Assembly: GCA_919902505.1 (NCBI GenBank)
Contig: CAKKRE010000028.1
Location: forward strand, 10,530 to 74,529
Direction of reading: 5' to 3'
DNA from: Nitrospiraceae bacterium
Lineage (GTDB): Bacteria > Nitrospirota > Nitrospiria > Nitrospirales > Nitrospiraceae
Length of the DNA: 64,000 nt
Of this stretch, positions 1 through 64,000 are shown piece by piece. Positions within the stretch are counted from its first letter, which is position 1; every line of letters begins with the position of its first letter. A model generated the notes under the pieces. The model was given only the letters and a program-made list of their open reading frames with translations. It was not told the origin of the DNA and searched no databases. Both the position numbers and the translations under genes were made by a program.

Positions 1-307
1 CATCGGGTTTGGTCAGGACCTGATCCGCATCCGTCACCACCACGAGATAGCCCTTGGCCGGCAGCCAGTCCAGATCGGCCAAACATTCTTCGAGGGCATC
101 CCAGTTGTGGCCGAAGTAGTCCGGAAACGAGAAGACCCGGCTGAATTCATCCAGCAGGCCCGCCTTCGTTTTACATTTCTTGCCGGAGATGGTTTTGGTG
201 ACGAAGTGTGCGGGGACGGAGAGAATCTTATCGAGCGCCTCCCCTTCGGCATGCACCAGGAGATGCGCCCAGGGTTTCTTGATCGATTGGAGGGCAATGA
301 GCGACAT
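1..307 (-). CDS. Barstar-family ribonuclease inhibitor (3' end runs off the window)
   Basis: Not in the ORF track. Manual translation from the ATG at 307 gives MSLIALQSIKKPWAHLLVH...KTKAGLLDEFSRVFSFPDYFGHNWDALEECLADLDWLP, the barstar signature. It starts 6 nt after the RNase stop. Confidence 0.9.
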   Translation of the reverse strand, partial: MSLIALQSIKKPWAHLLVHAEGEALDKILSVPAHFVTKTISGKKCKTKAGLLDEFSRVFSFPDYFGHNWDALEECLADLDWLPAKGYLVVVTDADQVLTKPD

Positions 308-313
308 GTAGCC

Positions 314-775
314 TCAATTCATTGGGACAAATGTCCGGTAGTGGTCGGCGGTGTAATAGGATTTGCCGGTGCGTTGATCGATCACGATCCGTTCAGCGCC
401 TCGATTCTTTCCCGGCACCTTGGGACGCACATCGTACTCGCGATAGCGCCCGCGCGGCAGCACGCGTTCGCGATTCTGAAAGGTGCGTCCGCCGACGTAG
501 CCAGGCGGCGGGTCGCCGTGTCGCAACTCAATAGCACTCAGCGTCTCTCGTGCGGCGAGGGGGATGGTTGTCTGGACGCCGCTCGGTGCTGTCCGGGGCC
601 CGGCCCGCACGGTGCCATGCTGTGTCTGCGGCGGCTGGTCAGGAACCGGTGTGAGGATCTGGGGCGGGGCATCGAGACGCGTCTGGCCCGGTTCGGCCGC
701 GAAGGAGGCGCCCAGGGACAGCGCGACTGTGGCGCAGAGCCAAAGGAGAAGCCGTGTGATGCGTCGAATGGACAT
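314..775 (-). CDS. Secreted guanyl-specific ribonuclease (barnase/RNase Sa/N1-T1 family)
   Basis: Signal peptide, Pro-rich linker, then GGRTFQNRERVLP..YREYDV..RGAERIV..YYTADHYRTF with the catalytic Glu, Arg and His. Confidence 0.9.
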   Translation of the reverse strand: MSIRRITRLLLWLCATVALSLGASFAAEPGQTRLDAPPQILTPVPDQPPQTQHGTVRAGPRTAPSGVQTTIPLAARETLSAIELRHGDPPPGYVGGRTFQNRERVLPRGRYREYDVRPKVPGKNRGAERIVIDQRTGKSYYTADHYRTFVPMN

Positions 776-861
776 CGTGATTCGCGACCGGTAGCATCAA
801 CAGAGACGACCCTAACATGTCACATGGGAGGGGTCAACGTGCTACGCCGTCCGATCCTCTC

Positions 862-1030
862 GCCCGGCGGGGCTTTTCTCGTTCGGCCTCCTCGCCGGAC
901 TGCTATGGATGGCGGTATCAAGAACCGGCCGGCTCACCAACTCGCCGGCGCGCACAGACGTGGCGCGATTTATTCATCGCGCCGTGCGCCCTGCGAGAAG
1001 CCCCGGCGGGCTTCGGTCTCGAACGCCTCG
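862..1030. repeat. Intergenic multi-hairpin palindromic element
   Basis: Imperfect inverted repeat 862-881 (gcccggcggggcttttctcg) / 994-1011 (cgagaagccccggcgggc); inner hairpin ggcgcgat..atcgcgcc at 962-983; 1005-1020 is identical to 33366-33381. Confidence 0.6.
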
Positions 1031-1055
1031 CAACGGCATTCACGAATCATCCGAG

Positions 1056-3395
1056 CTAGACCCTTTCGGGGGCCAACTCCGTCCCGTGCATGCGGGTAAA
1101 CAATTCCCAGTCGAACGGTTTGGGCGCGACGGCATGTAGAGGAATCGTTTCGAGCCGGTTGGAATCGTGATACGCCACCATGCACCCGACGATCGTGTCC
1201 GGTTGTTCGACGAGCCGACGGACGGTTTCGTATGCGAGATGTTGCGCGATCATTTTATCTTCCGGCGTCGGGGGAGCACCTCTGAGCGTATGCCCCAGGA
1301 TCGTCGCCTTCGTGGCCGTGGCCAATGCATAATGACCGGACGTCTCTCGACGTGGCGGCCAGGTTGCGATGGTGTTGGCCACATAATCCACCAGCCCATG
1401 GACGCCGCCTTCTTTGTGATGCCGGTGCGGGGTCCGTTCCGCCACGATAAAGATGTGGCTCTTGTTGGGCACCCCCAAGGTACGCTTCAACGTGCCCAGG
1501 ACAATCTCCTCAATGTAGGCATCCGGGTCGGGGTGTTCGTTCACGAGGATCCCTTCCGCTCGGGCCTGATACGCGCAGGCCAGGGCCAGGTGGCCCGACC
1601 CGGCGCCCATGACTTCTACGAAAAAGATGCTGCCCATGGCCGCGCTGGTCGCCTTGAGGGATTCAATGGATTGATTCGCCAGCGCGATGGCCGAATGAAA
1701 GCCCAGTGAGGTCGTGCCGGCGATGTTGTTGTCGATGGTGCCGGGAATGCCGACGACCTGCACCCCGTAGGTCTCGTGAATCGCCCGGGCGCCGCGCAGG
1801 CTGCCGTCGCCTCCCAGCACTACGAGCGCCGAGTCTGCGAGATAGGGCGCAAGGGACCGCATGGCGGCCCGTTGGACCTCCTCGTCTTTGAAATCTTCGA
1901 AACGGCTGCTGCCGATGGGGCTACTGGCATGGCTGCCCATGCCGCGTGTGTCTTCTTCCGTGACGGGATCGATCCAGTTGTTTGCCAGCCCCAGAAAGCC
2001 GTGCCGGACGAACAAGACCTCCAAGCCGAAGCGGTTCCCGGTCACGCGCAATTCTTTCAACGCCGCCCCGCCGCCGCCGAAATCACCGCCCGACACGAGA
2101 GCCAGGAGGCGCTTGATGCGTTGGGGCTTGAGTGTGACGCGTTGGCTCCGCTCCCGCTCGACCGTGACCCAGGCTTCGCGGGCGACCCGTTCGCTTTCAA
2201 TCAGGCCGACGGCCGTGGAGTAGCCGGACAGTTTGCCGTTCTCCAGCGTGAGGAGGACGACATTGTCCTGTCCCTCCTTGTATTCGCCGAATTCGGAAAA
2301 CGCTTCGCGGAACGGACGCGGGTCCAGATAGATCCGCAACGCGCGCAGAGTCGAACTGTGGGTATAGAGGCAGAGCACTTCTCCGGGGTGGGCACGGCCC
2401 AGCCGGTGCAGGCCGTCGATCACATCGATATAGAGGTCGAAGAACGAATGCCCGCCCGGATAACTATAGAAGGGATGTTTGATGAGCCGCTTGGCGGTTT
2501 TCGCATCGACACCGAAGGCCTGCGCCGCCGAGTCGATCTCCGCCTGCTTTTCCATACCGGTGACCCAGCCGAAATCCTGTGACTCCAACGTGGCCTCGAC
2601 ATGGGGATGGACGGCATCGGCCCGATCGGGAGTCAGTGCTTTCGTGATACGCCGGCAGAGTTGTTCCGTGTTCGGACTGTGGCTGATGAGGTGAAGGAAC
2701 GTGCGCGGATCCAGATAGTTGCGCAACTGCAGATAGCCCAGTTGTTGTCCGACGACGCCCACCATGCGAGCCAGCGCCGTGCCGACGGCCTCTGCCCTGG
2801 GTATCCCGCGTTCGGCATCCAGGACATTGGCCAGCCGCCGGCCCACTCGATGGGTCTTGCTCTCCACTTCCGAGACGCCATGGCGCATCGTGAGAAACAG
2901 CGTGCGGTCGCCGAGGTCGCGGGGAAGCAGCCAGAACCGGTCATCACCCAGATCCAGCACAATGCGGCCCTCGGCCAACTGTGGGGTCAACTGAGCGCGC
3001 GGCACGATGGCGACCGGGCGGCGATGCGCAGGCTTCTGCGTGGCGCCGATCGGGGATCGATACAACGGGGCGAGTTCTCCGCGCGCGAGCAGCAGATTCC
3101 ATGCGGCGAAGAAGACCAGCGGGTCGCCTCCGCAGGCGTCGGTTATGACTGCCTGGCGTGCGGTGCGATAGGCCTCGGCGCTGGGCAGACCGGCCTGCGT
3201 CTGCTGGATGAAGGTTCTGATCCGGCCGGTCGCCTCCTCGGCGCGCGGTAGCCGGTCGGAAGCAGGCGGGGGGGAAGGCGGCAGCACGAACCTGTCGCTC
3301 GATGTGCGTTGCGCGAGGGCCTCACCGTAGGCCAGTAAGCCTTGCATCGTGACAAAGTCCAACTGTTCGGTTGACTGACTGTCCGAAGCGCGCAT
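1056..3395 (-). CDS. pfkA: Fusion of a histidine-phosphatase (PGM-like) domain and a divergent PfkA-family 6-phosphofructokinase domain
   Basis: N-terminal half has MRHG, QDFGW, PGGHSF and YTHSSTLRAL; C-terminal half has SGGD, GSSRF, GGDGS, PGTIDNN, VEVMG and GHTLRG. Confidence 0.85.
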   Translation of the reverse strand: MRASDSQSTEQLDFVTMQGLLAYGEALAQRTSSDRFVLPPSPPPASDRLPRAEEATGRIRTFIQQTQAGLPSAEAYRTARQAVITDACGGDPLVFFAAWNLLLARGELAPLYRSPIGATQKPAHRRPVAIVPRAQLTPQLAEGRIVLDLGDDRFWLLPRDLGDRTLFLTMRHGVSEVESKTHRVGRRLANVLDAERGIPRAEAVGTALARMVGVVGQQLGYLQLRNYLDPRTFLHLISHSPNTEQLCRRITKALTPDRADAVHPHVEATLESQDFGWVTGMEKQAEIDSAAQAFGVDAKTAKRLIKHPFYSYPGGHSFFDLYIDVIDGLHRLGRAHPGEVLCLYTHSSTLRALRIYLDPRPFREAFSEFGEYKEGQDNVVLLTLENGKLSGYSTAVGLIESERVAREAWVTVERERSQRVTLKPQRIKRLLALVSGGDFGGGGAALKELRVTGNRFGLEVLFVRHGFLGLANNWIDPVTEEDTRGMGSHASSPIGSSRFEDFKDEEVQRAAMRSLAPYLADSALVVLGGDGSLRGARAIHETYGVQVVGIPGTIDNNIAGTTSLGFHSAIALANQSIESLKATSAAMGSIFFVEVMGAGSGHLALACAYQARAEGILVNEHPDPDAYIEEIVLGTLKRTLGVPNKSHIFIVAERTPHRHHKEGGVHGLVDYVANTIATWPPRRETSGHYALATATKATILGHTLRGAPPTPEDKMIAQHLAYETVRRLVEQPDTIVGCMVAYHDSNRLETIPLHAVAPKPFDWELFTRMHGTELAPERV

Positions 3396-3581
3396 GCGTG
3401 GCCTCGTGTGCTGGTTCGTGAGTGCGGTCTAATCGAAAAGTATCTGGATGTTCTTTTGCGGCATGGTGACGGGTTTGTTAGAATGACTCGTTGCCGACCT
3501 AATCACGGATGCATCGAGCCTCACCGTTCACGTACAAGATGGTGTGCCGGGCCGATCTTGTCAAGACAGAAGAACAGCGCC

Positions 3582-5033
3582 ATGCGAAAAGCGAAAATCG
3601 TCTGCACCATCGGTCCGGCGAGCGATGGCGCCGTCGTGCTCGACCAGCTCATTCGAAGCGGCATGGATGCGGCCCGTTTGAATTTTTCCCATGGCACGCA
3701 CGACTCGCATGGGCGGGCGATCAAGACGATTCGCGACACGGCCGATCGTCACGGGGTGGCGATTGCGATCATTCAGGATCTGCAAGGGCCGCGCATTCGC
3801 GTCGGCGAAATCGACGGCGCGCTGGAGCTCATCGCCGGTCAGCGCGTTCGACTGAGGACGATGTCCTTACGATCCGGCGGGCAGATCGGTGCCAGGACGG
3901 TGATCGCCGCGGGTACGGTGCAGGATATCCCCGTCACCTATCAGGCACTGACCAGGGACATTCGGCCCGGGGCCAAAATACTGATCGACGATGGACTGGT
4001 GGAATTGACGGCGGATCGAATCGTCGATGGTGCGGTAGAGTGTACCGTGGTGGCAGGCGGACGTGTGACGTCTCATAAGGGGATGAATCTGCCCGGCACG
4101 GTCGTGAGCGCTCCGACCCTGACGGAGAAAGACCGGGAAGATGTGCGGTTCGGCGTGGCGCAGGGCGTGGACTATATCGCATTATCCTTTGTCCGTGGAG
4201 CGCAGGACATCATGGCCGCCAAGGAATTGATTGCCGAATGCGGCGGCGACGTGCCGGTGATCGCCAAGATCGAGCGGCAGGAGGCCGTCACGGACTTGGA
4301 GGCCATTCTCGTTCACGCCGACGGGGTCATGGTGGCGCGGGGCGACTTGGGCGTCGAGTTGGGGCCGGAAGCCGTGCCGGTGCTGCAGAAGCGCATCATC
4401 GCGACGGCGAATCGCCAACGACGGCTGGTGATCACCGCGACGCAGATGCTCGAGTCCATGACGCAACATCTGCGGCCGACCAGGGCGGAAGCGTCGGATG
4501 TGGCCAATGCCGTGTTCGATGGCACCGATGCCGTGATGCTCTCCGCCGAAACGGCCGTCGGACAGTACCCGGTGGAAGTCGTGCAGGTGATGGATCGGAT
4601 CATACGGGCGGCCGAAGTCGAAACAGGGCCCTGTTTTGTCCGTCGCTCGCAGGGCGAGCAGGGGCAGGATTCCATTCCGGAAGCCATCTCGCTCTCGGCC
4701 TACTCGGCTGCCGCGACGATCGGTGCGAGTGCGATCGTGGCCTTCAGTGAACGGGGAACGACGGCCCGGCTGGTTTCCAAGCAACGCCCGGTCGCGCCGA
4801 TCATCGGATTGACGCCGTTCGAGACGGTCCGCCGGCAGATGGCCTTGTATTGGGGGGTGCTTCCCCACACCGTGCCACAGATTCCGACGACCGATGAGCG
4901 GGTCAACGAAGCTGAGCGGCGCTTGAAGGCTGAAGGACTGGCACGGAGCGGGCAACGCATCGTCATTCTGTCCGGGACCAGAATCGGGCAACCGGGCGGG
5001 ACGAATCTGATGAAATTGCATGAGGTGGCCTAG
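3582..5033 (+). CDS. pyk: Pyruvate kinase
   Basis: MRKAKIVCTIGP, ARLNFSHG, DLQGP, AKIER, MVARGDLG, TQMLESM, PTRAEASDVANAVFDGTDAVMLS; start moved from 3408 to 3582. Confidence 0.97.
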   Translation: MRKAKIVCTIGPASDGAVVLDQLIRSGMDAARLNFSHGTHDSHGRAIKTIRDTADRHGVAIAIIQDLQGPRIRVGEIDGALELIAGQRVRLRTMSLRSGGQIGARTVIAAGTVQDIPVTYQALTRDIRPGAKILIDDGLVELTADRIVDGAVECTVVAGGRVTSHKGMNLPGTVVSAPTLTEKDREDVRFGVAQGVDYIALSFVRGAQDIMAAKELIAECGGDVPVIAKIERQEAVTDLEAILVHADGVMVARGDLGVELGPEAVPVLQKRIIATANRQRRLVITATQMLESMTQHLRPTRAEASDVANAVFDGTDAVMLSAETAVGQYPVEVVQVMDRIIRAAEVETGPCFVRRSQGEQGQDSIPEAISLSAYSAAATIGASAIVAFSERGTTARLVSKQRPVAPIIGLTPFETVRRQMALYWGVLPHTVPQIPTTDERVNEAERRLKAEGLARSGQRIVILSGTRIGQPGGTNLMKLHEVA

Positions 5034-5037
5034 TCGC

Positions 5038-5601
5038 ATGGACATTCCACGGCACAGTGTAATTATCACGTTCATCGCGGCGGTGCTTCTGCTGTCGGCC
5101 TCTGCGATTCCGGGCTTGGCTCAAACCAATGCCGTCTCGCATTCTCCGGCGAAGGTGGTGGAGAAATACTTCGCGCTCGACAACAAGGGGGTGCGGCTCG
5201 ATGCCGGTTCCTTCGAGGCGGTGGCGGGCCTCGTGGATTGGAAGGAAGAGCCGGCCTGGGGCAAAGTCATCGTCATCAACGGCTTCACGGTGCCGGACGA
5301 TTTTCGCCAGTGGGAGATTGTGAACAGGCTGGAGGTGTTGGTGCCGGTGGAGTTTCATGTGTTGGGCGTCATGTATCTGGATACGGCCGGGTTTGTGCCG
5401 GAACCGGGCACGGAGCAGGTGCGTGTCCGCGTGAAGGTGCAGGGGGCACGATGGAAAATCATGGAGCCCATTCTCCCGCCCCATGTCGGCCAGAAGCGGA
5501 TGCTGAATGTGGTCCGGCAGGCCATGCTGGACGAGAAGGACGGAGTGCGCCACGAGTCGTTGGCGGCCTTGCAGGCCGAGTTGCGAAAGGCAAAAGAATG
5601 A
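5038..5601 (+). CDS. Exported hypothetical protein
   Basis: Signal peptide (VIITFIAAVLLLSASA); 4 nt after the pyk stop; stop overlaps the next start (ATGA). Confidence 0.75.
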   Translation: MDIPRHSVIITFIAAVLLLSASAIPGLAQTNAVSHSPAKVVEKYFALDNKGVRLDAGSFEAVAGLVDWKEEPAWGKVIVINGFTVPDDFRQWEIVNRLEVLVPVEFHVLGVMYLDTAGFVPEPGTEQVRVRVKVQGARWKIMEPILPPHVGQKRMLNVVRQAMLDEKDGVRHESLAALQAELRKAKE

Positions 5602-6248
5602 CGAAAAAGGCTGAGATCGATTTGCTCATTTTCGACCTCGACGGCACGTTGATCGAGTCGAAATGGGATATCGCCGACAGCGTCAATCTGACGTTGCGCG
5701 ATCTGGGTGTGCCGGAGCGCCCGCAGGAGGAAATTTTCGGATTCGTCGGCGACGGTGTGAAGAAGCTCTTGCGGCTGGCGGTCGGCGAAGGCAACAAGGA
5801 CTTGTACGATGAAGCGCTCCGGGTCTTTCGCGGACATTATCTGGAACATTGCCTGGATCGCACCTCGTTTTATCCGGGGATCGACCGGGTCCTCGCCCAT
5901 TTCTCCGCCATGCCCAAGGCCGTGGCGACCAATAAGGCGATCGAATATACCCACGTGATTTTGAAGGGCCTCGGCTCGCAACATTTTGTCTATGTGGTCG
6001 GCGGCGACAACGGGTTCGGTCTCAAGCCCGAGCCCGGTATGCTGGTGCATGTGATGGAACAACTCGGCGTCGAGAAGGACCGCACGGTGCTGGTCGGCGA
6101 CAGCACCAACGACATCAACGGCGGTCACAATGCAGGCATCCGGGTCTGTGCGGTGGGCTATGGCATGGGCAACCGTCAGAAGATGGCCGCCTGCCAGCCC
6201 GATTGGTTTATTGAACGACCGGAGGAACTGATGGAGCTTTTCCTATGA
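5598..6248 (+). CDS. HAD-family hydrolase, phosphoglycolate phosphatase-like
   Basis: FDLDGTL motif I, ATNK, KPEP and VGDSTND motifs; start re-chosen at the ATGA overlap. Confidence 0.9.
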   Translation: MTKKAEIDLLIFDLDGTLIESKWDIADSVNLTLRDLGVPERPQEEIFGFVGDGVKKLLRLAVGEGNKDLYDEALRVFRGHYLEHCLDRTSFYPGIDRVLAHFSAMPKAVATNKAIEYTHVILKGLGSQHFVYVVGGDNGFGLKPEPGMLVHVMEQLGVEKDRTVLVGDSTNDINGGHNAGIRVCAVGYGMGNRQKMAACQPDWFIERPEELMELFL

Positions 6249-7810
6249 TCAGCATCACAGGGGCGAGAACAATTGGAGTGCTTATCCTGGCCGCAGTGCT
6301 TGCGGCAGCCGTGCCGGGTCAGGCCGGGTCCCCGAGCCTGGCCGACCGGGTCATCGAGCATAAGCTTGCCAACGGGATGACCGTCTTGATGGTGGAACGG
6401 CACCAGGCCCCGATTGTCAGCGTCAACATGACGTTTGGAGTCGGCGGTGTGAATGAGCAGGTCGGCCAGACCGGCCTGGCGCATCTGTATGAACATATGG
6501 CGTTCAAGGGCACCCGGACGGTCGGCACGCGAGATTACGAGCGCGAGCAAGCCGTCTTGGACGATTTGGCCATGGTCGGCACCGAACTCGACCGGCGTGA
6601 ACGCGAAGAGACGGCTCGCGCGCAGGCTGATGGCAAACCGCCGGTTCCGTCGCAGACGGTCCAGCAACTGCAGCGGCGTTTCAAAGAGCTGCAGGAGAAG
6701 GCGGGCGAGTATGTGGTGGGCAATGAGATGGCGTTGCTCTATCAGCGTCACGGCGGCGTCGGTCTCAATGCTTCGACCGGCAAAGACATCACACGCTACG
6801 TCATCAGTCTGCCGGCGAACCGGTTGCCGCTCTGGGCGGCGCTGGAGTCGGACCGGATGGCGCATCCGGTCCTGCGCGAGTTTTATAAGGAGCGGGGTGT
6901 GGTGATGGAGGAGCGGCGGCTCCGCACCGACGATAGTCCGAACGGCCTGCTCTATGAAACATTCACCTCCACCGCGTTCCAGGCGCATCAATACGGCGTG
7001 CCGACCATCGGCTGGGGATCGGACATCCTGGCCCTCACGCCGGCGGCGACAGAGGCGTTCTTCAAGACCTATTACGGACCGAACAACGCGACGGTGGCGA
7101 TTGTCGGGGACATCAATCCGAAAGAAGTCATTGCGCTGATCGAGCAGACCTTCGGGAAAATTCCGGCTGCGCCGCCCATTCCATCCCTGGTGACGGAGGA
7201 GCCTCCGCAGCGCGGTGAGCGACGCGTCGAAATCGAATTCGATGCCGAACCCGCGTTGGCGATCGGCTACCACAAGCCCACCATCGGTCATCCCGACGAT
7301 TTTGTGTTCGACGTGATCGACGAAGTGTTGACCGAAGGCGTGACGTCCCGGCTTTATAGCACGCTCGTGCGCGACAAGCGGCTGGCGGCCTCAGTGTTGT
7401 CCGATACGAATTATCCCGGCGTCCGCGCCCCGAACCTCTTCGTCATTGCGGCGACCCCGCTCGCGCCCCATACCACGGCGGAGGTGGAGTCGGCGACTTA
7501 CGAGGAACTCGATCGGCTGAAGACCGAGCCGATTTCGGCCAAGGAGTTCGAGCGGGTGCTCAATGGACTCGATGCAGACCTGGTGCGATCGTTGCGTTCC
7601 AATAGCGGATTGGCCTCGCAGCTGGCGTTTTATCACACCGTGGCCGGGACGTGGCGGTATGTGCTGAACGCGCGCGACCGGATTGCGGCCGTCACTCCGG
7701 CTGATGTGCAGCGGGTTGCTGCCCAGTATTTGACGAAGCCGAACCGGACGGTCGGTGTCCTGGTCAAGAAGGCGCAAGACAAGAAAATGGCGGCTGAGGT
7801 GGCCCGATGA
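6245..7810 (+). CDS. M16 (insulinase/pitrilysin) zinc peptidase, catalytic subunit
   Basis: Signal peptide; inverted zinc motif HLYEH (HxxEH); NASTGKDIT; ERGVVMEERR. Confidence 0.92.
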   Translation: MISITGARTIGVLILAAVLAAAVPGQAGSPSLADRVIEHKLANGMTVLMVERHQAPIVSVNMTFGVGGVNEQVGQTGLAHLYEHMAFKGTRTVGTRDYEREQAVLDDLAMVGTELDRREREETARAQADGKPPVPSQTVQQLQRRFKELQEKAGEYVVGNEMALLYQRHGGVGLNASTGKDITRYVISLPANRLPLWAALESDRMAHPVLREFYKERGVVMEERRLRTDDSPNGLLYETFTSTAFQAHQYGVPTIGWGSDILALTPAATEAFFKTYYGPNNATVAIVGDINPKEVIALIEQTFGKIPAAPPIPSLVTEEPPQRGERRVEIEFDAEPALAIGYHKPTIGHPDDFVFDVIDEVLTEGVTSRLYSTLVRDKRLAASVLSDTNYPGVRAPNLFVIAATPLAPHTTAEVESATYEELDRLKTEPISAKEFERVLNGLDADLVRSLRSNSGLASQLAFYHTVAGTWRYVLNARDRIAAVTPADVQRVAAQYLTKPNRTVGVLVKKAQDKKMAAEVAR

Positions 7811-7866
7811 GAAGCGTGAGCCCTGAAGTGTCTCTCGTGAAACGTGAAGATGGCGGAGGACGTCGA

Positions 7867-9315
7867 ATGAGAACAGACAGAGGATGGGTGTCGGTCCTGG
7901 CGATGGTCTTGGCGATCGTCCTGCAGGCGACGGTGGGCTGGGCGGCGGACCTGACGTCGAACGATCCTCGCACAATGCGGTTTCCAACGGTGGAGTTTAA
8001 CCCGCCGGATGCGGAGCGTGTGGTGCTGGACAACGGCATGGTGGTCTATCTACTCGAAGATCACGAACTCCCGTTGGTAACCATCAACGCCACGCTCAGA
8101 ACCGGCAGCTGGCTGGACCCGGCGGACAAGGTTGGACTGGCGGGCATGACCGGGGCGGTGATGCGCACGGGTGGTTCGGCCGGAATGTCGCCCGATGAAG
8201 TCGATGAAGAGCTCGAACAATTGGCTGCGTCGATGTCGATCGGATTTGCGAAAGAGTCCGGGTCGGCGTCTCTCGATGTACTGAAGAAAGATCTGAAGCG
8301 CGGGCTGCAGATTTTCGCCGATCTGTTGCGACGGCCGGCGTTCGAGCAGAGCCGGGTGGAGTTGGCGAAATTGCAGGCGCTGGAAGGCATCAGGCGGCGG
8401 CAGGACAGTCCCGGCTCGATCGTCGGGCGGGAATTTGCCAAGCTGCTCTACGGCCCGACTCATCCGAGCGCCCGTGAAACGTCGGTTCGTTCGATCGATG
8501 GGATCACCCGTGAAGATCTGGTGGCGTTTCATCGACAGACCGTGCATCCCAACGGCATCATCCTCGGCGTGACCGGCGATTTCGAGAAGGCCGACATGCT
8601 GGCTCTGTTGCGTGATGCGTTCGGCGATTGGGCCAAAGGCAGCGTGCCCCCAGTGACGATTCCCGCGGTGTCCGGGACCGATGCCAACACCGGCCTCGTG
8701 CGGTTCGTGAACAAAGACACGTCGCAGACGCACCTGCGGGTGGGGCATCTGACCATCAAGGAGACCGACCCCGACTATGTGGCGGTCGCGATTGCCAATG
8801 ACATTCTGGGCGGCAGTTCGTTCCGCAGCCGGCTCTTCAACGACGTGCGGACGCAGCGCGGCCTGGCCTATTCCGTCGGCAGCGGTCTTCGGGCCAGTGT
8901 GTACGATGAAGGCGTCTGGCTGATGCGTGCCGAAACCAAGCTGTCCTCGACTCAAGAGGTGGTGAATCGCTTCGTGGCCAACATGGAACGGATGCGCAAT
9001 GAACCGGTGACCGACACCGAATTGGAAGAAGCGAAGGAAGCCTATGTGAACTCGTTTGTGTTCTCGTTCACCAGCGCGTCGAGTATTGTGGGGCGCTTGA
9101 TGGATCTTGAATACGACGGGTTGCCGAAAGATTGGCTGCAGCAGATCCGCGACAGGGTAGTGAAGCTGACGAAAGAGGATATTCAACGGGCGGCGAAGGC
9201 CCATTTTAATCCCGAGCGGTTGCGGATTTTGGCCGTCGGGTCCGGCGAGGCCCTGTCGAAAGTGCTGGGCAGTTTCGGCGAGGTGAAGGAAATTACGCTG
9301 GTACCGGAGAGTTGA
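7867..9315 (+). CDS. M16 peptidase-like non-catalytic partner subunit
   Basis: M16 fold motifs (ILGGSSFRSRLFNDVRTQRGLAYSV) with no HxxEH; tandem with the catalytic subunit. Confidence 0.88.
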   Translation: MRTDRGWVSVLAMVLAIVLQATVGWAADLTSNDPRTMRFPTVEFNPPDAERVVLDNGMVVYLLEDHELPLVTINATLRTGSWLDPADKVGLAGMTGAVMRTGGSAGMSPDEVDEELEQLAASMSIGFAKESGSASLDVLKKDLKRGLQIFADLLRRPAFEQSRVELAKLQALEGIRRRQDSPGSIVGREFAKLLYGPTHPSARETSVRSIDGITREDLVAFHRQTVHPNGIILGVTGDFEKADMLALLRDAFGDWAKGSVPPVTIPAVSGTDANTGLVRFVNKDTSQTHLRVGHLTIKETDPDYVAVAIANDILGGSSFRSRLFNDVRTQRGLAYSVGSGLRASVYDEGVWLMRAETKLSSTQEVVNRFVANMERMRNEPVTDTELEEAKEAYVNSFVFSFTSASSIVGRLMDLEYDGLPKDWLQQIRDRVVKLTKEDIQRAAKAHFNPERLRILAVGSGEALSKVLGSFGEVKEITLVPES

Positions 9316-9318
9316 GGG

Positions 9319-9412
9319 GCAGGCAGATCGAGTGGCTCTTTGCTCGCGCAGCGCGCGGCCTATGAAGGCCCTCGTTGGACGCGCGTAGTCAGAGCCACCA
9401 CGACCTGCCTGC
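9319..9412. repeat. Intergenic palindromic element
   Basis: Imperfect arms gcaggcagatcgagtggctct (9319-9339) / agagccaccacgacctgcctgc (9391-9412) enclosing GC-rich inner stems, directly after a stop codon. Confidence 0.6.
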
Positions 9413-9640
9413 TGGAGTGGCGAGGTGTAAGACGGTGTTCGTTCGACGCCTGCCTCGAAGTCTCAGGGGTGGTGGTCGGAAGCGTTGAATCTAGGAGCCT
9501 GTCCGACATTAGGAAACACGAAAATTTCGACGCGCACATTTGGCTCAGGATCAACGATCTCGCTTCGGTCAATATGATTTCATCCCCCCAAATCGGTCCT
9601 TTTCGGCAATGTCGGACAGGCTCCTAGGCCGGAGATTCCC

Positions 9641-10477
9641 ATGCCTCTTGAAGACGAACTCAGCGACATTTTGAAGAAGGCTCGCATGGGGCAGCAGCGC
9701 TTGGTGGCCGATGTGGCGCGTGTGAGTGGCTTGTCTGAAGTCGAAGTGAGTGAGCTAGAGCGGGGGCAATCGCCACGGAGTCGCGAACAGGTCCAGGCTG
9801 TTGCCAAGGCGCTTGGGCTGAGGGCGGAACCGCTGGCGCAGGTGGTGGATGGTTGGACCCCTGAGGCGTTCCCTTCGTCTCTGCCACATGTGGAGACCGT
9901 GTTTGGGTCGATCGGCGGGTATGAGGTCAAGGGCTATGTCGTACATGATCGAGGAGAAGCCGTCGTCATCGATACGGCCTACAACGCAAGCGGGCTGCTG
10001 GCGGTTCTCGTCGGGCGGAATCTGCGCCTGCGGGCGATTTGTCTGACGCATGGTCACTCCGATCATGCCGAGGGAATTGAGGCGATCCTGAAGGCCCACC
10101 CGGTGCCGGTCTATCTTGGTCCTGACGATTTGGATCTCCTCGGTTGGTGCCCGCCACAGGAGCTGTTACACGTGCCGCAGCGTGGCGAGACGCTGCAAGT
10201 CGGCGGGCTGACCCTGCGTTTTATGCCCACACCGGGCCATACGCCGGGTGGAATCTGTTATCGCATTGAGCAGGCCGGTGCTCCGATCTGTTTTGTGGGT
10301 GATACGCTGTTTGCCGGCTCCATCGGTCGCTCCAATCCAGCCGGGCTCTACCAGACTCATCTGCAATCGGTTCGCGAGCGGGTGCTCACGCTTGCTCCTG
10401 ACACATTGCTGTTTCCCGGGCATGGACCGGCCACGACAGTTCGTGAAGAATTGCTCCACAATCCGTTCTACTCCTAG
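9641..10477 (+). CDS. XRE-type HTH fused to a metallo-beta-lactamase-fold hydrolase (glyoxalase II-like)
   Basis: N-terminal HTH (LKKARMGQQRLVADVARVSGLSEVEVSELERG); THGHSDH, TPGHTPG, GDTLF and PGHG motifs. Confidence 0.9.
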   Translation: MPLEDELSDILKKARMGQQRLVADVARVSGLSEVEVSELERGQSPRSREQVQAVAKALGLRAEPLAQVVDGWTPEAFPSSLPHVETVFGSIGGYEVKGYVVHDRGEAVVIDTAYNASGLLAVLVGRNLRLRAICLTHGHSDHAEGIEAILKAHPVPVYLGPDDLDLLGWCPPQELLHVPQRGETLQVGGLTLRFMPTPGHTPGGICYRIEQAGAPICFVGDTLFAGSIGRSNPAGLYQTHLQSVRERVLTLAPDTLLFPGHGPATTVREELLHNPFYS

Positions 10478-10492
10478 GGCTGGAGGCCTGGC

Positions 10493-11449
10493 ATGAACCG
10501 TGACGACTCGGAGCAGCCGCGGCCTCCTGACGAACCGATTCCCCTCTCGTCCGAGGAGAACGACGAGGACGAGTGGGAGGAGGAACGTCCGCGGTTCTCT
10601 GCATGGATGCTTCCGGCGCTCTTGTTCCTGCTCACCGTGTTTACCGTCCTCTGGGCCGGGGCCTACCAAACCAACACGAATCCACTCGTCGGCCCGTGGA
10701 ACTTTCTCGTCGATGACCCCGGCTCGTTGTGGCGGGGTGTTCCGTTTGCCGCCACTCTGCTGGGCATCCTGGTGACGCATGAGCTCGGTCACTATGTGTT
10801 GTCGCGCATTCATGGCGTGCCGACATCGTTGCCGCTCTTCGTGCCGGGGTTGCCGCATTTCGTCGGCACGTTCGGCGCCATCATCCGCATGCGGGCGCCG
10901 TTGACAGATCGCCGGGCCCTGTTCGATATCGGCGTAGCGGGGCCGATTGCCGGGTTTGTGGTGGCGGTGATCGCGCTGGTGATCGGCCTCCGGCTTTCGA
11001 CGGTGGTGCCGATTCAAACCAGTTATGGCATGCATCTCGGCGAGCCGCTCCTCCTTCAGTTCGCATCGTGGGTGGTGATCGGTCCGCTTTCTCCCACCGC
11101 AGATGTGATACTTCATCCGATTGGGTTTGCCGCCTGGTTCGGGCTCTTCATCACGTCGCTCAACCTGCTTCCGCTCGGTCAGCTCGACGGGGGCCACGTC
11201 GCCTATGCGTTATTGGGAGAGCGGCAACGCAGCGTGGCGGTCGCCCTCGTGCCGATCCTCATGGTCTTCGGCTGGTTGGGCTGGAAGGGTTGGTTCTTGT
11301 GGGTGGGGCTTGCCGGCATGATGGGACTGGCCCATCCACCGGTGCAGAATCCCCATCGTGAACTAGGGGGAATCCGTGTGCTGGTGGGTTGGATTGCTCT
11401 GGCGATCTTTGTCCTGACTTTCTCCTGGGAGCCGTTTATTTTGCGGTAG
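10493..11449 (+). CDS. Site-2 protease (peptidase M50)
   Basis: HELGH in a transmembrane context, GVAGP, NLLPLGQLDGG; acidic N-terminal tail. Confidence 0.93.
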   Translation: MNRDDSEQPRPPDEPIPLSSEENDEDEWEEERPRFSAWMLPALLFLLTVFTVLWAGAYQTNTNPLVGPWNFLVDDPGSLWRGVPFAATLLGILVTHELGHYVLSRIHGVPTSLPLFVPGLPHFVGTFGAIIRMRAPLTDRRALFDIGVAGPIAGFVVAVIALVIGLRLSTVVPIQTSYGMHLGEPLLLQFASWVVIGPLSPTADVILHPIGFAAWFGLFITSLNLLPLGQLDGGHVAYALLGERQRSVAVALVPILMVFGWLGWKGWFLWVGLAGMMGLAHPPVQNPHRELGGIRVLVGWIALAIFVLTFSWEPFILR

Positions 11450-11452
11450 CCG

Positions 11453-12199
11453 ATGCAGTGCCAAAAATGCGGATGGGAACAGGGCGACGAACAGGTTGAG
11501 TGTGCTCGATGCGGAGTGATTTTCGCGAAGCTCGTCAAAGCGTCACGGCCCGGTTCAATCGCTAGGCCGCGTCCACTGGTTCAGGACTCGGCCTGGTTCA
11601 GACTCGCCGGGGACTGGCTGCTCACGACGGAGGAGTCCGTCAATCCGTTCCACTTCGCCGGGCGGGTGCTGGTGTTTTTCGTGCTCGTCCTGTGGGGCTG
11701 GCGCTTCATGACCACGCCGCTCGACACGAACTATACGGGCGAATCGTTTTTGCATTTGGTCAATCTGCCGTTCCATGAAGCGGGTCATCTGCTCTTCATG
11801 CCCTTCGGGCGATTCATGACGATCCTCGGTGGCAGTCTCGGACAGATCCTCATGCCGCTGGTGTGCCTGGGCACCTTTCTCCTCAAGACCCGCGATCCGT
11901 TCGGTGGATCAGTCGCCCTGTGGTGGACGGCCGAGAACTTCATGGACGTCGCGCCCTACATCAACGATGCCCGCGCGATGGATCTCCTGCTGCTCGGTGG
12001 GTTCACCGGCAAGGAAGTCGATGCGCACGACTGGAACAATCTCCTCACCATGCTCGGCTGGTTGCAGTATGACCATGGTCTGGCGAAGCTGTCGTACGGC
12101 ATCGGGACGGTGTCGATGCTGCTTGCGCTCGCCTGGGGCGCGATACTCCTGCATCGACAATACCGGCTAGCCACTCGCGTCCTCCCGCGCCCTCCTTGA
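11453..12199 (+). CDS. Zinc-ribbon membrane protein with an HExxH motif (M50B-like)
   Basis: CQKC..CARC at the N-terminus; FHEAGH in a hydrophobic helix; several TM segments. Confidence 0.75.
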   Translation: MQCQKCGWEQGDEQVECARCGVIFAKLVKASRPGSIARPRPLVQDSAWFRLAGDWLLTTEESVNPFHFAGRVLVFFVLVLWGWRFMTTPLDTNYTGESFLHLVNLPFHEAGHLLFMPFGRFMTILGGSLGQILMPLVCLGTFLLKTRDPFGGSVALWWTAENFMDVAPYINDARAMDLLLLGGFTGKEVDAHDWNNLLTMLGWLQYDHGLAKLSYGIGTVSMLLALAWGAILLHRQYRLATRVLPRPP

Positions 12200-12232
12200 A
12201 AAGATCCGGCACATCGGGCAGACTGCCGGACT

Positions 12233-12715
12233 ATGCGTACCTTGGCGTCGCTCTGCCGCATCGCTGCAGTTCCGATCTTGCTTGGCGTCGGTCTCATGGC
12301 GGGTCAGGTCCATGCCGACGAGGGCGCGTCGCGGTTCGTCTTGATGCTGGACGGCGAAGCGGTGAAAGATTCGGCGAGTGGGCTGGTGTGGGAGCGCGAA
12401 CCGGATTACCTGTTTGACGTATGGGATCGCTCAGTCGCCCGATGCGCCACGAAAACCGTCGGCGGGCAGCAGGGCTGGCGCGCCCCGAGCATCGACGAAA
12501 TCAAAACGCTGGTCGATCCCGAGCAGCAAGATCCTTCGTTGCCCGCGGGGCACCCATTTCGCAATATCCGCTCCGGCATCTACTGGACGGCCACAGCCCA
12601 TCCCAAGGATGACATCGTGGCCTGGCAACAAAGTTTCTTCTCCGGACAGGCTGTGACCGATCAGAAATCCGGCATGCGTCGTCTCTGGTGTGTGCTGGGT
12701 GACGCGCGCAAGTAA
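12233..12715 (+). CDS. Exported DUF1566 (Lcl C-terminal) domain protein
   Basis: Signal peptide; VKDSASGLVWE, GWRAPSIDEIKTL, YWTAT and RLWCV pattern. Confidence 0.85.
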   Translation: MRTLASLCRIAAVPILLGVGLMAGQVHADEGASRFVLMLDGEAVKDSASGLVWEREPDYLFDVWDRSVARCATKTVGGQQGWRAPSIDEIKTLVDPEQQDPSLPAGHPFRNIRSGIYWTATAHPKDDIVAWQQSFFSGQAVTDQKSGMRRLWCVLGDARK

Positions 12716-13052
12716 CCGGTCCGATATCGCCGAGGGCCACTTCCCCTGCCCTCGCGCGATCCACTTTGCCTGAAAAGTTCTCCATTCTTGGATCCAGGAG
12801 ATACTGTTCGGCTGCACGTACTTATTTCCCCGCCTGGGAAAGGTGGTCGCTGTTATCCCGAATTACGGATTCGTGTCGCCGGAACGATTGCTGACTTGCG
12901 TGTTCCGGAATCATCCTCGATCCGCACGTGCGACCACCTCGGCGGGTGCATAGGGCGGCCCCTTCCGGCCCAAAATATCGAAACCGGTGTCGTACGTTGG
13001 TTGTGAAGTGAGGTGGTTCACGGTCGGGATGCCAATCCTGATATCCGTTCGT

Positions 13053-13067
13053 GTGCAATTTTTGCAG
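13053..13067. promoter_or_regulatory. Candidate enhancer-binding-protein site TGCA-N5-TGCA
   Basis: gTGCAattttTGCAg, about 120 bp upstream of the -24 element at 13175; same motif as 18637 and 18681. Confidence 0.55.
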
Positions 13068-13173
13068 CACGATATCCTGGATCTCCGCAGGATCAGTGCG
13101 ACGGCGATGCAATCGAGCCATCTTAACTGTCCAATTGCTTATAGATCCAATAGATTTCCTAACCTGGACAGTA

Positions 13174-13189
13174 AGGCATACGAGTTGCT
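13174..13189 (+). promoter_or_regulatory. Sigma-54 (-24/-12) promoter candidate
   Basis: AGGCATACGAGTTGCT: GG-N10-GC with GGCA and TTGCT; 65 bp upstream of the ORF at 13254. Confidence 0.65.
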
Positions 13190-13253
13190 TAGGTCAGCAG
13201 CGGAATAGTCGCATCCTTTAAATATGAGCGGATCGGAATAGGAATGTGAAGTT

Positions 13254-13442
13254 ATGGAACCGACGGATCATCCTTGTGAGCGGTGTGCTCGAACCGACGG
13301 GCGGCTCATTTTCGACCAGTGGAGCAAACTGCTGCTCTGCGAAAATTGCTTCGAGCGCATGAGGCGGCAGCAGGCATGGTCTCTTCTGCGTGAGGCTGAG
13401 ATGCCTGAGGGGACAAGCTGGGTCATCCCCAGGCATGAATGA
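13254..13442 (+). CDS. Small Cys4 zinc-finger protein (copy 1)
   Basis: CERC-x17-CENC; paralog immediately downstream. Confidence 0.65.
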   Translation: MEPTDHPCERCARTDGRLIFDQWSKLLLCENCFERMRRQQAWSLLREAEMPEGTSWVIPRHE

Positions 13443-13454
13443 ACTAAGGAGGGA

Positions 13455-13649
13455 ATGAAAGTGGAGGAGTCTTCTGTGATCTCGAAAGATCGACAATCCG
13501 CCGCGATCATGCATTGCGAGCGCTGTGCCAGGCGCTCTGTCCAACTATGCTTCGACGACACCAGCCGGCAAGAGAGCTGCTCCGAATGCCTGAATCGTTT
13601 GACCACGCGAAGAGGATTTATCACCAGGCCGGCGAAGCCAAGGCAGTAA
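13455..13649 (+). CDS. Small Cys4 zinc-finger protein (copy 2)
   Basis: CERC-x17-CSEC; AAGGAGG RBS before the ATG; shares CERCAR and LxFD with copy 1. Confidence 0.65.
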   Translation: MKVEESSVISKDRQSAAIMHCERCARRSVQLCFDDTSRQESCSECLNRLTTRRGFITRPAKPRQ

Positions 13650-13756
13650 GGATCCCCCATGGCTCGCTCCTCTCTCCTGCTCGCGACGGGGCTGTCCCTC
13701 ATCACGCCGGACCTGTGCGGCGCGATCCGGGACGGCGTGCTCCCTGAGAGACTCTT

Positions 13757-15436
13757 ATGCCCGGTCGCTATTTAGAACTGAAGCCGGTTCGCAGCACCCT
13801 GTGGGGGGAGGTTTCCCGGCTTGCGCTGGTGATCGGCCTCGAACAGCGCGTCCTCATGCTTATCGTCTCCTACGCCTTGGCCATCGCTCTCTTCTCCCTG
13901 GTCGTTCCCCTGACCGTGCAGGAACTCGTCAGCACCTTTGCCTTTTCGATCGAGCCGGTCATGATTGTCACCCTCACGCTGATCATTCTGATCGGACTCC
14001 TCTTCATCGGTTTCTTCCGGGTCTTTCAGACGAGCGCGACGGAAATACTCTTTCAGCGGCTCTACACCCGTATTGCTATCGCCATGACGGAGCACCTGCC
14101 CCGGGTACGGGAAGAAGTGTTCGTGCCCAGCTACGCGAACTACTTTGGAGAAGCGGAATTATTGCCGCGCGCCGTGGTGGTCGTGCTGGTGGACCTGATC
14201 AATGTTTTCATCTCAGGTGCTACGGGGCTGGTGATTCTCGTCGTCTATCATCCGTATTTCCTTGTGTACGACGCCTTCCTGCTCGGTGGATTTGCGCTGG
14301 TGCAATTCACCTCCGGGCAAGGAGGGGTTCGAGCGACGCAGACGGTCTCACAACACCATTACGATCTCATGACCTGGATGCAGGATATCGCGCAGAATCG
14401 CCTTCATTTCAAGGCCACCCAGAGCGCCCCGTTACTGCTGAATAAAACCGACCGCTTGTTGGAGTCTTACCTTACGGCGCGAAGGGCTCGCTCAGGGGTA
14501 CTGACCTGGCGCCAGTACATCAGCACGGTGATCTGGGAGGCGATTTGCCATAGCGGCATGATCGGCATGGGCGGATGGCTGCTGTCGATCGGGCAGATCA
14601 CGCTCGGTCAGTTCGTCGCGGCCGAAGTCATCGTCGGCACGCTCCTTCTGAACCTCGATACGGTGACGCGTCGAATCTATGCCGTGACCTATATCGTGAC
14701 GTCTTTCGATGAGCTGACGCGGGTCTTCTCTCTTCCGAAAGATGATCTGAGGGAGGAGGCGTCATTCTCGCGGTTGCCCGATCCCGCCATCCACGGTCTT
14801 CATGTGACCTGCAAAGATGCGGGCTTTGCCTATCCCAACTCCCCACCGATCATTGAGGGATTCAATTTGGAGGTGGCTTCCGGGGAAAAGGTGGCGGTCA
14901 TTTCTCAAACCAGCACGGGCAAATCCACCCTCGCTCTCTTGCTGGCCGGTCTCTCTCGCCCGACCACCGGGGTGGTTCGATTCAACGATGTGGATTTGCG
15001 CGATATGACCATGGACGATATCAATGCCGCTCGAGCGCTGGTTCTCGATTCGCATCTGACGTTGTTCGGAGGGACGCTGGAGGAAAATATCTCACTCGGA
15101 CGGCCGTCGGTCCGGTTCGAAGACCTCCGCTGGGCGCTGAGGTTCGCGGAATTAGATGAGGACGCCGATAGATTGCCGCAGGGCCTGGAAACTCCGACTC
15201 TGGCAGGGGGGAAGCTCTTCACGAAGAGTCAGATTCTTCGCATTCTGGTCGCCCGCGCGATCGTCACGAGGCCGCAATTGCTCATCTTCGACGGGACGCT
15301 CCATAACATGGCGCCGGATCTGAGGCAGATTCTGCTGCGGCGACTCTGTTCAAAAGAGGAAGCGTGGTCGGTGATCTTCGTCACCAATGACCCTTCCATC
15401 GGAGAATATGTCGATCGCCGTGTCATGCTGGGGTGA
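13757..15436 (+). CDS. ABC exporter-type half transporter (TMD+NBD) with degenerate ATPase motifs
   Basis: Multi-TM N-terminal half with GQITLGQFVAAE; Walker A SQTSTGKST, signature FTKSQ, Walker B LLIFDG. Confidence 0.85.
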   Translation: MPGRYLELKPVRSTLWGEVSRLALVIGLEQRVLMLIVSYALAIALFSLVVPLTVQELVSTFAFSIEPVMIVTLTLIILIGLLFIGFFRVFQTSATEILFQRLYTRIAIAMTEHLPRVREEVFVPSYANYFGEAELLPRAVVVVLVDLINVFISGATGLVILVVYHPYFLVYDAFLLGGFALVQFTSGQGGVRATQTVSQHHYDLMTWMQDIAQNRLHFKATQSAPLLLNKTDRLLESYLTARRARSGVLTWRQYISTVIWEAICHSGMIGMGGWLLSIGQITLGQFVAAEVIVGTLLLNLDTVTRRIYAVTYIVTSFDELTRVFSLPKDDLREEASFSRLPDPAIHGLHVTCKDAGFAYPNSPPIIEGFNLEVASGEKVAVISQTSTGKSTLALLLAGLSRPTTGVVRFNDVDLRDMTMDDINAARALVLDSHLTLFGGTLEENISLGRPSVRFEDLRWALRFAELDEDADRLPQGLETPTLAGGKLFTKSQILRILVARAIVTRPQLLIFDGTLHNMAPDLRQILLRRLCSKEEAWSVIFVTNDPSIGEYVDRRVMLG

Positions 15437-15545
15437 GTGTAGGCGGGCGTTGGATGTGTCCCGGCACACAGAGCGTTCGGCTATACAGCCTCAGTCCTGC
15501 GTGGTAGCATGAAACCCTGCTCGAATCTTCCTGTAGGACGCAGGT

Positions 15546-16943
15546 ATGTTTAGACCTATTTCTGAAGCCGCTCTCCTCCGAAGGGCTCCCTATCGGTTGA
15601 TCGCGGCGGTGCTGTTGATTTTGGCCTTGGTCGTTTCCGTCATCCTGCTCTTCAGTTTGGAACAGGAGAAACTTCTCCTTCAGGGCGTTATTCAAGGCAA
15701 GACGGCTCCGACGGAGTTGTTTCCAGCGCTCTGGCAGTCGCGCCGCGACTTGACGCTGGTGGCGCTCCTCGTTTTTCTGGTGAGTGCGATCGGGATCACC
15801 GCGGTCATCACGTTTCTGCACTATGACAGCACCATACGAACCCTCGAAGAAGTGAAGGGGCTGGCGCGCAACATCCTCGAGAGCATTCCAACCGGTGTCC
15901 TGACGCTGAACCGCAGCGGCATGATTACGGCCGTCAATCCCTCGGCTGAGGCCGTGTTGAAACGTGCGTCGCTCGACTTGCTGGGCCACTCGTACGAATC
16001 CGTCTTTACGGAGGGCGATACCATCCGCGGGGCGCTTGATGCAGCGCTGCGGATCCATCGGCACATGAGTCAGAAAGACTTGCCCTATGAAAGCCGCGAT
16101 CGAACCCTGCACACCATCCGCGTCAGTACGGCCGAGTTGACCGGAGACGATGGACGGCCCGCCGGCGTCATTCTCCAGGCACAGGACGTCACGGAATGGC
16201 TGGCTCTTGAACGGAGAGTCCGGGTTGCGGAAAAACTGGCGGCTCTTCACACGCTATCCGCCGGGGTGGCGCACGAGTTGCGCAATCCGTTGAGCGCGAT
16301 CGATTTGAATTTGCATCTCCTTGAGGAAGAATTCAACGAGCAGGGGGGGGCGGCGAAGCAGGCCGCTCATTACCTCCGCGTGTTGAATGCCGAATGCCGC
16401 CGCCTGTCGGTGATTCTCGATAACTTCATGAAGTTCGCGCGACCCGGCTCCCTGGGTCTCCATGCGGTGGATTTGCCCGCCTTGATCGAACACATCGTGG
16501 CGCTCATGCGGTTCGAAGCGGAGGAGCGTAAGATTCAACTTGAGCCACGGGTGAGCAAGGACATGTCCCCGGTGCTGGGTGATGAGACGCAAATCAGCCA
16601 GGTCTTGGTGAACATCGTCGTCAACGCGTTCCATGCCATGCCGAATGGTGGGCGGTGCTGTATCGCTACGGAAGAACGCCCGGGGGAAGGGAAGCGCTGG
16701 GTAGAGATTGTCGTGAGCGACACGGGTATCGGTATTGAACAGGAAGACCTGCCGCGACTGTTTGAGCCCTTCTATACGACCAAGTCGGGTGGAACCGGGC
16801 TCGGCCTCGCGATCGCCTACCGGATTATGCAGGATCATGGCGGGACCATTCATGTGACAAGTGTGCCTGGAAACGGGACCCAGGTGGTCATGCAATTTCC
16901 TGTTGCTGTCGATCATCAGCAGGCGGTTGCGGTGGGATTATGA
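15546..16943 (+). CDS. Sensor histidine kinase (2 TM, PAS, HisKA, HATPase)
   Basis: H-box AHELRNPL, N-box NIVVNAFHAM, DTGIG, FEPFYTTK, GTGLGL; PAS starting at NILESIPTGV. Confidence 0.95.
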   Translation: MFRPISEAALLRRAPYRLIAAVLLILALVVSVILLFSLEQEKLLLQGVIQGKTAPTELFPALWQSRRDLTLVALLVFLVSAIGITAVITFLHYDSTIRTLEEVKGLARNILESIPTGVLTLNRSGMITAVNPSAEAVLKRASLDLLGHSYESVFTEGDTIRGALDAALRIHRHMSQKDLPYESRDRTLHTIRVSTAELTGDDGRPAGVILQAQDVTEWLALERRVRVAEKLAALHTLSAGVAHELRNPLSAIDLNLHLLEEEFNEQGGAAKQAAHYLRVLNAECRRLSVILDNFMKFARPGSLGLHAVDLPALIEHIVALMRFEAEERKIQLEPRVSKDMSPVLGDETQISQVLVNIVVNAFHAMPNGGRCCIATEERPGEGKRWVEIVVSDTGIGIEQEDLPRLFEPFYTTKSGGTGLGLAIAYRIMQDHGGTIHVTSVPGNGTQVVMQFPVAVDHQQAVAVGL

Positions 16944-18298
16944 CGCAAGGGGCGCATATTCTCGTCGTAGACGATGAGGTCAATATCCGGGGCGCGTTAG
17001 TGACGCTCCTTGAAAAGAAAGGCCACCATGTGCGCGGGGCAGGGACAGGAGAAGAAGCGCTGGAGGAGCTTGATGCCGCCGCGGCTGATCTGGTGATGAC
17101 CGACCTCAAGATGCCCGGGATCGGCGGAATGGAGTTCCTTCGTCGTCTGAAGGAGAAGTGGCCGGAGACGGAAGTCGTGGTCATGACGGCGTATGGATCG
17201 ATCGATACGGCAGTGGAGGCCATGCGATGCGGCGCGTACGACTATCTCACCAAACCCATCGATCGCGAGCGGTTTCCCATCGTGGTCGAGAAAGCGCTGG
17301 ATCGCCATGCGCTGGCGACGGAGAACAAACAGCTCAGGAGCCGCCTGGACACACGCACACGCTTCGATCAGATGGTCGGTGACAGCGAGCCGATGCGGCA
17401 CGTTTACAACATGGTTGAGATGGTGGCCGAGAGCGATGTCACGGTGTTACTGACGGGGGAAAGCGGTACCGGAAAGGAACTTGTCGCCCGGGCGATCCAT
17501 CATAGGAGTGCCCGGGCGAATGGACCGTTTGTCACGCTGAACTGCGGAGCGTTACCAGAGAACCTGTTTGAAAGTGAACTGTTCGGCTACGACAAAGGGG
17601 CGTTTACCGGAGCGATGACCACGAAGCTGGGGCGATTCGAACTCGCCCATGAGGGAACGCTGCTTCTGGATGAAGTCGGCGAACTATCGTTAAAATCGCA
17701 GGTGGATTTCCTTCGTGTCTTGGAGACGAAGGAATTCAGACGCCTGGGCGGAACCAAAGTGATCAAGGTTGATACCAGGATCATTGCCGCCACGAATCGC
17801 AATCTCGAAGCAGCCGTCAAGCAGGGTGACTTTCGCGAAGACCTCTACTATCGATTGAACGTCGTCCCGATCCACCTCCCGCCGCTGCGCGAGCGTGCGG
17901 AAGATATCCCGCTGCTCGTGAACCGGTTTCTGATCGCCTTCTCGACCCAGTATCGCCGCGAGCCAAAGGAGGTGTCACGCGACGCCATGCGGTTGCTCCG
18001 CCTCTATGCCTGGCCCGGGAATATTCGCCAGCTCCGAAATCTCATGGAGCGGCTGGTGGTGACCGTGAAGGATGCAACCATTCAATCGGAACACCTCCCC
18101 GGGGACATTCAGGCCAGCAAGGAGGATGCTCGCACGATGCTCGTGACGCTGGGGACGCCCCTGGAACAGATCGAACGGGATGTCATCCAACGGACATTGG
18201 CCGAAGTGACGAATCATCGAGAGAAAGCGGCCAAACTCCTCGGCATCAGCCTCCGTGCATTGCAGTATAAAATCAAGGAGTACGGCATCCGCGAATAA
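16940..18298 (+). CDS. Sigma-54-dependent response regulator (NtrC/AtoC family)
   Basis: REC domain (VVDDE, TDLKMP), GESGTGKE, ELFG..GAFTGA, C-terminal Fis-type HTH; 4-nt overlap with the kinase. Confidence 0.96.
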   Translation: MTQGAHILVVDDEVNIRGALVTLLEKKGHHVRGAGTGEEALEELDAAAADLVMTDLKMPGIGGMEFLRRLKEKWPETEVVVMTAYGSIDTAVEAMRCGAYDYLTKPIDRERFPIVVEKALDRHALATENKQLRSRLDTRTRFDQMVGDSEPMRHVYNMVEMVAESDVTVLLTGESGTGKELVARAIHHRSARANGPFVTLNCGALPENLFESELFGYDKGAFTGAMTTKLGRFELAHEGTLLLDEVGELSLKSQVDFLRVLETKEFRRLGGTKVIKVDTRIIAATNRNLEAAVKQGDFREDLYYRLNVVPIHLPPLRERAEDIPLLVNRFLIAFSTQYRREPKEVSRDAMRLLRLYAWPGNIRQLRNLMERLVVTVKDATIQSEHLPGDIQASKEDARTMLVTLGTPLEQIERDVIQRTLAEVTNHREKAAKLLGISLRALQYKIKEYGIRE

Positions 18299-18349
18299 CG
18301 TGTGCCTTGGCGCGACCATACAGCCAGAACCGAACGAGGTTCCATGCCG

Positions 18350-18545
18350 CTAGCCCGCATTATTCATGACGGTTCGTCACGAAATCGCTGAGGCGCGTCG
18401 CGAGACCGGCGCGCGGAGTCCGGAGGCCCCGACGCGTACTCGTGCAGTACGTGGAGGGTCCGATGGGCGAGCCCGCCGGCCGAAGGCTCGTCGCAGCAGC
18501 GGATCAGCGGTTGCAGTAGAAGCGCTCATGAATAATGCGGGCTAG
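18350..18545. mobile_element. MITE-like element with perfect 20-bp terminal inverted repeats
   Basis: ctagcccgcattattcatga (18350-18369) / tcatgaataatgcgggctag (18526-18545); CTAG at both ends; no transposase; inner hairpin cgtactcgtgcagtacg at 18435-18451. Confidence 0.8.
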
Positions 18546-18636
18546 ACGGTAGGCTCAGGCCGCCCACAGTGGGAGTCTGGACCGTGAAACGGCTCGCGCG
18601 CAGGATTGTCGGCCGGGTTTGATGTCACTTGTCCCT

Positions 18637-18695
18637 CTGCAAGAAATGCAGTCGTCGAATCGCTGAAAATCGGAATCTCGCTGCAGAATTTGCAG
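18637..18695. promoter_or_regulatory. Tandem palindromic enhancer sites CTGCA-N5-TGCAG
   Basis: ctgcaagaaatgcag (18637-18651) and ctgcagaatttgcag (18681-18695), 44 bp apart, about 110-155 bp upstream of the -24 element. Confidence 0.7.
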
Positions 18696-18790
18696 AGGCC
18701 TCTCCCCCACGTTTGTAGGAACACTCACGCCAATACTCTAAGTCCTCGATTTGTTGCGCATCGCGCGCATCGATCTCCTGACTTACTTTT

Positions 18791-18806
18791 TGGCATTCCC
18801 CCTGCA
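18791..18806 (+). promoter_or_regulatory. Sigma-54 (-24/-12) promoter
   Basis: TGGCATTCCCCCTGCA: GG-N10-GC; downstream of a sigma-54 activator gene and of the tandem palindromes. Confidence 0.7.
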
Positions 18807-18971
18807 ATAGCCTCGATCTGTCACGACCGGCCTCTCCATGATGTGCGCAGGATGACTACGCTGTCCGCGCATGGAGAACCGCCGTATCAGCTCGGCCCGC
18901 CCTTCTTTCGAATGGGTGGGTGGTGCAACCGCCTGTGGGCAGCTTGATCAGACTACGGAAAGGAACGGCAC

Positions 18972-19661
18972 ATGGAGTCAATGGGAAAGATGACGTTGGA
19001 ACGAGTAATCGATGTGGGCCCTGCCGGTTTTCATCCTCCATCGGCGATGGAACTGGGTGTCACACATCCTGATTCTGGATCCGGACTGCTCTATGGCCGC
19101 CATGCCCAGCAAGATGAGGTGATCGCAGAGTCCGCAAGGCAATTGTTCACCAGGAAGAATCCGACGATCTTCCCGGGGCCGTTGTACTTATGGGCCTGGC
19201 ATCCGGAATGGATCGCCAAGGGACACGCTCTGTTGAGGCTTGCCGCCGAGATCCCCGGAGTCATGATCATTCCGATGCCGGACTATCGACCTAAGTATCC
19301 AAAAATCGATCCAGAAGAGGTCATCAATCCGAATCATCCGAACCTGACGATTTGGGGAAACAAGATCGAGGTGGCTCTGTTCATCGGCATTCACTGTCAC
19401 TACGCCAACCTGGCGCTACGCATGGTGCGGGCGGGAACGAATTGCCTCACCGTGGCCTTCTGCCACGACATCCATGAAGACGCCATGCTCAGTGTGCAGG
19501 ATCTCGATGTGAAGCAGATGGATCACATCATTGATATTTTTCGAACGGTTCGGAAGGAACTCGGAATCGAGATGCCGAAAAACGGGCAGACCGTCCGTTT
19601 GACCGAGACGCAGATGCGCGCAAACCATGGGGTCGAGCGAGTGAATCCATGGCCAGCCTGA
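18972..19661 (+). CDS. CO_dh/ACDS-epsilon family protein, ForD/PorD-like subunit of five-subunit 2-oxoacid:ferredoxin oxidoreductase (copy 1)
   Basis: KNPTIFPGPL.LWAW, PDYRPKYPKI, INPNHPNLTI, GIHCH; paralog at 22185; family assignment is from recall, not a search. Confidence 0.7.
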   Translation: MESMGKMTLERVIDVGPAGFHPPSAMELGVTHPDSGSGLLYGRHAQQDEVIAESARQLFTRKNPTIFPGPLYLWAWHPEWIAKGHALLRLAAEIPGVMIIPMPDYRPKYPKIDPEEVINPNHPNLTIWGNKIEVALFIGIHCHYANLALRMVRAGTNCLTVAFCHDIHEDAMLSVQDLDVKQMDHIIDIFRTVRKELGIEMPKNGQTVRLTETQMRANHGVERVNPWPA

Positions 19662-19718
19662 TGGGGAGTGTCAGACTTAGGCGGAAAGGCAGCGAGCCAA
19701 CAGTGCAGGAATCCGAGC

Positions 19719-20009
19719 ATGCCGATGAACATTGAGAATCCTGAGAAACCACCCGCGCTTAGGCACTATGTACCAAGCGAGGAATGGATTGCGCGAATCA
19801 GTCGCCTGCAAGATACGCTGACCGTGTGCCCAGCGGATATTCCGGCACGGTGCGAATTAGCAACGCTCCTGGAAAAGCTGGAGCAACCGGAAGAGGCCTT
19901 GGTTCATTGGCAAGTCGTGCTTGCCTGCGATCCCAACAGTCTCAACGCGCGTGAAGGAGTGGCTCGCTGTCGTCTTCAGGCAGGCCGTCCGCTACAGTCC
20001 CGTACGTGA
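19719..20009 (+). CDS. Small TPR-like protein
   Basis: ARCELATLLEKLEQPEEALVHWQVVLACDPNSLNAREGVARC fits a TPR helix pair. Confidence 0.6.
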   Translation: MPMNIENPEKPPALRHYVPSEEWIARISRLQDTLTVCPADIPARCELATLLEKLEQPEEALVHWQVVLACDPNSLNAREGVARCRLQAGRPLQSRT

Positions 20010-20427
20010 GAGTGCGCATGCCTACTCTCTGGGGTTGTTTCGATCAAGTCGAAACAAGCCTTCCGGGGACTTGTTGGATCCTGCTCAGGTCTCTGTTGCT
20101 CGGGGCACGGCGATCCCATCCGGGCCTATCTCGGAGAGCAGGCCCTCATCGCGAGAGGACCGGAACGGGTAGAGCTTTCACGCGTGAAGGTGGGGGAATT
20201 TGTAGAAGTCACCTATCACCGGGGGCACGCTGGTTTTCATGGAGGCCGACACCATTGATGTCCGTCCCGACTAGGACGTTGCGCCCGAAGAAAGTGAGGA
20301 AGGCTAAGTTTGGGTTTGCGAGCGCCAAGACACATGGGAGGCCGGCACGATGAGACGACAAGGAAATCGAGGCCAACAGCGGTCTGGGGAACGCGACGTA
20401 CGCAGTCAAACAGGGAGACGTAAGCAT

Positions 20428-20706
20428 ATGGTGAAGGACAGGAACATCGTGGTTGTGCGGTATCCACGAGGTGCGACCGCTCTCATCTGGCTTGATCCGG
20501 CCAGTCGAGCGGTTGTAACCAGCCATGCCGGGTTGAGTGCTCTGCTTCACCAGGGAGTGAGGGACTGGGGCGGCCGCCTGGTATTTCCCGAAAGCGGCCA
20601 AGACTTCTTAAGGGCGGTTTATGATCGCCTCTTCATCAATGGCTGCGCCGTCCAATGGATGAGTGCGTCGGCTACCGTCGATGTTCAACGAAGTTACCGT
20701 GTCTAG
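20428..20706 (+). CDS. Hypothetical protein
   Basis: ATG after a GGGAG-like RBS; protein-like composition; in line with the operon. Confidence 0.55.
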   Translation: MVKDRNIVVVRYPRGATALIWLDPASRAVVTSHAGLSALLHQGVRDWGGRLVFPESGQDFLRAVYDRLFINGCAVQWMSASATVDVQRSYRV

Positions 20707-20722
20707 CGCGGATCAAGTCGAT

Positions 20723-22159
20723 ATGGCTCCCTTCACATCCTGGCTTCCTTCTCCTTCCACGCAAGACTTCGATCTGGTCGTCAAAGTTGCAGGATCGGGT
20801 GCGTCACCGCTCCATCAGGATTGGCTGCCTCTTGCGCATATCCTGATCGATCATGGATTGACGGTGATGGCCCAACATCAGCGTCTGAACGGCCACTCCG
20901 GCGACTTTGTGCTGCATCTTCGCATGGCCGTTCAACCATTCCATTCAATGGGACATGGATGCGACGTCCTCGTCCACGTGGGGGACCATGCGCCGGAATT
21001 TTGGCGCTTCGATCTCCAGCCAGGAAGCGTGCTTCTCTGGGAACCTCCAGTGGAACGACCGCTCTATCCCGTCGTTCCCGAGGGAGTGATTACGTACCCG
21101 CTGCCTCTTTCGGATCTCTCTGCCCCTTACGGCGAGGGGGTGTCCGGAAAGGGACTCGCCGCGCTGGGAGTTCTGTTGTGCTTGCTCGGATGCCCTCAGG
21201 AGACTCTTCATCGTGTCGCCCGGCTGTTGGCGGCGCCAAGATCGTTCGCCGCCGGAATTGAATTCGCCCACTATGAGATTGCGAAACGCGATGCGTATTG
21301 TCTTCCGCTTTCCGCAGACGACCGTGGCCAAGGTCGGATCCTGCTGGCACCGGAACAGGCGACGATGCTCGGGTTCGCCATCAGTTTCTGCGAATGCGGA
21401 ACGGGTTGTGATCGTGAGTTGCTCCAGTCACCGGCAGAGTGGATGCGCAGACACCTGGGGATTGCCGGGGGCATGGTATCGGTGCTGCAGAGCGAGAGGC
21501 ACCCCGATGTGCAAGTGTTTCGAGGACCTCAAGAAAAGGTGGTGGCCCTCTTGGGTGGGGATGACCGCGCGATAATGTCCTGCCTTGCCGGGTCGCGAAT
21601 CCTCGTGGCCGCCGACGTCATGGATGTCGTGAAGCTCTTGATTGAGGCCCACGATCTGATCCGAAAAGGACTGAGCGGGAGCGTCGTGGTCTTGGTCGAT
21701 GACGTCGTCGCCAGGCGCCATCAAAGCGTCGATCTCAGTGCCTTGATCGAGATGGTCCGGCCGAGAGGGGCTGATGTACGAGGTGCGATCATGACAGTTC
21801 AATCCGATTTGCCGGTTAGGCCGGCTGATCGGGACCAAGAGGCTGGGGCGGACGTGGGCTTTTTCTCCTGGGGGGCAGATCAAGGGGTAGTTCGAGACGC
21901 AGTGGGGCTCTGTCGACAATTTGGCCTCAACGTAGCTGGCTTGTATCCGAAAGTCGTTGTGCCGCTGCCGCAAGCGGAATTGGAGATGTTTGCCAGAACC
22001 GTCAAGCGCATGGTCCTGGTCGAATCGAGCCGGAGGCATGGGTATGCTGAGCGGATACGGGCGGCATGCTCGTTCCGGCCTACGGTACTCACATCGCTGC
22101 CCGGAAAGTCGCTCACACCGATGGATATTTTTCTTCGAGAAGGGTTGGGGGCCGTATGA
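20723..22159 (+). CDS. Degenerate KorA-type 2-oxoacid:ferredoxin oxidoreductase alpha(+gamma)-like protein
   Basis: Gamma-like N-terminus (LVVKVAGSG..GCDVLV) and PFOR-II C-terminus (ADVGFFSWGADQGVVRDAV..VVPLP..VLVE); YPITP, EDEIAA and TSGPG are absent. Confidence 0.7.
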   Translation: MAPFTSWLPSPSTQDFDLVVKVAGSGASPLHQDWLPLAHILIDHGLTVMAQHQRLNGHSGDFVLHLRMAVQPFHSMGHGCDVLVHVGDHAPEFWRFDLQPGSVLLWEPPVERPLYPVVPEGVITYPLPLSDLSAPYGEGVSGKGLAALGVLLCLLGCPQETLHRVARLLAAPRSFAAGIEFAHYEIAKRDAYCLPLSADDRGQGRILLAPEQATMLGFAISFCECGTGCDRELLQSPAEWMRRHLGIAGGMVSVLQSERHPDVQVFRGPQEKVVALLGGDDRAIMSCLAGSRILVAADVMDVVKLLIEAHDLIRKGLSGSVVVLVDDVVARRHQSVDLSALIEMVRPRGADVRGAIMTVQSDLPVRPADRDQEAGADVGFFSWGADQGVVRDAVGLCRQFGLNVAGLYPKVVVPLPQAELEMFARTVKRMVLVESSRRHGYAERIRAACSFRPTVLTSLPGKSLTPMDIFLREGLGAV

Positions 22160-22184
22160 ACCACGATGGAAAGGAGTTGAAGTG

Positions 22185-22763
22185 ATGGAACCGTACGAGA
22201 TGACCATTGGACCTGAAGGGTATCTGCCTCCGTCTGTTTCCGAAAGGGGCGTCGTTGGTCCCTCGAAGGGGGAGGGGCTTGTCATGGGAAAACGGGTGCC
22301 GGAGCAGCAGGCGATCGATGAAGTGGCGCGCCGACTACTTGCGGCCAAGAACCCCACGATCTTCCCGGGTCCGTTGGTTCTTTGGGCCTGGAATGAACAG
22401 GCGATGCGCGAGTCCAAAGTGGTCAAAGCGTTGGCGGAAGCGGTTCCGGCGAAGCTTATCCCGATGGCCGATTACCGGCCGAAGTATCCGAAGATCGAGG
22501 CGGAGCGGGAGATCAATCCGAACCATCCGAATCTGACGATCTGGAAAAACAAGATCGATGTCTGCTTATTTGTGGGTGTACATTGTCATCAATCCAATAT
22601 TGCGCTGAAGATCATTCGTGGCGGCACGGACTGCTACACCATCGCGCTCTGCACCTTTAGCGGCGACGATGAGGCGCACATCACGATCAGGGACTTGACC
22701 GTTGATACCATTCAGCGCATTGTGGATTCAGTCCATCGGCAGAAAAATTCACGGTCCTCATAG
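22185..22763 (+). CDS. CO_dh-family ForD/PorD-like protein (copy 2)
   Basis: AAGGAG RBS at 22171; GPEGYLPPS, KNPTIFPGPLVLWAW, DYRPKYPKI, INPNHPNLTIW, GVHCH. Confidence 0.72.
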   Translation: MEPYEMTIGPEGYLPPSVSERGVVGPSKGEGLVMGKRVPEQQAIDEVARRLLAAKNPTIFPGPLVLWAWNEQAMRESKVVKALAEAVPAKLIPMADYRPKYPKIEAEREINPNHPNLTIWKNKIDVCLFVGVHCHQSNIALKIIRGGTDCYTIALCTFSGDDEAHITIRDLTVDTIQRIVDSVHRQKNSRSS

Positions 22764-22815
22764 GGACGCTGGAGGATTGTCTCTGATGGCTACCTTCGTC
22801 AAGAGAGGATATGTC

Positions 22816-23745
22816 ATGCGATATGTACTTGCCGCAATTGTCGGGGTGATGGTTGCAATGGGCTCATCCGCCTGGGCCTATGAGGAAATCACGGTTGCAG
22901 AGGGTGGGACCCTGAGGGGCATCGTAACGCTCGAAGGGACTGTCCCCAAGCCGAAAGGGTACAACCTCACGACCTTGCCGGACCAATTCTATTGCGGGCG
23001 CATTTCGGACGGACAAGGCTGGCGCATTTTGCAGCCGTTCCAGGTCGGACCGGCGAGCGAGTTTCGCGACGTCGTGGTCTATCTGGAAGGCATCGACAAG
23101 GGCAAACCCTTCCCTGAAGGGGGCGTGCCGCACATCGAAGCGAAAGACTGCCTGTTCGAACCGTTCACCACCATCGTGCGGGACGATCAATCGGTGACGG
23201 TGGTCAACATGGACCCCGTCATGCACGACATTCAAGCCTATGAAACGTCGCATTTGGGCGCGCGCGTGTTGTTCAACGTGCCGCTGCCGATGAATCCGCA
23301 GCATCCGCGCAACCTCAAGGATCGCAGCGATGCCGGGATGTATCACAAACACATGGCCGGCCCGCCGATGAAGCAATTGGTGAATCTCAGCAAGGGCCGG
23401 CGGATTTTCGTCATGCAATGCGGCTTCCACGCGTACATGGAGAGCTGGGGGGTGGCCGTCACCAACCCGTACTTTGCCAAGACGGACGAGCAGGGCCGGT
23501 TCACCCTGACCGATGTGCCGGCGGGTACCTATAAGCTGGTCGTCTGGCACCCCTATGTCCGTACCGCGACCGAACAGACCGTCACGATCGGCCCGAAAGG
23601 GACGGTGGAGGCCCATGTCGTGGTCCCGGCCCCGATCGGGCGGCTCTATGCCAACGAGGTGATGGAGCATCCGTACAATCGCTACAACGTGCTCGAAGAA
23701 ACAAAGCGAGAAATCGATCCGATGATCCACAAGCAGGAGCATTGA
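22816..23745 (+). CDS. Exported protein with cupredoxin-like and carboxypeptidase-regulatory-like domains
   Basis: Signal peptide; MHDIQ and CGFHAYM; C-terminal TDEQGRFTLTDVPAGTYKLVVWHPY. Confidence 0.75.
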   Translation: MRYVLAAIVGVMVAMGSSAWAYEEITVAEGGTLRGIVTLEGTVPKPKGYNLTTLPDQFYCGRISDGQGWRILQPFQVGPASEFRDVVVYLEGIDKGKPFPEGGVPHIEAKDCLFEPFTTIVRDDQSVTVVNMDPVMHDIQAYETSHLGARVLFNVPLPMNPQHPRNLKDRSDAGMYHKHMAGPPMKQLVNLSKGRRIFVMQCGFHAYMESWGVAVTNPYFAKTDEQGRFTLTDVPAGTYKLVVWHPYVRTATEQTVTIGPKGTVEAHVVVPAPIGRLYANEVMEHPYNRYNVLEETKREIDPMIHKQEH

Positions 23746-24371
23746 AGCGGGAGTGAGAGGGTGTGAAGCGCCTAATACTATCTCGTGGAGCAGGATTGCT
23801 GATAAGCGATGCGTGTGTGGTGTAGGCGAGGATCTCGAGAGAGGGAGCTTGTCAAAACCAGAAACTGCGAATCGCCAGATCGATGGGTTAGCCATTCTGC
23901 TGCATTGAGCTTCCTCCATGCCGTCATTACACTGACCTTTTCTCCAGCGTCTGCATGCGGCTGAATCTGACATCTGAAATGTTGCCGGAACTGGCCCATC
24001 TAACGGTCGGAATCCTCGCCTTGTATCATCCAATCGGTAGTCTCTTGCAGGCCTATACCGGCAAGGCGATTGTGCCACTGGTGCCGTCCCCTTTTCCGTC
24101 ATGAAAAGAGCATGAGGGGGCCGGTTCGATTGGAGCCGGCATGGTCCCACGGGGGAACCTGAGTTTGCATGAAATGGTTGCATGGGTTCTGCTCTATGTC
24201 CGTTGTGCACGGTCGCTTTTCGGATAGCAGTTGATGTGTCACACCGTATGTTTTAAGGTTCCTGGAGGCTGTCAAGATTCTCCGGTTCACATCTCGAAGA
24301 CCAGGGGGGAGTGATAGAATGCATTCTGTGTCTGGTTGTGGAGGGGCCTCCTTGAGGTTCTTGCTGCAACG

Positions 24372-26399
24372 ATGACCGTTCTACTCGTCGGCCTACTGGC
24401 GATCTACATAGCCGGCGTCATCCTTCCTCCATGTTTTCCTGGGAAAGCGAGGATTCAGAACCTCGTCGCACATGGGCTTGCGGCGGCGGCAGGTTTCGTC
24501 GGTATCGTCCTCGGTGTTGCGGGCCTCCTCTCAACGGCGCCTCTGACCCTCTCGCTTGCTTCCAACATTCCCCATCTCAGCTTCGCAATCCGTCTGGACC
24601 CGCTGGCGGCGTTCTTCGTGCTGACTATCTCGCTGGTGGGGCTGGCCGCGTCGATCTATGCGTCCGGCTACGTCGTCGAATTCTCGGGCCGAGTATCGGT
24701 GGGATTGTTGGGCTCCCTCCTCAACGGGTTTTTGCTCTCCATGACCCTGGTGGTCCTGGCCGACAACGGGTTCTTCTTCCTGATCCTCTGGGAAGTCATG
24801 TCCCTGTTGTCCTATGTGCTGGTTGTGACGGAGCATGAGAAGCCCGGCGTCCGGGAGGCGGGGTTGTTCTATCTCATCATGACGCACGTCGGTACCGCGT
24901 TCATCATCCTCACGTTTTTGATCTTTTTCCAGGAAACCGGCTCATTTTCCTTCGAGGCGTTTCGCCACCCCGACCAGCAGCTTCCTGAGGGATTGCGATC
25001 GATCGCGTTTTTCACGGCCTTGATCGGATTCGGCGCGAAGGCCGGCATCGTTCCACTGCACGTGTGGCTCCCCTATGCGCATCCCGCCGCCCCGTCCCAC
25101 ATCTCGGCCCTAATGTCGGGGGTCATGATCAAGACCGCCATCTACGGGTTGATCCGGATGTACTTCGATTTCATGGGCGGGGAATTCCCCTGGTGGTGGG
25201 GCTTCACGTTGTTGGTCGCCGGCACGGTGTCGGCGCTCCTGGGTGTCATGTACGCCTTGATGGAACATGACCTGAAGAGCCTGCTCGCCTTTCACAGTGT
25301 GGAAAACATCGGCATCATTCTGCTGGGGATCGGCGCAGGCATGATCTTCCACACCTATGGCTTGCATGAACTGGCGGCGCTCGGATTACTGGCGGGCCTG
25401 TACCATACCATCAACCACGCGGCGTTTAAGGCGTTGCTGTTTCTGGGCGCCGGGGCGCTGCAGTTCTCCACCCATACGAGACACATCGAGGAGTACGGCG
25501 GCTTGCTCCGGCGCATGCCCTGGACGGGCGCCTTTTTTCTGATCGGCGCCGTCTCCATCGCCGCGCTTCCGCCCACCAATGGGTTCGTCAGTGAGTGGCT
25601 GGTCTTTCAGAGTTTGTTTCTCAGCTTCCAGCTGCCCACTCTGTTTCTCAAGTTGATGTTGCCGATTGCCGCCGCGATGTTGGCGTTGACGGGCGCGCTG
25701 GCGCTGGCGTGTTTTGCGAAGGCGTTCGGGATGTCGTTTCTGGCGCAGCCGCGCAGCGTCCATGCCCGCCATGCGACGGAAGTCCCCTGGTCGATGCGGG
25801 TTGGGATGGGCTTCTTGGCAGGGCTCTGCATGGTGCTGGGGCTGGCGCCCATGCTGGTCGTTCCGTTGTTGGATCGGGTCACGACTCCATTGACCGGTGC
25901 GGCCATCAGTTCACAGGTGCTGGCGCTCGACGGCTGGGTGGTGGCGCCGGTGACGGTGGAGTTTTCGAGCATCTCGACGCCGGTGCTCGCCATGCTCCTG
26001 GTCGGGGCGGGAGCGTTGGGGCTGCTGATCGCCCGACTCTGCGGGAAGGGGCTGCGCGCGCGCTATTACAAGACCTGGGGTTGCGGGCTGAATCTGACGC
26101 CTCGCATGGAATACACCGCGACCGGCTTCGCGCAACCGGTCAAGCAGGTCTTTGAAACCATCTACCAGCCGACGGTGAAGCTGGAGCAGGAGTTTCTGGA
26201 GCAATCGAAGTACTTCATCAAGCATCAGCGGTTCGAGTCGCACATCGAGCCGGTCTTCGAGAAGTACCTCTACCGGCCGGTGGTGGCATGGCTGTTGGCG
26301 GCAGCCGACCGGCTGCGCATCATTCAGGCCGGCAGTCTCCATCTGTATCTCACCTACATTTTTGTGACGCTGGTGCTGTTGTTGTTATGGGCGGGGTAG
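24372..26399 (+). CDS. hyfB: Hydrogenase-4 component B-like antiporter subunit (Ehr complex)
   Basis: Many TM helices; WEVMS, KAGIVPLHVWLPYAHPAAP, ENIGII, GGLLRRMP; alternative start at 24336. Confidence 0.9.
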   Translation: MTVLLVGLLAIYIAGVILPPCFPGKARIQNLVAHGLAAAAGFVGIVLGVAGLLSTAPLTLSLASNIPHLSFAIRLDPLAAFFVLTISLVGLAASIYASGYVVEFSGRVSVGLLGSLLNGFLLSMTLVVLADNGFFFLILWEVMSLLSYVLVVTEHEKPGVREAGLFYLIMTHVGTAFIILTFLIFFQETGSFSFEAFRHPDQQLPEGLRSIAFFTALIGFGAKAGIVPLHVWLPYAHPAAPSHISALMSGVMIKTAIYGLIRMYFDFMGGEFPWWWGFTLLVAGTVSALLGVMYALMEHDLKSLLAFHSVENIGIILLGIGAGMIFHTYGLHELAALGLLAGLYHTINHAAFKALLFLGAGALQFSTHTRHIEEYGGLLRRMPWTGAFFLIGAVSIAALPPTNGFVSEWLVFQSLFLSFQLPTLFLKLMLPIAAAMLALTGALALACFAKAFGMSFLAQPRSVHARHATEVPWSMRVGMGFLAGLCMVLGLAPMLVVPLLDRVTTPLTGAAISSQVLALDGWVVAPVTVEFSSISTPVLAMLLVGAGALGLLIARLCGKGLRARYYKTWGCGLNLTPRMEYTATGFAQPVKQVFETIYQPTVKLEQEFLEQSKYFIKHQRFESHIEPVFEKYLYRPVVAWLLAAADRLRIIQAGSLHLYLTYIFVTLVLLLLWAG

Positions 26400-26463
26400 G
26401 GCGAGGCAGCGGGCTGTGCGTAGGGGTTGTGCCTGGTCGTTCGATCACTGAGTGACGGGAGCT

Positions 26464-27420
26464 ATGCAGTCGATCATCCACATCGTGCTGGTCGTCGTTC
26501 AGCTTGCGCTGTTGTTGACCCTCTCTCCGTTTGTCGTCGGCCTCATCCGAAAGGTCAAAGCACGTCTACAGTGCCGCCGCGGGGCGAGTCTCTTTCAGCC
26601 CTACGCCGATCTGGCCAAGTTGTTCCGGAAGCAGCCCGTCATCTCTTCGACGACCTCCTGGATTTTTACCGCGGCGCCATACATTGTCTTTGCCTCGACC
26701 GTTGCGGCGGGACTGCTGATACCGGTGTTCGTCTCTCACACCCCGCTCAATTTCGCGGGGAACATCATTGCGCTCGTCTATCTGCTGGCGTTGGGAACGT
26801 TCTTCCTGATCCTGGCGGGGCTCGATGCAGGATCGGCGTTCGGGGGGATGGGCAGCAGCCGCGAGGCGATCGTCGCGACGCTGGCCGAGCCGGCCATGAT
26901 GCTGTCCATCCTTTCTATCGCGCTGACCGCCGGCTCCACGAATTTGAGCACCATCGTGCATCAGTCCGCGTTGATGGAAGGGGTCGTCGTGGCTCCGCCC
27001 GCCCATTTGATGGCGCTGGCCGCCTTGTTCATCGTGACGCTGGCGGAAACCGGTCGTGTCCCGGTGGACAATCCCGCCACGCACCTGGAATTGACGATGA
27101 TCCACGAGGCCATGCTGCTCGAGTATTCCGGCCGCTACCTGGCGTTGATGGAGTGGGCGGCCGGCATCAAGTTGCTGGTGTTCCTGACCTTGATCGTGAA
27201 TGTCTTTGCGCCCTGGGGTATCGCCACGAGCCTGGCGCCGTCAGCCATCGCCGTCGGTCTTCTGGTGTATCTCGGGAAAGTGGCTGCGCTGGCTTTTGTG
27301 ATCGGCGTGATCGAATCGATGTTCGCGAAGCTGCGATTGTTCCGGGTGCCGGAAATGCTGGGCGCGGCGTTCATCCTGTCGCTGCTCGCGCTGGTCTTCT
27401 TCTATACGCTGAAAGGGTAA
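26464..27420 (+). CDS. hyfC: HyfC/NuoH-like membrane subunit
   Basis: RKVKARLQCRRG..QPYADLAKL, GSSRE, ETGRVPVD, EYSG. Confidence 0.9.
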   Translation: MQSIIHIVLVVVQLALLLTLSPFVVGLIRKVKARLQCRRGASLFQPYADLAKLFRKQPVISSTTSWIFTAAPYIVFASTVAAGLLIPVFVSHTPLNFAGNIIALVYLLALGTFFLILAGLDAGSAFGGMGSSREAIVATLAEPAMMLSILSIALTAGSTNLSTIVHQSALMEGVVVAPPAHLMALAALFIVTLAETGRVPVDNPATHLELTMIHEAMLLEYSGRYLALMEWAAGIKLLVFLTLIVNVFAPWGIATSLAPSAIAVGLLVYLGKVAALAFVIGVIESMFAKLRLFRVPEMLGAAFILSLLALVFFYTLKG

Positions 27421-27424
27421 CGCG

Positions 27425-28090
27425 GTGTCGGCTTCCACCCAATTGGGCTCACAACTCGTCGATCTCTGCTCGGTCCTGCTGCTGCTCTGTTGTTTTGCCA
27501 TCGTGGCGCAGCGTCGATTGTCGGCCTGTGTGGATCTCTTTGCGCTGCAGTCCGCGTTTCTGGCGGCGACCGCCGCGCTCGTCGCGTTTCTGACCGGACA
27601 TAAGCACATTTATTTCGCGGCGGCCCTGACGATCGTCATCAAAGTGATCGTGCTGCCACGCATTCTGCGGAAGGTCATCGAGCGTCTGAATGTCTCCCGT
27701 GAGCTGGGGATGAATATCAATATTCCGGCGGGCCTGCTGATCTGCGGCGCGCTGGTGATCGTCGCCTTCTTTATCACGCAGCCCATCATTCCGCTCGGCT
27801 ACCTGCTGACGCGCGATTCTCTGGCCATTGCGCTGGCCATTATTTTGATCGGATTTTTCACCATGATCGCCCGCCAGAAGGCGATCACGCAGATGGTCGG
27901 CTTCCTGGTCATGGAGAACGGAGTGTTCCTGGGAGCCACGGCGGCCGCGTACGGCATGCCGCTGATCGTTGAATTGGGCGTCTTCTTCGATGTGTTGGTG
28001 GCCGGGTTGATCGTCGGCATTTACACGCATCGGCTGCAGGATACGTTCGATAGCGTGGACACCAGCACGCTGACGGTGCTGAAGGAATGA
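27425..28090 (+). CDS. hyfE: HyfE-like membrane subunit
   Basis: GFLVMENG, PLIVELGVFFD; position in the operon. Confidence 0.88.
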   Translation: MSASTQLGSQLVDLCSVLLLLCCFAIVAQRRLSACVDLFALQSAFLAATAALVAFLTGHKHIYFAAALTIVIKVIVLPRILRKVIERLNVSRELGMNINIPAGLLICGALVIVAFFITQPIIPLGYLLTRDSLAIALAIILIGFFTMIARQKAITQMVGFLVMENGVFLGATAAAYGMPLIVELGVFFDVLVAGLIVGIYTHRLQDTFDSVDTSTLTVLKE

Positions 28091-28127
28091 GGCGGTCGAT
28101 GACGCATGTCCGGCGAGTAGGTGCTGT

Positions 28128-29660
28128 ATGTGGTCGGTGATCGTCCTGCTGACAGGGCCGGTACTTGCCGGTCTGCTCAGTCTGGTGATCCACCGCGCCC
28201 GGGTCCTGCACGTCGTCAACTTTTCGACGATGCTGGCGTTGGCCGTTGCCGAGACGGCGCTGACGAGGCAGGTGCTGGCCGAGGGATCGGTGACGACATT
28301 GGGCGGCTTTGTCTACGTGGACGCGCTCTCGGACTTTATTCTGGTGATCATCACGGCCATCGGCCTGTCCTGTTCCCTCTACATGTGGTCCTACATGGAC
28401 GATCGGGTCGCCCGGGGCGTCATCGCGCCGAAGCGTCTCGGTCACTTCTTTTTTCTCTTCCATATGTTCCTGTTTGCGATGGTCGCCGCGACGATGGCGA
28501 ACAGTCTGGGCGTGCAGTGGGTGGCGCTGGAGGGGACCACCCTGGCGACGACCTTCTTGATCGCGTTTTTCCGCAGGCGGGAGTCCCTCGAAGCCGGTTG
28601 GAAATATCTGATCCTCTGTTCGGTGGGCATCGCCCTCGCGCTCTTCGGCGTGGTGCTCACCTATTACTCCTCTGTGCGGGTCCTTGGCGATGCGAGCTCG
28701 GCGCTCAATATGACCGCGCTGATCGGCGTGGCCAACCAATTGGACCCCAATGTGCTCAAGCTGGCGTTTATTTTCATGCTCGTCGGTTATGGCACGAAAG
28801 TGGGCCTGGTTCCCATGCATACCTGGTTGCCCGATGCTTACAGCGAAGCGCCGGCGCCGATTGCGGCGATGTTGGCCGGGGTGTTGGAAACGGTGGCGGT
28901 CTATACCGTGTTGCGCAGCAAGGCGCTGGTGGACCAGGCGCTTCCCCCGGAGTTCACCGGCAATCTGCTGCTCACCTTCGGGTTGCTCTCGTTCATCGTG
29001 GCCTCTCTGTTCATCCTGATTCAGCACAACTACAAGCGGCTGTTTGCCTATTCGAGTATCGAACATATGGGGCTGGCCATGATCGGTTTTGGAGTCGGCG
29101 GGATGATCGGCACCTTTGGCGGCCTCTTTCACCTGCTCAATCACGCCGTGGCCAAAGCGCTGGCCTTTTTCGTCGCGGGCAATATCCATCGGCGATTCGA
29201 CACCTTGGAAATCGACGGGGTGCGAGGGCTGGCGCGTGCGCAGCCGATTACCGCCGTGGCGATTCTCGTGGCGGGTTGCGCGTTGGTCGGCTTACCTCCC
29301 TTCTCGCCGTTCGTCAGTGAGTTGCTGATCGTGTCGGCGGTGGCCGCGCAAGACTTTTCATCCGATACGATGCATGTCGGACGGTTTGTGACAATGACGA
29401 TCTCGGATGAGATGCGCAGCCTCGGCATCGTCGCGCTGTTTCTATTTTTCGCCGTGGTGTTGTTCGGTGGGTTTATGTTTCGCGTCGGGGCCATGGTGTG
29501 GGGCACTCCCCCGGCCGGTATCGCCCAGGGAGAGTCGTGGACCGCCGGCCATGTGTCGCTGATGATCATGATCGTCGCGTTGTTGGGGCTTGGGTTCGTT
29601 CTTCCTGAGCCGATTCAGATGCTGCTCACCAGGGCCGTCAACGTGATTGTGGTGAGGTGA
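28128..29660 (+). CDS. hyfF: HyfF-like antiporter subunit
   Basis: WVALEGTTL, EAGWKY, GTKVGLVPMHTWLPDAYSEAP, KRLFAYSSIEH. Confidence 0.9.
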   Translation: MWSVIVLLTGPVLAGLLSLVIHRARVLHVVNFSTMLALAVAETALTRQVLAEGSVTTLGGFVYVDALSDFILVIITAIGLSCSLYMWSYMDDRVARGVIAPKRLGHFFFLFHMFLFAMVAATMANSLGVQWVALEGTTLATTFLIAFFRRRESLEAGWKYLILCSVGIALALFGVVLTYYSSVRVLGDASSALNMTALIGVANQLDPNVLKLAFIFMLVGYGTKVGLVPMHTWLPDAYSEAPAPIAAMLAGVLETVAVYTVLRSKALVDQALPPEFTGNLLLTFGLLSFIVASLFILIQHNYKRLFAYSSIEHMGLAMIGFGVGGMIGTFGGLFHLLNHAVAKALAFFVAGNIHRRFDTLEIDGVRGLARAQPITAVAILVAGCALVGLPPFSPFVSELLIVSAVAAQDFSSDTMHVGRFVTMTISDEMRSLGIVALFLFFAVVLFGGFMFRVGAMVWGTPPAGIAQGESWTAGHVSLMIMIVALLGLGFVLPEPIQMLLTRAVNVIVVR

Positions 29661-29664
29661 CCGT

Positions 29665-31257
29665 ATGATCGACGCACGTCCGGCGGTCGAGCAGGTGCAG
29701 GCGGCGTTTACGCAGGCCATCACGGAGGTGTGCGCCGTTCACGGCGTCCCGATGCTCAGGGTGAAGAAGCAGGATCTGCCGACGATCGCCCATTTTCTGC
29801 ATACGAACCCGGGTTTGCGAGGATCGCTGTCGCTGCTCTGGGCGGTCGATCATCGCCCTCGCGAAGCGCGCTACGAACTCTGCTATCTCTTCACGTTGGC
29901 GGAACGCAAAGACTGGCTGCTGCTCGCGACGGATCTCTATGGCGATGAGCGGGAATTTCCCTCGATCACTCCTCACCTTCATGCGGCGAAATGGTACGAA
30001 CGGGAGATTCGGGATCTGTTCGGACTGATTCCGGTCGGCCATCCCGATCTGCGTCGGCTCGTTCGTCATGAACATTGGCCGAAGGGGTCCCACCCGCTGA
30101 AAAAAGATTTTCCCTGGGATCGGGTGTTAGGACGGGTGCAAGGGGAGTATGCCTTCCGGAAAATTCACGGTGAGGGGGTCTTCGAGGTTCCCGTCGGTCC
30201 CATCCATGCGGGCATCATTGAACCGGGCCATTTCCGGTTTTCGGTGGCCGGAGAGCCCATCATGCAGCTCGAAGTGCGTCATTTCTGGACACATCGCGGC
30301 GTTGAGAAATTGTTCGAGCAGCAGCGGTTGACCGAAGCGGTACCGTTGTCCGAACGCGTCTCCGGCGATACGAGCGTCGGCCATAGCCTGGCCTATTGCC
30401 AGGCCGTCGAGACGTTGCAGGGCGTGGAGGTCTCGCCCCGTGCCCGATATCTGCGCACGCTGTTTCTGGAGTTGGAGCGGTTGCACAACCACATCGGCGA
30501 TGTGGGAGCCATCTGCAATGACACCGCCTATGCCCTGGCCCATGCCCACTGCGGCCGGATGAAAGAGCAGCTCATGCAGCTCAACGATCGCTTGACCGGG
30601 TCGCGTTTTCTGCGTGGCGTCAATTGCGTCGGCGGAGTGGCGCTCGATCTGTCCGGCCTGCAGCTCGCGCAGGTGGAGGTGGAACTGAATACCCTTGAGC
30701 AGGATTTTTCGGCGATTGAAAAGATTGTGTTTGCGAACGCGTCGCTCACGGAACGGCTGGAGAACACAGGCATCCTTACGGAAGGGATCGCCTGGGATCA
30801 TGCGGTGATCGGTGTGGTAGGCCGGGCCTCCGGTATCGATCGAGATCTGCGTCGCGACCGGCCCTTTGCTGCGTACGACGTGCTGCAGCCGAAGGTCGCC
30901 CTCTACCGCTATGGGGATGTGCGCGCCAGGATGCGGGTGCGCCTGGATGAGATCCATGAGTCGATTCGTCTCATTCGCGAGGTCCGCCGCGGTCTCCCAC
31001 TGGGCCGGCTCGTGACCCGGCCGATGCACGAAGCACAGTCGGGTGTATGGGCGCTGTCGGCGGTCGAAGGATGGCGAGGCGAGATCCTCTATGTCGTCAT
31101 GGTCGGAGAAGCAGGGCGGATTCATCGCTGCAAAGTGCGCGATCCGTCCTTCGTGAATTGGCCGGCAATCCAATGGGCCGCACTCGGCAATATCGTGCCG
31201 GACTTTCCGTTGATCAATAAGAGTTTCAATTTGTCGTACGCGGGGAACGATCTGTGA
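29665..31257 (+). CDS. hyfG: HyfG-like large subunit (NuoC+NuoD fusion) lacking NiFe ligands (Ehr)
   Basis: WYEREIRDLFG, GPIHAGIIEPGHF, ELERL, EGWRGE; the L1 position reads ERVSGD (no Cys) and the C-terminus SFNLSYAGNDL has no DPCxxC. Confidence 0.9.
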   Translation: MIDARPAVEQVQAAFTQAITEVCAVHGVPMLRVKKQDLPTIAHFLHTNPGLRGSLSLLWAVDHRPREARYELCYLFTLAERKDWLLLATDLYGDEREFPSITPHLHAAKWYEREIRDLFGLIPVGHPDLRRLVRHEHWPKGSHPLKKDFPWDRVLGRVQGEYAFRKIHGEGVFEVPVGPIHAGIIEPGHFRFSVAGEPIMQLEVRHFWTHRGVEKLFEQQRLTEAVPLSERVSGDTSVGHSLAYCQAVETLQGVEVSPRARYLRTLFLELERLHNHIGDVGAICNDTAYALAHAHCGRMKEQLMQLNDRLTGSRFLRGVNCVGGVALDLSGLQLAQVEVELNTLEQDFSAIEKIVFANASLTERLENTGILTEGIAWDHAVIGVVGRASGIDRDLRRDRPFAAYDVLQPKVALYRYGDVRARMRVRLDEIHESIRLIREVRRGLPLGRLVTRPMHEAQSGVWALSAVEGWRGEILYVVMVGEAGRIHRCKVRDPSFVNWPAIQWAALGNIVPDFPLINKSFNLSYAGNDL

Positions 31258-31334
31258 GAAACAGGCATTCAGCAATCCGCCCTCAGCAGCCGGCTCTGAG
31301 CTGAGAACTGATCGCTGATGGCTAAGGAGGCGCC

Positions 31335-31856
31335 ATGTTTCGAATCCTCAAAAAAAGTCTTCAGACCGGTGTCGTCACGGGGCAACATCCTGCCGGAGGC
31401 GCACCTTCGGAGCCGGTCAGCCAGGACGCCATCGAAAAGGCCAAGCCGTTCCGGCGCTCGATGACGATCCGTGAAGTCGATACGGGTTCCTGTAACGCCT
31501 GCGAGATGGAAATGAATGCGCTGGCCAATCCGGTCTACGACGTGGAGCGGTTCGGAGTCCATATTGCCGCATCGCCTCGCCATGCCGATGCCCTGGTCGT
31601 CACCGGGCCGGTGACCGTCAATATGGAACGAGCGCTGAAGGATGTGTACAAGGCAACGCCAGACCCCAAGATCGTCATCGCGGTGGGAGACTGTGCCGTG
31701 ACCTGCGGCATGTTCAAGGGAAGTTATGCGGTGACGGGTCCGGTGGATCGGCATATCCCCGTCGATGTGCGTATTCCTGGTTGCCCCCCGCGCCCGGCCG
31801 AAATCCTCGCGGTGCTAGCGAAGCTTCGCCAGGATGATCCTGACGCAGATACATGA
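31335..31856 (+). CDS. hyfI: HyfI/NuoB-like Fe-S small subunit
   Basis: TGSCNACE, SPRHADAL, GDCA, PGCPP; AAGGAGG RBS. Confidence 0.92.
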   Translation: MFRILKKSLQTGVVTGQHPAGGAPSEPVSQDAIEKAKPFRRSMTIREVDTGSCNACEMEMNALANPVYDVERFGVHIAASPRHADALVVTGPVTVNMERALKDVYKATPDPKIVIAVGDCAVTCGMFKGSYAVTGPVDRHIPVDVRIPGCPPRPAEILAVLAKLRQDDPDADT

Positions 31857-31992
31857 CGATTCGACGCCATGTCAGCCTCCACTTTTCCTTTTCATTCTCT
31901 CTTCAATTCGGCTTTAATCTTGTCCTGATTCCAGGCCACTAGAAGTGTCGGTGTAATTCGCGCATGAGGCTCTGCCGAACGGTGAGCAGGAC

Positions 31993-33225
31993 ATGAGGTT
32001 CGGTCGATATCTGCATCCAATTGCCCGTACGGGTCTGTCGAAGGCCCCGCGCTATTGGGCCGTCCGTATCGTGTGGCTGATCATATCCTGGGCATTGCTG
32101 GTGCCGGCTGCTGCGGCCGACCCCGGCTCCGTACCGACTGTCACGACGGGAAGCGGCGCCGAAGCGAGCCTCTGGCATTACGGGGCCTACCTTGACGTCG
32201 GCTATGTCGTCAATCTCAACTTTCCGGAAAATCATCTGTGGCGGAACCGTGCGACGGCGGCGCGGCACAATGAGTTTGCGCCCAATATGGCCTTGGCTTA
32301 TGTTCGGAAAGACGCGAAGGAATCATCGCGTTGGGGCATGGAACTCGGTGTGCAAGGTGGCTACGACTCCGAACGCTTTGCGTTTTTACAGGGTGAGCGT
32401 GCGGTCGGCGGGGCTGATACACTGCGGCACATTCATCGCGCAAATGTGTCCTATCTGGCTCCGGTCGGCAATGGCCTGACGATTACCGCCGGGTTGTTCA
32501 ACAGTCTGATCGGCTACGAGTCGCTCTATGCGAAGGACAATGTGAACTATACCCGGTCATGGATCGCCGATAACACGCCCTACATGATGTTCGGCATCAA
32601 TGCGAAGTATCCGGTCAATGACCGTCTTACCGTGGCCGCGTTCGTGATCAATCGATATTTTCATCTCGCCTATACCAACGACCAACCGAGTTATGGGGGG
32701 CAGTGGGCCTACAAAGCGACCCCGCAACTCACCCTGACCCAGACAGTCTACGGAGGGCCGGATCAGACCAACACGGCACTGCAATTCTGGCGTTTCTACG
32801 CGAATCACATCGTCGAATGGAAAGGGGACAGCCTGACGCTTGCGGCTTCGTACGATATCGGAACTGAGAATATCGCCGACCGGCCCGGACACCCACGCGC
32901 ATTTGTGACCGGTGGGAACATCGTCGCGCGGTGGCAAGTCACTGGTCCTTGGGCTCTCGCGGTCCGGCCGGAGTTCTATTGGGACCGGAACGGCCGTTGG
33001 ACCGGCTCGGAGCAATTCGTCAAGGCCGTGACCTCAACGATCGAATATCGAATTCCCTACAAGTGGACCAACACGACGCTGCGGCTTGAACATCGATGGG
33101 ACGAATCGACCGGGGCGGGCGGGGGATTCTTCAGGCGTGGGGAGATCCAGCCTGGTGTGCTGAGCCTGACGCCGAATCAGCATCTGGTATTGCTGGGCAT
33201 TCTCTGGACCTTCGACAGTCCGTGA
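31993..33225 (+). CDS. Outer-membrane beta-barrel porin-like protein
   Basis: Signal peptide, amphipathic aromatic-rich strands, C-terminal LWTFDSP; motif IGYESLYAKDNVNYTRS. Confidence 0.8.
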   Translation: MRFGRYLHPIARTGLSKAPRYWAVRIVWLIISWALLVPAAAADPGSVPTVTTGSGAEASLWHYGAYLDVGYVVNLNFPENHLWRNRATAARHNEFAPNMALAYVRKDAKESSRWGMELGVQGGYDSERFAFLQGERAVGGADTLRHIHRANVSYLAPVGNGLTITAGLFNSLIGYESLYAKDNVNYTRSWIADNTPYMMFGINAKYPVNDRLTVAAFVINRYFHLAYTNDQPSYGGQWAYKATPQLTLTQTVYGGPDQTNTALQFWRFYANHIVEWKGDSLTLAASYDIGTENIADRPGHPRAFVTGGNIVARWQVTGPWALAVRPEFYWDRNGRWTGSEQFVKAVTSTIEYRIPYKWTNTTLRLEHRWDESTGAGGGFFRRGEIQPGVLSLTPNQHLVLLGILWTFDSP

Positions 33226-33227
33226 CT

Positions 33228-33347
33228 GGGCGCTGAACATGGCTTCGGGTTTCGTTCTCGCTTCGCTCAAGCCTTCGACGTACTGCCGGGAGTACGCCTC
33301 AGCCTCTCGCTTACTGCGGCCTTGCCCGACAGCCATGTTGAGCGCCC
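33228..33347. repeat. About 120-bp palindromic element, same family as 62541-62665
   Basis: 17-bp closing stem with 1 mismatch (gggcgctgaacatggct / agccatgttgagcgccc); core hairpin cgtactgccgggagtacg at 33279-33296. Confidence 0.8.
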
Positions 33348-33446
33348 GAGAGACCAAGGTTCCGCGGCGGGCTTCGGTCTCACCTGCCTCGCTACGATGC
33401 GCAGAAAGCATCCGGGTCACAACCGAAATGAGGAGCGGTAGAAGCC

Positions 33447-34178
33447 TTACTTAATCGCTCTCTGCTTTTCCCTCAAGAGCCGGAGCATTTCGGTGAGTTC
33501 TTTGCCGAACCGTTCGAGCGCCACGTCCTTGGCTTCGGCCACTGCGGTCTTGTCCTCAAGCGATGGCGCCGGGCCCATGAGCGTCGTTTCCCCTTCCGCT
33601 GTTTGGGTGCCGTACAGATAACCTGTCCGGACATCCCATAACGTACCCTCCATCATGAACAATGCATGGCTTTCGGTGCCGTGGGCGAAGTAGGCGCCGA
33701 TGCCGGTGGCGTACCAGGCGGCATGACTATTGTTATATCGCTCGACGGCGGAGGCCCCATCGATGATCAGAAGCGCATCGGCGTTGTAGCGGGCGGCGGC
33801 CAGGCGAATGTCACGGAGTGTGGTCCCCTGGACCGTGGAGTTGGCGAGCAGGAAACTCTGTTGAAGAATGCCCTCTTCCTGTACCGGCGCGAGCGCACGC
33901 TGCACTCGGTCAGTGTCCGCGCCGACCCAGTCCACTCGTTGCAGCGCCGGCCGGCTCGGAAAGTCCCTGTGTTTGAAAAAGACGGCCAAGCGATAGGGGG
34001 TGGGCAGGCCTGATTGCATCGCCATGGTGGCTGCAATATCCCGGTCGGTGACCACCTCGGGGTGATCGTGAAACGATTCCTGCAGAAGCTGCCGGTTCAG
34101 ACCTCGGGCTCCGGTGCAGGCAGCGACCATGATTGGCAACAGAAGGAGGAAAAGAATGCGCAGAGGAACGGTTCTCAT
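33447..34178 (-). CDS. Hypothetical lipoprotein
   Basis: Hydrophobic leader ending in the lipobox VAAC. Confidence 0.75.
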   Translation of the reverse strand: MRTVPLRILFLLLLPIMVAACTGARGLNRQLLQESFHDHPEVVTDRDIAATMAMQSGLPTPYRLAVFFKHRDFPSRPALQRVDWVGADTDRVQRALAPVQEEGILQQSFLLANSTVQGTTLRDIRLAAARYNADALLIIDGASAVERYNNSHAAWYATGIGAYFAHGTESHALFMMEGTLWDVRTGYLYGTQTAEGETTLMGPAPSLEDKTAVAEAKDVALERFGKELTEMLRLLREKQRAIK

Positions 34179-34185
34179 ACAACTC

Positions 34186-35142
34186 CTATGACGATGTCGA
34201 GGCAATGGGCCTGGTCGGATCGATCTGCGACAGATCTTCCAATGCCAGCATCAAGGCATGGGTGCCGGATCGGCCATGGCCGAGCGTCTGAACCTTTTCA
34301 TATAATTGATGCGCGAGTGTGAGTCCGGGCAAGGTGAGCTGTCGCCGTCGAGCCTCTTCCAGCGCAATGCCCATGTCTTTGATGAAATGTTCGACGAAGA
34401 AACCGGGATCGAAATTGCGGGCTAGAATTCGAGGCGCCAGATTGTCGAGTGTCCAACAGGCGGCAGCGCCGCCGCGAATGGATTGCAACATTCGATCGAG
34501 GTCCAGCCCCGCCTTATAGCCATACAGCAGACTCTCGCACACGCCGATCATGGTGCCGGCGATCACGATTTGATTGCAGAGCTTCGTGTGTTGTCCCGTA
34601 CCTGCATCGCCCTGGTGCACGATTTTCCTGCCGAGGCATTCCAGCAGGGGCATGATGGCATGAACCGCTTTGGTGGCCCCTCCGACCATGATGGAGAGTG
34701 TGGCGTTTCGCGCACCGACATCGCCTCCGGAGACCGGCGCGTCCACGGCAAAGGCCCCGCGCGATTGAGCCGCCAGGGCGATCTCCTGCGCGAGCGACGG
34801 TTCCGTGGTGGTCATATCGATGAGCACCATACCGGGCCTTGCGCCTGCCAATACCCCCTGCTCACCGAAGTACACTTCTCGCACATCCCGGGGGAATCCC
34901 ACCATCGTGATGACCACGTCTGTCTGTTCCGCCACGGCGCGAGGTGAGTCCGCCCACGTGGCGCCCTTGGCGAGAATCGGAGAGGCTTTGCCGCGATTTC
35001 TGGTGTAGAGCGTGAGTCGATAATGGGCAGCCTGGAGATGCTGACACATGGGTGTCCCCATCACGCCGGTGCCGATCCAGCCGACGTGTGTCTCAGTGGG
35101 AGTCACGGGGCGGGGAGATTCTTCAGGGAGAGGATGCGCCAT
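34186..35142 (-). CDS. NAD(P)-dependent 3-hydroxyisobutyrate dehydrogenase / tartronate-semialdehyde reductase family
   Basis: GWIGTGVMG, DAPVSGG, catalytic Lys in TKLCNQ, PGFFVEHFIKDM. Confidence 0.92.
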   Translation of the reverse strand: MAHPLPEESPRPVTPTETHVGWIGTGVMGTPMCQHLQAAHYRLTLYTRNRGKASPILAKGATWADSPRAVAEQTDVVITMVGFPRDVREVYFGEQGVLAGARPGMVLIDMTTTEPSLAQEIALAAQSRGAFAVDAPVSGGDVGARNATLSIMVGGATKAVHAIMPLLECLGRKIVHQGDAGTGQHTKLCNQIVIAGTMIGVCESLLYGYKAGLDLDRMLQSIRGGAAACWTLDNLAPRILARNFDPGFFVEHFIKDMGIALEEARRRQLTLPGLTLAHQLYEKVQTLGHGRSGTHALMLALEDLSQIDPTRPIASTSS

Positions 35143-35145
35143 GAG

Positions 35146-35589
35146 TTATTCCACCAGCGGCGTAATCCGGTTCGCGATTGCTTGCACGACGCCCTCTTGA
35201 TCCATCGCGATCTTTCCACCTTTGAAGCTCAAGGCATAACCTCCATGGCTCGGGGCCTGGACCGTGGCGTCCACCGCCACGCGCGCCCCGTCTTCCACGT
35301 CGGGGTCTTTCACCATCGGTACCCCGCACAGCCCCGGCACGGCGACGGGCAACGTGGCCGTGTCATCTTCCAGGCTGAAAAGGTAGCCGCCATAACAGGT
35401 CGAGCCGGCGGGGATCTCATAGGGATCGAGCGGCTGGACGTTGCGTACCGTCCCCCGCAGGGTGATCTGACGCAAGTGGAACAGAGCGGGATCGGCCAGC
35501 ACCTCTTGCACGGTCACAGCTTCCTGAGCGGCGACCATGCCGGTATGTGGGACGAGGAAGATCGTCATGCAAGAGAGTAGCCTCGCCAT
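35146..35589 (-). CDS. Exported hypothetical protein (possible OB fold)
   Basis: Signal peptide; ITLRGTVRNV strand pattern; two Cys. Confidence 0.6.
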   Translation of the reverse strand: MARLLSCMTIFLVPHTGMVAAQEAVTVQEVLADPALFHLRQITLRGTVRNVQPLDPYEIPAGSTCYGGYLFSLEDDTATLPVAVPGLCGVPMVKDPDVEDGARVAVDATVQAPSHGGYALSFKGGKIAMDQEGVVQAIANRITPLVE

Positions 35590-35722
35590 GAGGCTGCTCC
35601 GGGTCTGGGGAAAATCGTGGATCATCGAGAGCATTCTACCATTCTTTGTTTCGATCATCGCCCTCATAGGCTTTCGTTCTGCGAGTCGATATAATCGCCG
35701 GCGATCACAGGGAGGCACAGCG

Positions 35723-37093
35723 ATGAGCGACTTGCAGCGACAGTTAGATATCTACATCAAGGACGCTCGCCCGCGCTACGAAGACATGCTCGGGCAGGCC
35801 GTCGAAATTCCCTCTATCAGCATGGATCCTCACCATGCGCCGGATGTGCGACGGATGGCGGAGTTGGCGGCGCAATATCTGCGGGCTGCCGGCGCGGAGG
35901 CCCACATCGTCGAGACCCCGGGCTATCCGGTTGTGTCAGGTGGATGGACGGTCGATCCGAGTTACCCGACCGTCACCGTCTACAATCACATGGATGTTCA
36001 GCCGGCGCAGGAGCCGGAATGGAAACAGGCCCCCTTCGCGTTTCAGAACGAGAGCGGCATCTACCGCGGGCGCGGGGCGACGGACGACAAGGGCCCGGCG
36101 TTGGCGGCCTTGTTCGGCGCGCGCTATGCGATCGAGCAGGGGGTGCCCATCAACGTGCGATTCTTGTGGGAACTGGAAGAGGAAAACGGCAGTCCGAGTT
36201 TTGCGGCGGCTATCAGGAATCGCGCGGCAATCCCACGTCCGGACTCGGTGGTGATTTCGGATACGATCTGGCTGTCGAAGAATCAGCCCGCGATGCCCTA
36301 TGGGCTACGCGGTTTGCTCGGCGCGCGCCTCGTCCTGCGGACCGGCTCCAAGGACGCCCATTCGGGTGTGACCGGCGGAGCGGCGCGTAATCCGCTGGCC
36401 GAGTTGATGGACATTGTCCATGCCTGCGTGGATGCCAAGACCGGTAAGGTGAAGATTCCGGGCTTCTATGAAGATGTGGTCGAGCCGACAAAGGCAGAGA
36501 TCAAGAGTTTCCTGCAGTCGGGATTTCAAGTCAATCGTTTCAAGCAAGCCTATGGATTCAAGACGCTTCGCACCCAGGATCCGGCAGATGTCATGCGACG
36601 TATTTGGGCCGCGCCGACGTTTGAAGTGCACGGTCTCGTCGGCGGCTACCACGGACCGGGGGTGAAAACGGTGGTGCCGGGGCATGGGGAGCTGAAGGTC
36701 AGTATGCGGCTGGTGCCGAACCAGACTCCGGAGAAGGCTTTTGCGCTGCTCAAGAAACATGTCGCCAAGTTGAATCCGGATGTGAAGGTCGAGCGCGAGG
36801 GGATGCTGCATCCGTTCAGAGGCGTGTTTGACGGGCCGTACGTCGATGCGGTGAAGCGAGCGGTGAAGGCGGGATTCGGCAAGGAGCCGGCCTTTATCCG
36901 CGAAGGCGGCTCGATCGGCGCGGTGGTGACGATGCAGAAAGCCTGGAACGTTCCGATTCTGTTCATGGGCCTGAGCCTGCCCGAGCACGGCTACCATGCG
37001 CCGAACGAGTATTTCGACTGGGGTCAGGCCTCAGGCGGCATGAAAGCCTTCGTGCATTATTTGGGAGAGCTGGCGAAGATGGGAAAGAGGTAA
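35723..37093 (+). CDS. M20/M25/M40 metallo-dipeptidase
   Basis: GGAGG RBS; YNHMDVQPA, GRGATDDKG, ELEEE, GGSIG, HAPNE. Confidence 0.93.
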   Translation: MSDLQRQLDIYIKDARPRYEDMLGQAVEIPSISMDPHHAPDVRRMAELAAQYLRAAGAEAHIVETPGYPVVSGGWTVDPSYPTVTVYNHMDVQPAQEPEWKQAPFAFQNESGIYRGRGATDDKGPALAALFGARYAIEQGVPINVRFLWELEEENGSPSFAAAIRNRAAIPRPDSVVISDTIWLSKNQPAMPYGLRGLLGARLVLRTGSKDAHSGVTGGAARNPLAELMDIVHACVDAKTGKVKIPGFYEDVVEPTKAEIKSFLQSGFQVNRFKQAYGFKTLRTQDPADVMRRIWAAPTFEVHGLVGGYHGPGVKTVVPGHGELKVSMRLVPNQTPEKAFALLKKHVAKLNPDVKVEREGMLHPFRGVFDGPYVDAVKRAVKAGFGKEPAFIREGGSIGAVVTMQKAWNVPILFMGLSLPEHGYHAPNEYFDWGQASGGMKAFVHYLGELAKMGKR

Positions 37094-37123
37094 GCGAGAA
37101 ACGGACTCAGTTGGAGGATATCG

Positions 37124-39019
37124 CTATAGCACTTGTGTGCCAATGGCTATCACGCGGCGTGCCAACTTACGTGAGACGCGGGTCTTAATGACGACGTAGG
37201 TGGTGCCGGGGTATGTGATGTCGTTCGTCAGGGTATTCATGAGCTTTTCTTCGTCCCAAAGCAATCCTTTGGTGGTGACAGCCAACACATGTACAGGTTG
37301 TGACGGTAGGTGTTCGACTTGTTTCTGAGCGATCCAGGCGTGTTTGACCTTCGTGATTGACTGGAGTTGCAGCCGGAGAGCTTGAAGGGCTTCGATGGAG
37401 AGGGTAGACGAGATGAGCGGATCTTTTGCCGACACAGAGCGTCGCTCCTGCCGAGCGAGCGCTTCTTGGTCCAGCTGGTGCTCCCCTCGCAAACGCCATT
37501 GTTCTGCCAATGCCTTGTCTCCACGACAGAGCGCATAGCCATAGGCCAATTCACAGGCGGGAAGATTCAACTCAAACTGCTGCGTCGCTCGGTTCAAGTG
37601 GTGTAACCCTGCTTCGTCTTCGCGTTGGACTAGGATCCTTCTGATCGCTAGGTCGGCGGCCAGGTCATCGGGGTATTTCTGCTGATAGGTACGATAGATC
37701 GGGAGCGGATCAGTCAGAGCCTCATACTGCTCAGTGAGGCTGGCGAGACTCCAGAACTCCCCCTGTGAGAGCTGCTCCGGTTGTTGCTGGCGAAGCTCGG
37801 TGAGTTTGTTTCGTGATTCGCGAATGTGGTCACAGCGCTGCTTCCATGCCTCCCGATTTTCTTCAATCCACTGTGCGTCAAACTCTAAGAGAATCTTTTC
37901 CACATGTTTCCCCAACCACTTCTCCGCGGCCGTGATTTTGGGGGTGATAGGCTCAGGGAGGGTGACTTTCAGTGCAGCCAATCGGTCTCGCAGTGCCGGA
38001 TGGGTGTCAGCATACCCTGTTTCTACAGCAACCGCGTTTCCGAAGATCTCCTGCCATCGGGCATTGTCGATCGCCTGGTGTTGGATAAACTGGGCCAGTC
38101 CGGTGACTGGATGGGATGGAGGTAATGGCGTTTCTTTTGTTTGCTCCATCAAGGGTGTCCAGTACTCTCTATCTATGACGGCTTGTCGGACATCGAGACT
38201 GACAAGAGCAGATGCGGAAATGCGGGGGGATGTGAGTTTGGCGGAAATCGCATCGGCCTCATATTCGTTGGCGCGTGCCAGGGCGAAGGAGTATGCATGG
38301 AAGTATGGTGCGTACCAGTCGAAAAATTTGGCCAAGATTCTTCCGCCCCAATGATCGGCTTGATCAAAGGCACCCATGACGCGATACCACGCAATCCGAA
38401 CGCGATAGATCCAGCCGCGAAATCGACTGTGATTTCCCGAGAGGTGCCCAAGTTCGTGTGCGATCACCGCGCGCGCCTGTTCGGGAGAGAGGGCGAGCAG
38501 GAGTGGAAGGCCCAAGATCAGGGTGTTGCGATACCACCCGAACACTCCGAGACGCGGCGTCTGGACGATGGCAGCATTCAGTTCATTGGTGAGCAGGATG
38601 CGGTGAATTCTGGGTGTGCAAAGCGGTTTCCGAAGACCATCCGCTTCTATGAATAGTTGCGGAACCTCGGCTCGCGTGACTTGGTAGCCTGTTGGGTCCT
38701 CCAACCGAACCCATAGGGCTCGTACGATCACACAGGCGAGAAGGAAGAAGCCGAAGAGTAGTTTGCCTTTGATGAGAATCCACCAGGCATGCCCCTTGGT
38801 CGCCAGCCAGAGGAGGGCAACGCCGATGCCAAAGAGCAAGATGGCCATGCCAAAGAGCACGATATAACCAAGGATGGCAAGGAGGGCGAGCTTGGTCTCG
38901 TACCAGCCTGGGTTCGCCACCAGGTGGTGTTCCGCACGTCTAACGAGCTCCTCAAGTTGTCGGCGGCGTTGTGTGACGGTCATCCCCTGATGCTCATGTG
39001 ACTCTACGAAGTCTAGCAT
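37124..39019 (-). CDS. M48-family membrane zinc protease with a C-terminal extension
   Basis: Two N-terminal TM segments; NAAIVQ, AHELGH, EYEADA, THPALRDRL. Confidence 0.9.
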   Translation of the reverse strand: MLDFVESHEHQGMTVTQRRRQLEELVRRAEHHLVANPGWYETKLALLAILGYIVLFGMAILLFGIGVALLWLATKGHAWWILIKGKLLFGFFLLACVIVRALWVRLEDPTGYQVTRAEVPQLFIEADGLRKPLCTPRIHRILLTNELNAAIVQTPRLGVFGWYRNTLILGLPLLLALSPEQARAVIAHELGHLSGNHSRFRGWIYRVRIAWYRVMGAFDQADHWGGRILAKFFDWYAPYFHAYSFALARANEYEADAISAKLTSPRISASALVSLDVRQAVIDREYWTPLMEQTKETPLPPSHPVTGLAQFIQHQAIDNARWQEIFGNAVAVETGYADTHPALRDRLAALKVTLPEPITPKITAAEKWLGKHVEKILLEFDAQWIEENREAWKQRCDHIRESRNKLTELRQQQPEQLSQGEFWSLASLTEQYEALTDPLPIYRTYQQKYPDDLAADLAIRRILVQREDEAGLHHLNRATQQFELNLPACELAYGYALCRGDKALAEQWRLRGEHQLDQEALARQERRSVSAKDPLISSTLSIEALQALRLQLQSITKVKHAWIAQKQVEHLPSQPVHVLAVTTKGLLWDEEKLMNTLTNDITYPGTTYVVIKTRVSRKLARRVIAIGTQVL

Positions 39020-39142
39020 CGGCTGAAACTAGCCTGTAATCTGCTGAAAACACAGAGCTATTTTATGGTCTGGCGTACGGCGGAGGCGTAATGTGACTGG
39101 TGAGAGAACGGAAGCAGTCGGACTGGCGCAGGGATCAATGCT

Positions 39143-40122
39143 CTATTTAAGCGACTGCATATCGATCACAAAGCGATAGCGTACGTCGCCGCGGACAAGA
39201 CGGTCGTAGGCGGCGTTGATCTGTTGGATGGGAATGACTTCCACATCGGCGCCGAACTTGTGTTTGCCGCAGAAGTCGAGCATTTCCTGGGTCTCCTCGA
39301 TCCCGCCGATCAACGATCCGGCCAGTCGCCGCCGGCGCATGATCAAGGGAAAGGCGTAGAGCTGCGCGGGCTTATCAGGAGCCCCGACCAGAATCATAGT
39401 GCCGTCGGTTTTCAGCAATTCCAGATAGGCATTCAGATCATGGGTGCTGAGACGGTGTCCAGGATGAAGTCGAACTGTTTGGTGAGTTGGGTCAGGGTCT
39501 CCGGTTTCTTGGTGGAGTAATAGGCTTGTGCGCCCAGCCGTTTCGCATCGGCCTGTTTCTTGTCGGAGTGGCTCAGCGCGGTGACGTGGGCGCCGAGTGC
39601 GGTGCCGATCTTGACGGCCATGTGCCCGAGACCACCCAGCCCGACTACGGCGAGCCGATGTTTCTTACCCACCCGCCAATGCCGCAACGGGGAGTAGGTG
39701 GTGATGCCGGCGCACAAGAGTGGCGCCGCCTCCTCAGGTCGCAACCGTTTGGGAATCCGCACGATGTAGCGTTGATCGACGACGACCTTGGTGGAGTATC
39801 CGCCGTAGGTCGGTGTCACTCCGTCTCGCTCTTTGCCGTTATAGGTGAAGGCGAGATGGCCGTCGCAATATTGCCCCAGACCTTGCTTGCAGGCCGGACA
39901 TGCCCGGCAGGAATCGACGAAGCAGCCGACCCCCACCGTTTGGCCGACTGTGAATTGTTTGACGGAAGCGCCGACCGTTTCAACCGTGCCGACGATTTCA
40001 TGTCCGGGCACCATGGGAAAGAGCGATCCACCCCATTCGTCCCGTGCCTGGTGCACATCCGAATGGCAAATCCCGCAGTACTGGATCTTGATCAGCACAT
40101 CCTGCCGGCCCACCTCGCTTCG
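39143..40122 (-). pseudogene. Zinc-dependent NADP alcohol dehydrogenase (cinnamyl-ADH/YahK-like), 5'-truncated and frameshifted
   Basis: CGICHSD, GHEIVG, CxxCxxC, CAGIT, GLGGLGH; split into 39433-40113 and 39143-39418 by one missing C; no start codon or RBS before EVGRQDV. Confidence 0.85.
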
Positions 40123-40587
40123 TTATGGTGTCGGGGCCGGCTGATGTGTGTCAGGTTCGAGTGTGATGCCGAATGTCGATGGGTCTTGTTCCCACGCACC
40201 CGGCGCAATTAGGCCGAGTAAGGGGAGGAGGAATATCGCTCCACCGACGACGTCGACAATTCCCATGCTACTGAGTTTTCGGCCCGTCATGCGGGACTGG
40301 GACTTGTATCCAGGCTTTTGTACTTCGACGGCAAGGTCTCCCCGCCGGGGGACCTGATACTGCAAGGGAGTCGCTCCCGCAGCCGTGCCGTTGATGAGGA
40401 CCTGCGCACCCGGTGGGTCAGAGATGACCGTGAGCTGTTGTGAGTTGCCTCCGAAAATCGAGCAGCCGGTGAGGGTCAGATGGGAGGCGATGACGAGTGC
40501 GACAGTGGCACACCGGTAGGCGTGAACCGTTCTGGATGTGATAGGCATAGACTCCTCCCTGGAGATGATGGGCGACATGGTTAGCAT
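40123..40587 (-). CDS. PEGA-domain exported protein or lipoprotein
   Basis: LTGC lipobox-like; SDPPGAQVLING..GATP..KPGY PEGA pattern. Confidence 0.8.
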   Translation of the reverse strand: MLTMSPIISREESMPITSRTVHAYRCATVALVIASHLTLTGCSIFGGNSQQLTVISDPPGAQVLINGTAAGATPLQYQVPRRGDLAVEVQKPGYKSQSRMTGRKLSSMGIVDVVGGAIFLLPLLGLIAPGAWEQDPSTFGITLEPDTHQPAPTP

Positions 40588-40626
40588 AGGACACGCAGGT
40601 TGAGAAGGCGGAGAAGGCTGGAGTGC

Positions 40627-40663
40627 GCGGGGCGTTGGAGTCAGGAGTACCCCAACGCCCCGC
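40627..40663. other. 12-bp GC-rich hairpin just downstream of the 580-aa gene
   Basis: gcggggcgttgg / ccaacgccccgc; no U-tract, so it is not called a terminator. Confidence 0.4.
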
Positions 40664-40674
40664 TCCCTGTGTTG

Positions 40675-42417
40675 TCAGGCGTGGGGGGCGGCGGCGGTTG
40701 CCAGGATCGGTTGGAACATCGGATCGGCGTCCAGCACGGCTTTGAGCAGTTCCGAGTGCAGGAAGTACCGCCACACCTCATCCGACTTGCCCGGCACCTC
40801 ATCGAACCATCTCTTGGCTTCCGTGAGGTGCTGGAGCATTTTGGCCTTGTCCCCGTAGTTCGGCAAAAAGATCATGGTGTAGGCCATCGCATATTCGGCC
40901 AGAAACTTATCGAGTGGAAGTTCGGCCTGTGCCAAGGCGGCCTCGGCATCGGTATAGGCCCGAGGCGTCTCGGTATCGTGCAGGATCCGGTTCCAGGAGA
41001 CCTTGTTGATGCGGGACCAAGCCAGCTGTAGTAGAGCTTCGGACTTGGGCGTTCTCCGGTGCTCGGGAATGTCTTTCACGAGCGCTTCGAACGTTTCGAC
41101 CATGGGAATCTGGTCGTTATTCCATCGGTAGGCGATACCAAGCCGAAACCGGTTGTCGAGCTGTTCCGGTTTGATCGAAGCCAGCGTTTGAAGTGCCGGT
41201 ATGAGACGGTAGAGATAATCTGCCGGGGTCGGTTGCGACAGGCCGCCCATTTCCATTCCGTTGGAGAGGTCCATGCGGGCCCCTTGCGCGTAGATATTCC
41301 AGTAAAATTCGTCCAGCACGATGCCCAGGCTAGGATCTTTCACGGGCACCTGATGGCTGTTCCGCGCCTCCCGCAACAGCACGCTGTAGAGGTGGCGGGT
41401 CAACACCGTCAGGGCGTCGGGCTGCTTCGGATCGATGAGCAAGACGCGGTTGAGTAAGGCCACCCGGTCGCGCAGATCGGGAAAGATGGCGGCGCGCGCC
41501 GCAGCGGCTGTCAACGTGCCGGGTTGATCGTCCGGTCCCCACCAGGCTAGGGACTCAGGCAGGGCGCGACTTGTTTCGGTGGCAAACGGAATCTTATCGG
41601 CCATCATGCCCGGGGCCTCCGGCTGGGAGGCGACCGGAAGATTGAACACGGCGGTATCGCCGGGAAATCCATGTTGCTTCAGCCCGGTGAAGACGACCCA
41701 CTGGGTGGTGACGGATTTTAATGCGCGCCGCGGGCGCTTGATCGTATTGGTCCATTTGACGTTGCCGGGGGCATAGGTGACCGGCGATGTCAGGGGGTCC
41801 TGATATTGCACAGACAACTGGACCAGCGTCGTCGGGACGCCAAGGACTTTCCCGGTGCGTGCCAGTCGGAACGAGCCGGATGGAATGGTGTGGCTGCCGA
41901 CGACGGTCACGTGAAGGCCGCTCCCGGGGGGTGAGGTGCCCAGCACGTCGGCCACGAAGGTCGAGGCCGGCGCTCTTGGTAGATCGTCGCCAAAGAAGAC
42001 CAGCGGACCGGTGCTCGGCCAAATGATATCCATGGCAATGTCCGACCGCTTCAGCATCGGCGCATAGGATTCGGTCAGGGTTTGCCAGCAGGAATCGTAG
42101 GAGGGGTCATTGGCCGGCGCGAATTGTTTCACCTTCGTGGGGGAGGCGACGAGGTAACGGTATTGGCAGGCAAAGTCCAATTGTCCGGCCGTGACGCGAT
42201 CGCCCTGCGCGATGGCTTCGGCATATCGGACGGCGGTCTGTACCGCCGGTGTCTGTTTAGCGGAGGCGGTCGGGCGATGTCCCTTCCCGCCGGTAGCCGG
42301 CGCCGACTCGGCCGTCCCGGCCCAGAGACCGAGAGAGACCGCGAGGGCCACGATGGCAATGGTCTGTCGTCGATGGAACAGGTTCCCGCGAATCATGCGA
42401 ACGACCTCCGGTGGCAA
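40675..42417 (-). CDS. Large exported hypothetical protein with a helical/TPR-like C-terminus
   Basis: 580-aa ORF, signal peptide, Ala/Leu-rich helical C-terminal half. Confidence 0.75.
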   Translation of the reverse strand: MPPEVVRMIRGNLFHRRQTIAIVALAVSLGLWAGTAESAPATGGKGHRPTASAKQTPAVQTAVRYAEAIAQGDRVTAGQLDFACQYRYLVASPTKVKQFAPANDPSYDSCWQTLTESYAPMLKRSDIAMDIIWPSTGPLVFFGDDLPRAPASTFVADVLGTSPPGSGLHVTVVGSHTIPSGSFRLARTGKVLGVPTTLVQLSVQYQDPLTSPVTYAPGNVKWTNTIKRPRRALKSVTTQWVVFTGLKQHGFPGDTAVFNLPVASQPEAPGMMADKIPFATETSRALPESLAWWGPDDQPGTLTAAAARAAIFPDLRDRVALLNRVLLIDPKQPDALTVLTRHLYSVLLREARNSHQVPVKDPSLGIVLDEFYWNIYAQGARMDLSNGMEMGGLSQPTPADYLYRLIPALQTLASIKPEQLDNRFRLGIAYRWNNDQIPMVETFEALVKDIPEHRRTPKSEALLQLAWSRINKVSWNRILHDTETPRAYTDAEAALAQAELPLDKFLAEYAMAYTMIFLPNYGDKAKMLQHLTEAKRWFDEVPGKSDEVWRYFLHSELLKAVLDADPMFQPILATAAAPHA

Positions 42418-42483
42418 TAAAAGAATGTCACTGTACCACGTGGCTCTTTTCAGGTGAAAGGGGCGTGCGGAGGCGATGCACGA

Positions 42484-42969
42484 TTACGGACCCGGGGGAG
42501 GGGGTGTGAGCGGCCGGCTAAACCGGACCAAGGAGCGGATGTATTGGAGGACGGCCTGTTGGTCCTCGGTGGGCAGTACGTCCTGCCAGGCCGGCATGGC
42601 CGTACGTGGTTTTCCTTGGGCGATCGTGCGGAGCAATTCTTTATCCGTTTTGGCCGAGGTGGCAGCCGAGACGAGATTGCCCGGTCGAGGGGAAAGGAAC
42701 GGAGCCTTGACGCCGTCGCCCTTGCCGGCTGTGCCATGGCACTCCATGCAATGCTCACGATAGATGGCTTGCCCGTGGTCGAGTGTTTCTGAAGGCTGGG
42801 CGAGCAGGACGCCGGTTCCACCGCAGGTCAATAGAAGGGCGAGCAGGAGGCGGTCTGAAATCGAAGACAAATATCGTTGCGGCGGGCACAGCCCCTGATC
42901 GCTCAACGACTCGTCTCTCGCCCCCTCTGTCGGTTGTTCCCCGGCCGGTGTGATCATCGGGCCAGTCAC
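42484..42969 (-). CDS. Monoheme cytochrome c
   Basis: CMECH heme motif, distal Met in TAMPAW, hydrophobic leader. Confidence 0.9.
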   Translation of the reverse strand: MTGPMITPAGEQPTEGARDESLSDQGLCPPQRYLSSISDRLLLALLLTCGGTGVLLAQPSETLDHGQAIYREHCMECHGTAGKGDGVKAPFLSPRPGNLVSAATSAKTDKELLRTIAQGKPRTAMPAWQDVLPTEDQQAVLQYIRSLVRFSRPLTPPPPGP

Positions 42970-42976
42970 GATTGGG

Positions 42977-43276
42977 TTACGCCGTTGCCGCAGCCTTCAA
43001 AATCTGTCGGCGGAGGTTCGCACGATCGTTTTTGGAGAGTGCCTGGGAAGGACGGTTGCGGCAGAGCTGCACGGTTTGGCGCAAGGAGTCGAGAAACACT
43101 TCGCAATTCGGACAATCGCCGAGGTGGGCGCGAATTTCCTGACAAACGTCACCGGAAAGCTCGTCGTCCAGATAGGCAGACAGCCGTTCGAGCACTTTGA
43201 CGCAATTTCGTTTACCGTGACCCTGGTGAAGGGCGGGCTTGCGGGTGCCTGGATATGTGCGTACGCGATCAGCCAT
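42977..43276 (-). CDS. Soluble zinc-binding anti-sigma factor (zf-HC2/ZAS)
   Basis: C..LSAYLDDEL..HLGDCPNC (HxxxCxxC); directly after the ECF sigma gene. Confidence 0.9.
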   Translation of the reverse strand: MADRVRTYPGTRKPALHQGHGKRNCVKVLERLSAYLDDELSGDVCQEIRAHLGDCPNCEVFLDSLRQTVQLCRNRPSQALSKNDRANLRRQILKAAATA

Positions 43277-43304
43277 GGCGGTGCTTCTTCTTGACTATAC
43301 CAAA

Positions 43305-43937
43305 CTATCGGTGCCCGGTGGTAATGTCCGGGTGAAATTCTGCTGCCAATCCTTTGCCGCTGAGTTCCTTGCGGACAAAGAGGCGGGCTCGATGCAGCCT
43401 CGATTTGATGGCCCGTTCGTTGAGTCCCAGAATGCTGCCCACTTCTTTGGCGCTCAATCCTTCCATGTCGCGGAGCACCAACACCATCCGGTATTTGCGC
43501 GGCAACTTTGCGATGGCGCGATCGAGTATCTGTCGCAGTTCTTTATTTTCAAGCGCCTCTTGAGGGCTGAGGCCCTCCATCGGGACTTGTAGGGAAAACT
43601 CGCCTTCCGAGGTCGGGACGAATTCGGTCAACGACAACTCGCGTTCCGGCTCGCCTTTGCGTTTGCGCCGCATACGTTGACAGGCATGGGAAGCGATAGC
43701 GTACAGCCAGGTCGAGACCTGTGCGTCGCCACGAAATCGGTCGTACGCGCGATAGGCATTCAGAAACGTTTCCTGGACCAGATCTTTGGCCGCCTCAGCT
43801 TCACCGCAGAGCCGATAGGCAAAGCGGTACATCACGTCGACGTGATCACGATACAGCTGATCGAATGGAGCGGAGGTGGAGGGGGAGACGCCGCGCCCGT
43901 CGGGGATTTCCGGCCGACTGTTCTTCCGTGATGCCAT
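43305..43937 (-). CDS. ECF sigma-70 family factor
   Basis: AKDLVQETF, STWLYAIA, LVLRDMEGLS, KSRLHRAR. Confidence 0.95.
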   Translation of the reverse strand: MASRKNSRPEIPDGRGVSPSTSAPFDQLYRDHVDVMYRFAYRLCGEAEAAKDLVQETFLNAYRAYDRFRGDAQVSTWLYAIASHACQRMRRKRKGEPERELSLTEFVPTSEGEFSLQVPMEGLSPQEALENKELRQILDRAIAKLPRKYRMVLVLRDMEGLSAKEVGSILGLNERAIKSRLHRARLFVRKELSGKGLAAEFHPDITTGHR

Positions 43938-43948
43938 ACGCGGGAGCG

Positions 43949-43977
43949 AGTCTACGGGCGGCGTGGGGCACTGTCAA
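43949..43977 (-). promoter_or_regulatory. Sigma-70 promoter of the ECF sigma gene
   Basis: TTGACA-N17-TAGACT on the minus strand; -10 ends 11 nt before the ATG. Confidence 0.75.
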
Positions 43978-44013
43978 GGAGCGCCTCGGCTGACGTGGCG
44001 TACCGGGTGGGGG

Positions 44014-45048
44014 TCAGTTCACACGGCGGATCTCGACGAGTTCGCCCTTTTGATTCAGTTCGACAATGATCGGCAACCCTTCCTTTACGGTTGCCAGGGC
44101 AGACGGTTTTGTCGTCAGCGGAATGGACTGGGATCCCTCGGGGCCTTGCATGGTCAGAGCGTCGCGCCCGTCGGCACCATAGGTGAGTGGGCCGGAGAGG
44201 AATCGGCGTGACGGTGTGGAAAGTCCGTCCTGGTACAAGTCAATGGCCACATGCCGATCCTGAATCCATACCGACATCTCCTGCCCGACTTTGGCGTTCC
44301 GCACGCCGGTCTTTCCGCTCACGGTCACGATGCCCAGCGGGGTCTTGAGGAACACATAGTTCGATTTGAGTTTTGAGACCGTGCCATTCAACAGGAGCTG
44401 CAACGGTGACGGTGTGCGGGGAAGTTGATTGACCTGCAGATCGAACTGCACGTCGTGCAGACCCTTGATGGTACCGGCCCCATCCACTTCGATGGTCACG
44501 GGTTGATGATCCTGGCGTCCGGCGATTTTGGCTTGAAATGCGCCGAGAGCGAAGGATTGTTCGCCATCGGGCGTCCAGAACGTCACCGCGGTTTTCTCGG
44601 GAGACGTAAAATTGGGCATGCCGCTGACATACCGATGGACCAGTTTGTCGACACCTCTCTCGCGGATGTCGATGACACTGGTCGTGCCATGGACCCAGAG
44701 GGTGATTTTTTGCGAGGGCTTGATGTCGCGAAGGGTGGTTTTCGAACTGAGCGAAAGTGGTCCGATCGGGGTTTGGAGGAACACGATGCCGGGTTTCGAC
44801 CGCCAGATCGCGCCGGAGATCTGAACCGAGGGGGACACCGGTGCGGGGGCTGCGGCAGGGGTAGTGTCAGCGGCAGCGGTCGGTTCCGGATCGTCTTGGC
44901 CCACTGGGTCGGTGAATTCAGGGAGCGGGGGCGGTTCGACGAGTGGCTCGGCTGGGTCTGCCCAACTGGGTGGGGTCAGGACAAGACAGGTGCCCAGCTG
45001 GATCGAAAGCATGAGGAGTCGATAGGCGGAAAATACAGAATACGTCAT
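44014..45048 (-). CDS. Exported protein with an internal tandem duplication of a beta-rich domain
   Basis: Signal/Pro-rich N-terminus; VFLQTPIG..SKT..W..ID vs VFLKTPLG..GKT..W..ID. Confidence 0.75.
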   Translation of the reverse strand: MTYSVFSAYRLLMLSIQLGTCLVLTPPSWADPAEPLVEPPPLPEFTDPVGQDDPEPTAAADTTPAAAPAPVSPSVQISGAIWRSKPGIVFLQTPIGPLSLSSKTTLRDIKPSQKITLWVHGTTSVIDIRERGVDKLVHRYVSGMPNFTSPEKTAVTFWTPDGEQSFALGAFQAKIAGRQDHQPVTIEVDGAGTIKGLHDVQFDLQVNQLPRTPSPLQLLLNGTVSKLKSNYVFLKTPLGIVTVSGKTGVRNAKVGQEMSVWIQDRHVAIDLYQDGLSTPSRRFLSGPLTYGADGRDALTMQGPEGSQSIPLTTKPSALATVKEGLPIIVELNQKGELVEIRRVN

Positions 45049-45258
45049 AGTGTTCACAGAACCGTCGTGATCGGAGTGGTGTGACGCCGATTGAGTGGAG
45101 CAGAAACCGGCCATCGCTCGTGCGGGGTCGGTTCCTACTGGATCGCGTGTGGCGTACAACGTCTCCTGTGCGAATAACATGCTGATCCGCATGAGTCAAG
45201 CTGAAAGCCGTTCGAGACCGGCGAATCGCCTGAGGTCGTGTGTCGCGCAGACTGAATG

Positions 45259-45654
45259 TTACCGGGGGGAGGGGCCTGACTGGTGATGGACTGTCAGGAC
45301 GACACGTGACTGCTGGCGTCTGGCTTGGTCTGGAATGCCGAATCCCCGGAGGTGCACCGTGCCGCCGCCCCATGGGGCGAGGCGGGTGATTTCGAATTGG
45401 CTCCAGTCTTCAGCCGCGATGTGTTTCTCTAAATTGGTCAGAACGTCATGAAACAGGTCCAGCAACGGATGACGGAGTGGTGTGGTCGCGGAGGCCTGCA
45501 ACCGGCGCGGCTCGTTCGTGAAAGGGCGCGCGAACTCGCGTGCCCGGTCGTTGGTGTGGAGAATTCGACCGTCCATGGAAAGAACGATGAGGCCGGCCTC
45601 GGCCGACGAGGTCGATGCAGCGGGGGCGGCGAGGTCTGGTTGCCCGATGAACAT
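45259..45654 (-). CDS. Small stand-alone PAS-like protein
   Basis: AGGAG RBS; GLIVLSMDGRILHTNDRA is a PAS N-terminal pattern. Confidence 0.6.
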   Translation of the reverse strand: MFIGQPDLAAPAASTSSAEAGLIVLSMDGRILHTNDRAREFARPFTNEPRRLQASATTPLRHPLLDLFHDVLTNLEKHIAAEDWSQFEITRLAPWGGGTVHLRGFGIPDQARRQQSRVVLTVHHQSGPSPR

Positions 45655-45738
45655 GGAGATGGGCTCCTCTCTGCGATGGCTGTCCCTCGTCGGGTCAGCG
45701 CGCTCGGTTGTCGCTGGCATTCGAATGCTGAAGGGAAA

Positions 45739-45754
45739 AGCAAGATGCGAGCCA
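45739..45754 (-). promoter_or_regulatory. Sigma-54 promoter candidate
   Basis: TGGCTCGCATCTTGCT on the minus strand, GG-N10-GC, about 85 bp upstream of the 45654 start. Confidence 0.6.
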
Positions 45755-45880
45755 CTGCGTTGAAGTACGAGAAAGGAGTAAAACTACGAAATGTTCAAGG
45801 AATCGTGAGCGGTGAAACGAAGGGGGCGAAGGGAACTGTCGCCGATTGTGTCGAATGCGTCGCGCCCCGGCAAGGCTGCC

Positions 45881-47257
45881 TCATTTTTTTCTGGTCATTA
45901 GTCGAATGGGCGTGCCGGAGAAATGATATTCCTTCCTGATCTGGTTTTCGAGGAAGCGGAGGTAGGCCGGGGTCATATTGTCGGGATGTCCCACAAAGAG
46001 TGCGAATGCAGGAGGGCGTGTCGCAACTTGCGTCATGAAGGCGGATTTGCTCGCTTTGGCCGGTTTTCCTTTTCTGACCGGCAGCGGATGTTCTTCCAAC
46101 AGACCCTGGAAGAATTGATTCAGGGGGCCGGTGGGAACCCGTTTGCAAAATGAGAAATAGACCTGGTCGATCAAGGCAAACAAGCCGCGCAGAAAATCCT
46201 GCTCCAGCGCCGAAATGAACAGCACCGGCGCCCAGGCGAGGAACGGGAAGCGACGTTCAAGGTCTTGTTTGTAGGCCTCGCGTGCGTGCACGTCATCGGT
46301 CTTGAGGTCCCACTTGTTGACGATGAGAATGCAGGCGCGTCCCTGCTTGAGGACGAGGCCCGCAATTTTGGTGTCCTGCTCGGTGACGCCTTCTTCCGCA
46401 TCCAGCAGCAACACGGCGATGTCCGATCGGCCGATGGCGCGCAGGGATCGGGCGACGCTGTAGCCCTCGATGCCCCGTTCCACACGACCACGTCGGCGGA
46501 TGCCGGCCGTATCGGTCAGTACGTACTGCCGGTCCTTGAATGTCGCGACCGAGTCGACGGGGTCGCGGGTCGTGCCCGGCACATCACTGACGACGACGCG
46601 TGCTTCGCCGAGGACCGAGTTGACCAAGGTGGATTTGCCGACATTCGGACGCCCGACGATGGCGATGCGGGGCGTGTCGCTCGTGGCTTCTTCGTCGAGG
46701 GGCTCGGCCATGTGCGAGAAGAGATCGTCCAGCAACTCGGCGACGCCGATGCCATGTTCGGCCGACAAGGGATACAGTTGCTCCTGCCCGAGTTGATAGA
46801 AATCGGCGACCAGCGGGTCGGCCTTCGGGGTATCGATTTTGTTGATCACGTAGTAGACGGGTTTATCGGAGCCGCGCAGGGTGTGCACGACTTCTTCATC
46901 GGCCGGCGTCAGGCCTGAGCGGGCATCCAGAACCAGGACGAGGATATCCGCCTCGGCGATGGCGAGTTGGGATTGTTGTCGGATCAGGGACAACATGCCT
47001 TCGCTGGCTGTGGGGTCCAGTCCTCCCGTATCCACCAAACGGAAGCGGCGATTGCGATAGGTGGAGTCGGCGTAGTTGCGATCCCTCGTCACGCCCGGCA
47101 CATCGTCCACGATGGCCGCCCGCGTGCCGAGGATGCGGTTGAAGAGCGTCGATTTCCCGACATTGGGCCGACCGATGAGGGCGATAATGGGCAGCCGGCC
47201 GCCCTCAAGGGTGAAGAGCGGGGCCACAGGACCGCGCGTTTGTTTGGTGCGTGACAT
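45881..47257 (-). CDS. der: Ribosome biogenesis GTPase Der (EngA)
   Basis: Two G domains (GRPNVGKS twice, DTGG/DTAG, NKID/NKWD) and a KH-like C-terminus. Confidence 0.97.
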   Translation of the reverse strand: MSRTKQTRGPVAPLFTLEGGRLPIIALIGRPNVGKSTLFNRILGTRAAIVDDVPGVTRDRNYADSTYRNRRFRLVDTGGLDPTASEGMLSLIRQQSQLAIAEADILVLVLDARSGLTPADEEVVHTLRGSDKPVYYVINKIDTPKADPLVADFYQLGQEQLYPLSAEHGIGVAELLDDLFSHMAEPLDEEATSDTPRIAIVGRPNVGKSTLVNSVLGEARVVVSDVPGTTRDPVDSVATFKDRQYVLTDTAGIRRRGRVERGIEGYSVARSLRAIGRSDIAVLLLDAEEGVTEQDTKIAGLVLKQGRACILIVNKWDLKTDDVHAREAYKQDLERRFPFLAWAPVLFISALEQDFLRGLFALIDQVYFSFCKRVPTGPLNQFFQGLLEEHPLPVRKGKPAKASKSAFMTQVATRPPAFALFVGHPDNMTPAYLRFLENQIRKEYHFSGTPIRLMTRKK

Positions 47258-47335
47258 GGTGCGCGACGGTAGCATAGAGATTTCACGGAACACAATGACT
47301 CGTCTTGTCGCGCCCGTCTCCGGTATACTGGCCGA

Positions 47336-48022
47336 ATGCTCTCACACCGCTCAGGCGCCGTCCCGCAGGCTGTCGATTGGAGTCGGATCGACGATGTGTT
47401 GCTCGACATGGACGGCACGTTACTCGACCGTCATTTCGACAACTTTTTCTTCGAGGAAGAACTGCCGAGGCGGTATGCGGCGAAGCATGCGCTGACCTTC
47501 GAGGCCGCCCGGGATAGCTTGATGGCCATGTATCGTTCTGTCGAAGGGGAATTGGCCTGGACGGATTTACACTATTGGTCGGAACGGGTAGACATCGATG
47601 TGGTGGCGATGCATCGCGAACTCGACCACATGATCGGGTTTCTTCCCGATGCCGAGGAGTTTCTCTCATCCTTGCGTCGATTGGGGAAGCGCGTGACGAT
47701 CCTGACGAACGCGCATCGGGCAGGAGTGGATGTGAAAACCGCCAAGACGGGGCTGGATCGGCATGTCGATCGTATCGTGGATGCCTTCGAGGTGGGGTGG
47801 CTCAAGATGCGATCGGAGTATTGGCCGACTTGCCGGCAATTGGTCGGATTCGATCCTGCGCGGGCGCTCTACATCGACGACGATGAGCAATGTCTGGCGG
47901 CGGCGGAAGATTTCGGGATCGGTCGGATTTTTCACCGCTCCAGGTCGAGCTCTCAGGCTTCAGCGGTTCCCTCCGCGCGGTTTACCTCCATCGAACATTT
48001 CCACGCAATCCTGCCCGGTTAA
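47336..48022 (+). CDS. HAD hydrolase, YrfG-like GMP/IMP nucleotidase
   Basis: WSRIDDVLLDMDGTLLDRHFD, LTNAH, YIDD. Confidence 0.85.
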   Translation: MLSHRSGAVPQAVDWSRIDDVLLDMDGTLLDRHFDNFFFEEELPRRYAAKHALTFEAARDSLMAMYRSVEGELAWTDLHYWSERVDIDVVAMHRELDHMIGFLPDAEEFLSSLRRLGKRVTILTNAHRAGVDVKTAKTGLDRHVDRIVDAFEVGWLKMRSEYWPTCRQLVGFDPARALYIDDDEQCLAAAEDFGIGRIFHRSRSSSQASAVPSARFTSIEHFHAILPG

Positions 48023-48068
48023 CCCGTTTGTCGCGCATCCGGTCTCTCTGCGCAATCCATCACGTGTC

Positions 48069-51000
48069 CTATTTGGCGGGATCGAGCAACTCGCGGAGTT
48101 TCTGCGCCAATTCAGTGGGGAGAAAGGGCTTCTGAATGAAGCCGGTGCCCGGTTCCGCGAGAAACGTCGGTAACACGCTCCCCTCGGCATATCCCGACAT
48201 AAAGAGAACCCGAAGCTCGGGCCATTGCCGACGCAGGTGCTCAGCCAAGGCCGGTCCTGTCATCTGCGGCATCACGACGTCCGTGAGCAGAATATGAATG
48301 GGGGTGCGGGCGGCGGCGACCAGGCGGAGCGCTTCCTGTCCGCTGGAGGCTTCCAGCAGGGTATAGCCGTAATCGGACAGGGCCTGGGTGAGCAGCAACC
48401 GGACGGCAGGCTGATCCTCGACAAGCAGGATGGTCTCCCGCCCGCAGTGTGGACGGGATGGGAGTGTCGGCGCGGCAGCGAGCGGCGGCGCCTCCACCAG
48501 TGGAAAGTAGAGGTCGAAGGTTGACCCCTCGCCGGGTGTGCTGTCGGCAAAGATGAACCCCTGGCTTTGTTTGACGATGCCATAGACCGTGGCCAATCCG
48601 AGTCCGGTTCCTTTGCCTTCTTCTTTGGTGGTGAAGAAGGGTTCGAAAATATGAGACAGGGTCGTGCTGTCCATGCCCTGCCCGGAGTCGCGGATCGACA
48701 GGTGCGCATAGGCTCCCGGGAGTAATGCGGGATGGGGCACGGGGCTGTCCGGTGCGATCAGCAGGGCCTGCGTCGCCATCGTGAGTGTTCCGCCGGCAGG
48801 CATGGCATCCTTGGCGTTCACGGCCAGATTCAGCACCACCTGATCGATCTGTCCCCTGTCTGCGCGAATGGTACAGGGCCGCGAGTCGAGATTTCTGATC
48901 AGACTGATGTCTTCGCCGATCAACCGTTCGATCATGGAGCTGATCGACGAGAGCGCCTCATTGAGGTCGAAGACCTGGAACGTCAACACTTGGCGCCGGC
49001 TGAAGGCCAGGAGTTGCCTGGTCAAGGCCGCCGCCCGCTGGCCGGCGGTCAGGATCTCCGTCAGCGAGCGACGAAGCGGATCCTCGGCCCGCACCTGGTC
49101 CAGCAGGAGCGTGGCGCACCCATTGATGACGGTGAGCAGGTTGTTGAAATCGTGGGCCACGCCGCCGGCCAAGCGGCCGATTCCTTCCATCTTGTGGGCC
49201 TGCCGGAGCTGGTCTTCGAGTTGTTTGTGCTTCGTGATATCGACGAAGAATCCGATGGAGCCGACCGCCTGGCCGGTCGGACCCTGGAGCAGGCTGCCCC
49301 ACATGTTCACATCCACCAGGGCTCCGTCCTTTTTCTGGCGGCGCAGTTCCAGATTGCGCGGCGCGGCGCCGCTCATCACCGCCGTCCACAATTCTTCCGA
49401 CACCTCTTCCTGTCCGGGAGGCACATAGGGGAGTTCCTTGCCCAGCACCTCGTCTTTGGTCCAGCCGAAGAGGGCGGTAGCGGCGGCATTCCAGGTGGTG
49501 ACGAGGCCCGCTTGGTCCAATTCGATCATCGCCAGGGGGGACTCTTCGATGATGGTCTGCAGATGGGCGGTTGTCCGGCGCAACTCGCCGGTGCGTTCAC
49601 GGACATGTTGCTCCAGCGCTTCTTGGGCTTGACGACGGTCCGACGCCTCCAGGGTCAGGGTCGCCATGGCGGCCAGGGACGCGGCGAACGTTTGTTCCTC
49701 TGTGGTCCAGACTCTGGCCGGACCGATGTGTTCGAGGCATAACACGCCGACCACGCGACCATGCCTGCGGATTGGGGCGTCCAACATGGCCACGATGCCA
49801 AGCGGGGTAAGGTATGACGGAGTCAATTCACTCGTGCGGGGATCGGTCTGTGCGTCATGCGCGGCCAATGAGTAGGGTTCGGTTTCGAGCGCATGCAGGT
49901 ACGCCGGGTATTCAACGGTCGAGAGAGTCGTTCCCTGTAGATGGTGTTTGGGGGTAGCTTCGAACAGATCCTGCAGGATCAATGCGGACTGATTCTCGTC
50001 AAAGAGCCAGATGCCGGCTCGTTCGACGGCAAACGTGCTCACCGCATATTCGGTCATGACCGGGAAGGCTTGCTGCGGGTGTCCGCTATGGATGGCCGGA
50101 TCTTCCGCCAATTCATGCAGCACGGCTTGTTGCGTTTCCAGTTTTCCCAGGCGGAGCCGTTCTATTTCTTCGCGTTGTTTCCGGTCCGTGATGTCTTCCG
50201 AAATACCCAGCAGATAGCGCGGCATGCCGGCCTGGTCGTAGAGGGGCAGCTTCTTGGTGTGGAGCCACCGGAGGCCATGATCTTTGGTCTGAATCGGTTC
50301 GGCCGGAATGTCCATCATCGTGCCGCCGGTCAGGACCTCGCGGTCTCTGGCGGTAAAGAATTCCGCCTGCTCAAGAGGGAAGAAATCGAAGTCGTTTTTC
50401 CCCAGCAGCGCTTCTCGCGGCAGGCCGATCAGTTCTTCGCCCGCTTTGTTGAGTTGGACAAAGCGCAACTCCTGGGCATCTTTCAGGAACACCATGTGGG
50501 GAATATGCTCGACGATGGATTCCAGGAGTTGGCGCGTCTGGGTCAGCGCATCCTCGATACCTTTCTGCGCGGTGACGTTCTCGCACACGATGATGATGTC
50601 GAACTCTCTGTCCGGGTTGCGCACGGCCCGGGCGGCTTCTCTCACCCAGAGCAGGCTCCCGTCCTTGCGCATCTTCCGGAAATTCCAGCGGAGGACTTCT
50701 CCCGGTCGACGGAGACAGTCGACAAAATGTTGCTGCATGCTGCCGTGATCATCCGGGTGAACGATTCCCGCCACTGGTTGACCGATCAGCTCGTGGGTCT
50801 CATAGCCCAATTCGGCGGCGGTGGTGGTATTGACCGTCAGCAATGTACCCCGGGCGTCGACGGTCAGCAGCATTTCGGGGCTGCTCTCGAACAGCGCACG
50901 GTATCGCTCCTGGCTGACGCGTAACGCTTCTTCGGTCTGTTTCCGAACGGAAATGTCGCGTACCACGGCCTGGAACCCGATGACCTCCTGGTCGCGTTGC

Positions 51001-52037
51001 AGCAGCTGCACATTCTGCCCGACCCACAGGGTCTGTTGCGTGTGGGTGATCAGGGGAAATTCACAATAGGTGCTGGCCGTCTTCCGGAGAAATTGCCGGA
51101 GGTAGAAGCGTTCCGTCGGGCGGCGGTAATCGGGATGAACGAAATCCAGCGCACGATGGCCGAGCATCTCCGTCTCGTGATACCCCAGGAGCCGGATGAC
51201 CGCGGGATTGATGAACGTAAAACGGCCGCTCCGGTCTGTCCGATAGATGATGTCCTGGGCATACTCCATGATGAAGCGATGGTGTTCGGTCTTGACGGTG
51301 AGGAGCAGTTCCATCTGCTCCCCTTCCTGCAATTGCCCGGTGAGTTGATCCACCAGTTGAGCGTTGTGATATTTCAGCCGGAGGGTTTCCAGGACGGTGT
51401 TGGAGGTCCGGTACGCCGTGTAGACCATGAGCAGCGAGAAGAGCATGGTGCAGATCGCCATCGGCTGGGCTTGCTCATGGTCGAGGGCGAAGAGTCGCAA
51501 GATGAGTGGCGTCAACATCGGAAGGGAAAAAGACAGAAAGGCGTCGAAGCGAGCGGCGAGGGTGGAAGCGGCGCCGGCCGTAATGCCTGCGAGTACAAAG
51601 GCCAGAAAGACCTGGTGGACCGGTGAGGATTCCGGAAACAGCAACAGGGCTGAGGCGCCCCAGCCGAGACCTGCGAGTGTCGTGCCGACCAGAAACGCTC
51701 GGTCCCAGCGTTCGATGTTGGCGGGGCCCGGCTTGTTGGCCATGAACGATCGGGCGAGCCCGTATCGGCCTGCCGCGAGGATCAGATGGTACACCAGCCA
51801 GACCAGCAGCCGGTCGTGCGGGACGACATGCCAATTGACCGCGATCAGGGCGAGTGCGCAGCCGAGTCCGGCCACCAGCGCGGCCGGCATCGCCCCATAG
51901 AGGAGCGTCACCCGTTGCAAGGCGATGCTGCTGTCCCGGGCTGAATCTATGGGTTTGGATAATGGAGAGGTCGACGGAGGCTCTCTGTCGGGGAACGACT
52001 GCGAGGAGGACATTCGGGTCACTCCCGTCTGCTGCAT
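48069..52037 (-). CDS. Hybrid sensor kinase (multi-TM, 3 PAS, GAF, PAS, HisKA, HATPase, REC)
   Basis: GGVAHDFNNLL H-box, NLAVNAKDAM, FEPFFTTK..GTGLGL, C-terminal REC (LVED, TDVVMP, KPF). Confidence 0.95.
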   Translation of the reverse strand: MQQTGVTRMSSSQSFPDREPPSTSPLSKPIDSARDSSIALQRVTLLYGAMPAALVAGLGCALALIAVNWHVVPHDRLLVWLVYHLILAAGRYGLARSFMANKPGPANIERWDRAFLVGTTLAGLGWGASALLLFPESSPVHQVFLAFVLAGITAGAASTLAARFDAFLSFSLPMLTPLILRLFALDHEQAQPMAICTMLFSLLMVYTAYRTSNTVLETLRLKYHNAQLVDQLTGQLQEGEQMELLLTVKTEHHRFIMEYAQDIIYRTDRSGRFTFINPAVIRLLGYHETEMLGHRALDFVHPDYRRPTERFYLRQFLRKTASTYCEFPLITHTQQTLWVGQNVQLLQRDQEVIGFQAVVRDISVRKQTEEALRVSQERYRALFESSPEMLLTVDARGTLLTVNTTTAAELGYETHELIGQPVAGIVHPDDHGSMQQHFVDCLRRPGEVLRWNFRKMRKDGSLLWVREAARAVRNPDREFDIIIVCENVTAQKGIEDALTQTRQLLESIVEHIPHMVFLKDAQELRFVQLNKAGEELIGLPREALLGKNDFDFFPLEQAEFFTARDREVLTGGTMMDIPAEPIQTKDHGLRWLHTKKLPLYDQAGMPRYLLGISEDITDRKQREEIERLRLGKLETQQAVLHELAEDPAIHSGHPQQAFPVMTEYAVSTFAVERAGIWLFDENQSALILQDLFEATPKHHLQGTTLSTVEYPAYLHALETEPYSLAAHDAQTDPRTSELTPSYLTPLGIVAMLDAPIRRHGRVVGVLCLEHIGPARVWTTEEQTFAASLAAMATLTLEASDRRQAQEALEQHVRERTGELRRTTAHLQTIIEESPLAMIELDQAGLVTTWNAAATALFGWTKDEVLGKELPYVPPGQEEVSEELWTAVMSGAAPRNLELRRQKKDGALVDVNMWGSLLQGPTGQAVGSIGFFVDITKHKQLEDQLRQAHKMEGIGRLAGGVAHDFNNLLTVINGCATLLLDQVRAEDPLRRSLTEILTAGQRAAALTRQLLAFSRRQVLTFQVFDLNEALSSISSMIERLIGEDISLIRNLDSRPCTIRADRGQIDQVVLNLAVNAKDAMPAGGTLTMATQALLIAPDSPVPHPALLPGAYAHLSIRDSGQGMDSTTLSHIFEPFFTTKEEGKGTGLGLATVYGIVKQSQGFIFADSTPGEGSTFDLYFPLVEAPPLAAAPTLPSRPHCGRETILLVEDQPAVRLLLTQALSDYGYTLLEASSGQEALRLVAAARTPIHILLTDVVMPQMTGPALAEHLRRQWPELRVLFMSGYAEGSVLPTFLAEPGTGFIQKPFLPTELAQKLRELLDPAK

Positions 52038-52172
52038 GGACGAATGCGACGATAGTGCATGCTACGGTGCAGTCTACAAAATTGCCGATGGGGATACAAT
52101 TTCCCTGTTTCATGTCGCGCACGGTTCGGCTGGTTCCGAAAGCGGTGTGAGGCGAAGGTCGTGACGACTGGG

Positions 52173-52829
52173 TCAGGTTTCGAGGCTGGAATGCAGGGAC
52201 GGTTGTCCGGTGACGCGGGCGGTGCCGCGATACATTTCCCCGCCGATTCTCGGGACGCCGGGGAGGCAATAACGATCAAGTTGTTCCAGCCGCAGGCCTG
52301 CGTCCAGTACCAGTCGATCGATGCGGCGATTGAGATGGCAGCCGCAGGCCAGGAGGTGTTGCAGCGGGTTGAGTCGATCCTGCCACCGGGCGATGAAGGG
52401 ATTGTCGCTGCGGCCATGCTCCAGGAACAGGAAGCGGCCATCCGGCTTCAGCACCCGGCGAATGTCGCGTAGCGCCCTCGCCGGATCCGGAATCGTGCAA
52501 AGGGTGAAGGTGCTGACCGCGTAGTCGAAGCTGGCATCGTCATAGGGCAATCGTTCGGCGCTGACATGCTGAATGTGAACGGGGAACGAAGCCTGTGCCA
52601 CCCGCACGGCGACTCGATCCGGCAAGAGTGGGGCGGGATCGACGGTGTGCAGAGCGGTCACGGTTGTGGGGTAGTGCGGCAGGTTCAATCCGGTTCCGAA
52701 CCCGATTTCCAGGACGACTCCATGTACCGGCGTCAGCAGGAGCCGGCGTTCGGTCTGAAACCGTTCGCCCCTGAGCACCCAGTCCATGAGTCGCGGAAAG
52801 ATGTAGGTGGCGTACATCGGTGTTGGCAA
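52173..52829 (-). CDS. Class I SAM-dependent methyltransferase
   Basis: VLEIGFGTG, LPYDDASFD, LCTIPD, LKPDGRFLFLEHG. Confidence 0.92.
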   Translation of the reverse strand: MPTPMYATYIFPRLMDWVLRGERFQTERRLLLTPVHGVVLEIGFGTGLNLPHYPTTVTALHTVDPAPLLPDRVAVRVAQASFPVHIQHVSAERLPYDDASFDYAVSTFTLCTIPDPARALRDIRRVLKPDGRFLFLEHGRSDNPFIARWQDRLNPLQHLLACGCHLNRRIDRLVLDAGLRLEQLDRYCLPGVPRIGGEMYRGTARVTGQPSLHSSLET

Positions 52830-53043
52830 AAGTCTGTGAGGTCGTGCGCGGTCGATCTTCGGCGACCGGTTGTTCCGGCATTTGAACAGGACTCGATTCC
52901 GGGATCAAGTGAGGGGGGATCCTTCGCGGTCGAATCGGTCACTGTTTGTCCCGTCTCGTCCTTGTCGCTCCGTGCGGCGTGTGCTAGAGTCGTCCGTTCT
53001 TTCATCGAACACGAACGATTGCCTCGCATATGACGATACCACA

Positions 53044-55479
53044 ATGAGCAAGACGTACGATCATCAGGCCCTCGAATCGAAGTGGCAGACCTATTGGGAG
53101 ACGCATCGCCCGTTTCGGGCGTTGGACGATCATTCCAAGCCCAAGTTCTATTGCCTCGATATGTTCCCATACCCGTCCGGGTCGGGTCTGCACGTCGGGC
53201 ACTTGGAAGGGTACACCGCTACGGATATCGTATCCCGCTATAAACGGATGTGCGGCTTCAACGTGTTGCATCCCATGGGGTGGGATGCGTTCGGGTTGCC
53301 CGCGGAACAGTATGCGGTGAAAACCGGCGTGCATCCTGCCATCACCACGGCGCAGAACATTGCGACCTTTAAACGGCAGATGAAGCGAGTCGGGTTGTCT
53401 TACGATTGGGAACGCGAGCTCAGCACGACCGACCAGGACTACTATCGTTGGACCCAGTGGATTTTTCTGAAGCTGTTCGAACGGGGCCTTGCCTACGTAG
53501 CGGAAGTGCCGGTGAACTGGTGCCCTGCCTTGGGGACCGTGCTGGCCAACGAAGAAATCGTAGACGGCAAAAGCGAGGTCGGCGGGTTCGATGTCATTCG
53601 CAAGCCGATGCGGCAGTGGGTGTTGAAGATCACTGCCTATGCGGAGCGATTGCTCGAAGATCTAACCTTGGTCGAATGGCCGACCAGCACGCTCGAGATG
53701 CAAAAGAATTGGATTGGCCGGTCGGTCGGCGCCGAAGTCGATTTTCCCTTGGCCGACACGACGGGCAATCTGCGCGTGTTTACGACCCGCCCCGACACGC
53801 TCTTCGGTGCGACCTATATGGTATTGGCGCCGGAACATCCGCTCGTCGACGTGGTGGCGGCGCCGGAGCAGCGTGAGCAGGTGACGGCCTACCGCGATGC
53901 GGCGTCCCGCAAGAGCGATCTGCAGCGTCAGGAACTGGATAAGGTCAAGACCGGTGTCTTTACCGGCGGGTATGCCGTCAATCCGGTGAACCAGGAGCGC
54001 CTGCCGATCTGGATCGCCGACTATGTGCTTATGAGTTACGGCACCGGCGCGATTATGGCGGTGCCGGCCCATGACGAACGTGACTGGGCCTTCGCGACGC
54101 AATATCACCTGCCGATCCGGGAAGTCATTCAAGGTGGGCAGGTGGACCAGGCGGCCTTCGTCGAGACGGACCGGGGACGCGTCGTCAACTCCACCACGCC
54201 CGATGGGTCGTTCTCAATTGATGGACTGCGACCGAGCGAAGCGATCCCAAAAATAACCGCCTGGCTCGAAACCAAGGGCAGGGGCAAGAAGACGATCAAT
54301 TACAAACTCCGGGACTGGCTCTTTGCCCGGCAGCGTTATTGGGGCGAGCCATTTCCTATCGTGTGGGTCGACGGTGAGCCCCGTCCCTTGCCCGAGGAGC
54401 AATTGCCGCTCCCATTGCCTGAGACCAAGAATTTCAAACCGTCCGGCAGCGGCGAAAGCCCCTTGGCGAATCTCCACGATTGGCTGGAGACGACGGATCC
54501 TGTGACCGGAAAACCGGCGCGACGCGAGACGAACACCATGCCGCAATGGGCCGGGTCCTGCTGGTATTACCTGCGGTTCATCGATCCGAAGAATGCCCTG
54601 CAGGTGGTCGATCCGGCGAAGGAGCGCTACTGGATGCCGGTGGACCTCTACATCGGCGGCAGCGAACACGCGGTGCTGCATCTGTTGTATAGCCGGTTCT
54701 GGCACAAGGTGTTGTTCGACGCCGGGGTGGTCAGCACGCCGGAACCGTTTAAGAAGCTGGTGCACCAGGGCATTGTGTTGGGCGAAGACAATCAGAAGAT
54801 GTCGAAGTCGCGTGGCAACGTGGTGAACCCGGACGAGATGATCGACCAGTTCGGGGCCGATGCGGTGCGGCTCTATGAAATGTTCATGGGCCCGCTCGAA
54901 TCCATGAAGCCCTGGAGTACCCGTGGCGTGGAAGGCATCACGCGATTTCTCGATCGTGTCTGGCGATTGATGATCGGCGACGACGGTGCGTTGAGTCCGG
55001 CGGTTTCGGATGCCGAGCCGACAACCGAGCAGCTGCGGCTGCTCCATTACACCATTAAAAAAGTGACCGACGATATCGAGGCCCTGCGATTCAACACCGC
55101 GATCTCGCAGATGATGGTGTTTACGAACGACATGACGAAGCTGGAGCAGCGGCCGCGCCGTCTACTGGAACCGTTTGTGTTGTTGCTCTTGCCGTTTGCG
55201 CCGCATCTGAGTGAGGAGTTGTGGGAACGTCTCGGTCAACAACCGAGCGCCGGCCAGCAAGCATGGCCGCAATTCGATCCCGCGTTGGTGGTCAGCGATC
55301 GGTTGACGATCCCGATCCAGGTCAACGGAAAGCTCCGGGGAAAACTCGATGTCGACGCCGGGGCGTCACGCGAGCAGCTGGAGCCTCTGGCTAAAAAAGA
55401 AGTGGCCGAATGGCTGCAGGGGAAAGAGCCGAAGAAGGTCATTTACGTCGAGAAGAAATTGATCAACTTCGTGGTGTGA
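53044..55479 (+). CDS. leuS: Leucine--tRNA ligase
   Basis: [15 protein letters not shown] (HIGH motif), KMSKS, RQRYWG; start moved from 52870. Confidence 0.98.
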
Positions 55480-55483
55480 TGCC

Positions 55484-56119
55484 GTGCACCGGTACCTGTC
55501 AGCTTGTATTATATGTCTTCTGGCGATGACCATCACCGGCTGTGGCTATCAGTTCCGGGTGCAAGGCGCTGGGCCCACGGTCGGGGGTGCGCCGGAGGCG
55601 GAGACGAAGCGGCCACATGCGCCACGACTGGCCATCCTTCCTATTGCGAACAGCACCTACGAAGCGAATTTTGAAGTCAAGCTGGCGAACTACCTGCGTC
55701 GGGAATTCTCGGCCGGCGCGGGGGCGGAAATCGTGGGCCCCTCGGCGGGTGCCGACCTCTACATGTCCGGACAGATCATGCAGATTCTGTTGCCCACCCT
55801 TAGTTTCGACCAGACCACGACGTTTGAAAGCCGGGTGGAAATGCTCGTGAGTGTGAGGATCGAAGAGGCCAAAACGAAAAAGGTCGTCTGGTACCAGGTC
55901 GCGAAGGGAACCTCTGAGTTTTTTCTGACCCAGGATCTGCAATTCAACCGGGTGCTGCAGAATCGGGCGTTGGAGCAGGCGGGTCGGTTCGTTGCGGAAG
56001 ATCTCGCCTCACGATTCCTGCTCTTTCTGGATACGGGCGAGTTAGAGAAGGCGTTGCAGCGTCCGGTGAAGGCCGAGGCCGCTCCGGCCGGCGGAGCCCC
56101 GCCTGCCTTGGCGCGCTGA
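55484..56119 (+). CDS. lptE: LptE-family lipoprotein
   Basis: ITGCGYQFR lipobox; conserved leuS-lptE-holA order. Confidence 0.8.
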   Translation: MHRYLSACIICLLAMTITGCGYQFRVQGAGPTVGGAPEAETKRPHAPRLAILPIANSTYEANFEVKLANYLRREFSAGAGAEIVGPSAGADLYMSGQIMQILLPTLSFDQTTTFESRVEMLVSVRIEEAKTKKVVWYQVAKGTSEFFLTQDLQFNRVLQNRALEQAGRFVAEDLASRFLLFLDTGELEKALQRPVKAEAAPAGGAPPALAR

Positions 56120-56140
56120 CGAGATGGGAGCTCTCCACGA

Positions 56141-57250
56141 ATGAGTGCCTCAGTCATGAGTATGGAACTGCCACAGTCCCTCGCGCGTAGCGGGGTGGCG
56201 CCGCTCTATGCCGTGGTGGGCGAGGAAGACTATCTCCGGGACCAGTCCGTTGCCGCGTTGAAGGCCGCGGCCCTGGGATCGGCGGCGGACAGCGGCTTCA
56301 ATCACGATATCTTTCACGGGGATGACTGCTCGGTTGAGGATGTGTTGGCTTGCGCGGCGGAGATTCCGGTGTTCGCCGAACGCCGCGTGGTGGTCTATAA
56401 ATCTGTCGAAAAGCTCCCGGCCCGGGAAGGCGAAAAACTTCTCCCCTATTTCGCGGCTCCCAACGACACGACGACGTTGATCGTGGTGGGTGCCAAGCTG
56501 GACGGGCGGATGAAATGGACCCAAGCCTTGACGAAGCGGGCGGTGACGGTCAATTGCGCCCCGTTGCGCGACGCGCAGCTCTCGACATGGATCCGCCAGG
56601 AGGCGGCGGCATTGGGAGTGCGCATCCACGAGGAGGCGACGCAGTTACTCAAGGAGGTGGGGAACGAGTCACTCTACGCGGTGAAACGGGAGTTGGAGAA
56701 GCTTGCCGCCTATGTGCCGCCAGACCGAACCGTGCAATCGGTGGATGTCGAGGCGCTGAGGGGGACCGAGTCCGGTGCATCGGTGTTCGATCTCATGAAC
56801 GCCATCGGGGTGCATGATCATGGACGGGCATTACGAATCCTTGCCAGAAACCTGGAAAATGGAGAGGCTCCGCTCCGGATTCTCGGCGCCCTGGTGTGGC
56901 AATACCGACGGCTGTGGAAAATGAAAGAGCAGGTCAAGTCAAGCGGTCGGGAAGGCGAGGCCGCCAGGACGCTACGGATGGACCCCTCACGAGTGCGTGG
57001 TTTCCTGGCGCAATTTTCAGACGCGCAGCTGACGCAGACGTTTCAGTGGTTTTTGGAAACCGACTCGAAGCTCAAAGGCGGGAGTGGAAGTGCCCCCGTG
57101 CGTGTGATGGAGGATTTGTTGTTTCGGCTCTGCGGGCAGCCGCCGAAACCAGCATCACCGGTGGAGCCTGTGCATCCAACACCACCGGTCCCGCGCCCAT
57201 CAGGTTCGAGACCGGTGTCGAATGTCAGAACCGTTACGCGGAAGCGGTGA
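56141..57250 (+). CDS. holA: DNA polymerase III delta subunit
   Basis: LYAVVGEEDYL, PVFAERRVV, ELEKLAAY, SVFDL; synteny. Confidence 0.92.
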   Translation: MSASVMSMELPQSLARSGVAPLYAVVGEEDYLRDQSVAALKAAALGSAADSGFNHDIFHGDDCSVEDVLACAAEIPVFAERRVVVYKSVEKLPAREGEKLLPYFAAPNDTTTLIVVGAKLDGRMKWTQALTKRAVTVNCAPLRDAQLSTWIRQEAAALGVRIHEEATQLLKEVGNESLYAVKRELEKLAAYVPPDRTVQSVDVEALRGTESGASVFDLMNAIGVHDHGRALRILARNLENGEAPLRILGALVWQYRRLWKMKEQVKSSGREGEAARTLRMDPSRVRGFLAQFSDAQLTQTFQWFLETDSKLKGGSGSAPVRVMEDLLFRLCGQPPKPASPVEPVHPTPPVPRPSGSRPVSNVRTVTRKR

Positions 57251-57509
57251 TCGCGTTCACGCGTACGGTGAGCCGGGAGACGCGGCGCGAGGCCGTGTTG
57301 GGCTTTAAGACACCCTTAGTCACCGCTTTGCTCAACGCTGACGTGGCTTCCCGAAGGGTGGCCTTGGCTTCATCCGGCTTCTTGGCCGCGATCGCATCCT
57401 GAACCTTGCGGAGGATGCTCCGGACCGAGCTGATGGTGGAGCGGTTGCGCAAACGACGCTTCTCAGATTGACGGGCACGGCGAATCGTGGATTTGTGGAC
57501 AACAGGCAT
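57234..57509 (-). CDS. rpsT: 30S ribosomal protein S20
   Basis: HKSTIRRARQSEKRRLRNRS..KGVLKPNTASRRVSRL. Confidence 0.97.
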   Translation of the reverse strand: MPVVHKSTIRRARQSEKRRLRNRSTISSVRSILRKVQDAIAAKKPDEAKATLREATSALSKAVTKGVLKPNTASRRVSRLTVRVNAITASA

Positions 57510-57623
57510 ACGGATTCTCCTACGTTCAAAGCTTGAGCTTGTAACATAGGATGAGAAGAGAGGTCAAGGACACTGAAAGGAGTCAGCCGGGCCTCGAGGC
57601 AACCCGGGGGTAACGGCGTACAC

Positions 57624-58343
57624 ATGATGACACGGATTGATGCACGAGATCGGTTGATTGTCGCGCTGGATGTTTCCTCCGCGGCGGACGCGGATGCGCT
57701 GGTGGCTCGCATGGGAGACCAGGTGCGATTTGTGAAAGTCGGCCTGGAGTTGTACACGGTGGCGGGGCCGGACATCGTCCGGAAGCTGGTGGACCGTGGA
57801 AAGCGGGTGTTCCTCGATCTCAAGTTCCTCGATATTGAAGAAACCGTCCGGCGTGCGACGGCCCGGGTCGCCGCGATGGGTGCCACCTTTCTGACCGTCC
57901 ATGCGAATCGAAAAGCGTTGATTGCGGCGGTGCAGGGACGGGGATCGTCCGATCTCAAACTGCTGGCGGTGACGGTGCTGACCAATTTCGACGGGGAAGA
58001 TTTACGGGAGATGGGCATTCAGCGAAGCGTCCAGGATTTGGTGACGGCGCGGGCCATGCTCGCGGCCGAAGTGGGCTGCGACGGCGTGGTGGCGTCGGGA
58101 GAGGAGCCGCAGGCGATTCGTGCCAAGGTGGGACCGAATCTGGTGATCGTGACCCCCGGGGTCAGGCCGGCGGGAAAAGGGACGGATGATCATGCGCGAG
58201 TGACGACACCGACCCAGACGATTGCAGCCGGGGCCGACTATCTGGTGATCGGTCGTCCTATTCGCGATGCTCAGGATCCTCCTGCCGCCACGGCGGCTAT
58301 CCTCGAAGAAATGCAAGCGGCCTTCGATTGCCGGGGGCGTTGA
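57624..58343 (+). CDS. pyrF: Orotidine-5'-phosphate decarboxylase
   Basis: LIVALD, KVGLEL, DLKFLDI, VTPGVR, VIGRPI. Confidence 0.96.
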   Translation: MMTRIDARDRLIVALDVSSAADADALVARMGDQVRFVKVGLELYTVAGPDIVRKLVDRGKRVFLDLKFLDIEETVRRATARVAAMGATFLTVHANRKALIAAVQGRGSSDLKLLAVTVLTNFDGEDLREMGIQRSVQDLVTARAMLAAEVGCDGVVASGEEPQAIRAKVGPNLVIVTPGVRPAGKGTDDHARVTTPTQTIAAGADYLVIGRPIRDAQDPPAATAAILEEMQAAFDCRGR

Positions 58344-58456
58344 CGGTCAAGTCCCAAGTTGATTTCGTCCATGCGACCGGGGATACAGAATGCGCCGCGA
58401 CTTCGCCCGGCCATTCTACGCAGCAAAAGCTGAGTCAGGGTGAGGTCTCGGGGCGG

Positions 58457-58486
58457 TTGCGACTGTTCTTCGGGGTTTGTTAAGAT
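58457..58486 (+). promoter_or_regulatory. Candidate sigma-70 promoter for tRNA-His
   Basis: TTGCGA-N18-TAAGAT with an extended TGn -10. Confidence 0.45.
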
Positions 58487-58510
58487 GCGCGTTCATCGTT
58501 GACCTTGTGT

Positions 58511-58588
58511 GGTGGGTGTAGCTCAGCTGGTTAGAGCGCCGGATTGTGGATCCGGAGGTCGCGGGTTCGAAACCCGTCACTCACCCCA
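58511..58588 (+). tRNA. tRNA-His(GTG)
   Basis: G-1, acceptor stem GTGGGTG/CACTCAC, anticodon arm CCGGA-TTGTGGA-TCCGG, TTCGA T-loop, C73 discriminator, encoded CCA. Confidence 0.97.
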
Positions 58589-58625
58589 ACGGTTGCGGAC
58601 ACGGATCACTCAAGCGGGTAGCCAA

Positions 58626-59000
58626 ATGACCGGTGGCAACAAACAGGTCGCTCCATTGGCCCCGCGCTCCTCGCCGGCCACGGTCGCCTCTACATTTCAG
58701 TTGCGCTCGTTTCGTCGTTTCCCCGTTCAGTGTTCTGTGTATTACTCCAGCGATGCGCTCCAGGGAACCGGCGTCGCCTGGAACCTCTCCCTCAATGGGT
58801 GGCGCGTTGACGGGACCCATCCGGTTGAGCCGGGTACGGTCGTCACCCTCTGCGTCTTTCTTCCCGATCAGCACCCCACCGTGTTTATAGACCGCGCAGT
58901 CGTGCGGTGGTCGCGTGGGCAGGAATTCGGGATTGAGGTGAATGAGATCAAGGCCGATGAGCATGCTCGCCTCGAACAGTTCGTCACGGCCTTAGTCTGA
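58626..59000 (+). CDS. PilZ-domain protein 1
   Basis: RSFRR (RxxxR) and NLSLNG (NxSxxG); WSRGQEFGIE. Confidence 0.88.
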   Translation: MTGGNKQVAPLAPRSSPATVASTFQLRSFRRFPVQCSVYYSSDALQGTGVAWNLSLNGWRVDGTHPVEPGTVVTLCVFLPDQHPTVFIDRAVVRWSRGQEFGIEVNEIKADEHARLEQFVTALV

Positions 59001-59163
59001 CCGCTGCCCTTCTCCATTTTTCTTTTTCCGATCTGTGAGATTGCGAAGCGGGACTGCCTGCCCTGACGAGAAACTGAATATTCTTGGCCATTCCCAGCGA
59101 GTTGAGTAGACTGAGTCGTCGCGAGGCTGAGACTGCATCGAGCGCTCTCCCTCGCCGGAAATC

Positions 59164-59508
59164 ATGGCTCAGTCACAGACATCTCGTTCCCATTCCCGTG
59201 TGCCCGTCAGCTGCTTCCTCTATTATCTTGGGGAGGGCCTGGTCGGAACCGGCAAGGTGTGCGATCTTTCGGTCAAGGGCTGGCGGATCGACGGGGATAA
59301 ACCGGTCACGGTCGGCATGAAACTCACGTTGCGCGTCTTTTTGCCTGACCAGCCGAAGGCGATTGATGTGGATGGGGTGACGGTTCAGTGGGTGCAAGAC
59401 CGTGTCTTTGGGCTTGAAACCGTCAGGATGAGCGCTACCGCCCAAGCACGCATTCACAAATTTGTGGAGTCAGTGCTCAAGGAGTCGGGATCTTCACGAG
59501 TTGCATGA
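59164..59508 (+). CDS. PilZ-domain protein 2
   Basis: RSHSR and DLSVKG; VQWVQDRVFGL. Confidence 0.9.
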   Translation: MAQSQTSRSHSRVPVSCFLYYLGEGLVGTGKVCDLSVKGWRIDGDKPVTVGMKLTLRVFLPDQPKAIDVDGVTVQWVQDRVFGLETVRMSATAQARIHKFVESVLKESGSSRVA

Positions 59509-59732
59509 TCCCGTGATCGTTCATCGATTATTCGACTCTCCGACCTAGTCTGGGTCCGGTTCGCAGCAGCCGCTCTCGTTTCCGTTCCCTCTTCCTGCCG
59601 GTTCGCCGGCGATACTACGCATCTCTCTGAGCAGGATACAGACGGCCGGGCCGGAGAGCCCCCACCTTTCGGGGACTATCAGGCTATTCGTTGTTTTTCA
59701 TATTCTGCCGAGGCGTTTGCTTGGAGGAATGG

Positions 59733-60098
59733 ATGGAACAACAGAATCGCCCGCGTTTTATCGTCGAGTGTACCGGATCACGTTCCGAAGATGGTTTGTT
59801 GGTGTGGAACGGCCGGATGCTCGATCTCTCGATTCCGGGATGGTCGCGGACTGGACTCAAAGGATTGCAAGCGGGAGACTTACTCCAACTGCATTTGCAT
59901 ATTCCGGGGCAGCCCAGGCCCCTCTCGGTGAGGCTGGCGACGATCCGCTGGGCCAGCGAGTCGAAGCTGGGGGTCGATCCCATTCTTATGGATGCCGATG
60001 ACCAACTCCGTTTGAACGACTTCGTCAGCGCCCATGACACCACTCCTCCGTTCAGTACGGATCGGAAAGAACAGATCGTCATTTCCGACGCCGGATAG
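59733..60098 (+). CDS. PilZ-like protein 3 (partly degenerate)
   Basis: GGAGG RBS; NRPRF (first Arg of RxxxR missing), DLSIPG, IRWASESKLGV. Confidence 0.75.
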   Translation: MEQQNRPRFIVECTGSRSEDGLLVWNGRMLDLSIPGWSRTGLKGLQAGDLLQLHLHIPGQPRPLSVRLATIRWASESKLGVDPILMDADDQLRLNDFVSAHDTTPPFSTDRKEQIVISDAG

Positions 60099-60255
60099 CC
60101 GATTCGAATGCTCCTCTGTTTGTCCTCGCTCTCCTTCCTTACCTGCCGGCTCGTGATTCTGCGTACATGCGCCTTGTGTCATCGAGGCCCGCCGCCTATC
60201 GGACTGCGGTGTTGGTGAAATGTGTGAGCGAGATGCGGAAGGTGTTCAAGTGGCG

Positions 60256-60271
60256 TGGCGGCAGGATTGCT
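60256..60271 (+). promoter_or_regulatory. Sigma-54 promoter candidate
   Basis: TGGCGGCAGGATTGCT, GG-N10-GC, about 127 bp before the glycosyltransferase; overlaps a TTGACA that has no clear -10. Confidence 0.45.
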
Positions 60272-60397
60272 TGACATCATCGAGCAAGATGGTGTCTCTT
60301 AGCGAAGACACATTGTCACACACACCAGCCTTTCGCCGGTCCAGTTCGGTCATGTCATAGATGGTTTGCCAGGGCGGAGGCGTGCGAGACTTGACGT

Positions 60398-61699
60398 ATG
60401 ACGCCTGGCCCCCAACTTCCCGATGCGACCCATACCACCCCGCTGACGCCTGAAACGGAGGCGCAGGTCGACCAATTCGCCCATACGGATATTTTGGTCG
60501 GGATTCCCAGCTTCAACAATGTCGAAACCATCGGGCATGTCGTCAAGGCGGTGAGCGCCGGCCTGGCCAAGTATTTTCCGGAAGCCCGCGCCGTATTGGT
60601 GAATTCGGACGGTGGCTCGACCGACGGGACGCAGCAGGTGGTTTCGCAGGCCGTCGTCGATCTCAAGACCCTCTTCATCGGCGATCAGCAGAGCTCGCTC
60701 CACAAGATCATCACGCCGTATCACGGCATTCCCGGTAAGGGGAGCGCCTTTCGCACGATTTTTGAAATTGCGCGTCGCTTGAAAGCCAAGGCCTGTGCCG
60801 TCGTGGACTCGGATCTGCGGAGCATCACTCCGGAATGGATCGAGTTGTTGGTGAGCCCGGTGTTCGAGCAGGGGTTCGACTACGTCGCGCCCTATTATCT
60901 GCGGCACAAGTATGACGGGACCATCACCAACAGCATCGTCTATCCGCTTACGCGAACCCTCTATGGGCACCGGATCAGACAGCCCATCGGCGGCGATTTC
61001 GGCTTTTCCGGCCAGTTGGCCCAGCACTATCTCGACAAGCATGTGTGGGAATCGGAAGTGGCTAAATTCGGCATCGACATCTGGATGACGACGGAAGCGA
61101 TCGCCAGCGGAGCGCGCGTCTGTCAAAGTTTTCTGGGCGCGAAGATCCACAACCCCAAAGATCCGGCGGCGGACCTGTCGGCGATGTTGGTACAGGTGCT
61201 GGGCGCCGTGTTCGCGTTGATGGAAGATCACTATGCGGTGTGGGGCAAGACGGATGGCTCGAATGCCGTGCCGTTGTTCGGCTTTCAATACGAGGTCGGG
61301 GTCGAGCCGGTCAACGTCAACGTCGATCGGATGATCGGCACCTTTCGGCAGGGCCTGAGCGATCTGGGGACGATCTGGGATCAGATTCTCGCCCCCGGCA
61401 CCAGACAGAGTCTGCGCCCGTTGGGGACCTGTTCAGCGCAAGATTTTCGCATTGCCGACAACCTGTGGGCACGGGTCGTGTATGACGCCGCCGTGGCCTA
61501 CCGCAATCGTGTGTTACCCCTCGATCATGTATTGAAGGCCTTCACTCCTTTATATCTGGGGCGAACCGCTTCGTTTGTGTTGGATACTCAGGGCCTCACA
61601 TCGAGCGAGGCCGAGGGCCGCATCGAAGCCTTGTGCCAGGCGTTTGAAAAGGATAAGTCTTATCTGGTGGCGCGCTGGAATGAGCCACATGCAGGGTAA
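60398..61699 (+). CDS. GT-A glycosyltransferase, glucosylglycerate/mannosylglycerate synthase-like
   Basis: GIPSFNN, NSDGGSTD, PGKGSA, VDSDLRS (DxD), RQPIGGDFG, FGIDIW. Confidence 0.8.
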   Translation: MTPGPQLPDATHTTPLTPETEAQVDQFAHTDILVGIPSFNNVETIGHVVKAVSAGLAKYFPEARAVLVNSDGGSTDGTQQVVSQAVVDLKTLFIGDQQSSLHKIITPYHGIPGKGSAFRTIFEIARRLKAKACAVVDSDLRSITPEWIELLVSPVFEQGFDYVAPYYLRHKYDGTITNSIVYPLTRTLYGHRIRQPIGGDFGFSGQLAQHYLDKHVWESEVAKFGIDIWMTTEAIASGARVCQSFLGAKIHNPKDPAADLSAMLVQVLGAVFALMEDHYAVWGKTDGSNAVPLFGFQYEVGVEPVNVNVDRMIGTFRQGLSDLGTIWDQILAPGTRQSLRPLGTCSAQDFRIADNLWARVVYDAAVAYRNRVLPLDHVLKAFTPLYLGRTASFVLDTQGLTSSEAEGRIEALCQAFEKDKSYLVARWNEPHAG

Positions 61700-61756
61700 T
61701 GCGCGCGACTCGATCCATCTGAAGGCAGGCTGCAGTAGAGGCCGGAGGAGGGAAGT

Positions 61757-62464
61757 ATGAAAGAATTTTTTGAGAAGGGGCTACTCGATCCCCTGGAGTT
61801 GATGGCGCGGCAGGTGCTTGCGGTGTTACCGAGCCTGTTGGCGATGTCGATCATTTTCTTCGCGGGATTGGTGGTCGCGTGGACCGCCAGTCAGACGCTG
61901 GAGCGGTTGCTGCGGGTGGTCGGGCTGGATCGATTGTTCGATCGACTGGGCGTGACGGGCGCATTGCTGCGCGGAGGGGTCAAAACCGATCCGTCACGTC
62001 TGGTGGGGCAAGCGGCCTATTGGCTGGTCATGATTTTCGCGACCGTCGCCGCCCTGGGTGCGCTCAATCTCCAGCCGATCAACGATTTCGCCAAGTCGTT
62101 CCTGGCGTATGTGCCGCATCTCGTGACGGCGGGTCTCATTCTCGTCGCCGGTTGGTTATTATCCAACTTTGTGTCCCAGGCGGTTCTGATCGCCGCCGTC
62201 AACGCAGGGTTGCCTCCGGCACGACTGGTGGCGACCTGCTCGCGATGGGGGATTCAACTGTTGGCGGTCGCCATGGCGCTCGAGCAACTCGGGATTGCCC
62301 AGAATATCGTGGTGGTGGGATTCGGCATTACACTCGGTGGGCTCGTCATGGCCGGGGCGATTGCATTCGGACTGGGCGCCAAGGATTTGGCGAAAGACTA
62401 TCTTGAGCGCGGGCTTTCGATCCGCACGCGGGACGGGACGCCCGATGACTTGCGCCATCTCTAG
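61757..62464 (+). CDS. MscS-associated TM-helix repeat (CmpX-like) membrane protein
   Basis: Two LPS/VPH-type TM hairpin repeats; AIAFGLGAKDLA. Confidence 0.8.
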   Translation: MKEFFEKGLLDPLELMARQVLAVLPSLLAMSIIFFAGLVVAWTASQTLERLLRVVGLDRLFDRLGVTGALLRGGVKTDPSRLVGQAAYWLVMIFATVAALGALNLQPINDFAKSFLAYVPHLVTAGLILVAGWLLSNFVSQAVLIAAVNAGLPPARLVATCSRWGIQLLAVAMALEQLGIAQNIVVVGFGITLGGLVMAGAIAFGLGAKDLAKDYLERGLSIRTRDGTPDDLRHL

Positions 62465-62540
62465 CAGGCTGCGGAAACACTCGATGGGTACGCAATAGAT
62501 TACGATCCACTCATGCGCCGTGTCGATTTGACAATGACCC

Positions 62541-62665
62541 GCAGGATGCGCAAAAAGGCCGTCCAGCAAGGCCGCAGCAAGCGACGAGGCGAATCGTACT
62601 CGCGCAGTACGGTGAGTCTCTGAGCGCCGCGAGAACGCCGCTGGCGGACTTTTCCCGCATCCTGC
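62541..62665. repeat. About 125-bp palindromic element, same family as 33228-33347
   Basis: Closing stem gcaggatgcgcaaaaag / cttttcccgcatcctgc; core hairpin cgtactcgcgcagtacg at 62595-62611; a similar end (ctagcaggctgcggaaa) at 62461. Confidence 0.8.
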
Positions 62666-62715
62666 TAAGGCAACCGCTGTTTCGACCCATAACACATAGA
62701 TGAGAAGGATATGGC

Positions 62716-62937
62716 GTGACCGATAAAATTTCAGACGTCGATGCTGAGGCCAAGGCGCGTCGCTGGCTGGGCGGCGAAGCGGCCGTGCCCCGTTACCCGC
62801 ACCGGCGCCAGAGCCCGTTCGTGTTCAACCGCTCGCTTGTGGGCCTTGTGGCGTTTGCGGCCGGACTGGGGTTTGCCGGTGGACTTCTGGCAGGTCTCCA
62901 GTGTCGGCGTCGTCCTCCTGTCTCTGCGAAGGAGTAA
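62716..62937 (+). CDS. Small single-TM hypothetical protein
   Basis: GTG start after AAGGA; one Gly/Ala-rich hydrophobic helix followed by a basic tail. Confidence 0.45.
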   Translation: MTDKISDVDAEAKARRWLGGEAAVPRYPHRRQSPFVFNRSLVGLVAFAAGLGFAGGLLAGLQCRRRPPVSAKE

Positions 62938-62998
62938 CCATGAGTCGACCATTGCAGCGTTGGTGCCGGGTGGTTCGGGAGTGCCGATCCGCTGATCG

Positions 62999-63829
62999 TC
63001 AAAGGGTCGGCAGCAGATCCATGAGGCTTCGGTTCCATCCGACAGGCCCCACCCCTTCGGCGCGGGTGAGGTGGGGACACTGCACGTCCGGATCGTAGGA
63101 ACCGTCCGGCTTCCGGACGAGGATGGGGTAGTTCACTGCTTCCAGCATGGGAAGGTCGTTCAGACTATCCCCGATGCCCACGGTGATCAGGGCGCGTCCT
63201 TCCTGCTGTGCGCGCCGCTCGTACCAGGCAATGAGTTGCCGGCTCGCAACCCCTTTATCGTTTTCTCCCATCAAATGATAGAACCGGCCTCCTCGGGTAC
63301 AGCGCAAGCCGCGTGTGGCCGCCGCTGCTGACAAGCGGTTCCAGACCATCCCATTCGATTCCACAACAACCGGCTCATCGTATTCCCGTTGGGTGGCCAG
63401 CAGAGTCTCCACAGGAGACAGCCCCGTGAGTTCTGACACCTCTTCGAGAGAGAGATCCCCGAACCCTCGCAATCGACAACCCAGATCCCGACCGATTTCT
63501 TTCAGCGCCGTCCGGAGCCGGACATAGGGGGTGCCGATTTCGACCACCTCGTAGTCCCCGCGGGGTGCGGCCTGCTCCAAAGGAAATGGGAAGTAGCCCT
63601 TGGGGATGAACAACGCCCCGCCGTTTTCGACGATAAAGGGATGGCGATTGTCCAGGCGAAGTCGCAGCGGCTCCATTTCCGATCGGGTCTTACTCGAGAC
63701 CAGGATCAGCGTTGCACCCAGGGTCTGAATGGCCGAGAGGGCGTCCGTGGCTGCCTCGTAGGAATAGGTGGTGGCGTCGAGCAGGGTTCCGTCGAGGTCC
63801 GTAAGGATGAGGATGTGGGCCTTGGTCAA
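62999..63829 (-). CDS. Mannosyl/glucosyl-3-phosphoglycerate phosphatase (HAD IIB, MpgP/YedP-like)
   Basis: TDLDGTLL, SSKTRSE, ENGG, REYDEP, GGRFYH, GDSLND; TTG start with AGGAGG. Confidence 0.9.
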   Translation of the reverse strand: MTKAHILILTDLDGTLLDATTYSYEAATDALSAIQTLGATLILVSSKTRSEMEPLRLRLDNRHPFIVENGGALFIPKGYFPFPLEQAAPRGDYEVVEIGTPYVRLRTALKEIGRDLGCRLRGFGDLSLEEVSELTGLSPVETLLATQREYDEPVVVESNGMVWNRLSAAAATRGLRCTRGGRFYHLMGENDKGVASRQLIAWYERRAQQEGRALITVGIGDSLNDLPMLEAVNYPILVRKPDGSYDPDVQCPHLTRAEGVGPVGWNRSLMDLLPTL

Positions 63830-63892
63830 GGAGTCCTCCTTGAGCACAGTATACGAACCCCCGGATAGGGATAACACATCATTTTCGGGCAG

Positions 63893-64000
63893 TCAGTGCT
63901 CCCGCCTGCCGACGGTGGCTACTTCCAGACTGTGTGTCAGAACCGGCACAGGAGAATCCCTCATCAAGATCGTGCCCAGTAATGCCGAAAAGGATAGACA
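63893..64000 (-). CDS. C-terminal end of an unidentified gene entering from the right
   Basis: Open frame CLSFSALLGTILMRDSPVPVLTHSLEVATVGRREH* ending 64 bp before the phosphatase start. Confidence 0.3.
   Translation of the reverse strand, partial: CLSFSALLGTILMRDSPVPVLTHSLEVATVGRREH

Follow-up and report, generated by a model that had tools for sequence, protein, structure and literature searches.

A three-domain phosphofructokinase-family protein of Nitrospira and Nitrospina with a remodelled histidine-phosphatase-like module

The analyzed 64,000-nucleotide stretch of Nitrospiraceae DNA (the window) encodes a 779-residue fusion protein in which an unassigned helical domain is followed by a histidine-phosphatase-like domain of remodelled type and then by an atypical kinase of the PfkA type; in Nitrospira genomes its gene is annotated plainly as "6-phosphofructokinase". 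We propose, giving the proposal about an even chance, that the fusion is an ATP-dependent fructose 6-phosphate (F6P) kinase for glycogen breakdown that has lost the allostery of PfkA and is probably controlled by its two N-terminal domains (the N-module). The first-pass annotation of this gene described a histidine phosphatase joined to a PfkA fold; both of these domains are real, but the first 125 residues lie outside them and contain the additional helical domain, which it missed. The gene is preceded by a GAGG Shine-Dalgarno sequence 6 nt upstream of the ATG at 3395, and metatranscriptome (RNA-derived) contigs cover both of its halves. The features of the locus are listed in Table 1.

Table 1. 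Features of the fusion gene and its surroundings, in window coordinates.
Feature	Position	Strand	Basis
Fusion gene ORF, 779 aa + stop, three-domain PFK-family protein	1056..3395	-	single complete ORF
N-terminal helical domain, about residues 10-125, ~115 aa	3021..3368	-	conserved; no known family
Histidine-phosphatase fold of branch 1 (dPGM-like), remodelled; residues about 128-400	2196..3014	-	Foldseek, hhalign, PDB profile matches
RHG motif R171-H172-G173; R-H = dPGM R10/H11, H172 = nucleophile equivalent	2877..2885	-	hhalign register
N242 in invariant S-P-N-T, aligned to second Arg (dPGM R62 / FBPase-2 R307)	2670..2672	-	70/70
S272, aligned to catalytic Glu (dPGM E89 / FBPase-2 E327)	2580..2582	-	alignments + hhalign
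H346, distal His (= dPGM H184), in T-H-S-S-T-L-R-A-L	2358..2360	-	invariant
PfkA-fold kinase domain, residues about 428-757	1125..2114	-	Pfam PF00365, PDB + Foldseek PFK matches
Nucleotide loop GGDFGGGG (canonical GGDAPGMN), residues 436-443	2067..2090	-
TIDNN: catalytic base D555 (=D127) kept, D129 -> N557	1725..1739	-
S589 (=R162') to M-G-A598 (=R171); inter-subunit F6P phosphate ligand and MGR arginine lost	1602..1631	-
K696 (=R243'); H702/R705 (=H249/R252) kept	1281..1310	-
Intergenic region, 186 bp, common to fusion gene and divergent pyk	3396..3581	.
pyk, canonical pyruvate kinase, conserved neighbour	3582..5033	+	TIGR01064 527 bits vs cut-off 306

The kinase domain is recognized by the Pfam model PF00365 over residues 432-726 (E 3.1e-57; 194.5 bits versus a cut-off of 30.9), which places it in the PFK superfamily (IPR035966), and among PDB sequences it is matched best by E. 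coli PfkA (E 1.5e-32). All its scores against the NCBIfam PFK models are far under the cut-offs, and the domain falls outside the PfkA equivalog and subfamily (TIGR02482, 178.7 versus 371.35 bits; PRK03202, 189.3 versus 253 bits). Foldseek searches with the full-length AlphaFold model returned only PFKs; the PFK subdomain 554-710 has a pLDDT of about 30 in this model, and therefore the inter-domain geometry is unusable.

Residues were mapped onto E. coli PfkA in the numbering of the literature, where Asp127 serves as general base and Arg162' as an R-state ligand (PMC12203962). The residues kept in the fusion are D127, H249, and R252, as well as R72, D103 (D530), G104 (G531), G124 (G552), T125, M169, and E222. 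Across 120 protein clusters and 70 species genomes, the equivalents of D127, D103, R72, G104, S105, G108, G124, T125 (Thr or Ser), M169, E222, H249, and R252 are invariant or nearly so, with strict invariance of the general base D555 and the Mg-ligand D530. Gly104 and Gly124 characterize ATP-type PFKs, the same positions being occupied by Asp and Lys in PPi-dependent enzymes; both G531 and G552 are invariant, which is consistent with the ATP-type assignment proposed in the first-pass annotation. The other motifs are rewired. TIDND and MGR are replaced by TIDNN and MGA in 70 out of 70 genes, the nucleotide loop mostly reads GGDFAGAG in orthologs (Nitrospirales pattern GGDF.G.G), and the four ligands of the F6P 6-phosphate, R162', R243', H249, and R252, are represented by Ser, Lys, His, and Arg, so that two of the four are kept. 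D129N, R171A, R162S/T, and the change from GGDAPGMN to GGDF.G.G are fixed in all 70 Nitrospirales species-representative genes, and the listed substitutions hold in 119-120 of the 120 protein clusters. In the allosteric effector site, R21, R25, R54, R154, and K213 correspond to K, V, E, K, and N in the studied protein and to K, D, E, E, and D in Nitrospina; all basic residues of this site are replaced in all clades. The PfkA fold, the three retained residues (D127, H249, and R252), and the substitutions D129N, R171A, R162 to Ser, and GGDAPGMN to GGDFGGGG had all been read correctly by eye in the first-pass annotation, and their conservation among orthologs, on which it had staked its interpretation, holds throughout the 70 species genes; R243K and the effector-site changes were overlooked.

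The N-module was modelled by AlphaFold as one unit (residues 1-425; pLDDT 90.7, pTM 0.89), with a pLDDT above 90 in the helical domain. The latter has the family-invariant residues G90, F95, W99, and N100 and the motif C-G-G-x3-F-x2-A-W-N; it gave no match in Pfam or NCBIfam and none among the top 50 Foldseek matches, and presumably represents a novel domain that packs on the dPGM-derived histidine-phosphatase fold. Foldseek matched the 1-425 model to branch-1 histidine phosphatases only (E 6e-8), with TM-scores of 0.6-0.73 to GpgP, BPGM, PhoE, dPGM, TIGAR, and FBPase-2, and hhalign aligned the family with canonical histidine phosphatases at 98.7% probability (E 3.9e-15). The Pfam model His_Phos_1 (PF00300) remains sub-threshold for the studied protein (19.8 versus 21.7 bits, residues 262-362 only), and its gathering score is exceeded by the relatives P0132 and P0205. 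Direct sequence comparison of P0205 with the PDB yielded marginal matches only (E 0.24), the register of which was later confirmed by hhalign. Thus, the domain identity, RHG motif, and distal His claimed in the first-pass annotation are corroborated by model, fold, and profile.

The active site of this domain is remodelled in a conserved manner. R171, H172, and H346 show no variation in three phyla or among standalone homologs, G173 being replaced by Ala in P0192. The second Arg, already suspected to be missing, appears to be absent from the studied protein under both plausible registers, i.e., at N242 or at position 244, which is Glu here and Arg (33), Glu (28), Ser (4), Thr (3), or His (1) among the 69 genes tallied of 70 in Nitrospirales. 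R249, considered as a possible substitute for the second Arg, is Nitrospira-specific and replaced by Ile or Val in Nitrospina, and thus is not a family feature. A further loss escaped the first-pass annotation: the canonical Glu position, four residues ahead of a conserved Gly, is taken by S272, which is invariant in cross-clade alignments and present in 68 of 70 genes within Nitrospirales. It is directly preceded by the acidic E271 (Glu or Asp in Nitrospira, Nitrospina, P0192, and P0198; Asn in Desulfatibia and P0205 members). The complete set of N-module invariants, R171, H172, S179, N242, T243, S272, T279, K283, and H346, spans relatives that are only 23-34% identical, standalone versions included. 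Of the five catalytic residues found in canonical enzymes, two (the Arg62 and Glu89 equivalents) are missing; a fully competent phosphatase is therefore not the default expectation. Nevertheless, the confident single-unit model, the invariant residues, and the equal divergence of the N-module and PFK halves between clades suggest that the N-module is functional rather than decaying.

The three-domain fusion is also found in Nitrospina and in one Ca. Desulfatibia genome, and the N-module additionally occurs standalone, without PFK; the first-pass annotation had considered conservation among orthologs but overlooked this distribution beyond Nitrospira. The fusion is present in 266 genomes; some Nitrospira genomes have been reported to lack PFK. 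The apparent natural split between the N-module and PFK in P0122 was rejected, its contig being full of frameshifted genes. The Nitrospina orthologs are near-canonical, retaining GGD[SA]PGMN, TIDND, R162, R243, H249, and R252, and therefore F6P is most likely the ancestral substrate of the fusion kinase, as judged from these motifs. As had been noted, the fusion gene is divergent from pyk in the window; pyk adjoins it in 61 of the 64 Nitrospirales loci with enough flanking sequence, in either divergent or tandem layout. This linkage resembles the pfkA-pyk operons that occur in Firmicutes; it is absent in Nitrospina and was rejected as a universal feature of the fusion. At 792-1119, Rfam and tRNA scans gave no match for an abundant RNA feature.

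We propose the following mechanism. The fusion would serve as the phosphofructokinase of nitrite oxidizers that use the reductive TCA cycle, with a PfkA fold and ATP as donor, and would most likely carry out the committed step in breaking down glycogen, the phosphorylation of F6P, alongside the adjacent pyruvate kinase. Classical bacterial PfkA control via the ADP/PEP effector site would be lost in all clades, as R21K, R25V/D, R54E, R154K/E, and K213N/D suggest, and Nitrospira also lacks the clamp on the phosphate between subunits, formed by Arg162' and Arg243', by which the R/T switch is driven. Control has probably moved to the N-module, where the predicted pocket keeps Arg-His...His and the Lys100 equivalent, with Asn and Ser in place of the second Arg and Glu. 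The N-module would most likely bind a phosphorylated metabolite or carry a phospho-histidine and relay its state to the kinase; it may also possess low-turnover phosphatase activity. Kinase competence is supported by the near-invariant catalytic and substrate-contact residues, and the Gly104/Gly124 pair fits an ATP donor; F6P as the substrate is supported by the near-canonical Nitrospina motifs, the pyk linkage, and the assignment of glycogen catabolism to the EMP pathway in the Nitrospina genome paper. On the other hand, R171A and D129N lie at the site of phosphoryl transfer, the changed nucleotide loop could alter the donor or the rate, and the NCBIfam PFK equivalog cut-offs are all widely missed. 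As for the N-module, strict conservation of the nucleophilic His together with its partner Arg is seen more typically in active enzymes than in pure sensors, and the standalone versions show that it also has a function apart from PFK.

The first alternative, an unlikely one in our estimation, is that both domains act catalytically on the same two metabolites (F6P and FBP, or a different sugar mono-/bisphosphate pair), so that one chain might set the flux direction or adjust how much of a signalling bisphosphate is present, by analogy with PFK-2/FBPase-2 but with a PfkA-fold kinase. The invariant R171/H172 pair and H346, the acidic residue 271 beside the canonical Glu position in four groups, the presence of FBPase-2 and TIGAR among the fold and profile matches with a common YPGGES motif, and the need of glycogen-storing autotrophs for a strict gluconeogenesis/glycolysis switch are all consistent with bifunctionality. 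It is disfavoured by the invariant Asn and Ser at the second Arg and Glu positions, by free variation among Nitrospirales of position 244, the sole alternative site for the Arg, and by Asn271 in Desulfatibia and P0205 members; moreover, the sequence allows no substrate assignment. An elaborated version, which we regard as a doubtful conjecture, would make these proteins of Nitrospira and Nitrospina the bacterial analogues of PFK-2/FBPase-2, in which the PfkA-fold domain makes a sugar bisphosphate and the phosphatase-like domain destroys it via phospho-His172, thereby switching between glycolysis and gluconeogenesis in rTCA nitrite oxidizers.

Re-targeting of the Nitrospira kinase to another acceptor or donor, e.g., sedoheptulose 7-phosphate (S7P), tagatose 6-phosphate, or another sugar position, so that it would not be a glycolytic PFK, seems quite improbable. 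S7P-phosphorylating enzymes of the PFK superfamily are documented in the literature, and the low equivalog scores together with Nitrospira-specific changes at the F6P 6-phosphate clamp (R162S, R243K), the transferred-phosphate site (R171A, D129N), and the nucleotide loop would fit such a shift; however, the same-subunit F6P ligands H249, R252, T125, M169, and E222 are kept, the Nitrospina orthologs are nearly canonical, and the pyk linkage is conserved. Finally, it is very improbable that the PFK domain binds ligands as a catalytically inactive pseudoenzyme, comparable to the eukaryotic PFK-1 C-terminal half, with activity residing in the N-module: the existence of standalone N-modules and the alignment of D129N and R171A with TISNN and MGG of the human PFKL regulatory half are outweighed by the invariant general base D127 (Ser in the eukaryotic regulatory half), by the invariant D103, G104, S105, and R72, and by the Nitrospina clade retaining nearly all catalytic motifs, so the regulatory pseudoenzyme offered as one option in the first-pass annotation is disfavoured for the kinase, where the residues contacting ATP and F6P are for the most part invariant.

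In wastewater plants, soils, and oceans, nitrite is oxidized mostly by Nitrospira and Nitrospina. Both rely on the reductive TCA cycle for CO2 fixation and on glycogen as a storage compound, and during autotrophic growth they must keep glycolysis off; their metabolic reconstructions treat the fusion gene as an ordinary PFK. If control via the phosphatase-like module, or bifunctionality, is true, the models describing how these organisms pass between fixing carbon and using their stores need revision. In terms of enzymology, the fusion would be new to the PFK superfamily, for which a 2025 review lists no added domains other than the eukaryotic duplication and the glyoxalase-like domain of yeast, and the R-H/N/S/K/H constellation would be a form of the histidine-phosphatase active site that is both new and strongly conserved. 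In the searched literature we found no description of a histidine-phosphatase/PFK fusion, and nothing specific on a Nitrospira FBPase or PFK.

Compared with bacterial PfkA of the E. coli/G. stearothermophilus type, the fusion shares the two-Rossmann fold, the residues Asp127, Asp103, R72, T125, M169, E222, H249, and R252, the ATP-type G104/G124 pair, and the gene linkage to pyk; it differs in length (779 versus about 320 residues, with 425 extra N-terminal residues), in D129N, R171A, R162S, R243K, and the nucleotide loop, in the replacement of all effector-site basic residues, and in missing every NCBIfam PFK cut-off. With PFKFB and TIGAR, it has in common the RHG, YPGG(E)S, and distal-His motifs and the presence of a branch-1 histidine-phosphatase fold on the same chain as a sugar-phosphate kinase, and like PFKFB it is placed at the glycolysis/gluconeogenesis decision point. 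The echo of PFK-2/FBPase-2 heard in the first-pass annotation is nevertheless a mere analogy: the kinase is of the PfkA fold (PF00365) rather than a P-loop NTPase, with no match to 6PF2K (PF01591) in the Pfam search; the domain order is reversed, the kinase being C-terminal to the phosphatase-like domain; the R307 and E327 equivalents, two of five catalytic residues, are Asn and Ser; an additional helical domain is present; and F2,6BP is not known from these bacteria. In eukaryotic PFK-1, with its duplicated C-terminal half and, in yeast, an N-terminal glyoxalase-I-like domain, an enzyme-derived domain is likewise fused to PFK, and these additions provide a precedent for a former active site that has come to bind phospho-sugars allosterically. 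The regulatory half of PFK-1 also has counterparts of the D129N and R171(G/A) changes; in our case, however, the altered motifs occur in the sole PFK domain, Asp127 is kept, and the added part is a histidine-phosphatase fold with a helical domain in a bacterial setting. The middle domain has its closest motif similarity to dPGM/BPGM (HSSTLRAL.IYLD versus HGNSLRALVKYLD), with which it shares the equivalents of K100, R10, H11, and H184; it is distinguished from them by R62 to Asn, E89 to Ser, and N17 to Glu (Asn in Nitrospina), by an insertion of roughly 20 residues after the first helix, and by its fusion to other domains.

The fusion gene is one uninterrupted open reading frame with a ribosome-binding site (GAGG) 6 nt before its ATG; base composition is even, at ~60% GC. 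Its counterpart in Ca. Nitrospira defluvii (FP929003.1, locus L003) shares 95% identity across the N-terminal 425 residues and 97% at full length (tblastn), thus the window belongs to lineage I Nitrospira. Databases and genome papers name the protein 6-phosphofructokinase. The sole fusions listed in a 2025 review of the PFK superfamily (PMC12203962) are the eukaryotic duplication and a yeast glyoxalase-like N-domain, and neither Nitrospira nor a histidine-phosphatase fusion appears in its text; a full-text literature search for a histidine-phosphatase/PFK fusion found none. The interest of this protein lies in the organisms involved and in the unusual, conserved active-site remodelling of both domains.

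Features of the window around the fusion gene and elsewhere
Feature	Position	Strand	Remarks
ORF, 87 aa	34-297	-	adjacent to ribonuclease gene; no family match
Ribonuclease gene	314-775	-	153 aa; signal-peptide-like N-terminus; barnase/RNase Sa-type domain (PF00545, E 1.6e-14)
Intergenic stretch	792-1119		between ribonuclease gene and fusion-gene 3' end
GC-rich inverted repeat	862-875 / 998-1011		inside intergenic stretch
Fusion gene	1056-3395	-	779 aa
pyk longest ORF	3408-5033	+	GTG start 3408; pyruvate-kinase homology from Met 3582 (MRKAKIVCTIG)
193-aa protein	5020-5601		no family match
HAD-IA hydrolase	5601-6248	+	phosphoglycolate phosphatase-like
Complex-I/Mrp-like cluster	24336-31257	+	
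Proton_antipo_M subunit	24336-26399	+	in complex-I/Mrp-like cluster
Fused 30-kDa/49-kDa (NuoC/NuoD-type) subunit	29665-31257	+	in complex-I/Mrp-like cluster

The PFK half is matched by PF00365 over residues 432-726 (E 3.1e-57), with E. coli PfkA as its top PDB sequence match (E 1.5e-32); all NCBIfam PFK models score far under their curated cut-offs (TIGR02482, 178.7 vs 371 bits), whereas the neighbouring pyruvate kinase clears its equivalog cut-off (527 vs 306 bits). An alignment of 120 full-length relatives with E. coli PfkA (literature numbering, Met = residue 0) places D127, D103, R72, H249, and R252 at D555, D530, R498, H702, and R705, respectively, and G104, S105, G108, G124, T125, M169, and E222 are also retained. 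Altered positions include D129 (N557), R171 (A598), R162 (S589), and R243 (K696), the nucleotide loop GGDAPGMN, which reads GGDF[A/G]G[A/G]G, and the effector site (R21K, R25V, R54E, R154K, and K213N). These replacements are fixed in 70/70 full-length genes from species-representative Nitrospirales genomes (position 162 being S/T), and so D129N, R171A, the loss of R162, and the altered loop, proposed in the first-pass annotation from the single sequence, are conserved in orthologs. Arg162' is a ligand from the neighbouring subunit, and the R/T transition rests on its swapping with residue 161 (PMC12203962); thus, Nitrospira has lost the effector site together with the classical switch residue.

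In the N-terminal module (residues 1-425), Pfam His_Phos_1 by itself stays under threshold (19.8 vs 21.7 bits, residues 262-362). A search of 1.84 billion representatives with these 425 residues returned just 86 matches, almost every one a piece of this same protein; no canonical histidine phosphatase was among them. The AlphaFold model, based on a Nitrospira and Nitrospina alignment, is confident (pLDDT 90.7, pTM 0.89), and its only Foldseek matches in the PDB are branch-1 histidine phosphatases, namely GpgP, BPGM, PhoE, dPGM, TIGAR, FBPase-2, and a phosphoserine phosphatase (E about 1e-7, target-normalised TM 0.6-0.73). Residues 1-125, a helical bundle with G90, F95, W99, and N100 invariant in the family, had no match in this search. 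The family profile matches PhoE and PFKFB FBPase-2 domains, colinear at the RHG and YPGGES...TH segments.

Aligned by hhalign with five canonical enzymes (PhoE fragments being checked against PDB profile matches), family residues 160-400 gave a probability of 98.7% (E 3.9e-15) and the same register in global and local modes. R171/H172, K283, and H346 correspond to R10/H11, K100, and H184, while R62 is matched by the invariant N242 within S-P-N-T and the catalytic E89 by the invariant S272, directly preceded by an acidic residue (E/D271). An alternative two-residue shift puts position 244 in the Arg role; this is Glu in the fusion protein and variable across Nitrospirales genomes (R33, E28, S4, T3, H1; 69 tallied of 70). 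In either register the second Arg is absent from this protein, as had been suspected by eye, and the catalytic Glu is displaced too. Since the residues replacing R62 and E89 are invariant among relatives of just 23-34% identity, the phosphatase-like pocket is remodelled and under selection rather than decaying.

We give about even odds to the protein being an ATP-dependent F6P kinase that would serve glycogen catabolism, for which the Nitrospina genome paper assumes the EMP route, with the ancestral PfkA allostery replaced by an N-terminal module that carries a phospho-ligand pocket. A true bifunctional kinase/phosphatase appears unlikely; in its favour, the His nucleophile is invariant and N-modules also occur standalone (409-484 aa) in metagenomes, one of which clears His_Phos_1 (E 2.9e-9).

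Relatives are encoded in at least 266 species-level genomes, the best 80 of which are Nitrospiraceae or Nitrospirales, bar a few contigs that are probably mis-binned. Nitrospira-type copies (75-95% identity) occur within MAGs labelled Lysobacteraceae, Nitrosospira, and Deltaproteobacteria (L005, L012, and L051), probably through binning or labelling errors. A profile of distant members revealed a second fusion clade (780-800 aa) in Nitrospina and Nitrospinota, e.g., N. watsonii, and a third fusion occurs in a Ca. Desulfatibia MAG. The Nitrospina PFK half retains GGD[SA]PGMN, TIDND, R162, R243, H249, and R252, and shares with Nitrospira R171A/Y172G (YGAGSGH) and the effector-site loss; a kinase re-targeted in Nitrospira is a rather improbable reading. 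Because both halves are about equally diverged between the clades (identity 32-34% in the N-half, 26-30% in the PFK half), the sequences fit a single old fusion event, with co-divergence or transfer afterwards. P0122, a candidate natural split gene, was rejected as a frameshift artefact; at locus L085 (6001-8026) the fusion gene lies in 468-aa and 201-aa pieces, and the neighbouring sigma-70 r2 and r4 are also split, which indicates assembly frameshifts.

In Nitrospirales, pyk adjoins the fusion gene in 61 of the 64 loci having enough flank, either divergently (gap ~210 bp) or in tandem with pyk downstream; this adjacency is absent in Nitrospina. The true pyk start is probably 3582, giving a 186-bp divergent intergenic region. 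Metatranscriptome contigs from four independent studies cover both halves at a depth close to that of pyk, with DNA carry-over possible. No other sugar-phosphate enzymes are encoded elsewhere in the window. The HAD-IA hydrolase, at 157 bits against 225, falls short of every equivalog cut-off, and the order pyk, 193-aa protein, hydrolase is identical in N. defluvii. In N. watsonii (L081, 13232-18090), a molybdopterin protein of 1153 aa and a Fer4_11 protein, which look like nxrA/nxrB, are encoded ~3 kb downstream of the fusion gene.

On the 3' side, the intergenic stretch reaches contig depths of 190-570 in four metatranscriptome runs, compared with about 20-60 for the flanking genes. Each run has 9-12 contigs with common flanks and differing 24-35-nt inserts replacing 900-992. 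The stretch had no match in Rfam or tRNA scans. No full second copy lies within the window, where just 35 nt recur at 33362-33396 (83% match), and conservation of the stretch does not extend beyond the closest relatives. It may be a small RNA or 3' UTR of high abundance, or else a multi-copy element. For the ribonuclease gene, an inhibitor gene would be expected close by.

That the PFK domain is a pseudo-kinase seems very improbable, as Asp127, the general base of PFK (PMC12203962), is retained. The regulatory half of human PFKL, in the PDB-search alignment, carries TISNN and MGG, and thus the same D129N and loss of R171 as the Nitrospira domain; unlike that degenerate site, however, the latter still has Asp127 as its base, a point in favour of a working kinase.

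Follow-up and report, generated by a model that had tools for sequence, protein, structure and literature searches.

Genes and control elements of the locus

The window, a 64-kb stretch of DNA, comes from Nitrospira: the product of its only sigma-54 activator gene is 97% identical to the counterpart in Ca. N. defluvii. On either side of this gene we found the palindrome TGCA-N5-TGCA, here called the upstream activating site (UAS), ahead of a predicted sigma-54 promoter. The elements and upstream genes are as follows (strand is given where an element has one; UAS sites come from an exact search, and spacing runs from the initial T of a site to the initial G of GGCA):

13054–13066, UAS of P1, TGCAATTTTTGCA, 121 bp ahead of the P1 GGCA
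13140–13159, central element between UAS and P1, TATAGATCCAATAGATTTCC, a conserved, possible DNA-bending-protein site
13174–13189, plus strand, predicted sigma-54 promoter P1, AGGCATACGAGTTGCT (-24 GG at 13175-6, -12 GC at 13187-8)
13254–13442, plus strand, zf1, a 62-aa CxxC...CxxC zinc-ribbon-type protein, the first gene after P1
13455–13649, plus strand, zf2, a 64-aa Cys-rich zinc-ribbon-type protein
13757–15436, plus strand, ABC-exporter-like protein with membrane and nucleotide-binding domains (Pfam ABC_tran)
15546–16943, plus strand, sensor histidine kinase: two membrane helices with a ~30-aa loop, then PAS, HisKA and HATPase
16940–18298, plus strand, NtrC-family response regulator and sigma-54 activator: REC, AAA+ with GAFTGA, Fis-type HTH (HTH_8)
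18638–18650, distal UAS of P2, TGCAAGAAATGCA, 154 bp ahead of the P2 GGCA
18682–18694, proximal UAS of P2, TGCAGAATTTGCA, 110 bp ahead of the P2 GGCA
18739–18751, minus strand, IHF-like site AATCGAGGACTTA, midway between UAS and P2
18791–18806, plus strand, predicted sigma-54 promoter P2, TGGCATTCCCCCTGCA (-24 GG at 18792-3, -12 GC at 18804-5)

This arrangement largely reproduces the original prediction, which had placed the first palindrome at 13054–13066, about 120 bp before a -24/-12 element, and two more, 44 bp apart, at 18637 and 18681; the first position and both distances stand, while the downstream pair had been numbered one base low. The -24/-12 elements that it named at 13174 and 18791 both read GG-N10-GC, and its one-mismatch IHF-like site on the minus strand is present, AATCGAGGACTTA differing from WATCAANNNNTTR at a single position. 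P1 and P2 each match 9 of 12 consensus positions. By itself this score is unremarkable, being equalled by many coding-region sites; we call the promoters because of their position and conservation, not their score. Neither control region contains a sigma-70-like promoter on the gene strand or an intergenic terminator-like site.

RNA evidence, which consists of assembled contigs only, was compared with the predicted starts (about 13200 for P1 and about 18817 for P2). No RNA contig covers 12722–13222, and the first begins at about 13223; 18550–18841 is likewise empty, and a contig of run X25 begins at 18842. These contigs thus begin 23–25 nt past the predicted starts, in favour of the promoter calls; as a point against them, in N. 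moscoviensis one contig begins ~20 nt upstream of the predicted start.

Conservation of sites and promoters

TGCA-N5-TGCA occurs five times in the window against 0.95 expected. The three promoter-linked sites score 18.7–22.3 with the family matrix, that of P1 being the highest in the window (22.3), whereas the remaining two (44447 and 50998) have GC-rich spacers and score 10.0 or less; a matrix scan of the 64 kb returned nothing else above 10. A site 95–140 bp upstream of GGCA-N7-TGC was observed twice, as compared to 0.013 expected per 64 kb under a second-order Markov model.

The original prediction had proposed orthologous intergenic regions as a place to look for conservation. We picked 80 orthologous loci via the activator gene (77–97% identical among 80 Nitrospira genomes), with up to 8 kb per side, and in these the palindrome cTGCAA-N3-TTGCAg and GGCA-N7-TGC promoters recur at equivalent places beside the kinase/activator pair. 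We counted 225 TGCA-N5-TGCA sites in 1.13 Mb, made up of the 80 loci and the window, as compared to ~17 expected at the window chance rate; where a locus lacks an exact site, a one-mismatch site is found where expected. A site lies 60–260 bp upstream of 143 promoter-like elements, 133 of them on the gene strand. Spacing of the proximal site falls into three classes, 109–112 bp (25 cases), 118–123 bp (78) and 131–134 bp (17), about one helical turn apart; 43 orthologous cases have a second site, 41–44 bp further upstream, and a third occurs near -222. The layout first proposed, in which shared enhancers and sigma-54 promoters flank the activator gene, thus recurs in 80 loci with helical-turn spacing. 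These data support the prediction that the TGCA-N5-TGCA sites are real, conserved activator-binding sites before two sigma-54 promoters, and the motif is a longer palindrome, cTGCAA-N3-TTGCAg, than plain TGCA-N5-TGCA.

The individual promoters can be followed in the same loci. At P1, the UAS of N. defluvii (L001) is identical in site and spacing, about 25 loci have homologous sites 109–123 bp ahead of a zf1-type promoter, and the promoter sequence GGCAT(A/G)CGAGTTGC is kept. At P2, nearly all loci carry GGCAt..tcccTGCA downstream of the activator gene, with a proximal spacing of mostly 118–123 bp as against 110 in the window; a close strain has 10 extra bases after 18709, and L002 has 11 in the UAS-P2 interval. 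Many relatives carry a third promoter of the same kind ahead of zf2, with a UAS and the sigma-54 element GGCACCGGCGTTGCT at a spacing of 131–134.

Between site and promoter, the block (G)TAAGTCCTCGATTT keeps a constant offset of ~54 nt past the UAS, and 16 of 73 orthologous promoters fit the IHF consensus with one mismatch or none, a six-fold enrichment over the 2.7 expected from shuffles. The P1 central element is a poorer, weak fit to the IHF consensus than the P2 element; comparable ...AAATCC/AGATCC...AT-rich blocks occupy the equivalent position at zf1-type promoters of other loci.

A predicted two-component enhancer system

We consider it likely that this Nitrospira locus encodes a two-component enhancer system of the classical NtrC type. 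Its membrane kinase (two helices, a short outer loop and a cytoplasmic PAS domain) would, on its presumed signal, phosphorylate the response regulator; Fis-type HTH dimers of the regulator would bind cTGCAA-N3-TTGCAg and nucleate the AAA+ ring; DNA bending at the conserved central IHF-like element would carry the ring to sigma-54 RNA polymerase at -24/-12, where ATP hydrolysis would open the promoter. From P1 the two zinc-ribbon genes would be transcribed, and read-through into the genes for the ABC-like protein, kinase and activator would create positive feedback. From P2 a long transcript would span optional CdhB-like genes, the genes for a TPR protein and for an exported protein bearing a cupredoxin-like motif, and those for a hyfBCEFGI-like Ehr complex.

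Extent of the P1 unit

P1 would serve zf1, zf2 and the gene for a degenerate ABC-like protein, and its unit probably extends to the kinase and activator genes. The zf1 protein reaches the cut-off of no Pfam family, and its gene is found in 20 of the 57 loci with enough upstream DNA; the kinase gene adjoins the activator gene in all 57. NCBIfam matches to the ABC-like protein are all sub-threshold, and in 19 orthologues its ATPase motifs are degenerate (Walker B is FDG, the H-loop His is absent and the P-loop is degenerate). The gaps between zf2 and the ABC-like gene and between the latter and the kinase gene (107–109 bp) leave room for hidden internal promoters.

An alternative, which we regard as possible though on balance doubtful, is that P1 is limited to the two zinc-ribbon genes, while the ABC-like protein, kinase and activator have a weak constitutive promoter of their own and no autoregulatory loop. 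The deepest RNA contigs of the locus lie over zf1, and depth drops several-fold from zf1/zf2 (about 10–21) to the genes for the ABC-like protein, kinase and activator (about 2–4; runs X25 and X27), as this alternative would have it, but expression is poorly gauged by contig depth. The alternative also fits the gaps that follow zf2 and the ABC-like gene, yet neither a gene-strand sigma-70-like promoter nor an intergenic terminator-like site turned up in them. In many loci, among them that of N. moscoviensis, no site or promoter lies immediately upstream of the kinase gene, and autoregulation is therefore lineage-specific at best; against this, a UAS and sigma-54 promoter lie directly before the kinase gene in three loci (L051, L052, L065). 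Finally, a two-component system has to be expressed at some basal level, and there must be a promoter that provides this for the kinase and activator genes.

The operon downstream of P2

The genes that would be served by P2, all on the plus strand, are as follows (counts are orthologous loci):

18972–19661, CdhB-like protein 1 (Pfam CO_dh), first gene after P2 in this strain; 21/53
19668–20009, small TPR protein, the invariant first conserved operon gene; 53/53
20350–20706, 118-aa protein; 28/53
20663–22159, 498-aa protein with a C-terminal 2-oxoacid oxidoreductase alpha domain-II-like region; 21/53
22185–22763, CdhB-like protein 2 (Pfam CO_dh); 18/53
22786–23745, exported protein with an invariant H...C-x2-H-x2-M motif and a CarboxypepD_reg domain; 41/53
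24336–31856, six hyfBCEFGI-like Ehr complex genes:
24336–26399, NuoL-like, after the activator locus in 48/53
26452–27420, NuoH-like
27425–28090, HyfE-like
28128–29660, NuoM/N-like
29665–31257, NuoCD-like, lacking the NiFe cysteines
31335–31856, NuoB-like

What had been described as an orphan oxidoreductase-subunit unit is instead the optional front of a conserved operon that enters the Ehr genes. Between P2 and 31856 we found no intergenic terminator-like or sigma-70-like site. The exported-protein gene ends about 20 bp ahead of the hyfB-like gene in many loci; in the window this gap is 590 bp, holds a gene remnant and could hide an internal promoter. The large subunit lacks the NiFe cysteines (see also PMC12342949, PMC12542776), and the product is therefore an Ehr complex and not a hydrogenase. 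The switch would be of an ordinary bacterial kind, but its predicted target is a hydrogenase-like membrane complex in nitrite oxidisers.

Locality of the regulon and identity of the binding protein

Locality refers to the DNA scanned, namely the 64 kb of the window and flanks of at most 8 kb around orthologous loci that were themselves chosen via the activator gene; it does not extend to other parts of these genomes or to use of the motif by a paralogue. The same activator might also drive sigma-54 promoters elsewhere in the genome, which we hold to be possible though less likely than not: three loci (L053, L075, L076) have extra motif-promoter pairs, including divergent ones ahead of exported-protein paralogues, whereas the window has no further site scoring above 10 and nearly all 225 locus sites are promoter-associated and beside the kinase/activator pair.

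It is very unlikely that the palindrome is bound by some other protein, be it a repressor or a paralogous sigma-54 activator from another part of the genome, and adjoins this activator gene only incidentally. Nitrospira genomes encode several sigma-54 activators (PMC6606698, PMC12542776), which favours this idea, and the motif class is common to distantly related activators with different targets, so its specificity is not unique. However, motif, promoter and kinase/activator pair remain together in 80 genomes while the surrounding gene content varies, and sites that are paired, helically phased and placed at -110 to -134 are typical of activator binding rather than of operators. The recognition helix is also conserved along with the motif: the activator HTH (...NHRExAAxLLGISLRxLQYKIKEY) is nearly invariant across orthologues, and about 15 of 120 unrelated metagenome contigs with a motif-promoter pair also encode an NtrC-type activator (33–57% identical), usually directly beside the match and sharing the helix LGIS.R.L.YK.

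Chance, for which one might cite promoters of just 9/12 and the shortness of TGCA-N5-TGCA, is a negligible explanation already refuted by the comparative data, given two composites where 0.013 were expected and quantised spacing in 80 genomes.

Comparison with known systems

NtrB/NtrC with glnAp2 of enterobacteria is the model bacterial enhancer, and the Nitrospira locus shares several of its features: firstly, a kinase and a REC-AAA+-HTH activator of matching domain architecture; secondly, paired dyads with TGCA-containing half-sites more than 100 bp upstream of -24/-12; thirdly, an activator gene within or beside a unit under its control. In the NtrC site, TGCACC-N5-GGTGCA, the TGCA cores stand 13 bp apart, as compared to 9 bp in Nitrospira. 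Unlike NtrB, the Nitrospira kinase sits in the membrane and has a PAS domain; none of the targets is a nitrogen-assimilation gene, and the activator scores below NtrC model cut-offs. Its best solved relative is the NtrC-family regulator 4l4u (E = 6e-116), and Vibrio LuxO (5ep0, E = 8e-100) is another close structural relative. The LuxO site, TTGCA-N3-TGCAA, is likewise a 13-bp palindrome built from TGCA cores, but the cores are 7 rather than 9 bp apart, and LuxO targets are small RNA genes, unlike those of Nitrospira.

The best NCBIfam profiles for kinase and activator are AtoS and AtoC of the E. coli AtoS/AtoC-atoDAEB system, yet both scores fall below the equivalog cut-offs (492 vs 714; 305 vs 646). 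AtoC sites, GCTATGCAGAAATTTGCACA and GCTATGCAGAAAATTGCGCA, consist of TGCA, an AT-rich spacer and TGCA (TGCA-N6-TGCA; PMC3118216), and the window site at 18682 (TGCAGAATTTGCA) is one spacer base away from the first AtoC core. The suggested likeness to AtoC/NtrC sites therefore holds for AtoC in part, as the Nitrospira spacer is one base shorter (N5) and the protein is below the AtoC cut-off; moreover, AtoC sites are two abutting inverted 20-mers, and the targets are unrelated.

Comparative reconstruction of activator regulons in Desulfovibrio vulgaris, whose coverage does not extend to Nitrospira, likewise found activator genes beside sigma-54 promoters and derived motifs from orthologous upstream regions; a TGCA-type motif was not found in the text of that paper (PMC4641369). 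As to targets, FhlA/HyfR of E. coli is also a sigma-54 activator over a complex-I-like, group-4-hydrogenase-type operon (hyc/hyf), in the order hyfB-C-E-F-G-I, and the Nitrospira complex has been termed 'hyf-like' and tied to FhlA (PMC5596200). Unlike that system, the P2 operon contains no formate dehydrogenase gene, and whereas FhlA is a GAF-domain formate sensor, the Nitrospira activator is a response regulator of the phosphorylation-controlled type.

Predicted sigma-54 promoters and enhancer palindromes on both sides of the activator gene

The original prediction placed a -24/-12 element on either side of the activator gene (16940-18298), and both elements are present; each has GG and GC exactly 10 bp apart in a TGGCAC-N5-TTGCW-like context, as expected of a sigma-54 promoter. 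The three predicted enhancer palindromes (TGCA-N5-TGCA, here called UAS) are likewise in place, the last two starting one base higher than first given, and the 44-bp separation of the two downstream sites is exact (18638 vs 18682).

Elements of the two control regions (palindromes from the sequence and an exact search)
13054-13066, UAS of P1: TGCAATTTTTGCA
13174-13189, P1, the predicted sigma-54 promoter before the first zinc-ribbon gene (zf1): AGGCATACGAGTTGCT, GG-N10-GC, 9/12 consensus positions
18638-18650, distal UAS of P2: TGCAAGAAATGCA
18682-18694, proximal UAS of P2: TGCAGAATTTGCA
18791-18806, P2, the predicted sigma-54 promoter after the activator gene: TGGCATTCCCCCTGCA, GG-N10-GC, 9/12 consensus positions

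By exact search, TGCA-N5-TGCA occurs five times in the window against 0.95 expected. The three listed sites score 18.7-22.3 with the family matrix, while the other two copies, whose spacers are GC-rich, score at most 10.0. A UAS 95-140 bp 5' of GGCA-N7-TGC was observed twice, with 0.013 expected per 64 kb. Because a 9/12 match is also reached by many coding-region sites when consensus positions are counted across the window, the promoter call rests on position and conservation. When the control regions and the gaps within the operon were scanned, neither sigma-70-like nor terminator-like sites turned up, and Rfam identified no RNA elements in the P1 and P2 leaders, a tRNA being its only match in the whole window.

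The best sigma-54 match of the window lies elsewhere, at 45739-45754 on the minus strand (TGGCTCGCATCTTGCT, 11/12). A mere 18 nt separate it from the start codon (ATG) of a 153-aa ORF (45720-45259), which follows the der GTPase gene, and it has no visible enhancer-like palindrome. A second activator at 45881-47293, with its own promoter at 45754, was considered and rejected, as this ORF encodes the Der GTPase itself.

Conservation across Nitrospira

A search reduced to one genome per species yielded 80 orthologous loci, all from Nitrospira/Nitrospiraceae, with activators 77-97% identical to that of the window (the best, at 97%, from Ca. N. defluvii); the window sequence itself was found in groundwater metagenomes. 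The expected conservation in orthologous intergenic regions was borne out, with promoters retained in the correct orientation upstream of genes. In nearly every locus, the activator gene is followed by one to three TGCA-N5-TGCA sites and then by GGCA-N7-TGC(A), and in loci without an exact match, a site with a single mismatch stands where one is expected. Upstream zinc-ribbon genes, in the loci that have them, likewise follow a UAS of this kind and a sigma-54 promoter, and many genomes have separate promoters of a zf1 type (GGCAT(A/G)CGAGTTGC) and a zf2 type (GGCACCGGCGTTGCT). Altogether, 225 sites occur in 1.13 Mb, compared to ~17 expected at the window's chance rate, and of the 143 promoter-like elements that are preceded by a site at 60-260 bp, 133 lie on the gene strand. 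The consensus drawn from these loci is a 15-bp palindrome, cTGCAA-N3-TTGCAg, with an A/T-rich centre.

Spacing, helical phase and an IHF-like element

Enhancers of this type consist of dyad sites, in many cases paired, whose distance upstream from the -24 element is ~80-150 bp or more. The spacing claimed as typical was found here: the dyad sites lie 121 bp upstream of P1 and 110 and 154 bp upstream of P2, and those of the orthologues at ~120, ~163 and ~222 bp, the last being a cluster of third sites. For second sites, the distance upstream is 41-44 bp in 43 cases and 100-102 bp in 11. The distance from the proximal UAS to GGCA falls into three classes, of 109-112 (25 cases), 118-123 (78) and 131-134 bp (17), and the steps between them are about one helical turn. 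A close strain has 10 extra bases after 18709 (indel at 18709-18710), between the proximal UAS and P2, and in the orthologous locus L002 this stretch is longer by 11 bases; either indel restores a spacing of ~121 bp in place of the window's 110 bp, a difference of one helical turn. These spacings point to a dependence on the face of the helix that UAS and promoter share, evidence that is evolutionary rather than functional.

An IHF-like site had also been proposed, and the minus strand at 18739-18751 indeed reads AATCGAGGACTTA, one mismatch from WATCAANNNNTTR. A conserved block, (G)TAAGTCCTCGATTT, lies at a fixed offset ~54 nt 3' of the proximal UAS. At that offset, the IHF consensus is matched with at most one mismatch at 16 of 73 promoters (2.7 in shuffles), most orthologues deviating at 2-3 positions; zf1- and zf2-type promoters have conserved central blocks of their own. 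The predicted layout is the standard one of activator site, bend and sigma-54 promoter. The mechanism itself is textbook, with nothing new on sigma-54 enhancers; all it illustrates is a naturally occurring set of spacings one helical turn apart.

The activator, its kinase and the binding motif

The primary sequence of the activator contains a number of clues to its class: firstly, it matches Pfam Response_reg (1e-30), Sigma54_activat (1e-71), AAA_lid_14 and HTH_8; secondly, it reads VMTDLKMP, GESGTGKE and GAFTGA, followed by a Fis-type HTH; thirdly, its nearest solved structure is that of an NtrC-family regulator (4l4u). With a predicted phospho-acceptor Asp in its receiver domain, GAFTGA in its sigma-54 AAA+ domain and a Fis-type HTH at its C-terminus, the protein belongs to the NtrC family of response-regulator activators. 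The 64-kb window contains no other sigma-54 activator gene. The kinase gene (15546-16943) overlaps the activator start by 4 nt and encodes two membrane helices around a ~30-residue loop, followed by PAS, HisKA and HATPase domains; the two genes are adjacent in 57 of 57 loci, as expected of cognate partners. From these predicted features, the system appears to be an ordinary NtrC-type two-component enhancer system.

The likeness to AtoC/NtrC-type sites holds in part: the motif resembles the AtoC core, TGCA-N6-TGCA (PMC3118216), yet is one base shorter. AtoC has a 40-bp inverted pair of 20-mers with TGCA-N6-TGCA upstream of atoDAEB, whereas the window has TGCA-N5-TGCA in sites 44 bp apart before unrelated genes, so these are not AtoC sites. 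The best NCBIfam match of the activator is the AtoC equivalog NF008469, at 492 bits, below the cut-off of 714.

The HTH, NHRExAAxLLGISLRxLQYKIKEY, is nearly invariant among 78 orthologues. A scan of metagenomes for CTGCAA-N3-TTGCAG-N(95-120)-GGCA-N7-TGC returned at least 120 matches. Most of those listed look like chance in unrelated organisms, and the scan does not delimit the regulon; the informative ones are the subset with neighbouring activator genes. Among the 120 contigs listed, ~15 also encode an NtrC-type activator (33-57% identical), as a rule immediately next to the match, and these activators have the recognition helix LGIS.R.L.YK. Their targets differ, comprising GltS-like and ClC-like transporters, a binding protein and, on contig L142, again a zinc-ribbon protein. 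LGIS.R.L.YK activators with quite different targets share the motif, which therefore belongs to a specificity class widespread among NtrC-type activators. That the adjacent activator would bind the palindromes is strongly suggested by its co-location with them and by the conservation of its recognition helix.

On three of the metagenome contigs (L122, L139 and L185), two abutting palindrome copies (e.g. CTGCAAAAATTGCAGtaaCTGCAAAATCTGCAG) precede sigma-54 promoters of genes for GltS-like proteins (glutamate/sodium symporters); the activators there are distant NtrC-type proteins.

Upstream of the kinase are encoded two zinc-ribbon-type proteins of ~60 aa and an ABC-exporter-like protein (13757-15436). 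The ATPase motifs of the latter are degenerate yet strongly conserved in 19 orthologues: its P-loop is without its glycines, Walker B (FDG) has lost the catalytic Glu, and the H-loop has ND in place of its His. Instead of acting as a transporter, the protein may partner the short-loop kinase without hydrolysing ATP.

The downstream promoter probably opens a conserved operon that runs into the Ehr genes

The original prediction described the genes after P2 as an orphan oxidoreductase-subunit unit. They are instead the front part of a conserved predicted operon running into the genes for Ehr, a hyfBCEFGI-like membrane complex. Among the 53 loci with at least 5 kb downstream of the activator, a TPR gene is present in 53, a NuoL/HyfB-like gene in 48 and a gene for an exported CarboxypepD_reg protein in 41; CdhB-like and PFOR-II-like genes are present in only 18-21.

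Ehr subunit genes of the window
24336-26399, NuoL-like
26452-27420, NuoH-like
27425-28090, HyfE-like
28128-29660, NuoM-like
29665-31257, NuoCD-like (HyfG-like large subunit)
31335-31856, NuoB-like

The subunits match Proton_antipo_M (twice), NADHdh, Complex1_30kDa with Complex1_49kDa, and Oxidored_q6 in Pfam, and the predicted NuoL/M/N-, NuoH-, NuoCD- and NuoB-like genes stand in hyfBCEFGI order. The large subunit, with the N-terminal motif RVSGDTSVGH and the C-terminus NKSFNLSYAGNDL, has no cysteines at either of the NiFe-ligand CxxC pairs, in agreement with earlier descriptions (PMC12342949, PMC12542776). The NuoB-like subunit retains four cysteines that would hold an iron-sulfur cluster. 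Judged by these residues, the complex is of the Ehr type and not a hydrogenase. Ehr ('hyf-like') is found in about half of Nitrospirales genomes; recent papers describe it as having no known function and as not H2-induced (PMC12342949, PMC12542776, PMC5596200).

A scan from P2 to 31856 revealed no intergenic terminator-like or sigma-70-like sites. In many relatives, ~20 bp separate the end of the exported-protein gene from the hyfB-like gene. The corresponding gap in the window is 590 bp and holds the 3' remnant (23892-24104) of a GPR1/FUN34/YaaH-family gene, which is intact between the same neighbours in L002 (15368-16006; PF01184); this family is of the acetate/succinate transporter type.

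Several other products of the operon merit description. The exported protein (22786-23745) has a CarboxypepD_reg domain and a His...Cys-x2-His-x2-Met pattern (DPVMHD, MQCGxHAYMESWG) that is invariant in 41 orthologues and corresponds to the predicted ligand set of a type-1 copper (cupredoxin) site. CdhB-like proteins (Pfam CO_dh) are encoded at 18972-19661 and 22185-22763, and a 498-aa protein (20663-22159) resembles a 2-oxoacid oxidoreductase alpha subunit in a domain-II-like piece only; a catalytic CODH subunit is missing, and the genes for these proteins are absent from N. defluvii (L001). They are probably the 'CODH adjacent to the hyf-like operon' reported in Ca. N. nitrosa, an annotation that needs correcting: the supposed CO dehydrogenase is probably two CdhB-like accessory proteins that share the promoter of the Ehr genes. 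Two ORFs from a mechanical list, 20006-20353 and 26427-27593, look non-coding and Arg/Gly-rich and were rejected as genes; the second overlaps the real NuoH-like gene (26452-27420) in another frame.

Transcript contigs

The RNA data consist of assembled metatranscriptome contigs only, and start sites therefore cannot be fixed from them. In an activated-sludge run (X25), no RNA contig covers 12722-13222 or 18550-18841, and assembled contigs start at ~13223 and 18842, 23-25 nt after the predicted starts (near 13199-13201 and 18816-18818, ~12 nt beyond each GC). The region of the two zinc-ribbon genes is the deepest part of the locus in RNA contigs. These contigs fit promoters at the positions of P1 and P2. 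Compost runs (X21-X23, marked 'RNA?') extend across the intergenic DNA, and part of their content may be DNA.

Coverage in the N. moscoviensis runs is close to nil overall. A depth-25 contig covers 9632-9804 of the N. moscoviensis locus (L070); it begins ~20 nt ahead of the predicted start (near 9651-9653), and the genes beyond it have near-zero coverage. This pattern possibly reflects an imprecise contig end, another start site or antisense RNA. Directly 3' of the downstream promoter, within this contig, is an ORF for a small membrane protein (ATG at 9666).

Implications for the control of Ehr

A literature search, which was not exhaustive, found no link of the two-component system or the motif to the Ehr operon. 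Through this locus, Ehr would gain a defined control circuit, comprising a sensor kinase, a sigma-54 activator, a predicted 15-bp binding palindrome and up to three promoters, and the question of when and why Ehr is made therefore becomes testable. Its practical value is as an entry point to how a key group of nitrifiers controls an enigmatic complex of the respiratory type.

A broader reading joins three proposals, namely that the two-component system is a dedicated Ehr switch, that its kinase senses through the proteins it induces and that Ehr has a low-potential role; as a whole, we regard this as improbable. On this reading, the kinase, with its minimal outer loop, might sense via the degenerate ABC-like and zinc-ribbon proteins, perhaps in the manner of Bce-type transporter-kinase pairs. 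Ehr and the exported protein with the cupredoxin-like motif, joined in some strains by the CdhB/PFOR-II-like proteins, might then carry out low-potential, ferredoxin-linked electron transfer to supply the reductive TCA cycle in some specific redox or oxygen state.

An inverted-repeat element beside the enhancer

Between the activator stop codon and the P2 enhancer lies a miniature inverted-repeat element of ~198 bp (18349-18546) with 21-nt terminal inverted repeats (GCTAGCCCGCATTATTCATGA). The enhancer sites are not disrupted by it. Its depth exceeds that of its flanks 20- to 50-fold in several runs, where it is joined to numerous different flanking sequences; a related strain is without it, the joint running from 18350 to 18551.

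Follow-up and report, generated by a model that had tools for sequence, protein, structure and literature searches.

What do two adjacent small cysteine-rich proteins, encoded behind a sigma-54-type promoter and ahead of a degenerate ABC-type gene in a Nitrospiraceae genome, do for the cell, and are they genes at all? We addressed this question in a stretch of 64,000 nucleotides from a Nitrospiraceae bacterium (hereafter the window; + denotes its forward strand). A preliminary description of this DNA had proposed two tandem, paralogous Cys4 zinc-finger microproteins, which could be metal or redox sensors or partners of an ABC/kinase module.

Two conserved, co-transcribed Cys4 microprotein genes

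ORF1 (13254–13442, +, ATG start) encodes a 62-aa Cys4 microprotein of the A type (pI 5.6), whose sequence, as translated from the window, begins MEPTDHPCERCARTDGRLIFDQWSKLLLCENC. ORF2 (13461–13649, +, GTG start) encodes a B-type Cys4 microprotein, also of 62 aa, with a pI of 9.1, and its translation includes IMHCERCARRSVQLCFDDTSRQESCSEC. Both proteins read CERCAR-x4-L-x-FD-x7-C-x2-C, with cysteines at C8, C11, C29 and C32 in ORF1 and at C19, C22, C40 and C43 in ORF2 (62-aa numbering), and the gap between the second and third cysteines is exactly 17 residues in each (C-x2-C-x17-C-x2-C). A single BLASTP comparison of ORF1 with ORF2 gave 13 identities over 35 ungapped positions (E=2e-7), which places their paralogy beyond chance. 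The second knuckle of ORF1 is followed by an amphipathic helix, and ORF2 carries a basic, arginine-rich tail (RRGFITRPAKPRQ).

The Shine-Dalgarno sequence AAGGAGG of ORF2 (13446–13452, +) lies 8 nt before the GTG at 13461 and 2 nt before an ATG at 13455, from which ORF2 would be read as 64 aa. A start 18 codons ahead of the first cysteine was found in 15 of the 16 ORF2-orthologous loci, including loci without the ATG, and a GGAGG-like Shine-Dalgarno sequence precedes this conserved start in most of them. Because both the Shine-Dalgarno spacing and the conserved 18-codon start favour the GTG, the true start of ORF2 is most likely GTG 13461, giving a protein of 62 aa (13461–13649). The tandem paralogous pair and its identical inter-knuckle spacing, as first described, are thus confirmed, conserved cysteines included. 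The lengths of 62 and 64 aa given at that time hold for ORF1 but not for ORF2, and the "perfect AAGGAGG RBS" of the second ORF is present but appears to serve GTG 13461 instead of ATG 13455.

A third small ORF (13659–13775, 38 aa), which overlaps the start of the ABC-like gene, was considered as a peptide gene and rejected: only very close relatives keep it, its frame is broken in one related locus (L001), and the spacer between the B-type and ABC-like genes is unconserved further out.

The four cysteines and their spacing are kept in 27 of 28 family representatives, and the 28-member alignment has no gaps between the knuckles. Among these diverse members the leucine and the aspartate between the knuckles are invariant or nearly so, with L-x-[FYW]-D as the family form of the motif. 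We obtained dN/dS values of 0.06–0.29 for ORF1 and of 0.15–0.25 for ORF2, the latter at dS above 0.8. For both cysteines in the first knuckle of ORF2, the window and L001 use different synonymous codons (TGC/TGT), and the amino-acid motifs of the family survive at 25–40% identity, where the DNA itself is past aligning. The tail of ORF1 past REAE shifts its reading frame in L004 and L005, so this part appears unconstrained. The preliminary description had named three grounds for abandoning its proposal, namely a lack of homologs with conserved cysteines, a missing translation signal and dN/dS near 1; instead, the homologs keep the cysteines, the Shine-Dalgarno sequence and start position are conserved at the sequence level, and dN/dS lies well below 1.

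Metatranscriptome contigs, which are assemblies from related strains with possible DNA carry-over, join ORF1 to ORF2 and ORF2 to the ABC-like gene. Their coverage of the window sequence begins near 13144–13254, and since one X4 contig continues upstream, reaching at least 70 nt beyond the -24 element into strain-specific sequence, we claim no transcript start from them. Together, these results show that ORF1 and ORF2 are real, conserved and co-transcribed genes, which are presumably translated.

Such ORFs were expected to be often missed by annotation, and this proved correct: no entry of the protein collection searched is identical to ORF2, its counterpart was not called by gene callers on two contigs (L005 and L085), and the family microproteins are unannotated or labelled "hypothetical". 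Long spurious ORFs also occur on the strand opposite ORF1 and ORF2. The notion that the two ORFs are chance products of GC-rich DNA, with the conservation belonging to regulatory DNA or RNA, can point to the missing family annotation, to gene callers skipping ORF2 and to these opposite-strand ORFs, but it is refuted as far as sequence analysis goes by dN/dS below 0.3, by the synonymous cysteine codons of ORF2, by motifs that persist where the DNA is unalignable, by the conserved Shine-Dalgarno and start positions and by an Rfam search of 12000–19500 that found no RNA family match, and we give it almost no credence.

Regulatory sites and gene neighbourhood

A sigma-54-type -24/-12 element, AGGCATacgagTTGCT, is located at 13174–13189 (+), 65 nt before the ATG of ORF1. 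Taken alone, it is a two-mismatch match, of which about 29 would be expected by chance in the window. The element nevertheless keeps its place and sequence in 19 of 21 related loci, and the form [ACG]GGCA[CT]-N5-TTGC[TC] is found at the same place even where the upstream genes differ, for example in L001 and L007. Upstream of this element by 120 nt lies the palindrome TGCAATTTTTGCA (13054–13066, +), the sole perfect TGCAA-N3-TTGCA match in the window and a candidate upstream activator site (UAS) for the operon's own NtrC-type activator. Of the 21 group-1 loci, 19 have this palindrome 98–133 nt ahead of the promoter, versus none of 15 paralogous control loci. These controls (group 2) are paralogous ABC loci with HlyD, an outer-membrane factor and two ABC-like genes, in which the microproteins, the UAS and the promoter are all absent. 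In L015, L020 and L025, an A- or C-type gene has a UAS and promoter pair of its own in front of it. The locus comparison shows that the promoter and the candidate UAS are conserved, and because they are shared by the microproteins and the signalling system, a feedback arrangement is implied. A scan for sigma-70 promoters and terminators gave nothing above chance.

A second regulatory region (18638–18806, +) comprises two UAS-like palindromes (18638–18650 and 18682–18694, +) and then a sigma-54 -24/-12 element, TGGCATtccccCTGCA (18791–18806, +). It lies ahead of a CO_dh/PFOR-like cluster, which starts at 18972 and includes PFOR-like, CO_dh-epsilon-like and group-4-hydrogenase-like genes. Behind the activator gene, most group-1 loci carry UAS-like sites, two or three in number, and in six loci these are followed by a -24/-12 element within two mismatches.

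The signalling system consists of a membrane PAS histidine kinase of 465 aa (15546–16943, +; Pfam PAS, HisKA and HATPase_c), in which a very short outer loop connects two transmembrane helices, and an NtrC/AtoC-type sigma-54-dependent response regulator of 452 aa (16940–18298, +; Pfam Response_reg, Sigma54_activat and HTH_8), whose best NCBIfam match is AtoC, under its cut-off. Both proteins are similar to those of the AtoSC and ZraSR types. Between the microprotein genes and the kinase gene lies that of an ABC-like half-transporter of 559 aa (13757–15436, +) with a degenerate nucleotide-binding domain: Walker A reads SQTSTGKS, Walker B reads LLIFDG without the catalytic Glu, and the His of the H-loop is replaced by Asn, all of these changes being conserved in its paralogs. 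Pfam recognised only ABC_tran in this protein, with no peptidase domain, and its best NCBIfam matches were bacteriocin and type I secretion exporters, far below the cut-offs.

To place these neighbours in a wider frame, we used a metagenome survey with a B-type query, in which 59 loci were informative, that is, had enough downstream sequence. The gene next to the B-type gene was the kinase in 38 of the 59 loci, with no ABC gene, and an ABC gene, complete or assembled in part, in 12; four loci carried an ABC remnant of about 55 codons between the B-type gene and the kinase. Overall, the B-type gene stood directly ahead of the kinase and activator, or of the ABC, kinase and activator genes, in 54 of the 59. 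Kinase orthologs follow the B-type gene in 53 of the 59 and also in L087, L090 and L092, and the orthologous kinase and activator follow it whether or not the ABC gene is there. These gene-order counts show that the neighbours which the B type constantly keeps are the PAS kinase and the NtrC-type activator, not the ABC-like protein, and therefore point to the kinase and activator as the conserved partner; the ABC-like protein is, by the same counts, an accessory component missing from most B-type loci. Three loci (L009, L011 and L012) keep the ABC, kinase and activator genes with no microprotein within 5 kb, so the microproteins are dispensable for the core system. Gene linkage of this kind would leave unspecified which protein is bound and whether the microproteins have a regulatory role or are a mere output.

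In the light of these data, the earlier placement of the ORFs right behind a sigma-54 promoter concerns a genuine-looking, conserved element, and the protein called degenerate has indeed lost its catalytic Glu and H-loop His. Of the suggested partnership with an ABC/kinase module, the kinase half, which directly follows the B-type gene in 38 loci, is the more plausible, and the ABC half, with its 12 loci and four remnants, the weaker.

The order of small ORFs, ABC gene, kinase and regulator behind a self-induced promoter resembles that of peptide-pheromone cassettes, and exporters are the best NCBIfam matches of the ABC-like protein. The microproteins might accordingly be pictured as exported signal or bacteriocin-like peptides, secreted by the ABC protein and sensed by the kinase. 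This already disfavoured picture is very improbable: the family alignment shows neither a double-glycine leader nor a conserved leader of another kind and varies most at the N-terminus; the ABC protein is without a peptidase domain, the catalytic Glu and the His; most loci have a microprotein and kinase without an intact ABC gene (absent in 38/59, a remnant in 4/59); and the proteins are predicted to fold around their four cysteines. What marks a pheromone or bacteriocin precursor, namely a leader, a peptidase-domain exporter, an active ATPase and obligatory exporter linkage, is lacking on every count.

The microprotein family and its predicted fold

A profile search of 1.84 billion representatives returned 27 proteins, every one short, and the family is restricted to Nitrospira-type genomes. 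ORF1 has nine homologs at 76–100% identity, plus remoter A-type members. Three subtypes could be distinguished: the acidic A type (ORF1; pI 4.9–5.6), the basic B type (ORF2; pI 8.4–9.7) and a C type, which is absent from the window; all are hydrophilic. In the protein P0137, a C-type and a B-type finger are naturally fused, and L013 has a gene for two fingers in tandem. Against Pfam and NCBIfam, the two ORFs and the 28 members gave only sub-threshold generic zinc-ribbon matches. The family is invisible to standard genome analysis because its members are unannotated or "hypothetical" and no family model covers them; with neither a Pfam nor an NCBIfam model, it may be a previously undescribed bacterial Cys4 family.

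AlphaFold predicted ORF1 with a pLDDT of 76 (core near 90), a hairpin at residues 19–28 and a helix at 30–49, and ORF2 with a pLDDT of 77 (core near 90) and the same knuckle, beta-hairpin and helix. Both models show the element order of a treble clef, in which the knuckle and beta-hairpin are followed by a second ligand pair at the N-terminus of the helix. The stretch before the first cysteine (7–18 residues in the window proteins, variable family-wide) is predicted to be unstructured. A Foldseek search of the PDB found no E-value below 0.5 for either model, so only the fold class can be stated; the nearest folds, none of them significant, were treble-clef fingers, among them B-box, RING, LIM and GATA fingers and the ClpX N-domain. 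On the basis of these models, ORF1 and ORF2 are each most probably one small, treble-clef-like Cys4 metal-binding module that binds Zn. Some CxxC microproteins do not bind zinc (PMC11241148, as it appears in the reference list of PMC13464002).

Two candidate identities were rejected. Ribosomal protein S14 type Z, the best PDB sequence match, reached only E=0.2 and has a different spacer, and the ClpX zinc domain gave an hhalign probability of 0.8% against the E. coli ClpX N-terminus (an approximate query). The top fold match of ORF2 was an integrative model containing ClpX (9a5x; E=0.59). The CxxC-x17-CxxC domain TIGR04272 (cut-off 36 bits) matched neither ORF1 nor ORF2; its sole match, in the C-type part of P0137, scored 10.4 bits (E=0.41). 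ORF1 scored 16 bits against DUF7685, below the Pfam gathering threshold of 27; weak sub-threshold matches to DUF7685 occurred in 13 of the 28 members (best E=2.4e-4), alongside DUF7573 and HVO_2718. No rubredoxin or Fe-S family match was found in the Pfam and NCBIfam scans.

With the DksA/TraR finger (PF01258), the microproteins share the C-x2-C-x17-C-x2-C spacing, in both ORFs and gaplessly across the 28 aligned members, and a second knuckle that leads into a helix. A single hhalign comparison of the family profile with a DksA finger segment (an approximate query) gave a probability of 64% over 32 ungapped columns. Unlike DksA/TraR, however, they have no match to the Pfam model, with none at E<=1 for ORF1 and ORF2 and PF01258 missing from the 25 families listed for the 28 members. 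The I, R and P that the PROSITE signature PS01102 conserves between the knuckles are also missing from them, with x4-L-x-[FYW]-D-x7 in that place, and neither the AlphaFold models nor the alignment revealed an N-terminal coiled coil or channel-entering helix. DksA and TraR structures were not among the top 50 fold matches.

These comparisons make it unlikely that the microproteins are nucleic-acid- or RNA-polymerase-binding co-regulators of the TraR/DksA, FlgZ or Brz kind, which would act at the UAS and promoter or on the sigma-54 holoenzyme rather than on the kinase. The finger spacing, the hhalign score and the basic B type with its arginine-rich tail are compatible with such a role, as is the precedent of FlgZ, a zinc-ribbon protein that stabilises sigma-54 (PMC3372290). 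Against this weigh the unmatched PF01258, the absence of DksA and TraR from the fold matches, the acidic A type and an N-terminus that is short, variable and predicted unstructured, with no coiled coil or channel helix.

A putative accessory role in two-component signalling

We put at about even the chance that the microproteins are self-regulated cytoplasmic accessory regulators of the PAS kinase/NtrC-type two-component system; they probably tune this signalling system rather than the neighbouring transporter-like protein. ORF1 and ORF2 are the promoter-proximal genes of an operon with the PAS kinase and the NtrC-type activator, read from the sigma-54 promoter. The activator would turn on its own operon together with the downstream CO_dh/PFOR-like and group-4-hydrogenase-like cluster, and microprotein levels would rise together with the activator. 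In the cytoplasm, the microproteins may bind the kinase, probably at its PAS or DHp region, or the activator, and this binding would give the system feedback or a second input. The opposite charges of the A and B types and the natural two-finger fusions suggest that the fingers act as pairs, and the Cys4 site could render the module responsive to redox state or metal supply. Modulation of kinases by accessory proteins acting on their cytoplasmic domains is established (PMC8534201). As is characteristic of two-component auxiliaries, the microproteins are encoded and apparently co-regulated with their system, as seen from the gene linkage, the shared UAS and promoter, and the contigs. It is a tentative possibility that the A, B and C finger microproteins, in pairs, form a cytoplasmic co-sensor through which redox or metal status controls the group-4-hydrogenase-like, ferredoxin-linked complex.

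The preliminary description had also suggested metal or redox sensors. As primary sensors, the microproteins would bind Fe or Zn reversibly at the Cys4 site, or use this site as a thiol redox switch, and pass the signal to the kinase and activator. Such a system would follow oxygen, redox or metal status and control oxygen-sensitive ferredoxin-linked enzymes. The four cysteines are invariant, the regulon holds PFOR-like, CO_dh-epsilon-like and group-4-hydrogenase-like genes, and the role of the group-4-hydrogenase-like complex in Nitrospira is an open question with a suspected low-oxygen link (PMC12542776). However, a treble clef such as the one predicted here typically harbours a structural Zn site, the PAS domain of the kinase could itself sense redox, and no rubredoxin or Fe-S family was matched, and we regard a primary sensor as rather doubtful.

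Accessory regulation of the kinase or activator has known counterparts. Auxiliary regulators induced by the system that they control include ZraP with ZraSR, MgrB with PhoQP and Sda with KinA. The Nitrospira microproteins resemble them as small proteins encoded with or induced by a signalling system, with feedback implied by the UAS and promoter. In contrast, ZraP is periplasmic, MgrB is a membrane peptide and Sda is a helical hairpin; none is a cytoplasmic Cys4 finger, and the interaction here is putative.

In haloarchaea, small zinc-finger co-regulators are found beside signalling regulators, such as Brz with Bat in Halobacterium and HVO_1359 with the QarA system in Haloferax (PMC13464002). 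Like Brz and HVO_1359, the microproteins described here have about 60 aa, a single domain and two CxxC knuckles and lie beside a PAS-type or two-component regulator as proposed co-regulators (PMC13464002), and the weak sub-threshold matches to DUF7685, DUF7573 and HVO_2718 add to this likeness. Unlike the haloarchaeal micro-proteins, they are bacterial and without a significant sequence match; their motif, C-[ED]-R-C-[AG] ... C-x2-C, has a constant spacer of 17 residues and [FYW]-D, whereas the haloarchaeal one is C(P)xCG; and they are tied to a sigma-54 activator and come in tandem sets of two or three paralogs with opposite charges.

The ABC-type membrane protein beside a two-transmembrane kinase with a very short outer loop recalls BceAB-BceS, where the ABC protein is a co-sensor of the kinase (PMC8534201). 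Unlike in Bce, the nucleotide-binding domain here is without catalytic residues, the ABC gene can be dispensed with and has often been deleted, the regulator depends on sigma-54, and nothing in Bce corresponds to the microproteins.

These results define a compact conserved unit, in which a UAS and a sigma-54 promoter are followed by the genes of two or three finger microproteins, of an ABC-like protein that is ATPase-dead and optional, of a PAS kinase and of an NtrC-type activator. This unit appears to control the CO_dh/PFOR-like and group-4-hydrogenase-like cluster. Nitrospira are the dominant nitrite oxidisers of soils, waters and wastewater plants, and their genetics is hard. The system is small enough to be rebuilt in a heterologous host, which makes the signal that governs an energy-metabolism cluster testable. 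If the microproteins do modulate the kinase or activator, they would represent a new structural type of bacterial cytoplasmic accessory regulator and a parallel to the zinc-finger micro-proteins now emerging in haloarchaea. Should they act as a co-sensor, they would be a new class of kinase/activator modulators and offer the first regulatory handle on the hydrogenase-like complex.

Coding evidence for the tandem microprotein genes

Both ORF1 (13254-13442, plus strand, 62 aa) and ORF2 (plus strand, mechanically listed as 13455-13649, 64 aa) carry the motif C-E-R-C-A-R, four residues, L-x-F-D, seven residues, C-x-x-C, with a 17-residue spacer between the knuckles. Direct BLASTP aligned them with 13 identities over 35 ungapped residues (E=2e-7), so their paralogy goes beyond a chance pairing of CxxC motifs, and the preliminary description of tandem paralogous Cys4 ORFs was borne out. 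The RBS it had noted for ORF2 is present on the plus strand (AAGGAGG, 13446-13452), but the start codon of its 64-aa version, ATG 13455, lies just 2 nt past this SD and is missing in the related loci L004 and L006. Across 16 loci compared, the start codon of genes of the ORF2 type is usually preceded by a GGAGG-like SD and lies exactly 18 codons ahead of the first Cys in 15; the window's codon at this position is GTG 13461, 8 nt past the SD. Therefore, ORF2 is best annotated as 13461-13649, with 62 aa. A 38-aa ORF, MARSSLLLATGLSLITPDLCGAIRDGVLPERLLCPVAI (13659-13775), which overlaps the start of the following ABC gene, is probably not a gene, with its frame broken in L001 and the spacer unconserved in farther relatives; it is retained in near-identical strains.

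In a collection of 5.8 billion proteins, ORF1 had nine homologs (76-100% identity) and ORF2 one (87%). The window's own ORF2 is absent from that collection and its gene is uncalled on contigs L005 and L085, both of which carry the sequence, in keeping with the earlier remark that such ORFs are often missed by annotation. A two-ORF profile searched without word filter against 1.84 billion representatives returned just 27 proteins with E<=0.001, and almost all were 47-121 aa long. By scanning species-representative genomes with the ABC protein and then searching six-frame ORFs with an HMM, we found the microproteins just 5' of ABC orthologs in many Nitrospira genomes, including N. defluvii FP929003.1. 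Aligning 28 diverse members revealed three invariant cysteines and an invariant Asp, a fourth Cys and a Leu conserved in at least 90%, and zero gaps between the knuckles. Homologs with conserved Cys, on which the preliminary description had let its claim depend, thus exist, and dN/dS (Nei-Gojobori, where dS >0.3) is not near 1, being 0.06-0.29 for ORF1 and 0.15-0.25 for ORF2. The first-knuckle Cys pair of ORF2 is encoded by TGC and TGT in the window, and by TGT and TGC in L001. This conservation pattern contradicts the reading that the ORFs are not protein-coding. Metatranscriptome assemblies from four runs, representing related strains at 90-99% identity, include contigs that cover both ORFs and link ORF1 with ORF2 and ORF2 with the ABC gene; this is consistent with one transcript for all three genes, as far as assembled contigs with possible DNA carry-over and an undefined 5' end can indicate. 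The microproteins are a real finding, on firmer ground than could be known from the sequence at first reading.

Subtypes and predicted fold of the family

The family divides into three subtypes. All have C-x2-C-x17-C-x2-C and, nine to ten residues past the second Cys, [FYW]-D. The A type, to which ORF1 belongs, reads E-P-P-D-x-x-C-E-R-C-G ... L-L-C-x-x-C and continues in an amphipathic helix to QAWSLLREAE (pI 4.9-5.6), and the B type, that of ORF2, reads K-Y-C-[DE]-R-C-A-R-R-S ... L-C-x-[DE]-C, with a short helix and an Arg-rich tail (pI 8.4-9.7). The C type, C-x-x-C-G-K-x-L-x-M-G-I-W-D-x-R-T ... C-x-x-C-I-P-P-L-P, does not occur in the window. Every member is hydrophilic, and all are named 'hypothetical protein' in their sources. 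Two-finger proteins occur naturally: P0137, of 121 aa and encoded directly 5' of a kinase gene (L087 6001-6366), is a fusion of the C and B types, and L013 has a gene for a tandem double finger 3' of the activator gene (10669-11079). Two short, distant B-type relatives of 47-52 aa, P0152 (L086 6001-6144) and P0140 (L089 1439-1597), share a mutually conserved neighbourhood (Cpn60-like, epimerase, PNP_UDP_1, a 122-aa zf-dskA_traR protein and a methyltransferase), with no kinase, upstream activator site (UAS) or sigma-54 promoter nearby.

AlphaFold2 predicted the same architecture for ORF1 (pLDDT 76) and ORF2 (77, core near 90), namely a first knuckle, a beta-hairpin and a second knuckle opening a 15-20-residue helix, which corresponds to a predicted treble-clef arrangement. 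Foldseek against the PDB matched B-box, RING, LIM, GATA and ClpX-N fingers, every match at E>=0.5, so the assignment stops at the fold class. Scans of the ORFs and family members against Pfam and NCBIfam gave nothing above threshold. S14 type Z, the best PDB sequence match, was rejected as a relative (E=0.2, shorter spacer), and hhalign rejected a ClpX identity. Elsewhere in the window, a 248-aa protein (11453-12199) encoded between M50 peptidase and Lcl_C-domain genes has an unrelated zinc-ribbon-like N-terminus, MQCQKCGWEQGDEQVECARCG (Pfam Zn_Ribbon_1, E=0.061, not significant).

Operon neighbours and the proposed sigma-54 regulon

The sigma-54 promoter previously placed ahead of the ORFs proved to be a conserved -24/-12 element, [ACG]GGCA[CT]-N5-TTGC[TC] (AGGCATacgagTTGCT, 13174-13189, plus strand), kept 5' of the first microprotein gene also in loci with completely different upstream neighbours, and found directly 5' of the ABC gene in loci without a microprotein. 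Upstream-region alignment placed a palindrome, TGCAA-N3-TTGCA, about 98-133 nt 5' of the promoter as candidate UAS; its window copy (TGCAATTTTTGCA, 13054-13066, plus strand) is the sole perfect match within 64 kb. UAS and promoter are paired in 19 of 21 loci of the window's type and in none of 15 control loci with a paralogous ABC gene, and L015, L020 and L025 have a separate pair 5' of an A- or C-type gene. The UAS palindrome falls inside a minus-strand 99-aa ORF (12822-13121) that has no family match and almost no RNA-contig coverage and may be spurious.

Downstream of ORF2, on the plus strand, lie genes for an ABC-type half-transporter (13757-15436), a PAS histidine kinase (15546-16943) and an NtrC-type sigma-54 activator (16940-18298). 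In Nitrospira, the ABC-like protein is one of a family of three paralogs, the other two being encoded elsewhere in the genome in an HlyD, outer-membrane-factor, ABC, ABC, 4HB_MCP cluster (L048 3054-6632). In each of the three, the glycines of Walker A, the glutamate of Walker B and the histidine of the H-loop are missing, and ATP hydrolysis is unlikely; an export-type machine with no ATPase in evidence is itself unusual. B-type genes of greater divergence (P0137, P0138, P0172) lie directly 5' of orthologous kinase and activator genes (59-72% and 71-82% identical to the window's) with no ABC gene. Scanning metagenomes for the B-type motif yielded 78 loci, 59 of them with at least 400 nt downstream. 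Of these 59, 38 have the kinase gene immediately next, 12 have an ABC gene, complete or partly assembled, four have an ABC remnant (last ~55 codons) followed by the kinase, and five were undetermined. The remnants (L112 2445-2612, L113 2394-2561, L115 830-979, L116 1718-1879) are deletion scars, the ABC gene having been lost from the operon in some lineages. L009, L011 and L012 keep ABC, kinase and activator genes with no microprotein. Because the ABC gene is often absent and these three loci lack microproteins, kinase and activator form the constant core; the microproteins have been added to it separately from the ABC-like protein, and they track kinase and activator. Of the ABC/kinase module proposed as their partner, the kinase link thus holds better than the ABC link. 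In ABC-less lineages, the gene of a stand-alone receiver protein, that of a further sigma-54 activator, or both lie ahead of the C and A genes (L126 1223-2602 and 3883-4446; L087 3953-5741; L092 1524-3220), suggesting a larger regulatory island than the window's; L126 also has a 187-aa ORF between its A and B genes.

Most loci of the window's type carry two or three UAS-like sites 3' of the activator gene, followed in six (window, L007, L009, L010, L020, L037) by a -24/-12 element (<=2 mismatches). In the window, palindromes at 18638 and 18682 and a second element at 18791-18806, all on the plus strand, precede a cluster (18638-31853 with its regulatory region) that looks like the regulon of the activator. 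It encodes two CO_dh-epsilon-like proteins (18972 and about 22207), a 498-aa PFOR-domain-II-like protein (20663) and HyfB-, NuoH-, HyfF-, NuoCD- and NuoB-like proteins (24336-31853), and it matches the group-4-hydrogenase-like complex, whose role in Nitrospira is described as unresolved (PMC12542776). A TPR protein is also encoded in the cluster, and a one-mismatch palindrome (24170-24182) lies ahead of the HyfB-like gene. In the simplest reading, the activator would bind the palindrome and drive its own operon, microproteins included, plus the downstream cluster. The family is one of unnamed, lineage-restricted microproteins that form part of a well-defined sigma-54 regulon. As kinds, Cys4 finger microproteins of a single domain and kinase accessory proteins are already known; no description of this family, its tandem acidic/basic arrangement or its sigma-54 link appeared in the libraries and literature searched.

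Candidate roles of the microproteins

The microproteins are small, conserved, hydrophilic Cys4 modules, apparently co-transcribed with the genes of the PAS kinase and sigma-54 activator system and co-regulated by it. We infer that they would serve as cytoplasmic accessory regulators of this system, through which feedback or a further input could enter. That A and B types are oppositely charged, and that natural fusions occur, suggests that they work as pairs. Accessory proteins binding kinase cytoplasmic domains are well documented (PMC8534201), and small zinc-finger co-regulators are known beside signalling regulators in haloarchaea (PMC13464002).

It is also plausible that the fingers are primary redox or metal sensors, the enzymes in the regulon being of an oxygen-sensitive type. 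A rival explanation has the microproteins bind DNA, RNA or RNA polymerase, like TraR/DksA, FlgZ (PMC3372290) or Brz. The DksA/TraR finger has the same C-x2-C-x17-C-x2-C spacing, and hhalign against a DksA finger segment gave a probability of 64%; unlike DksA/TraR, ORF1 and ORF2 have neither a PF01258 match nor the function-defining N-terminal helix. Export as peptides is disfavoured by the probably dead ATPase, the frequently missing ABC gene and the absence of a conserved N-terminal leader in the 28 aligned members.

If the microproteins prove to be the sensors controlling the group-4-hydrogenase-like complex, the finding would gain interest.
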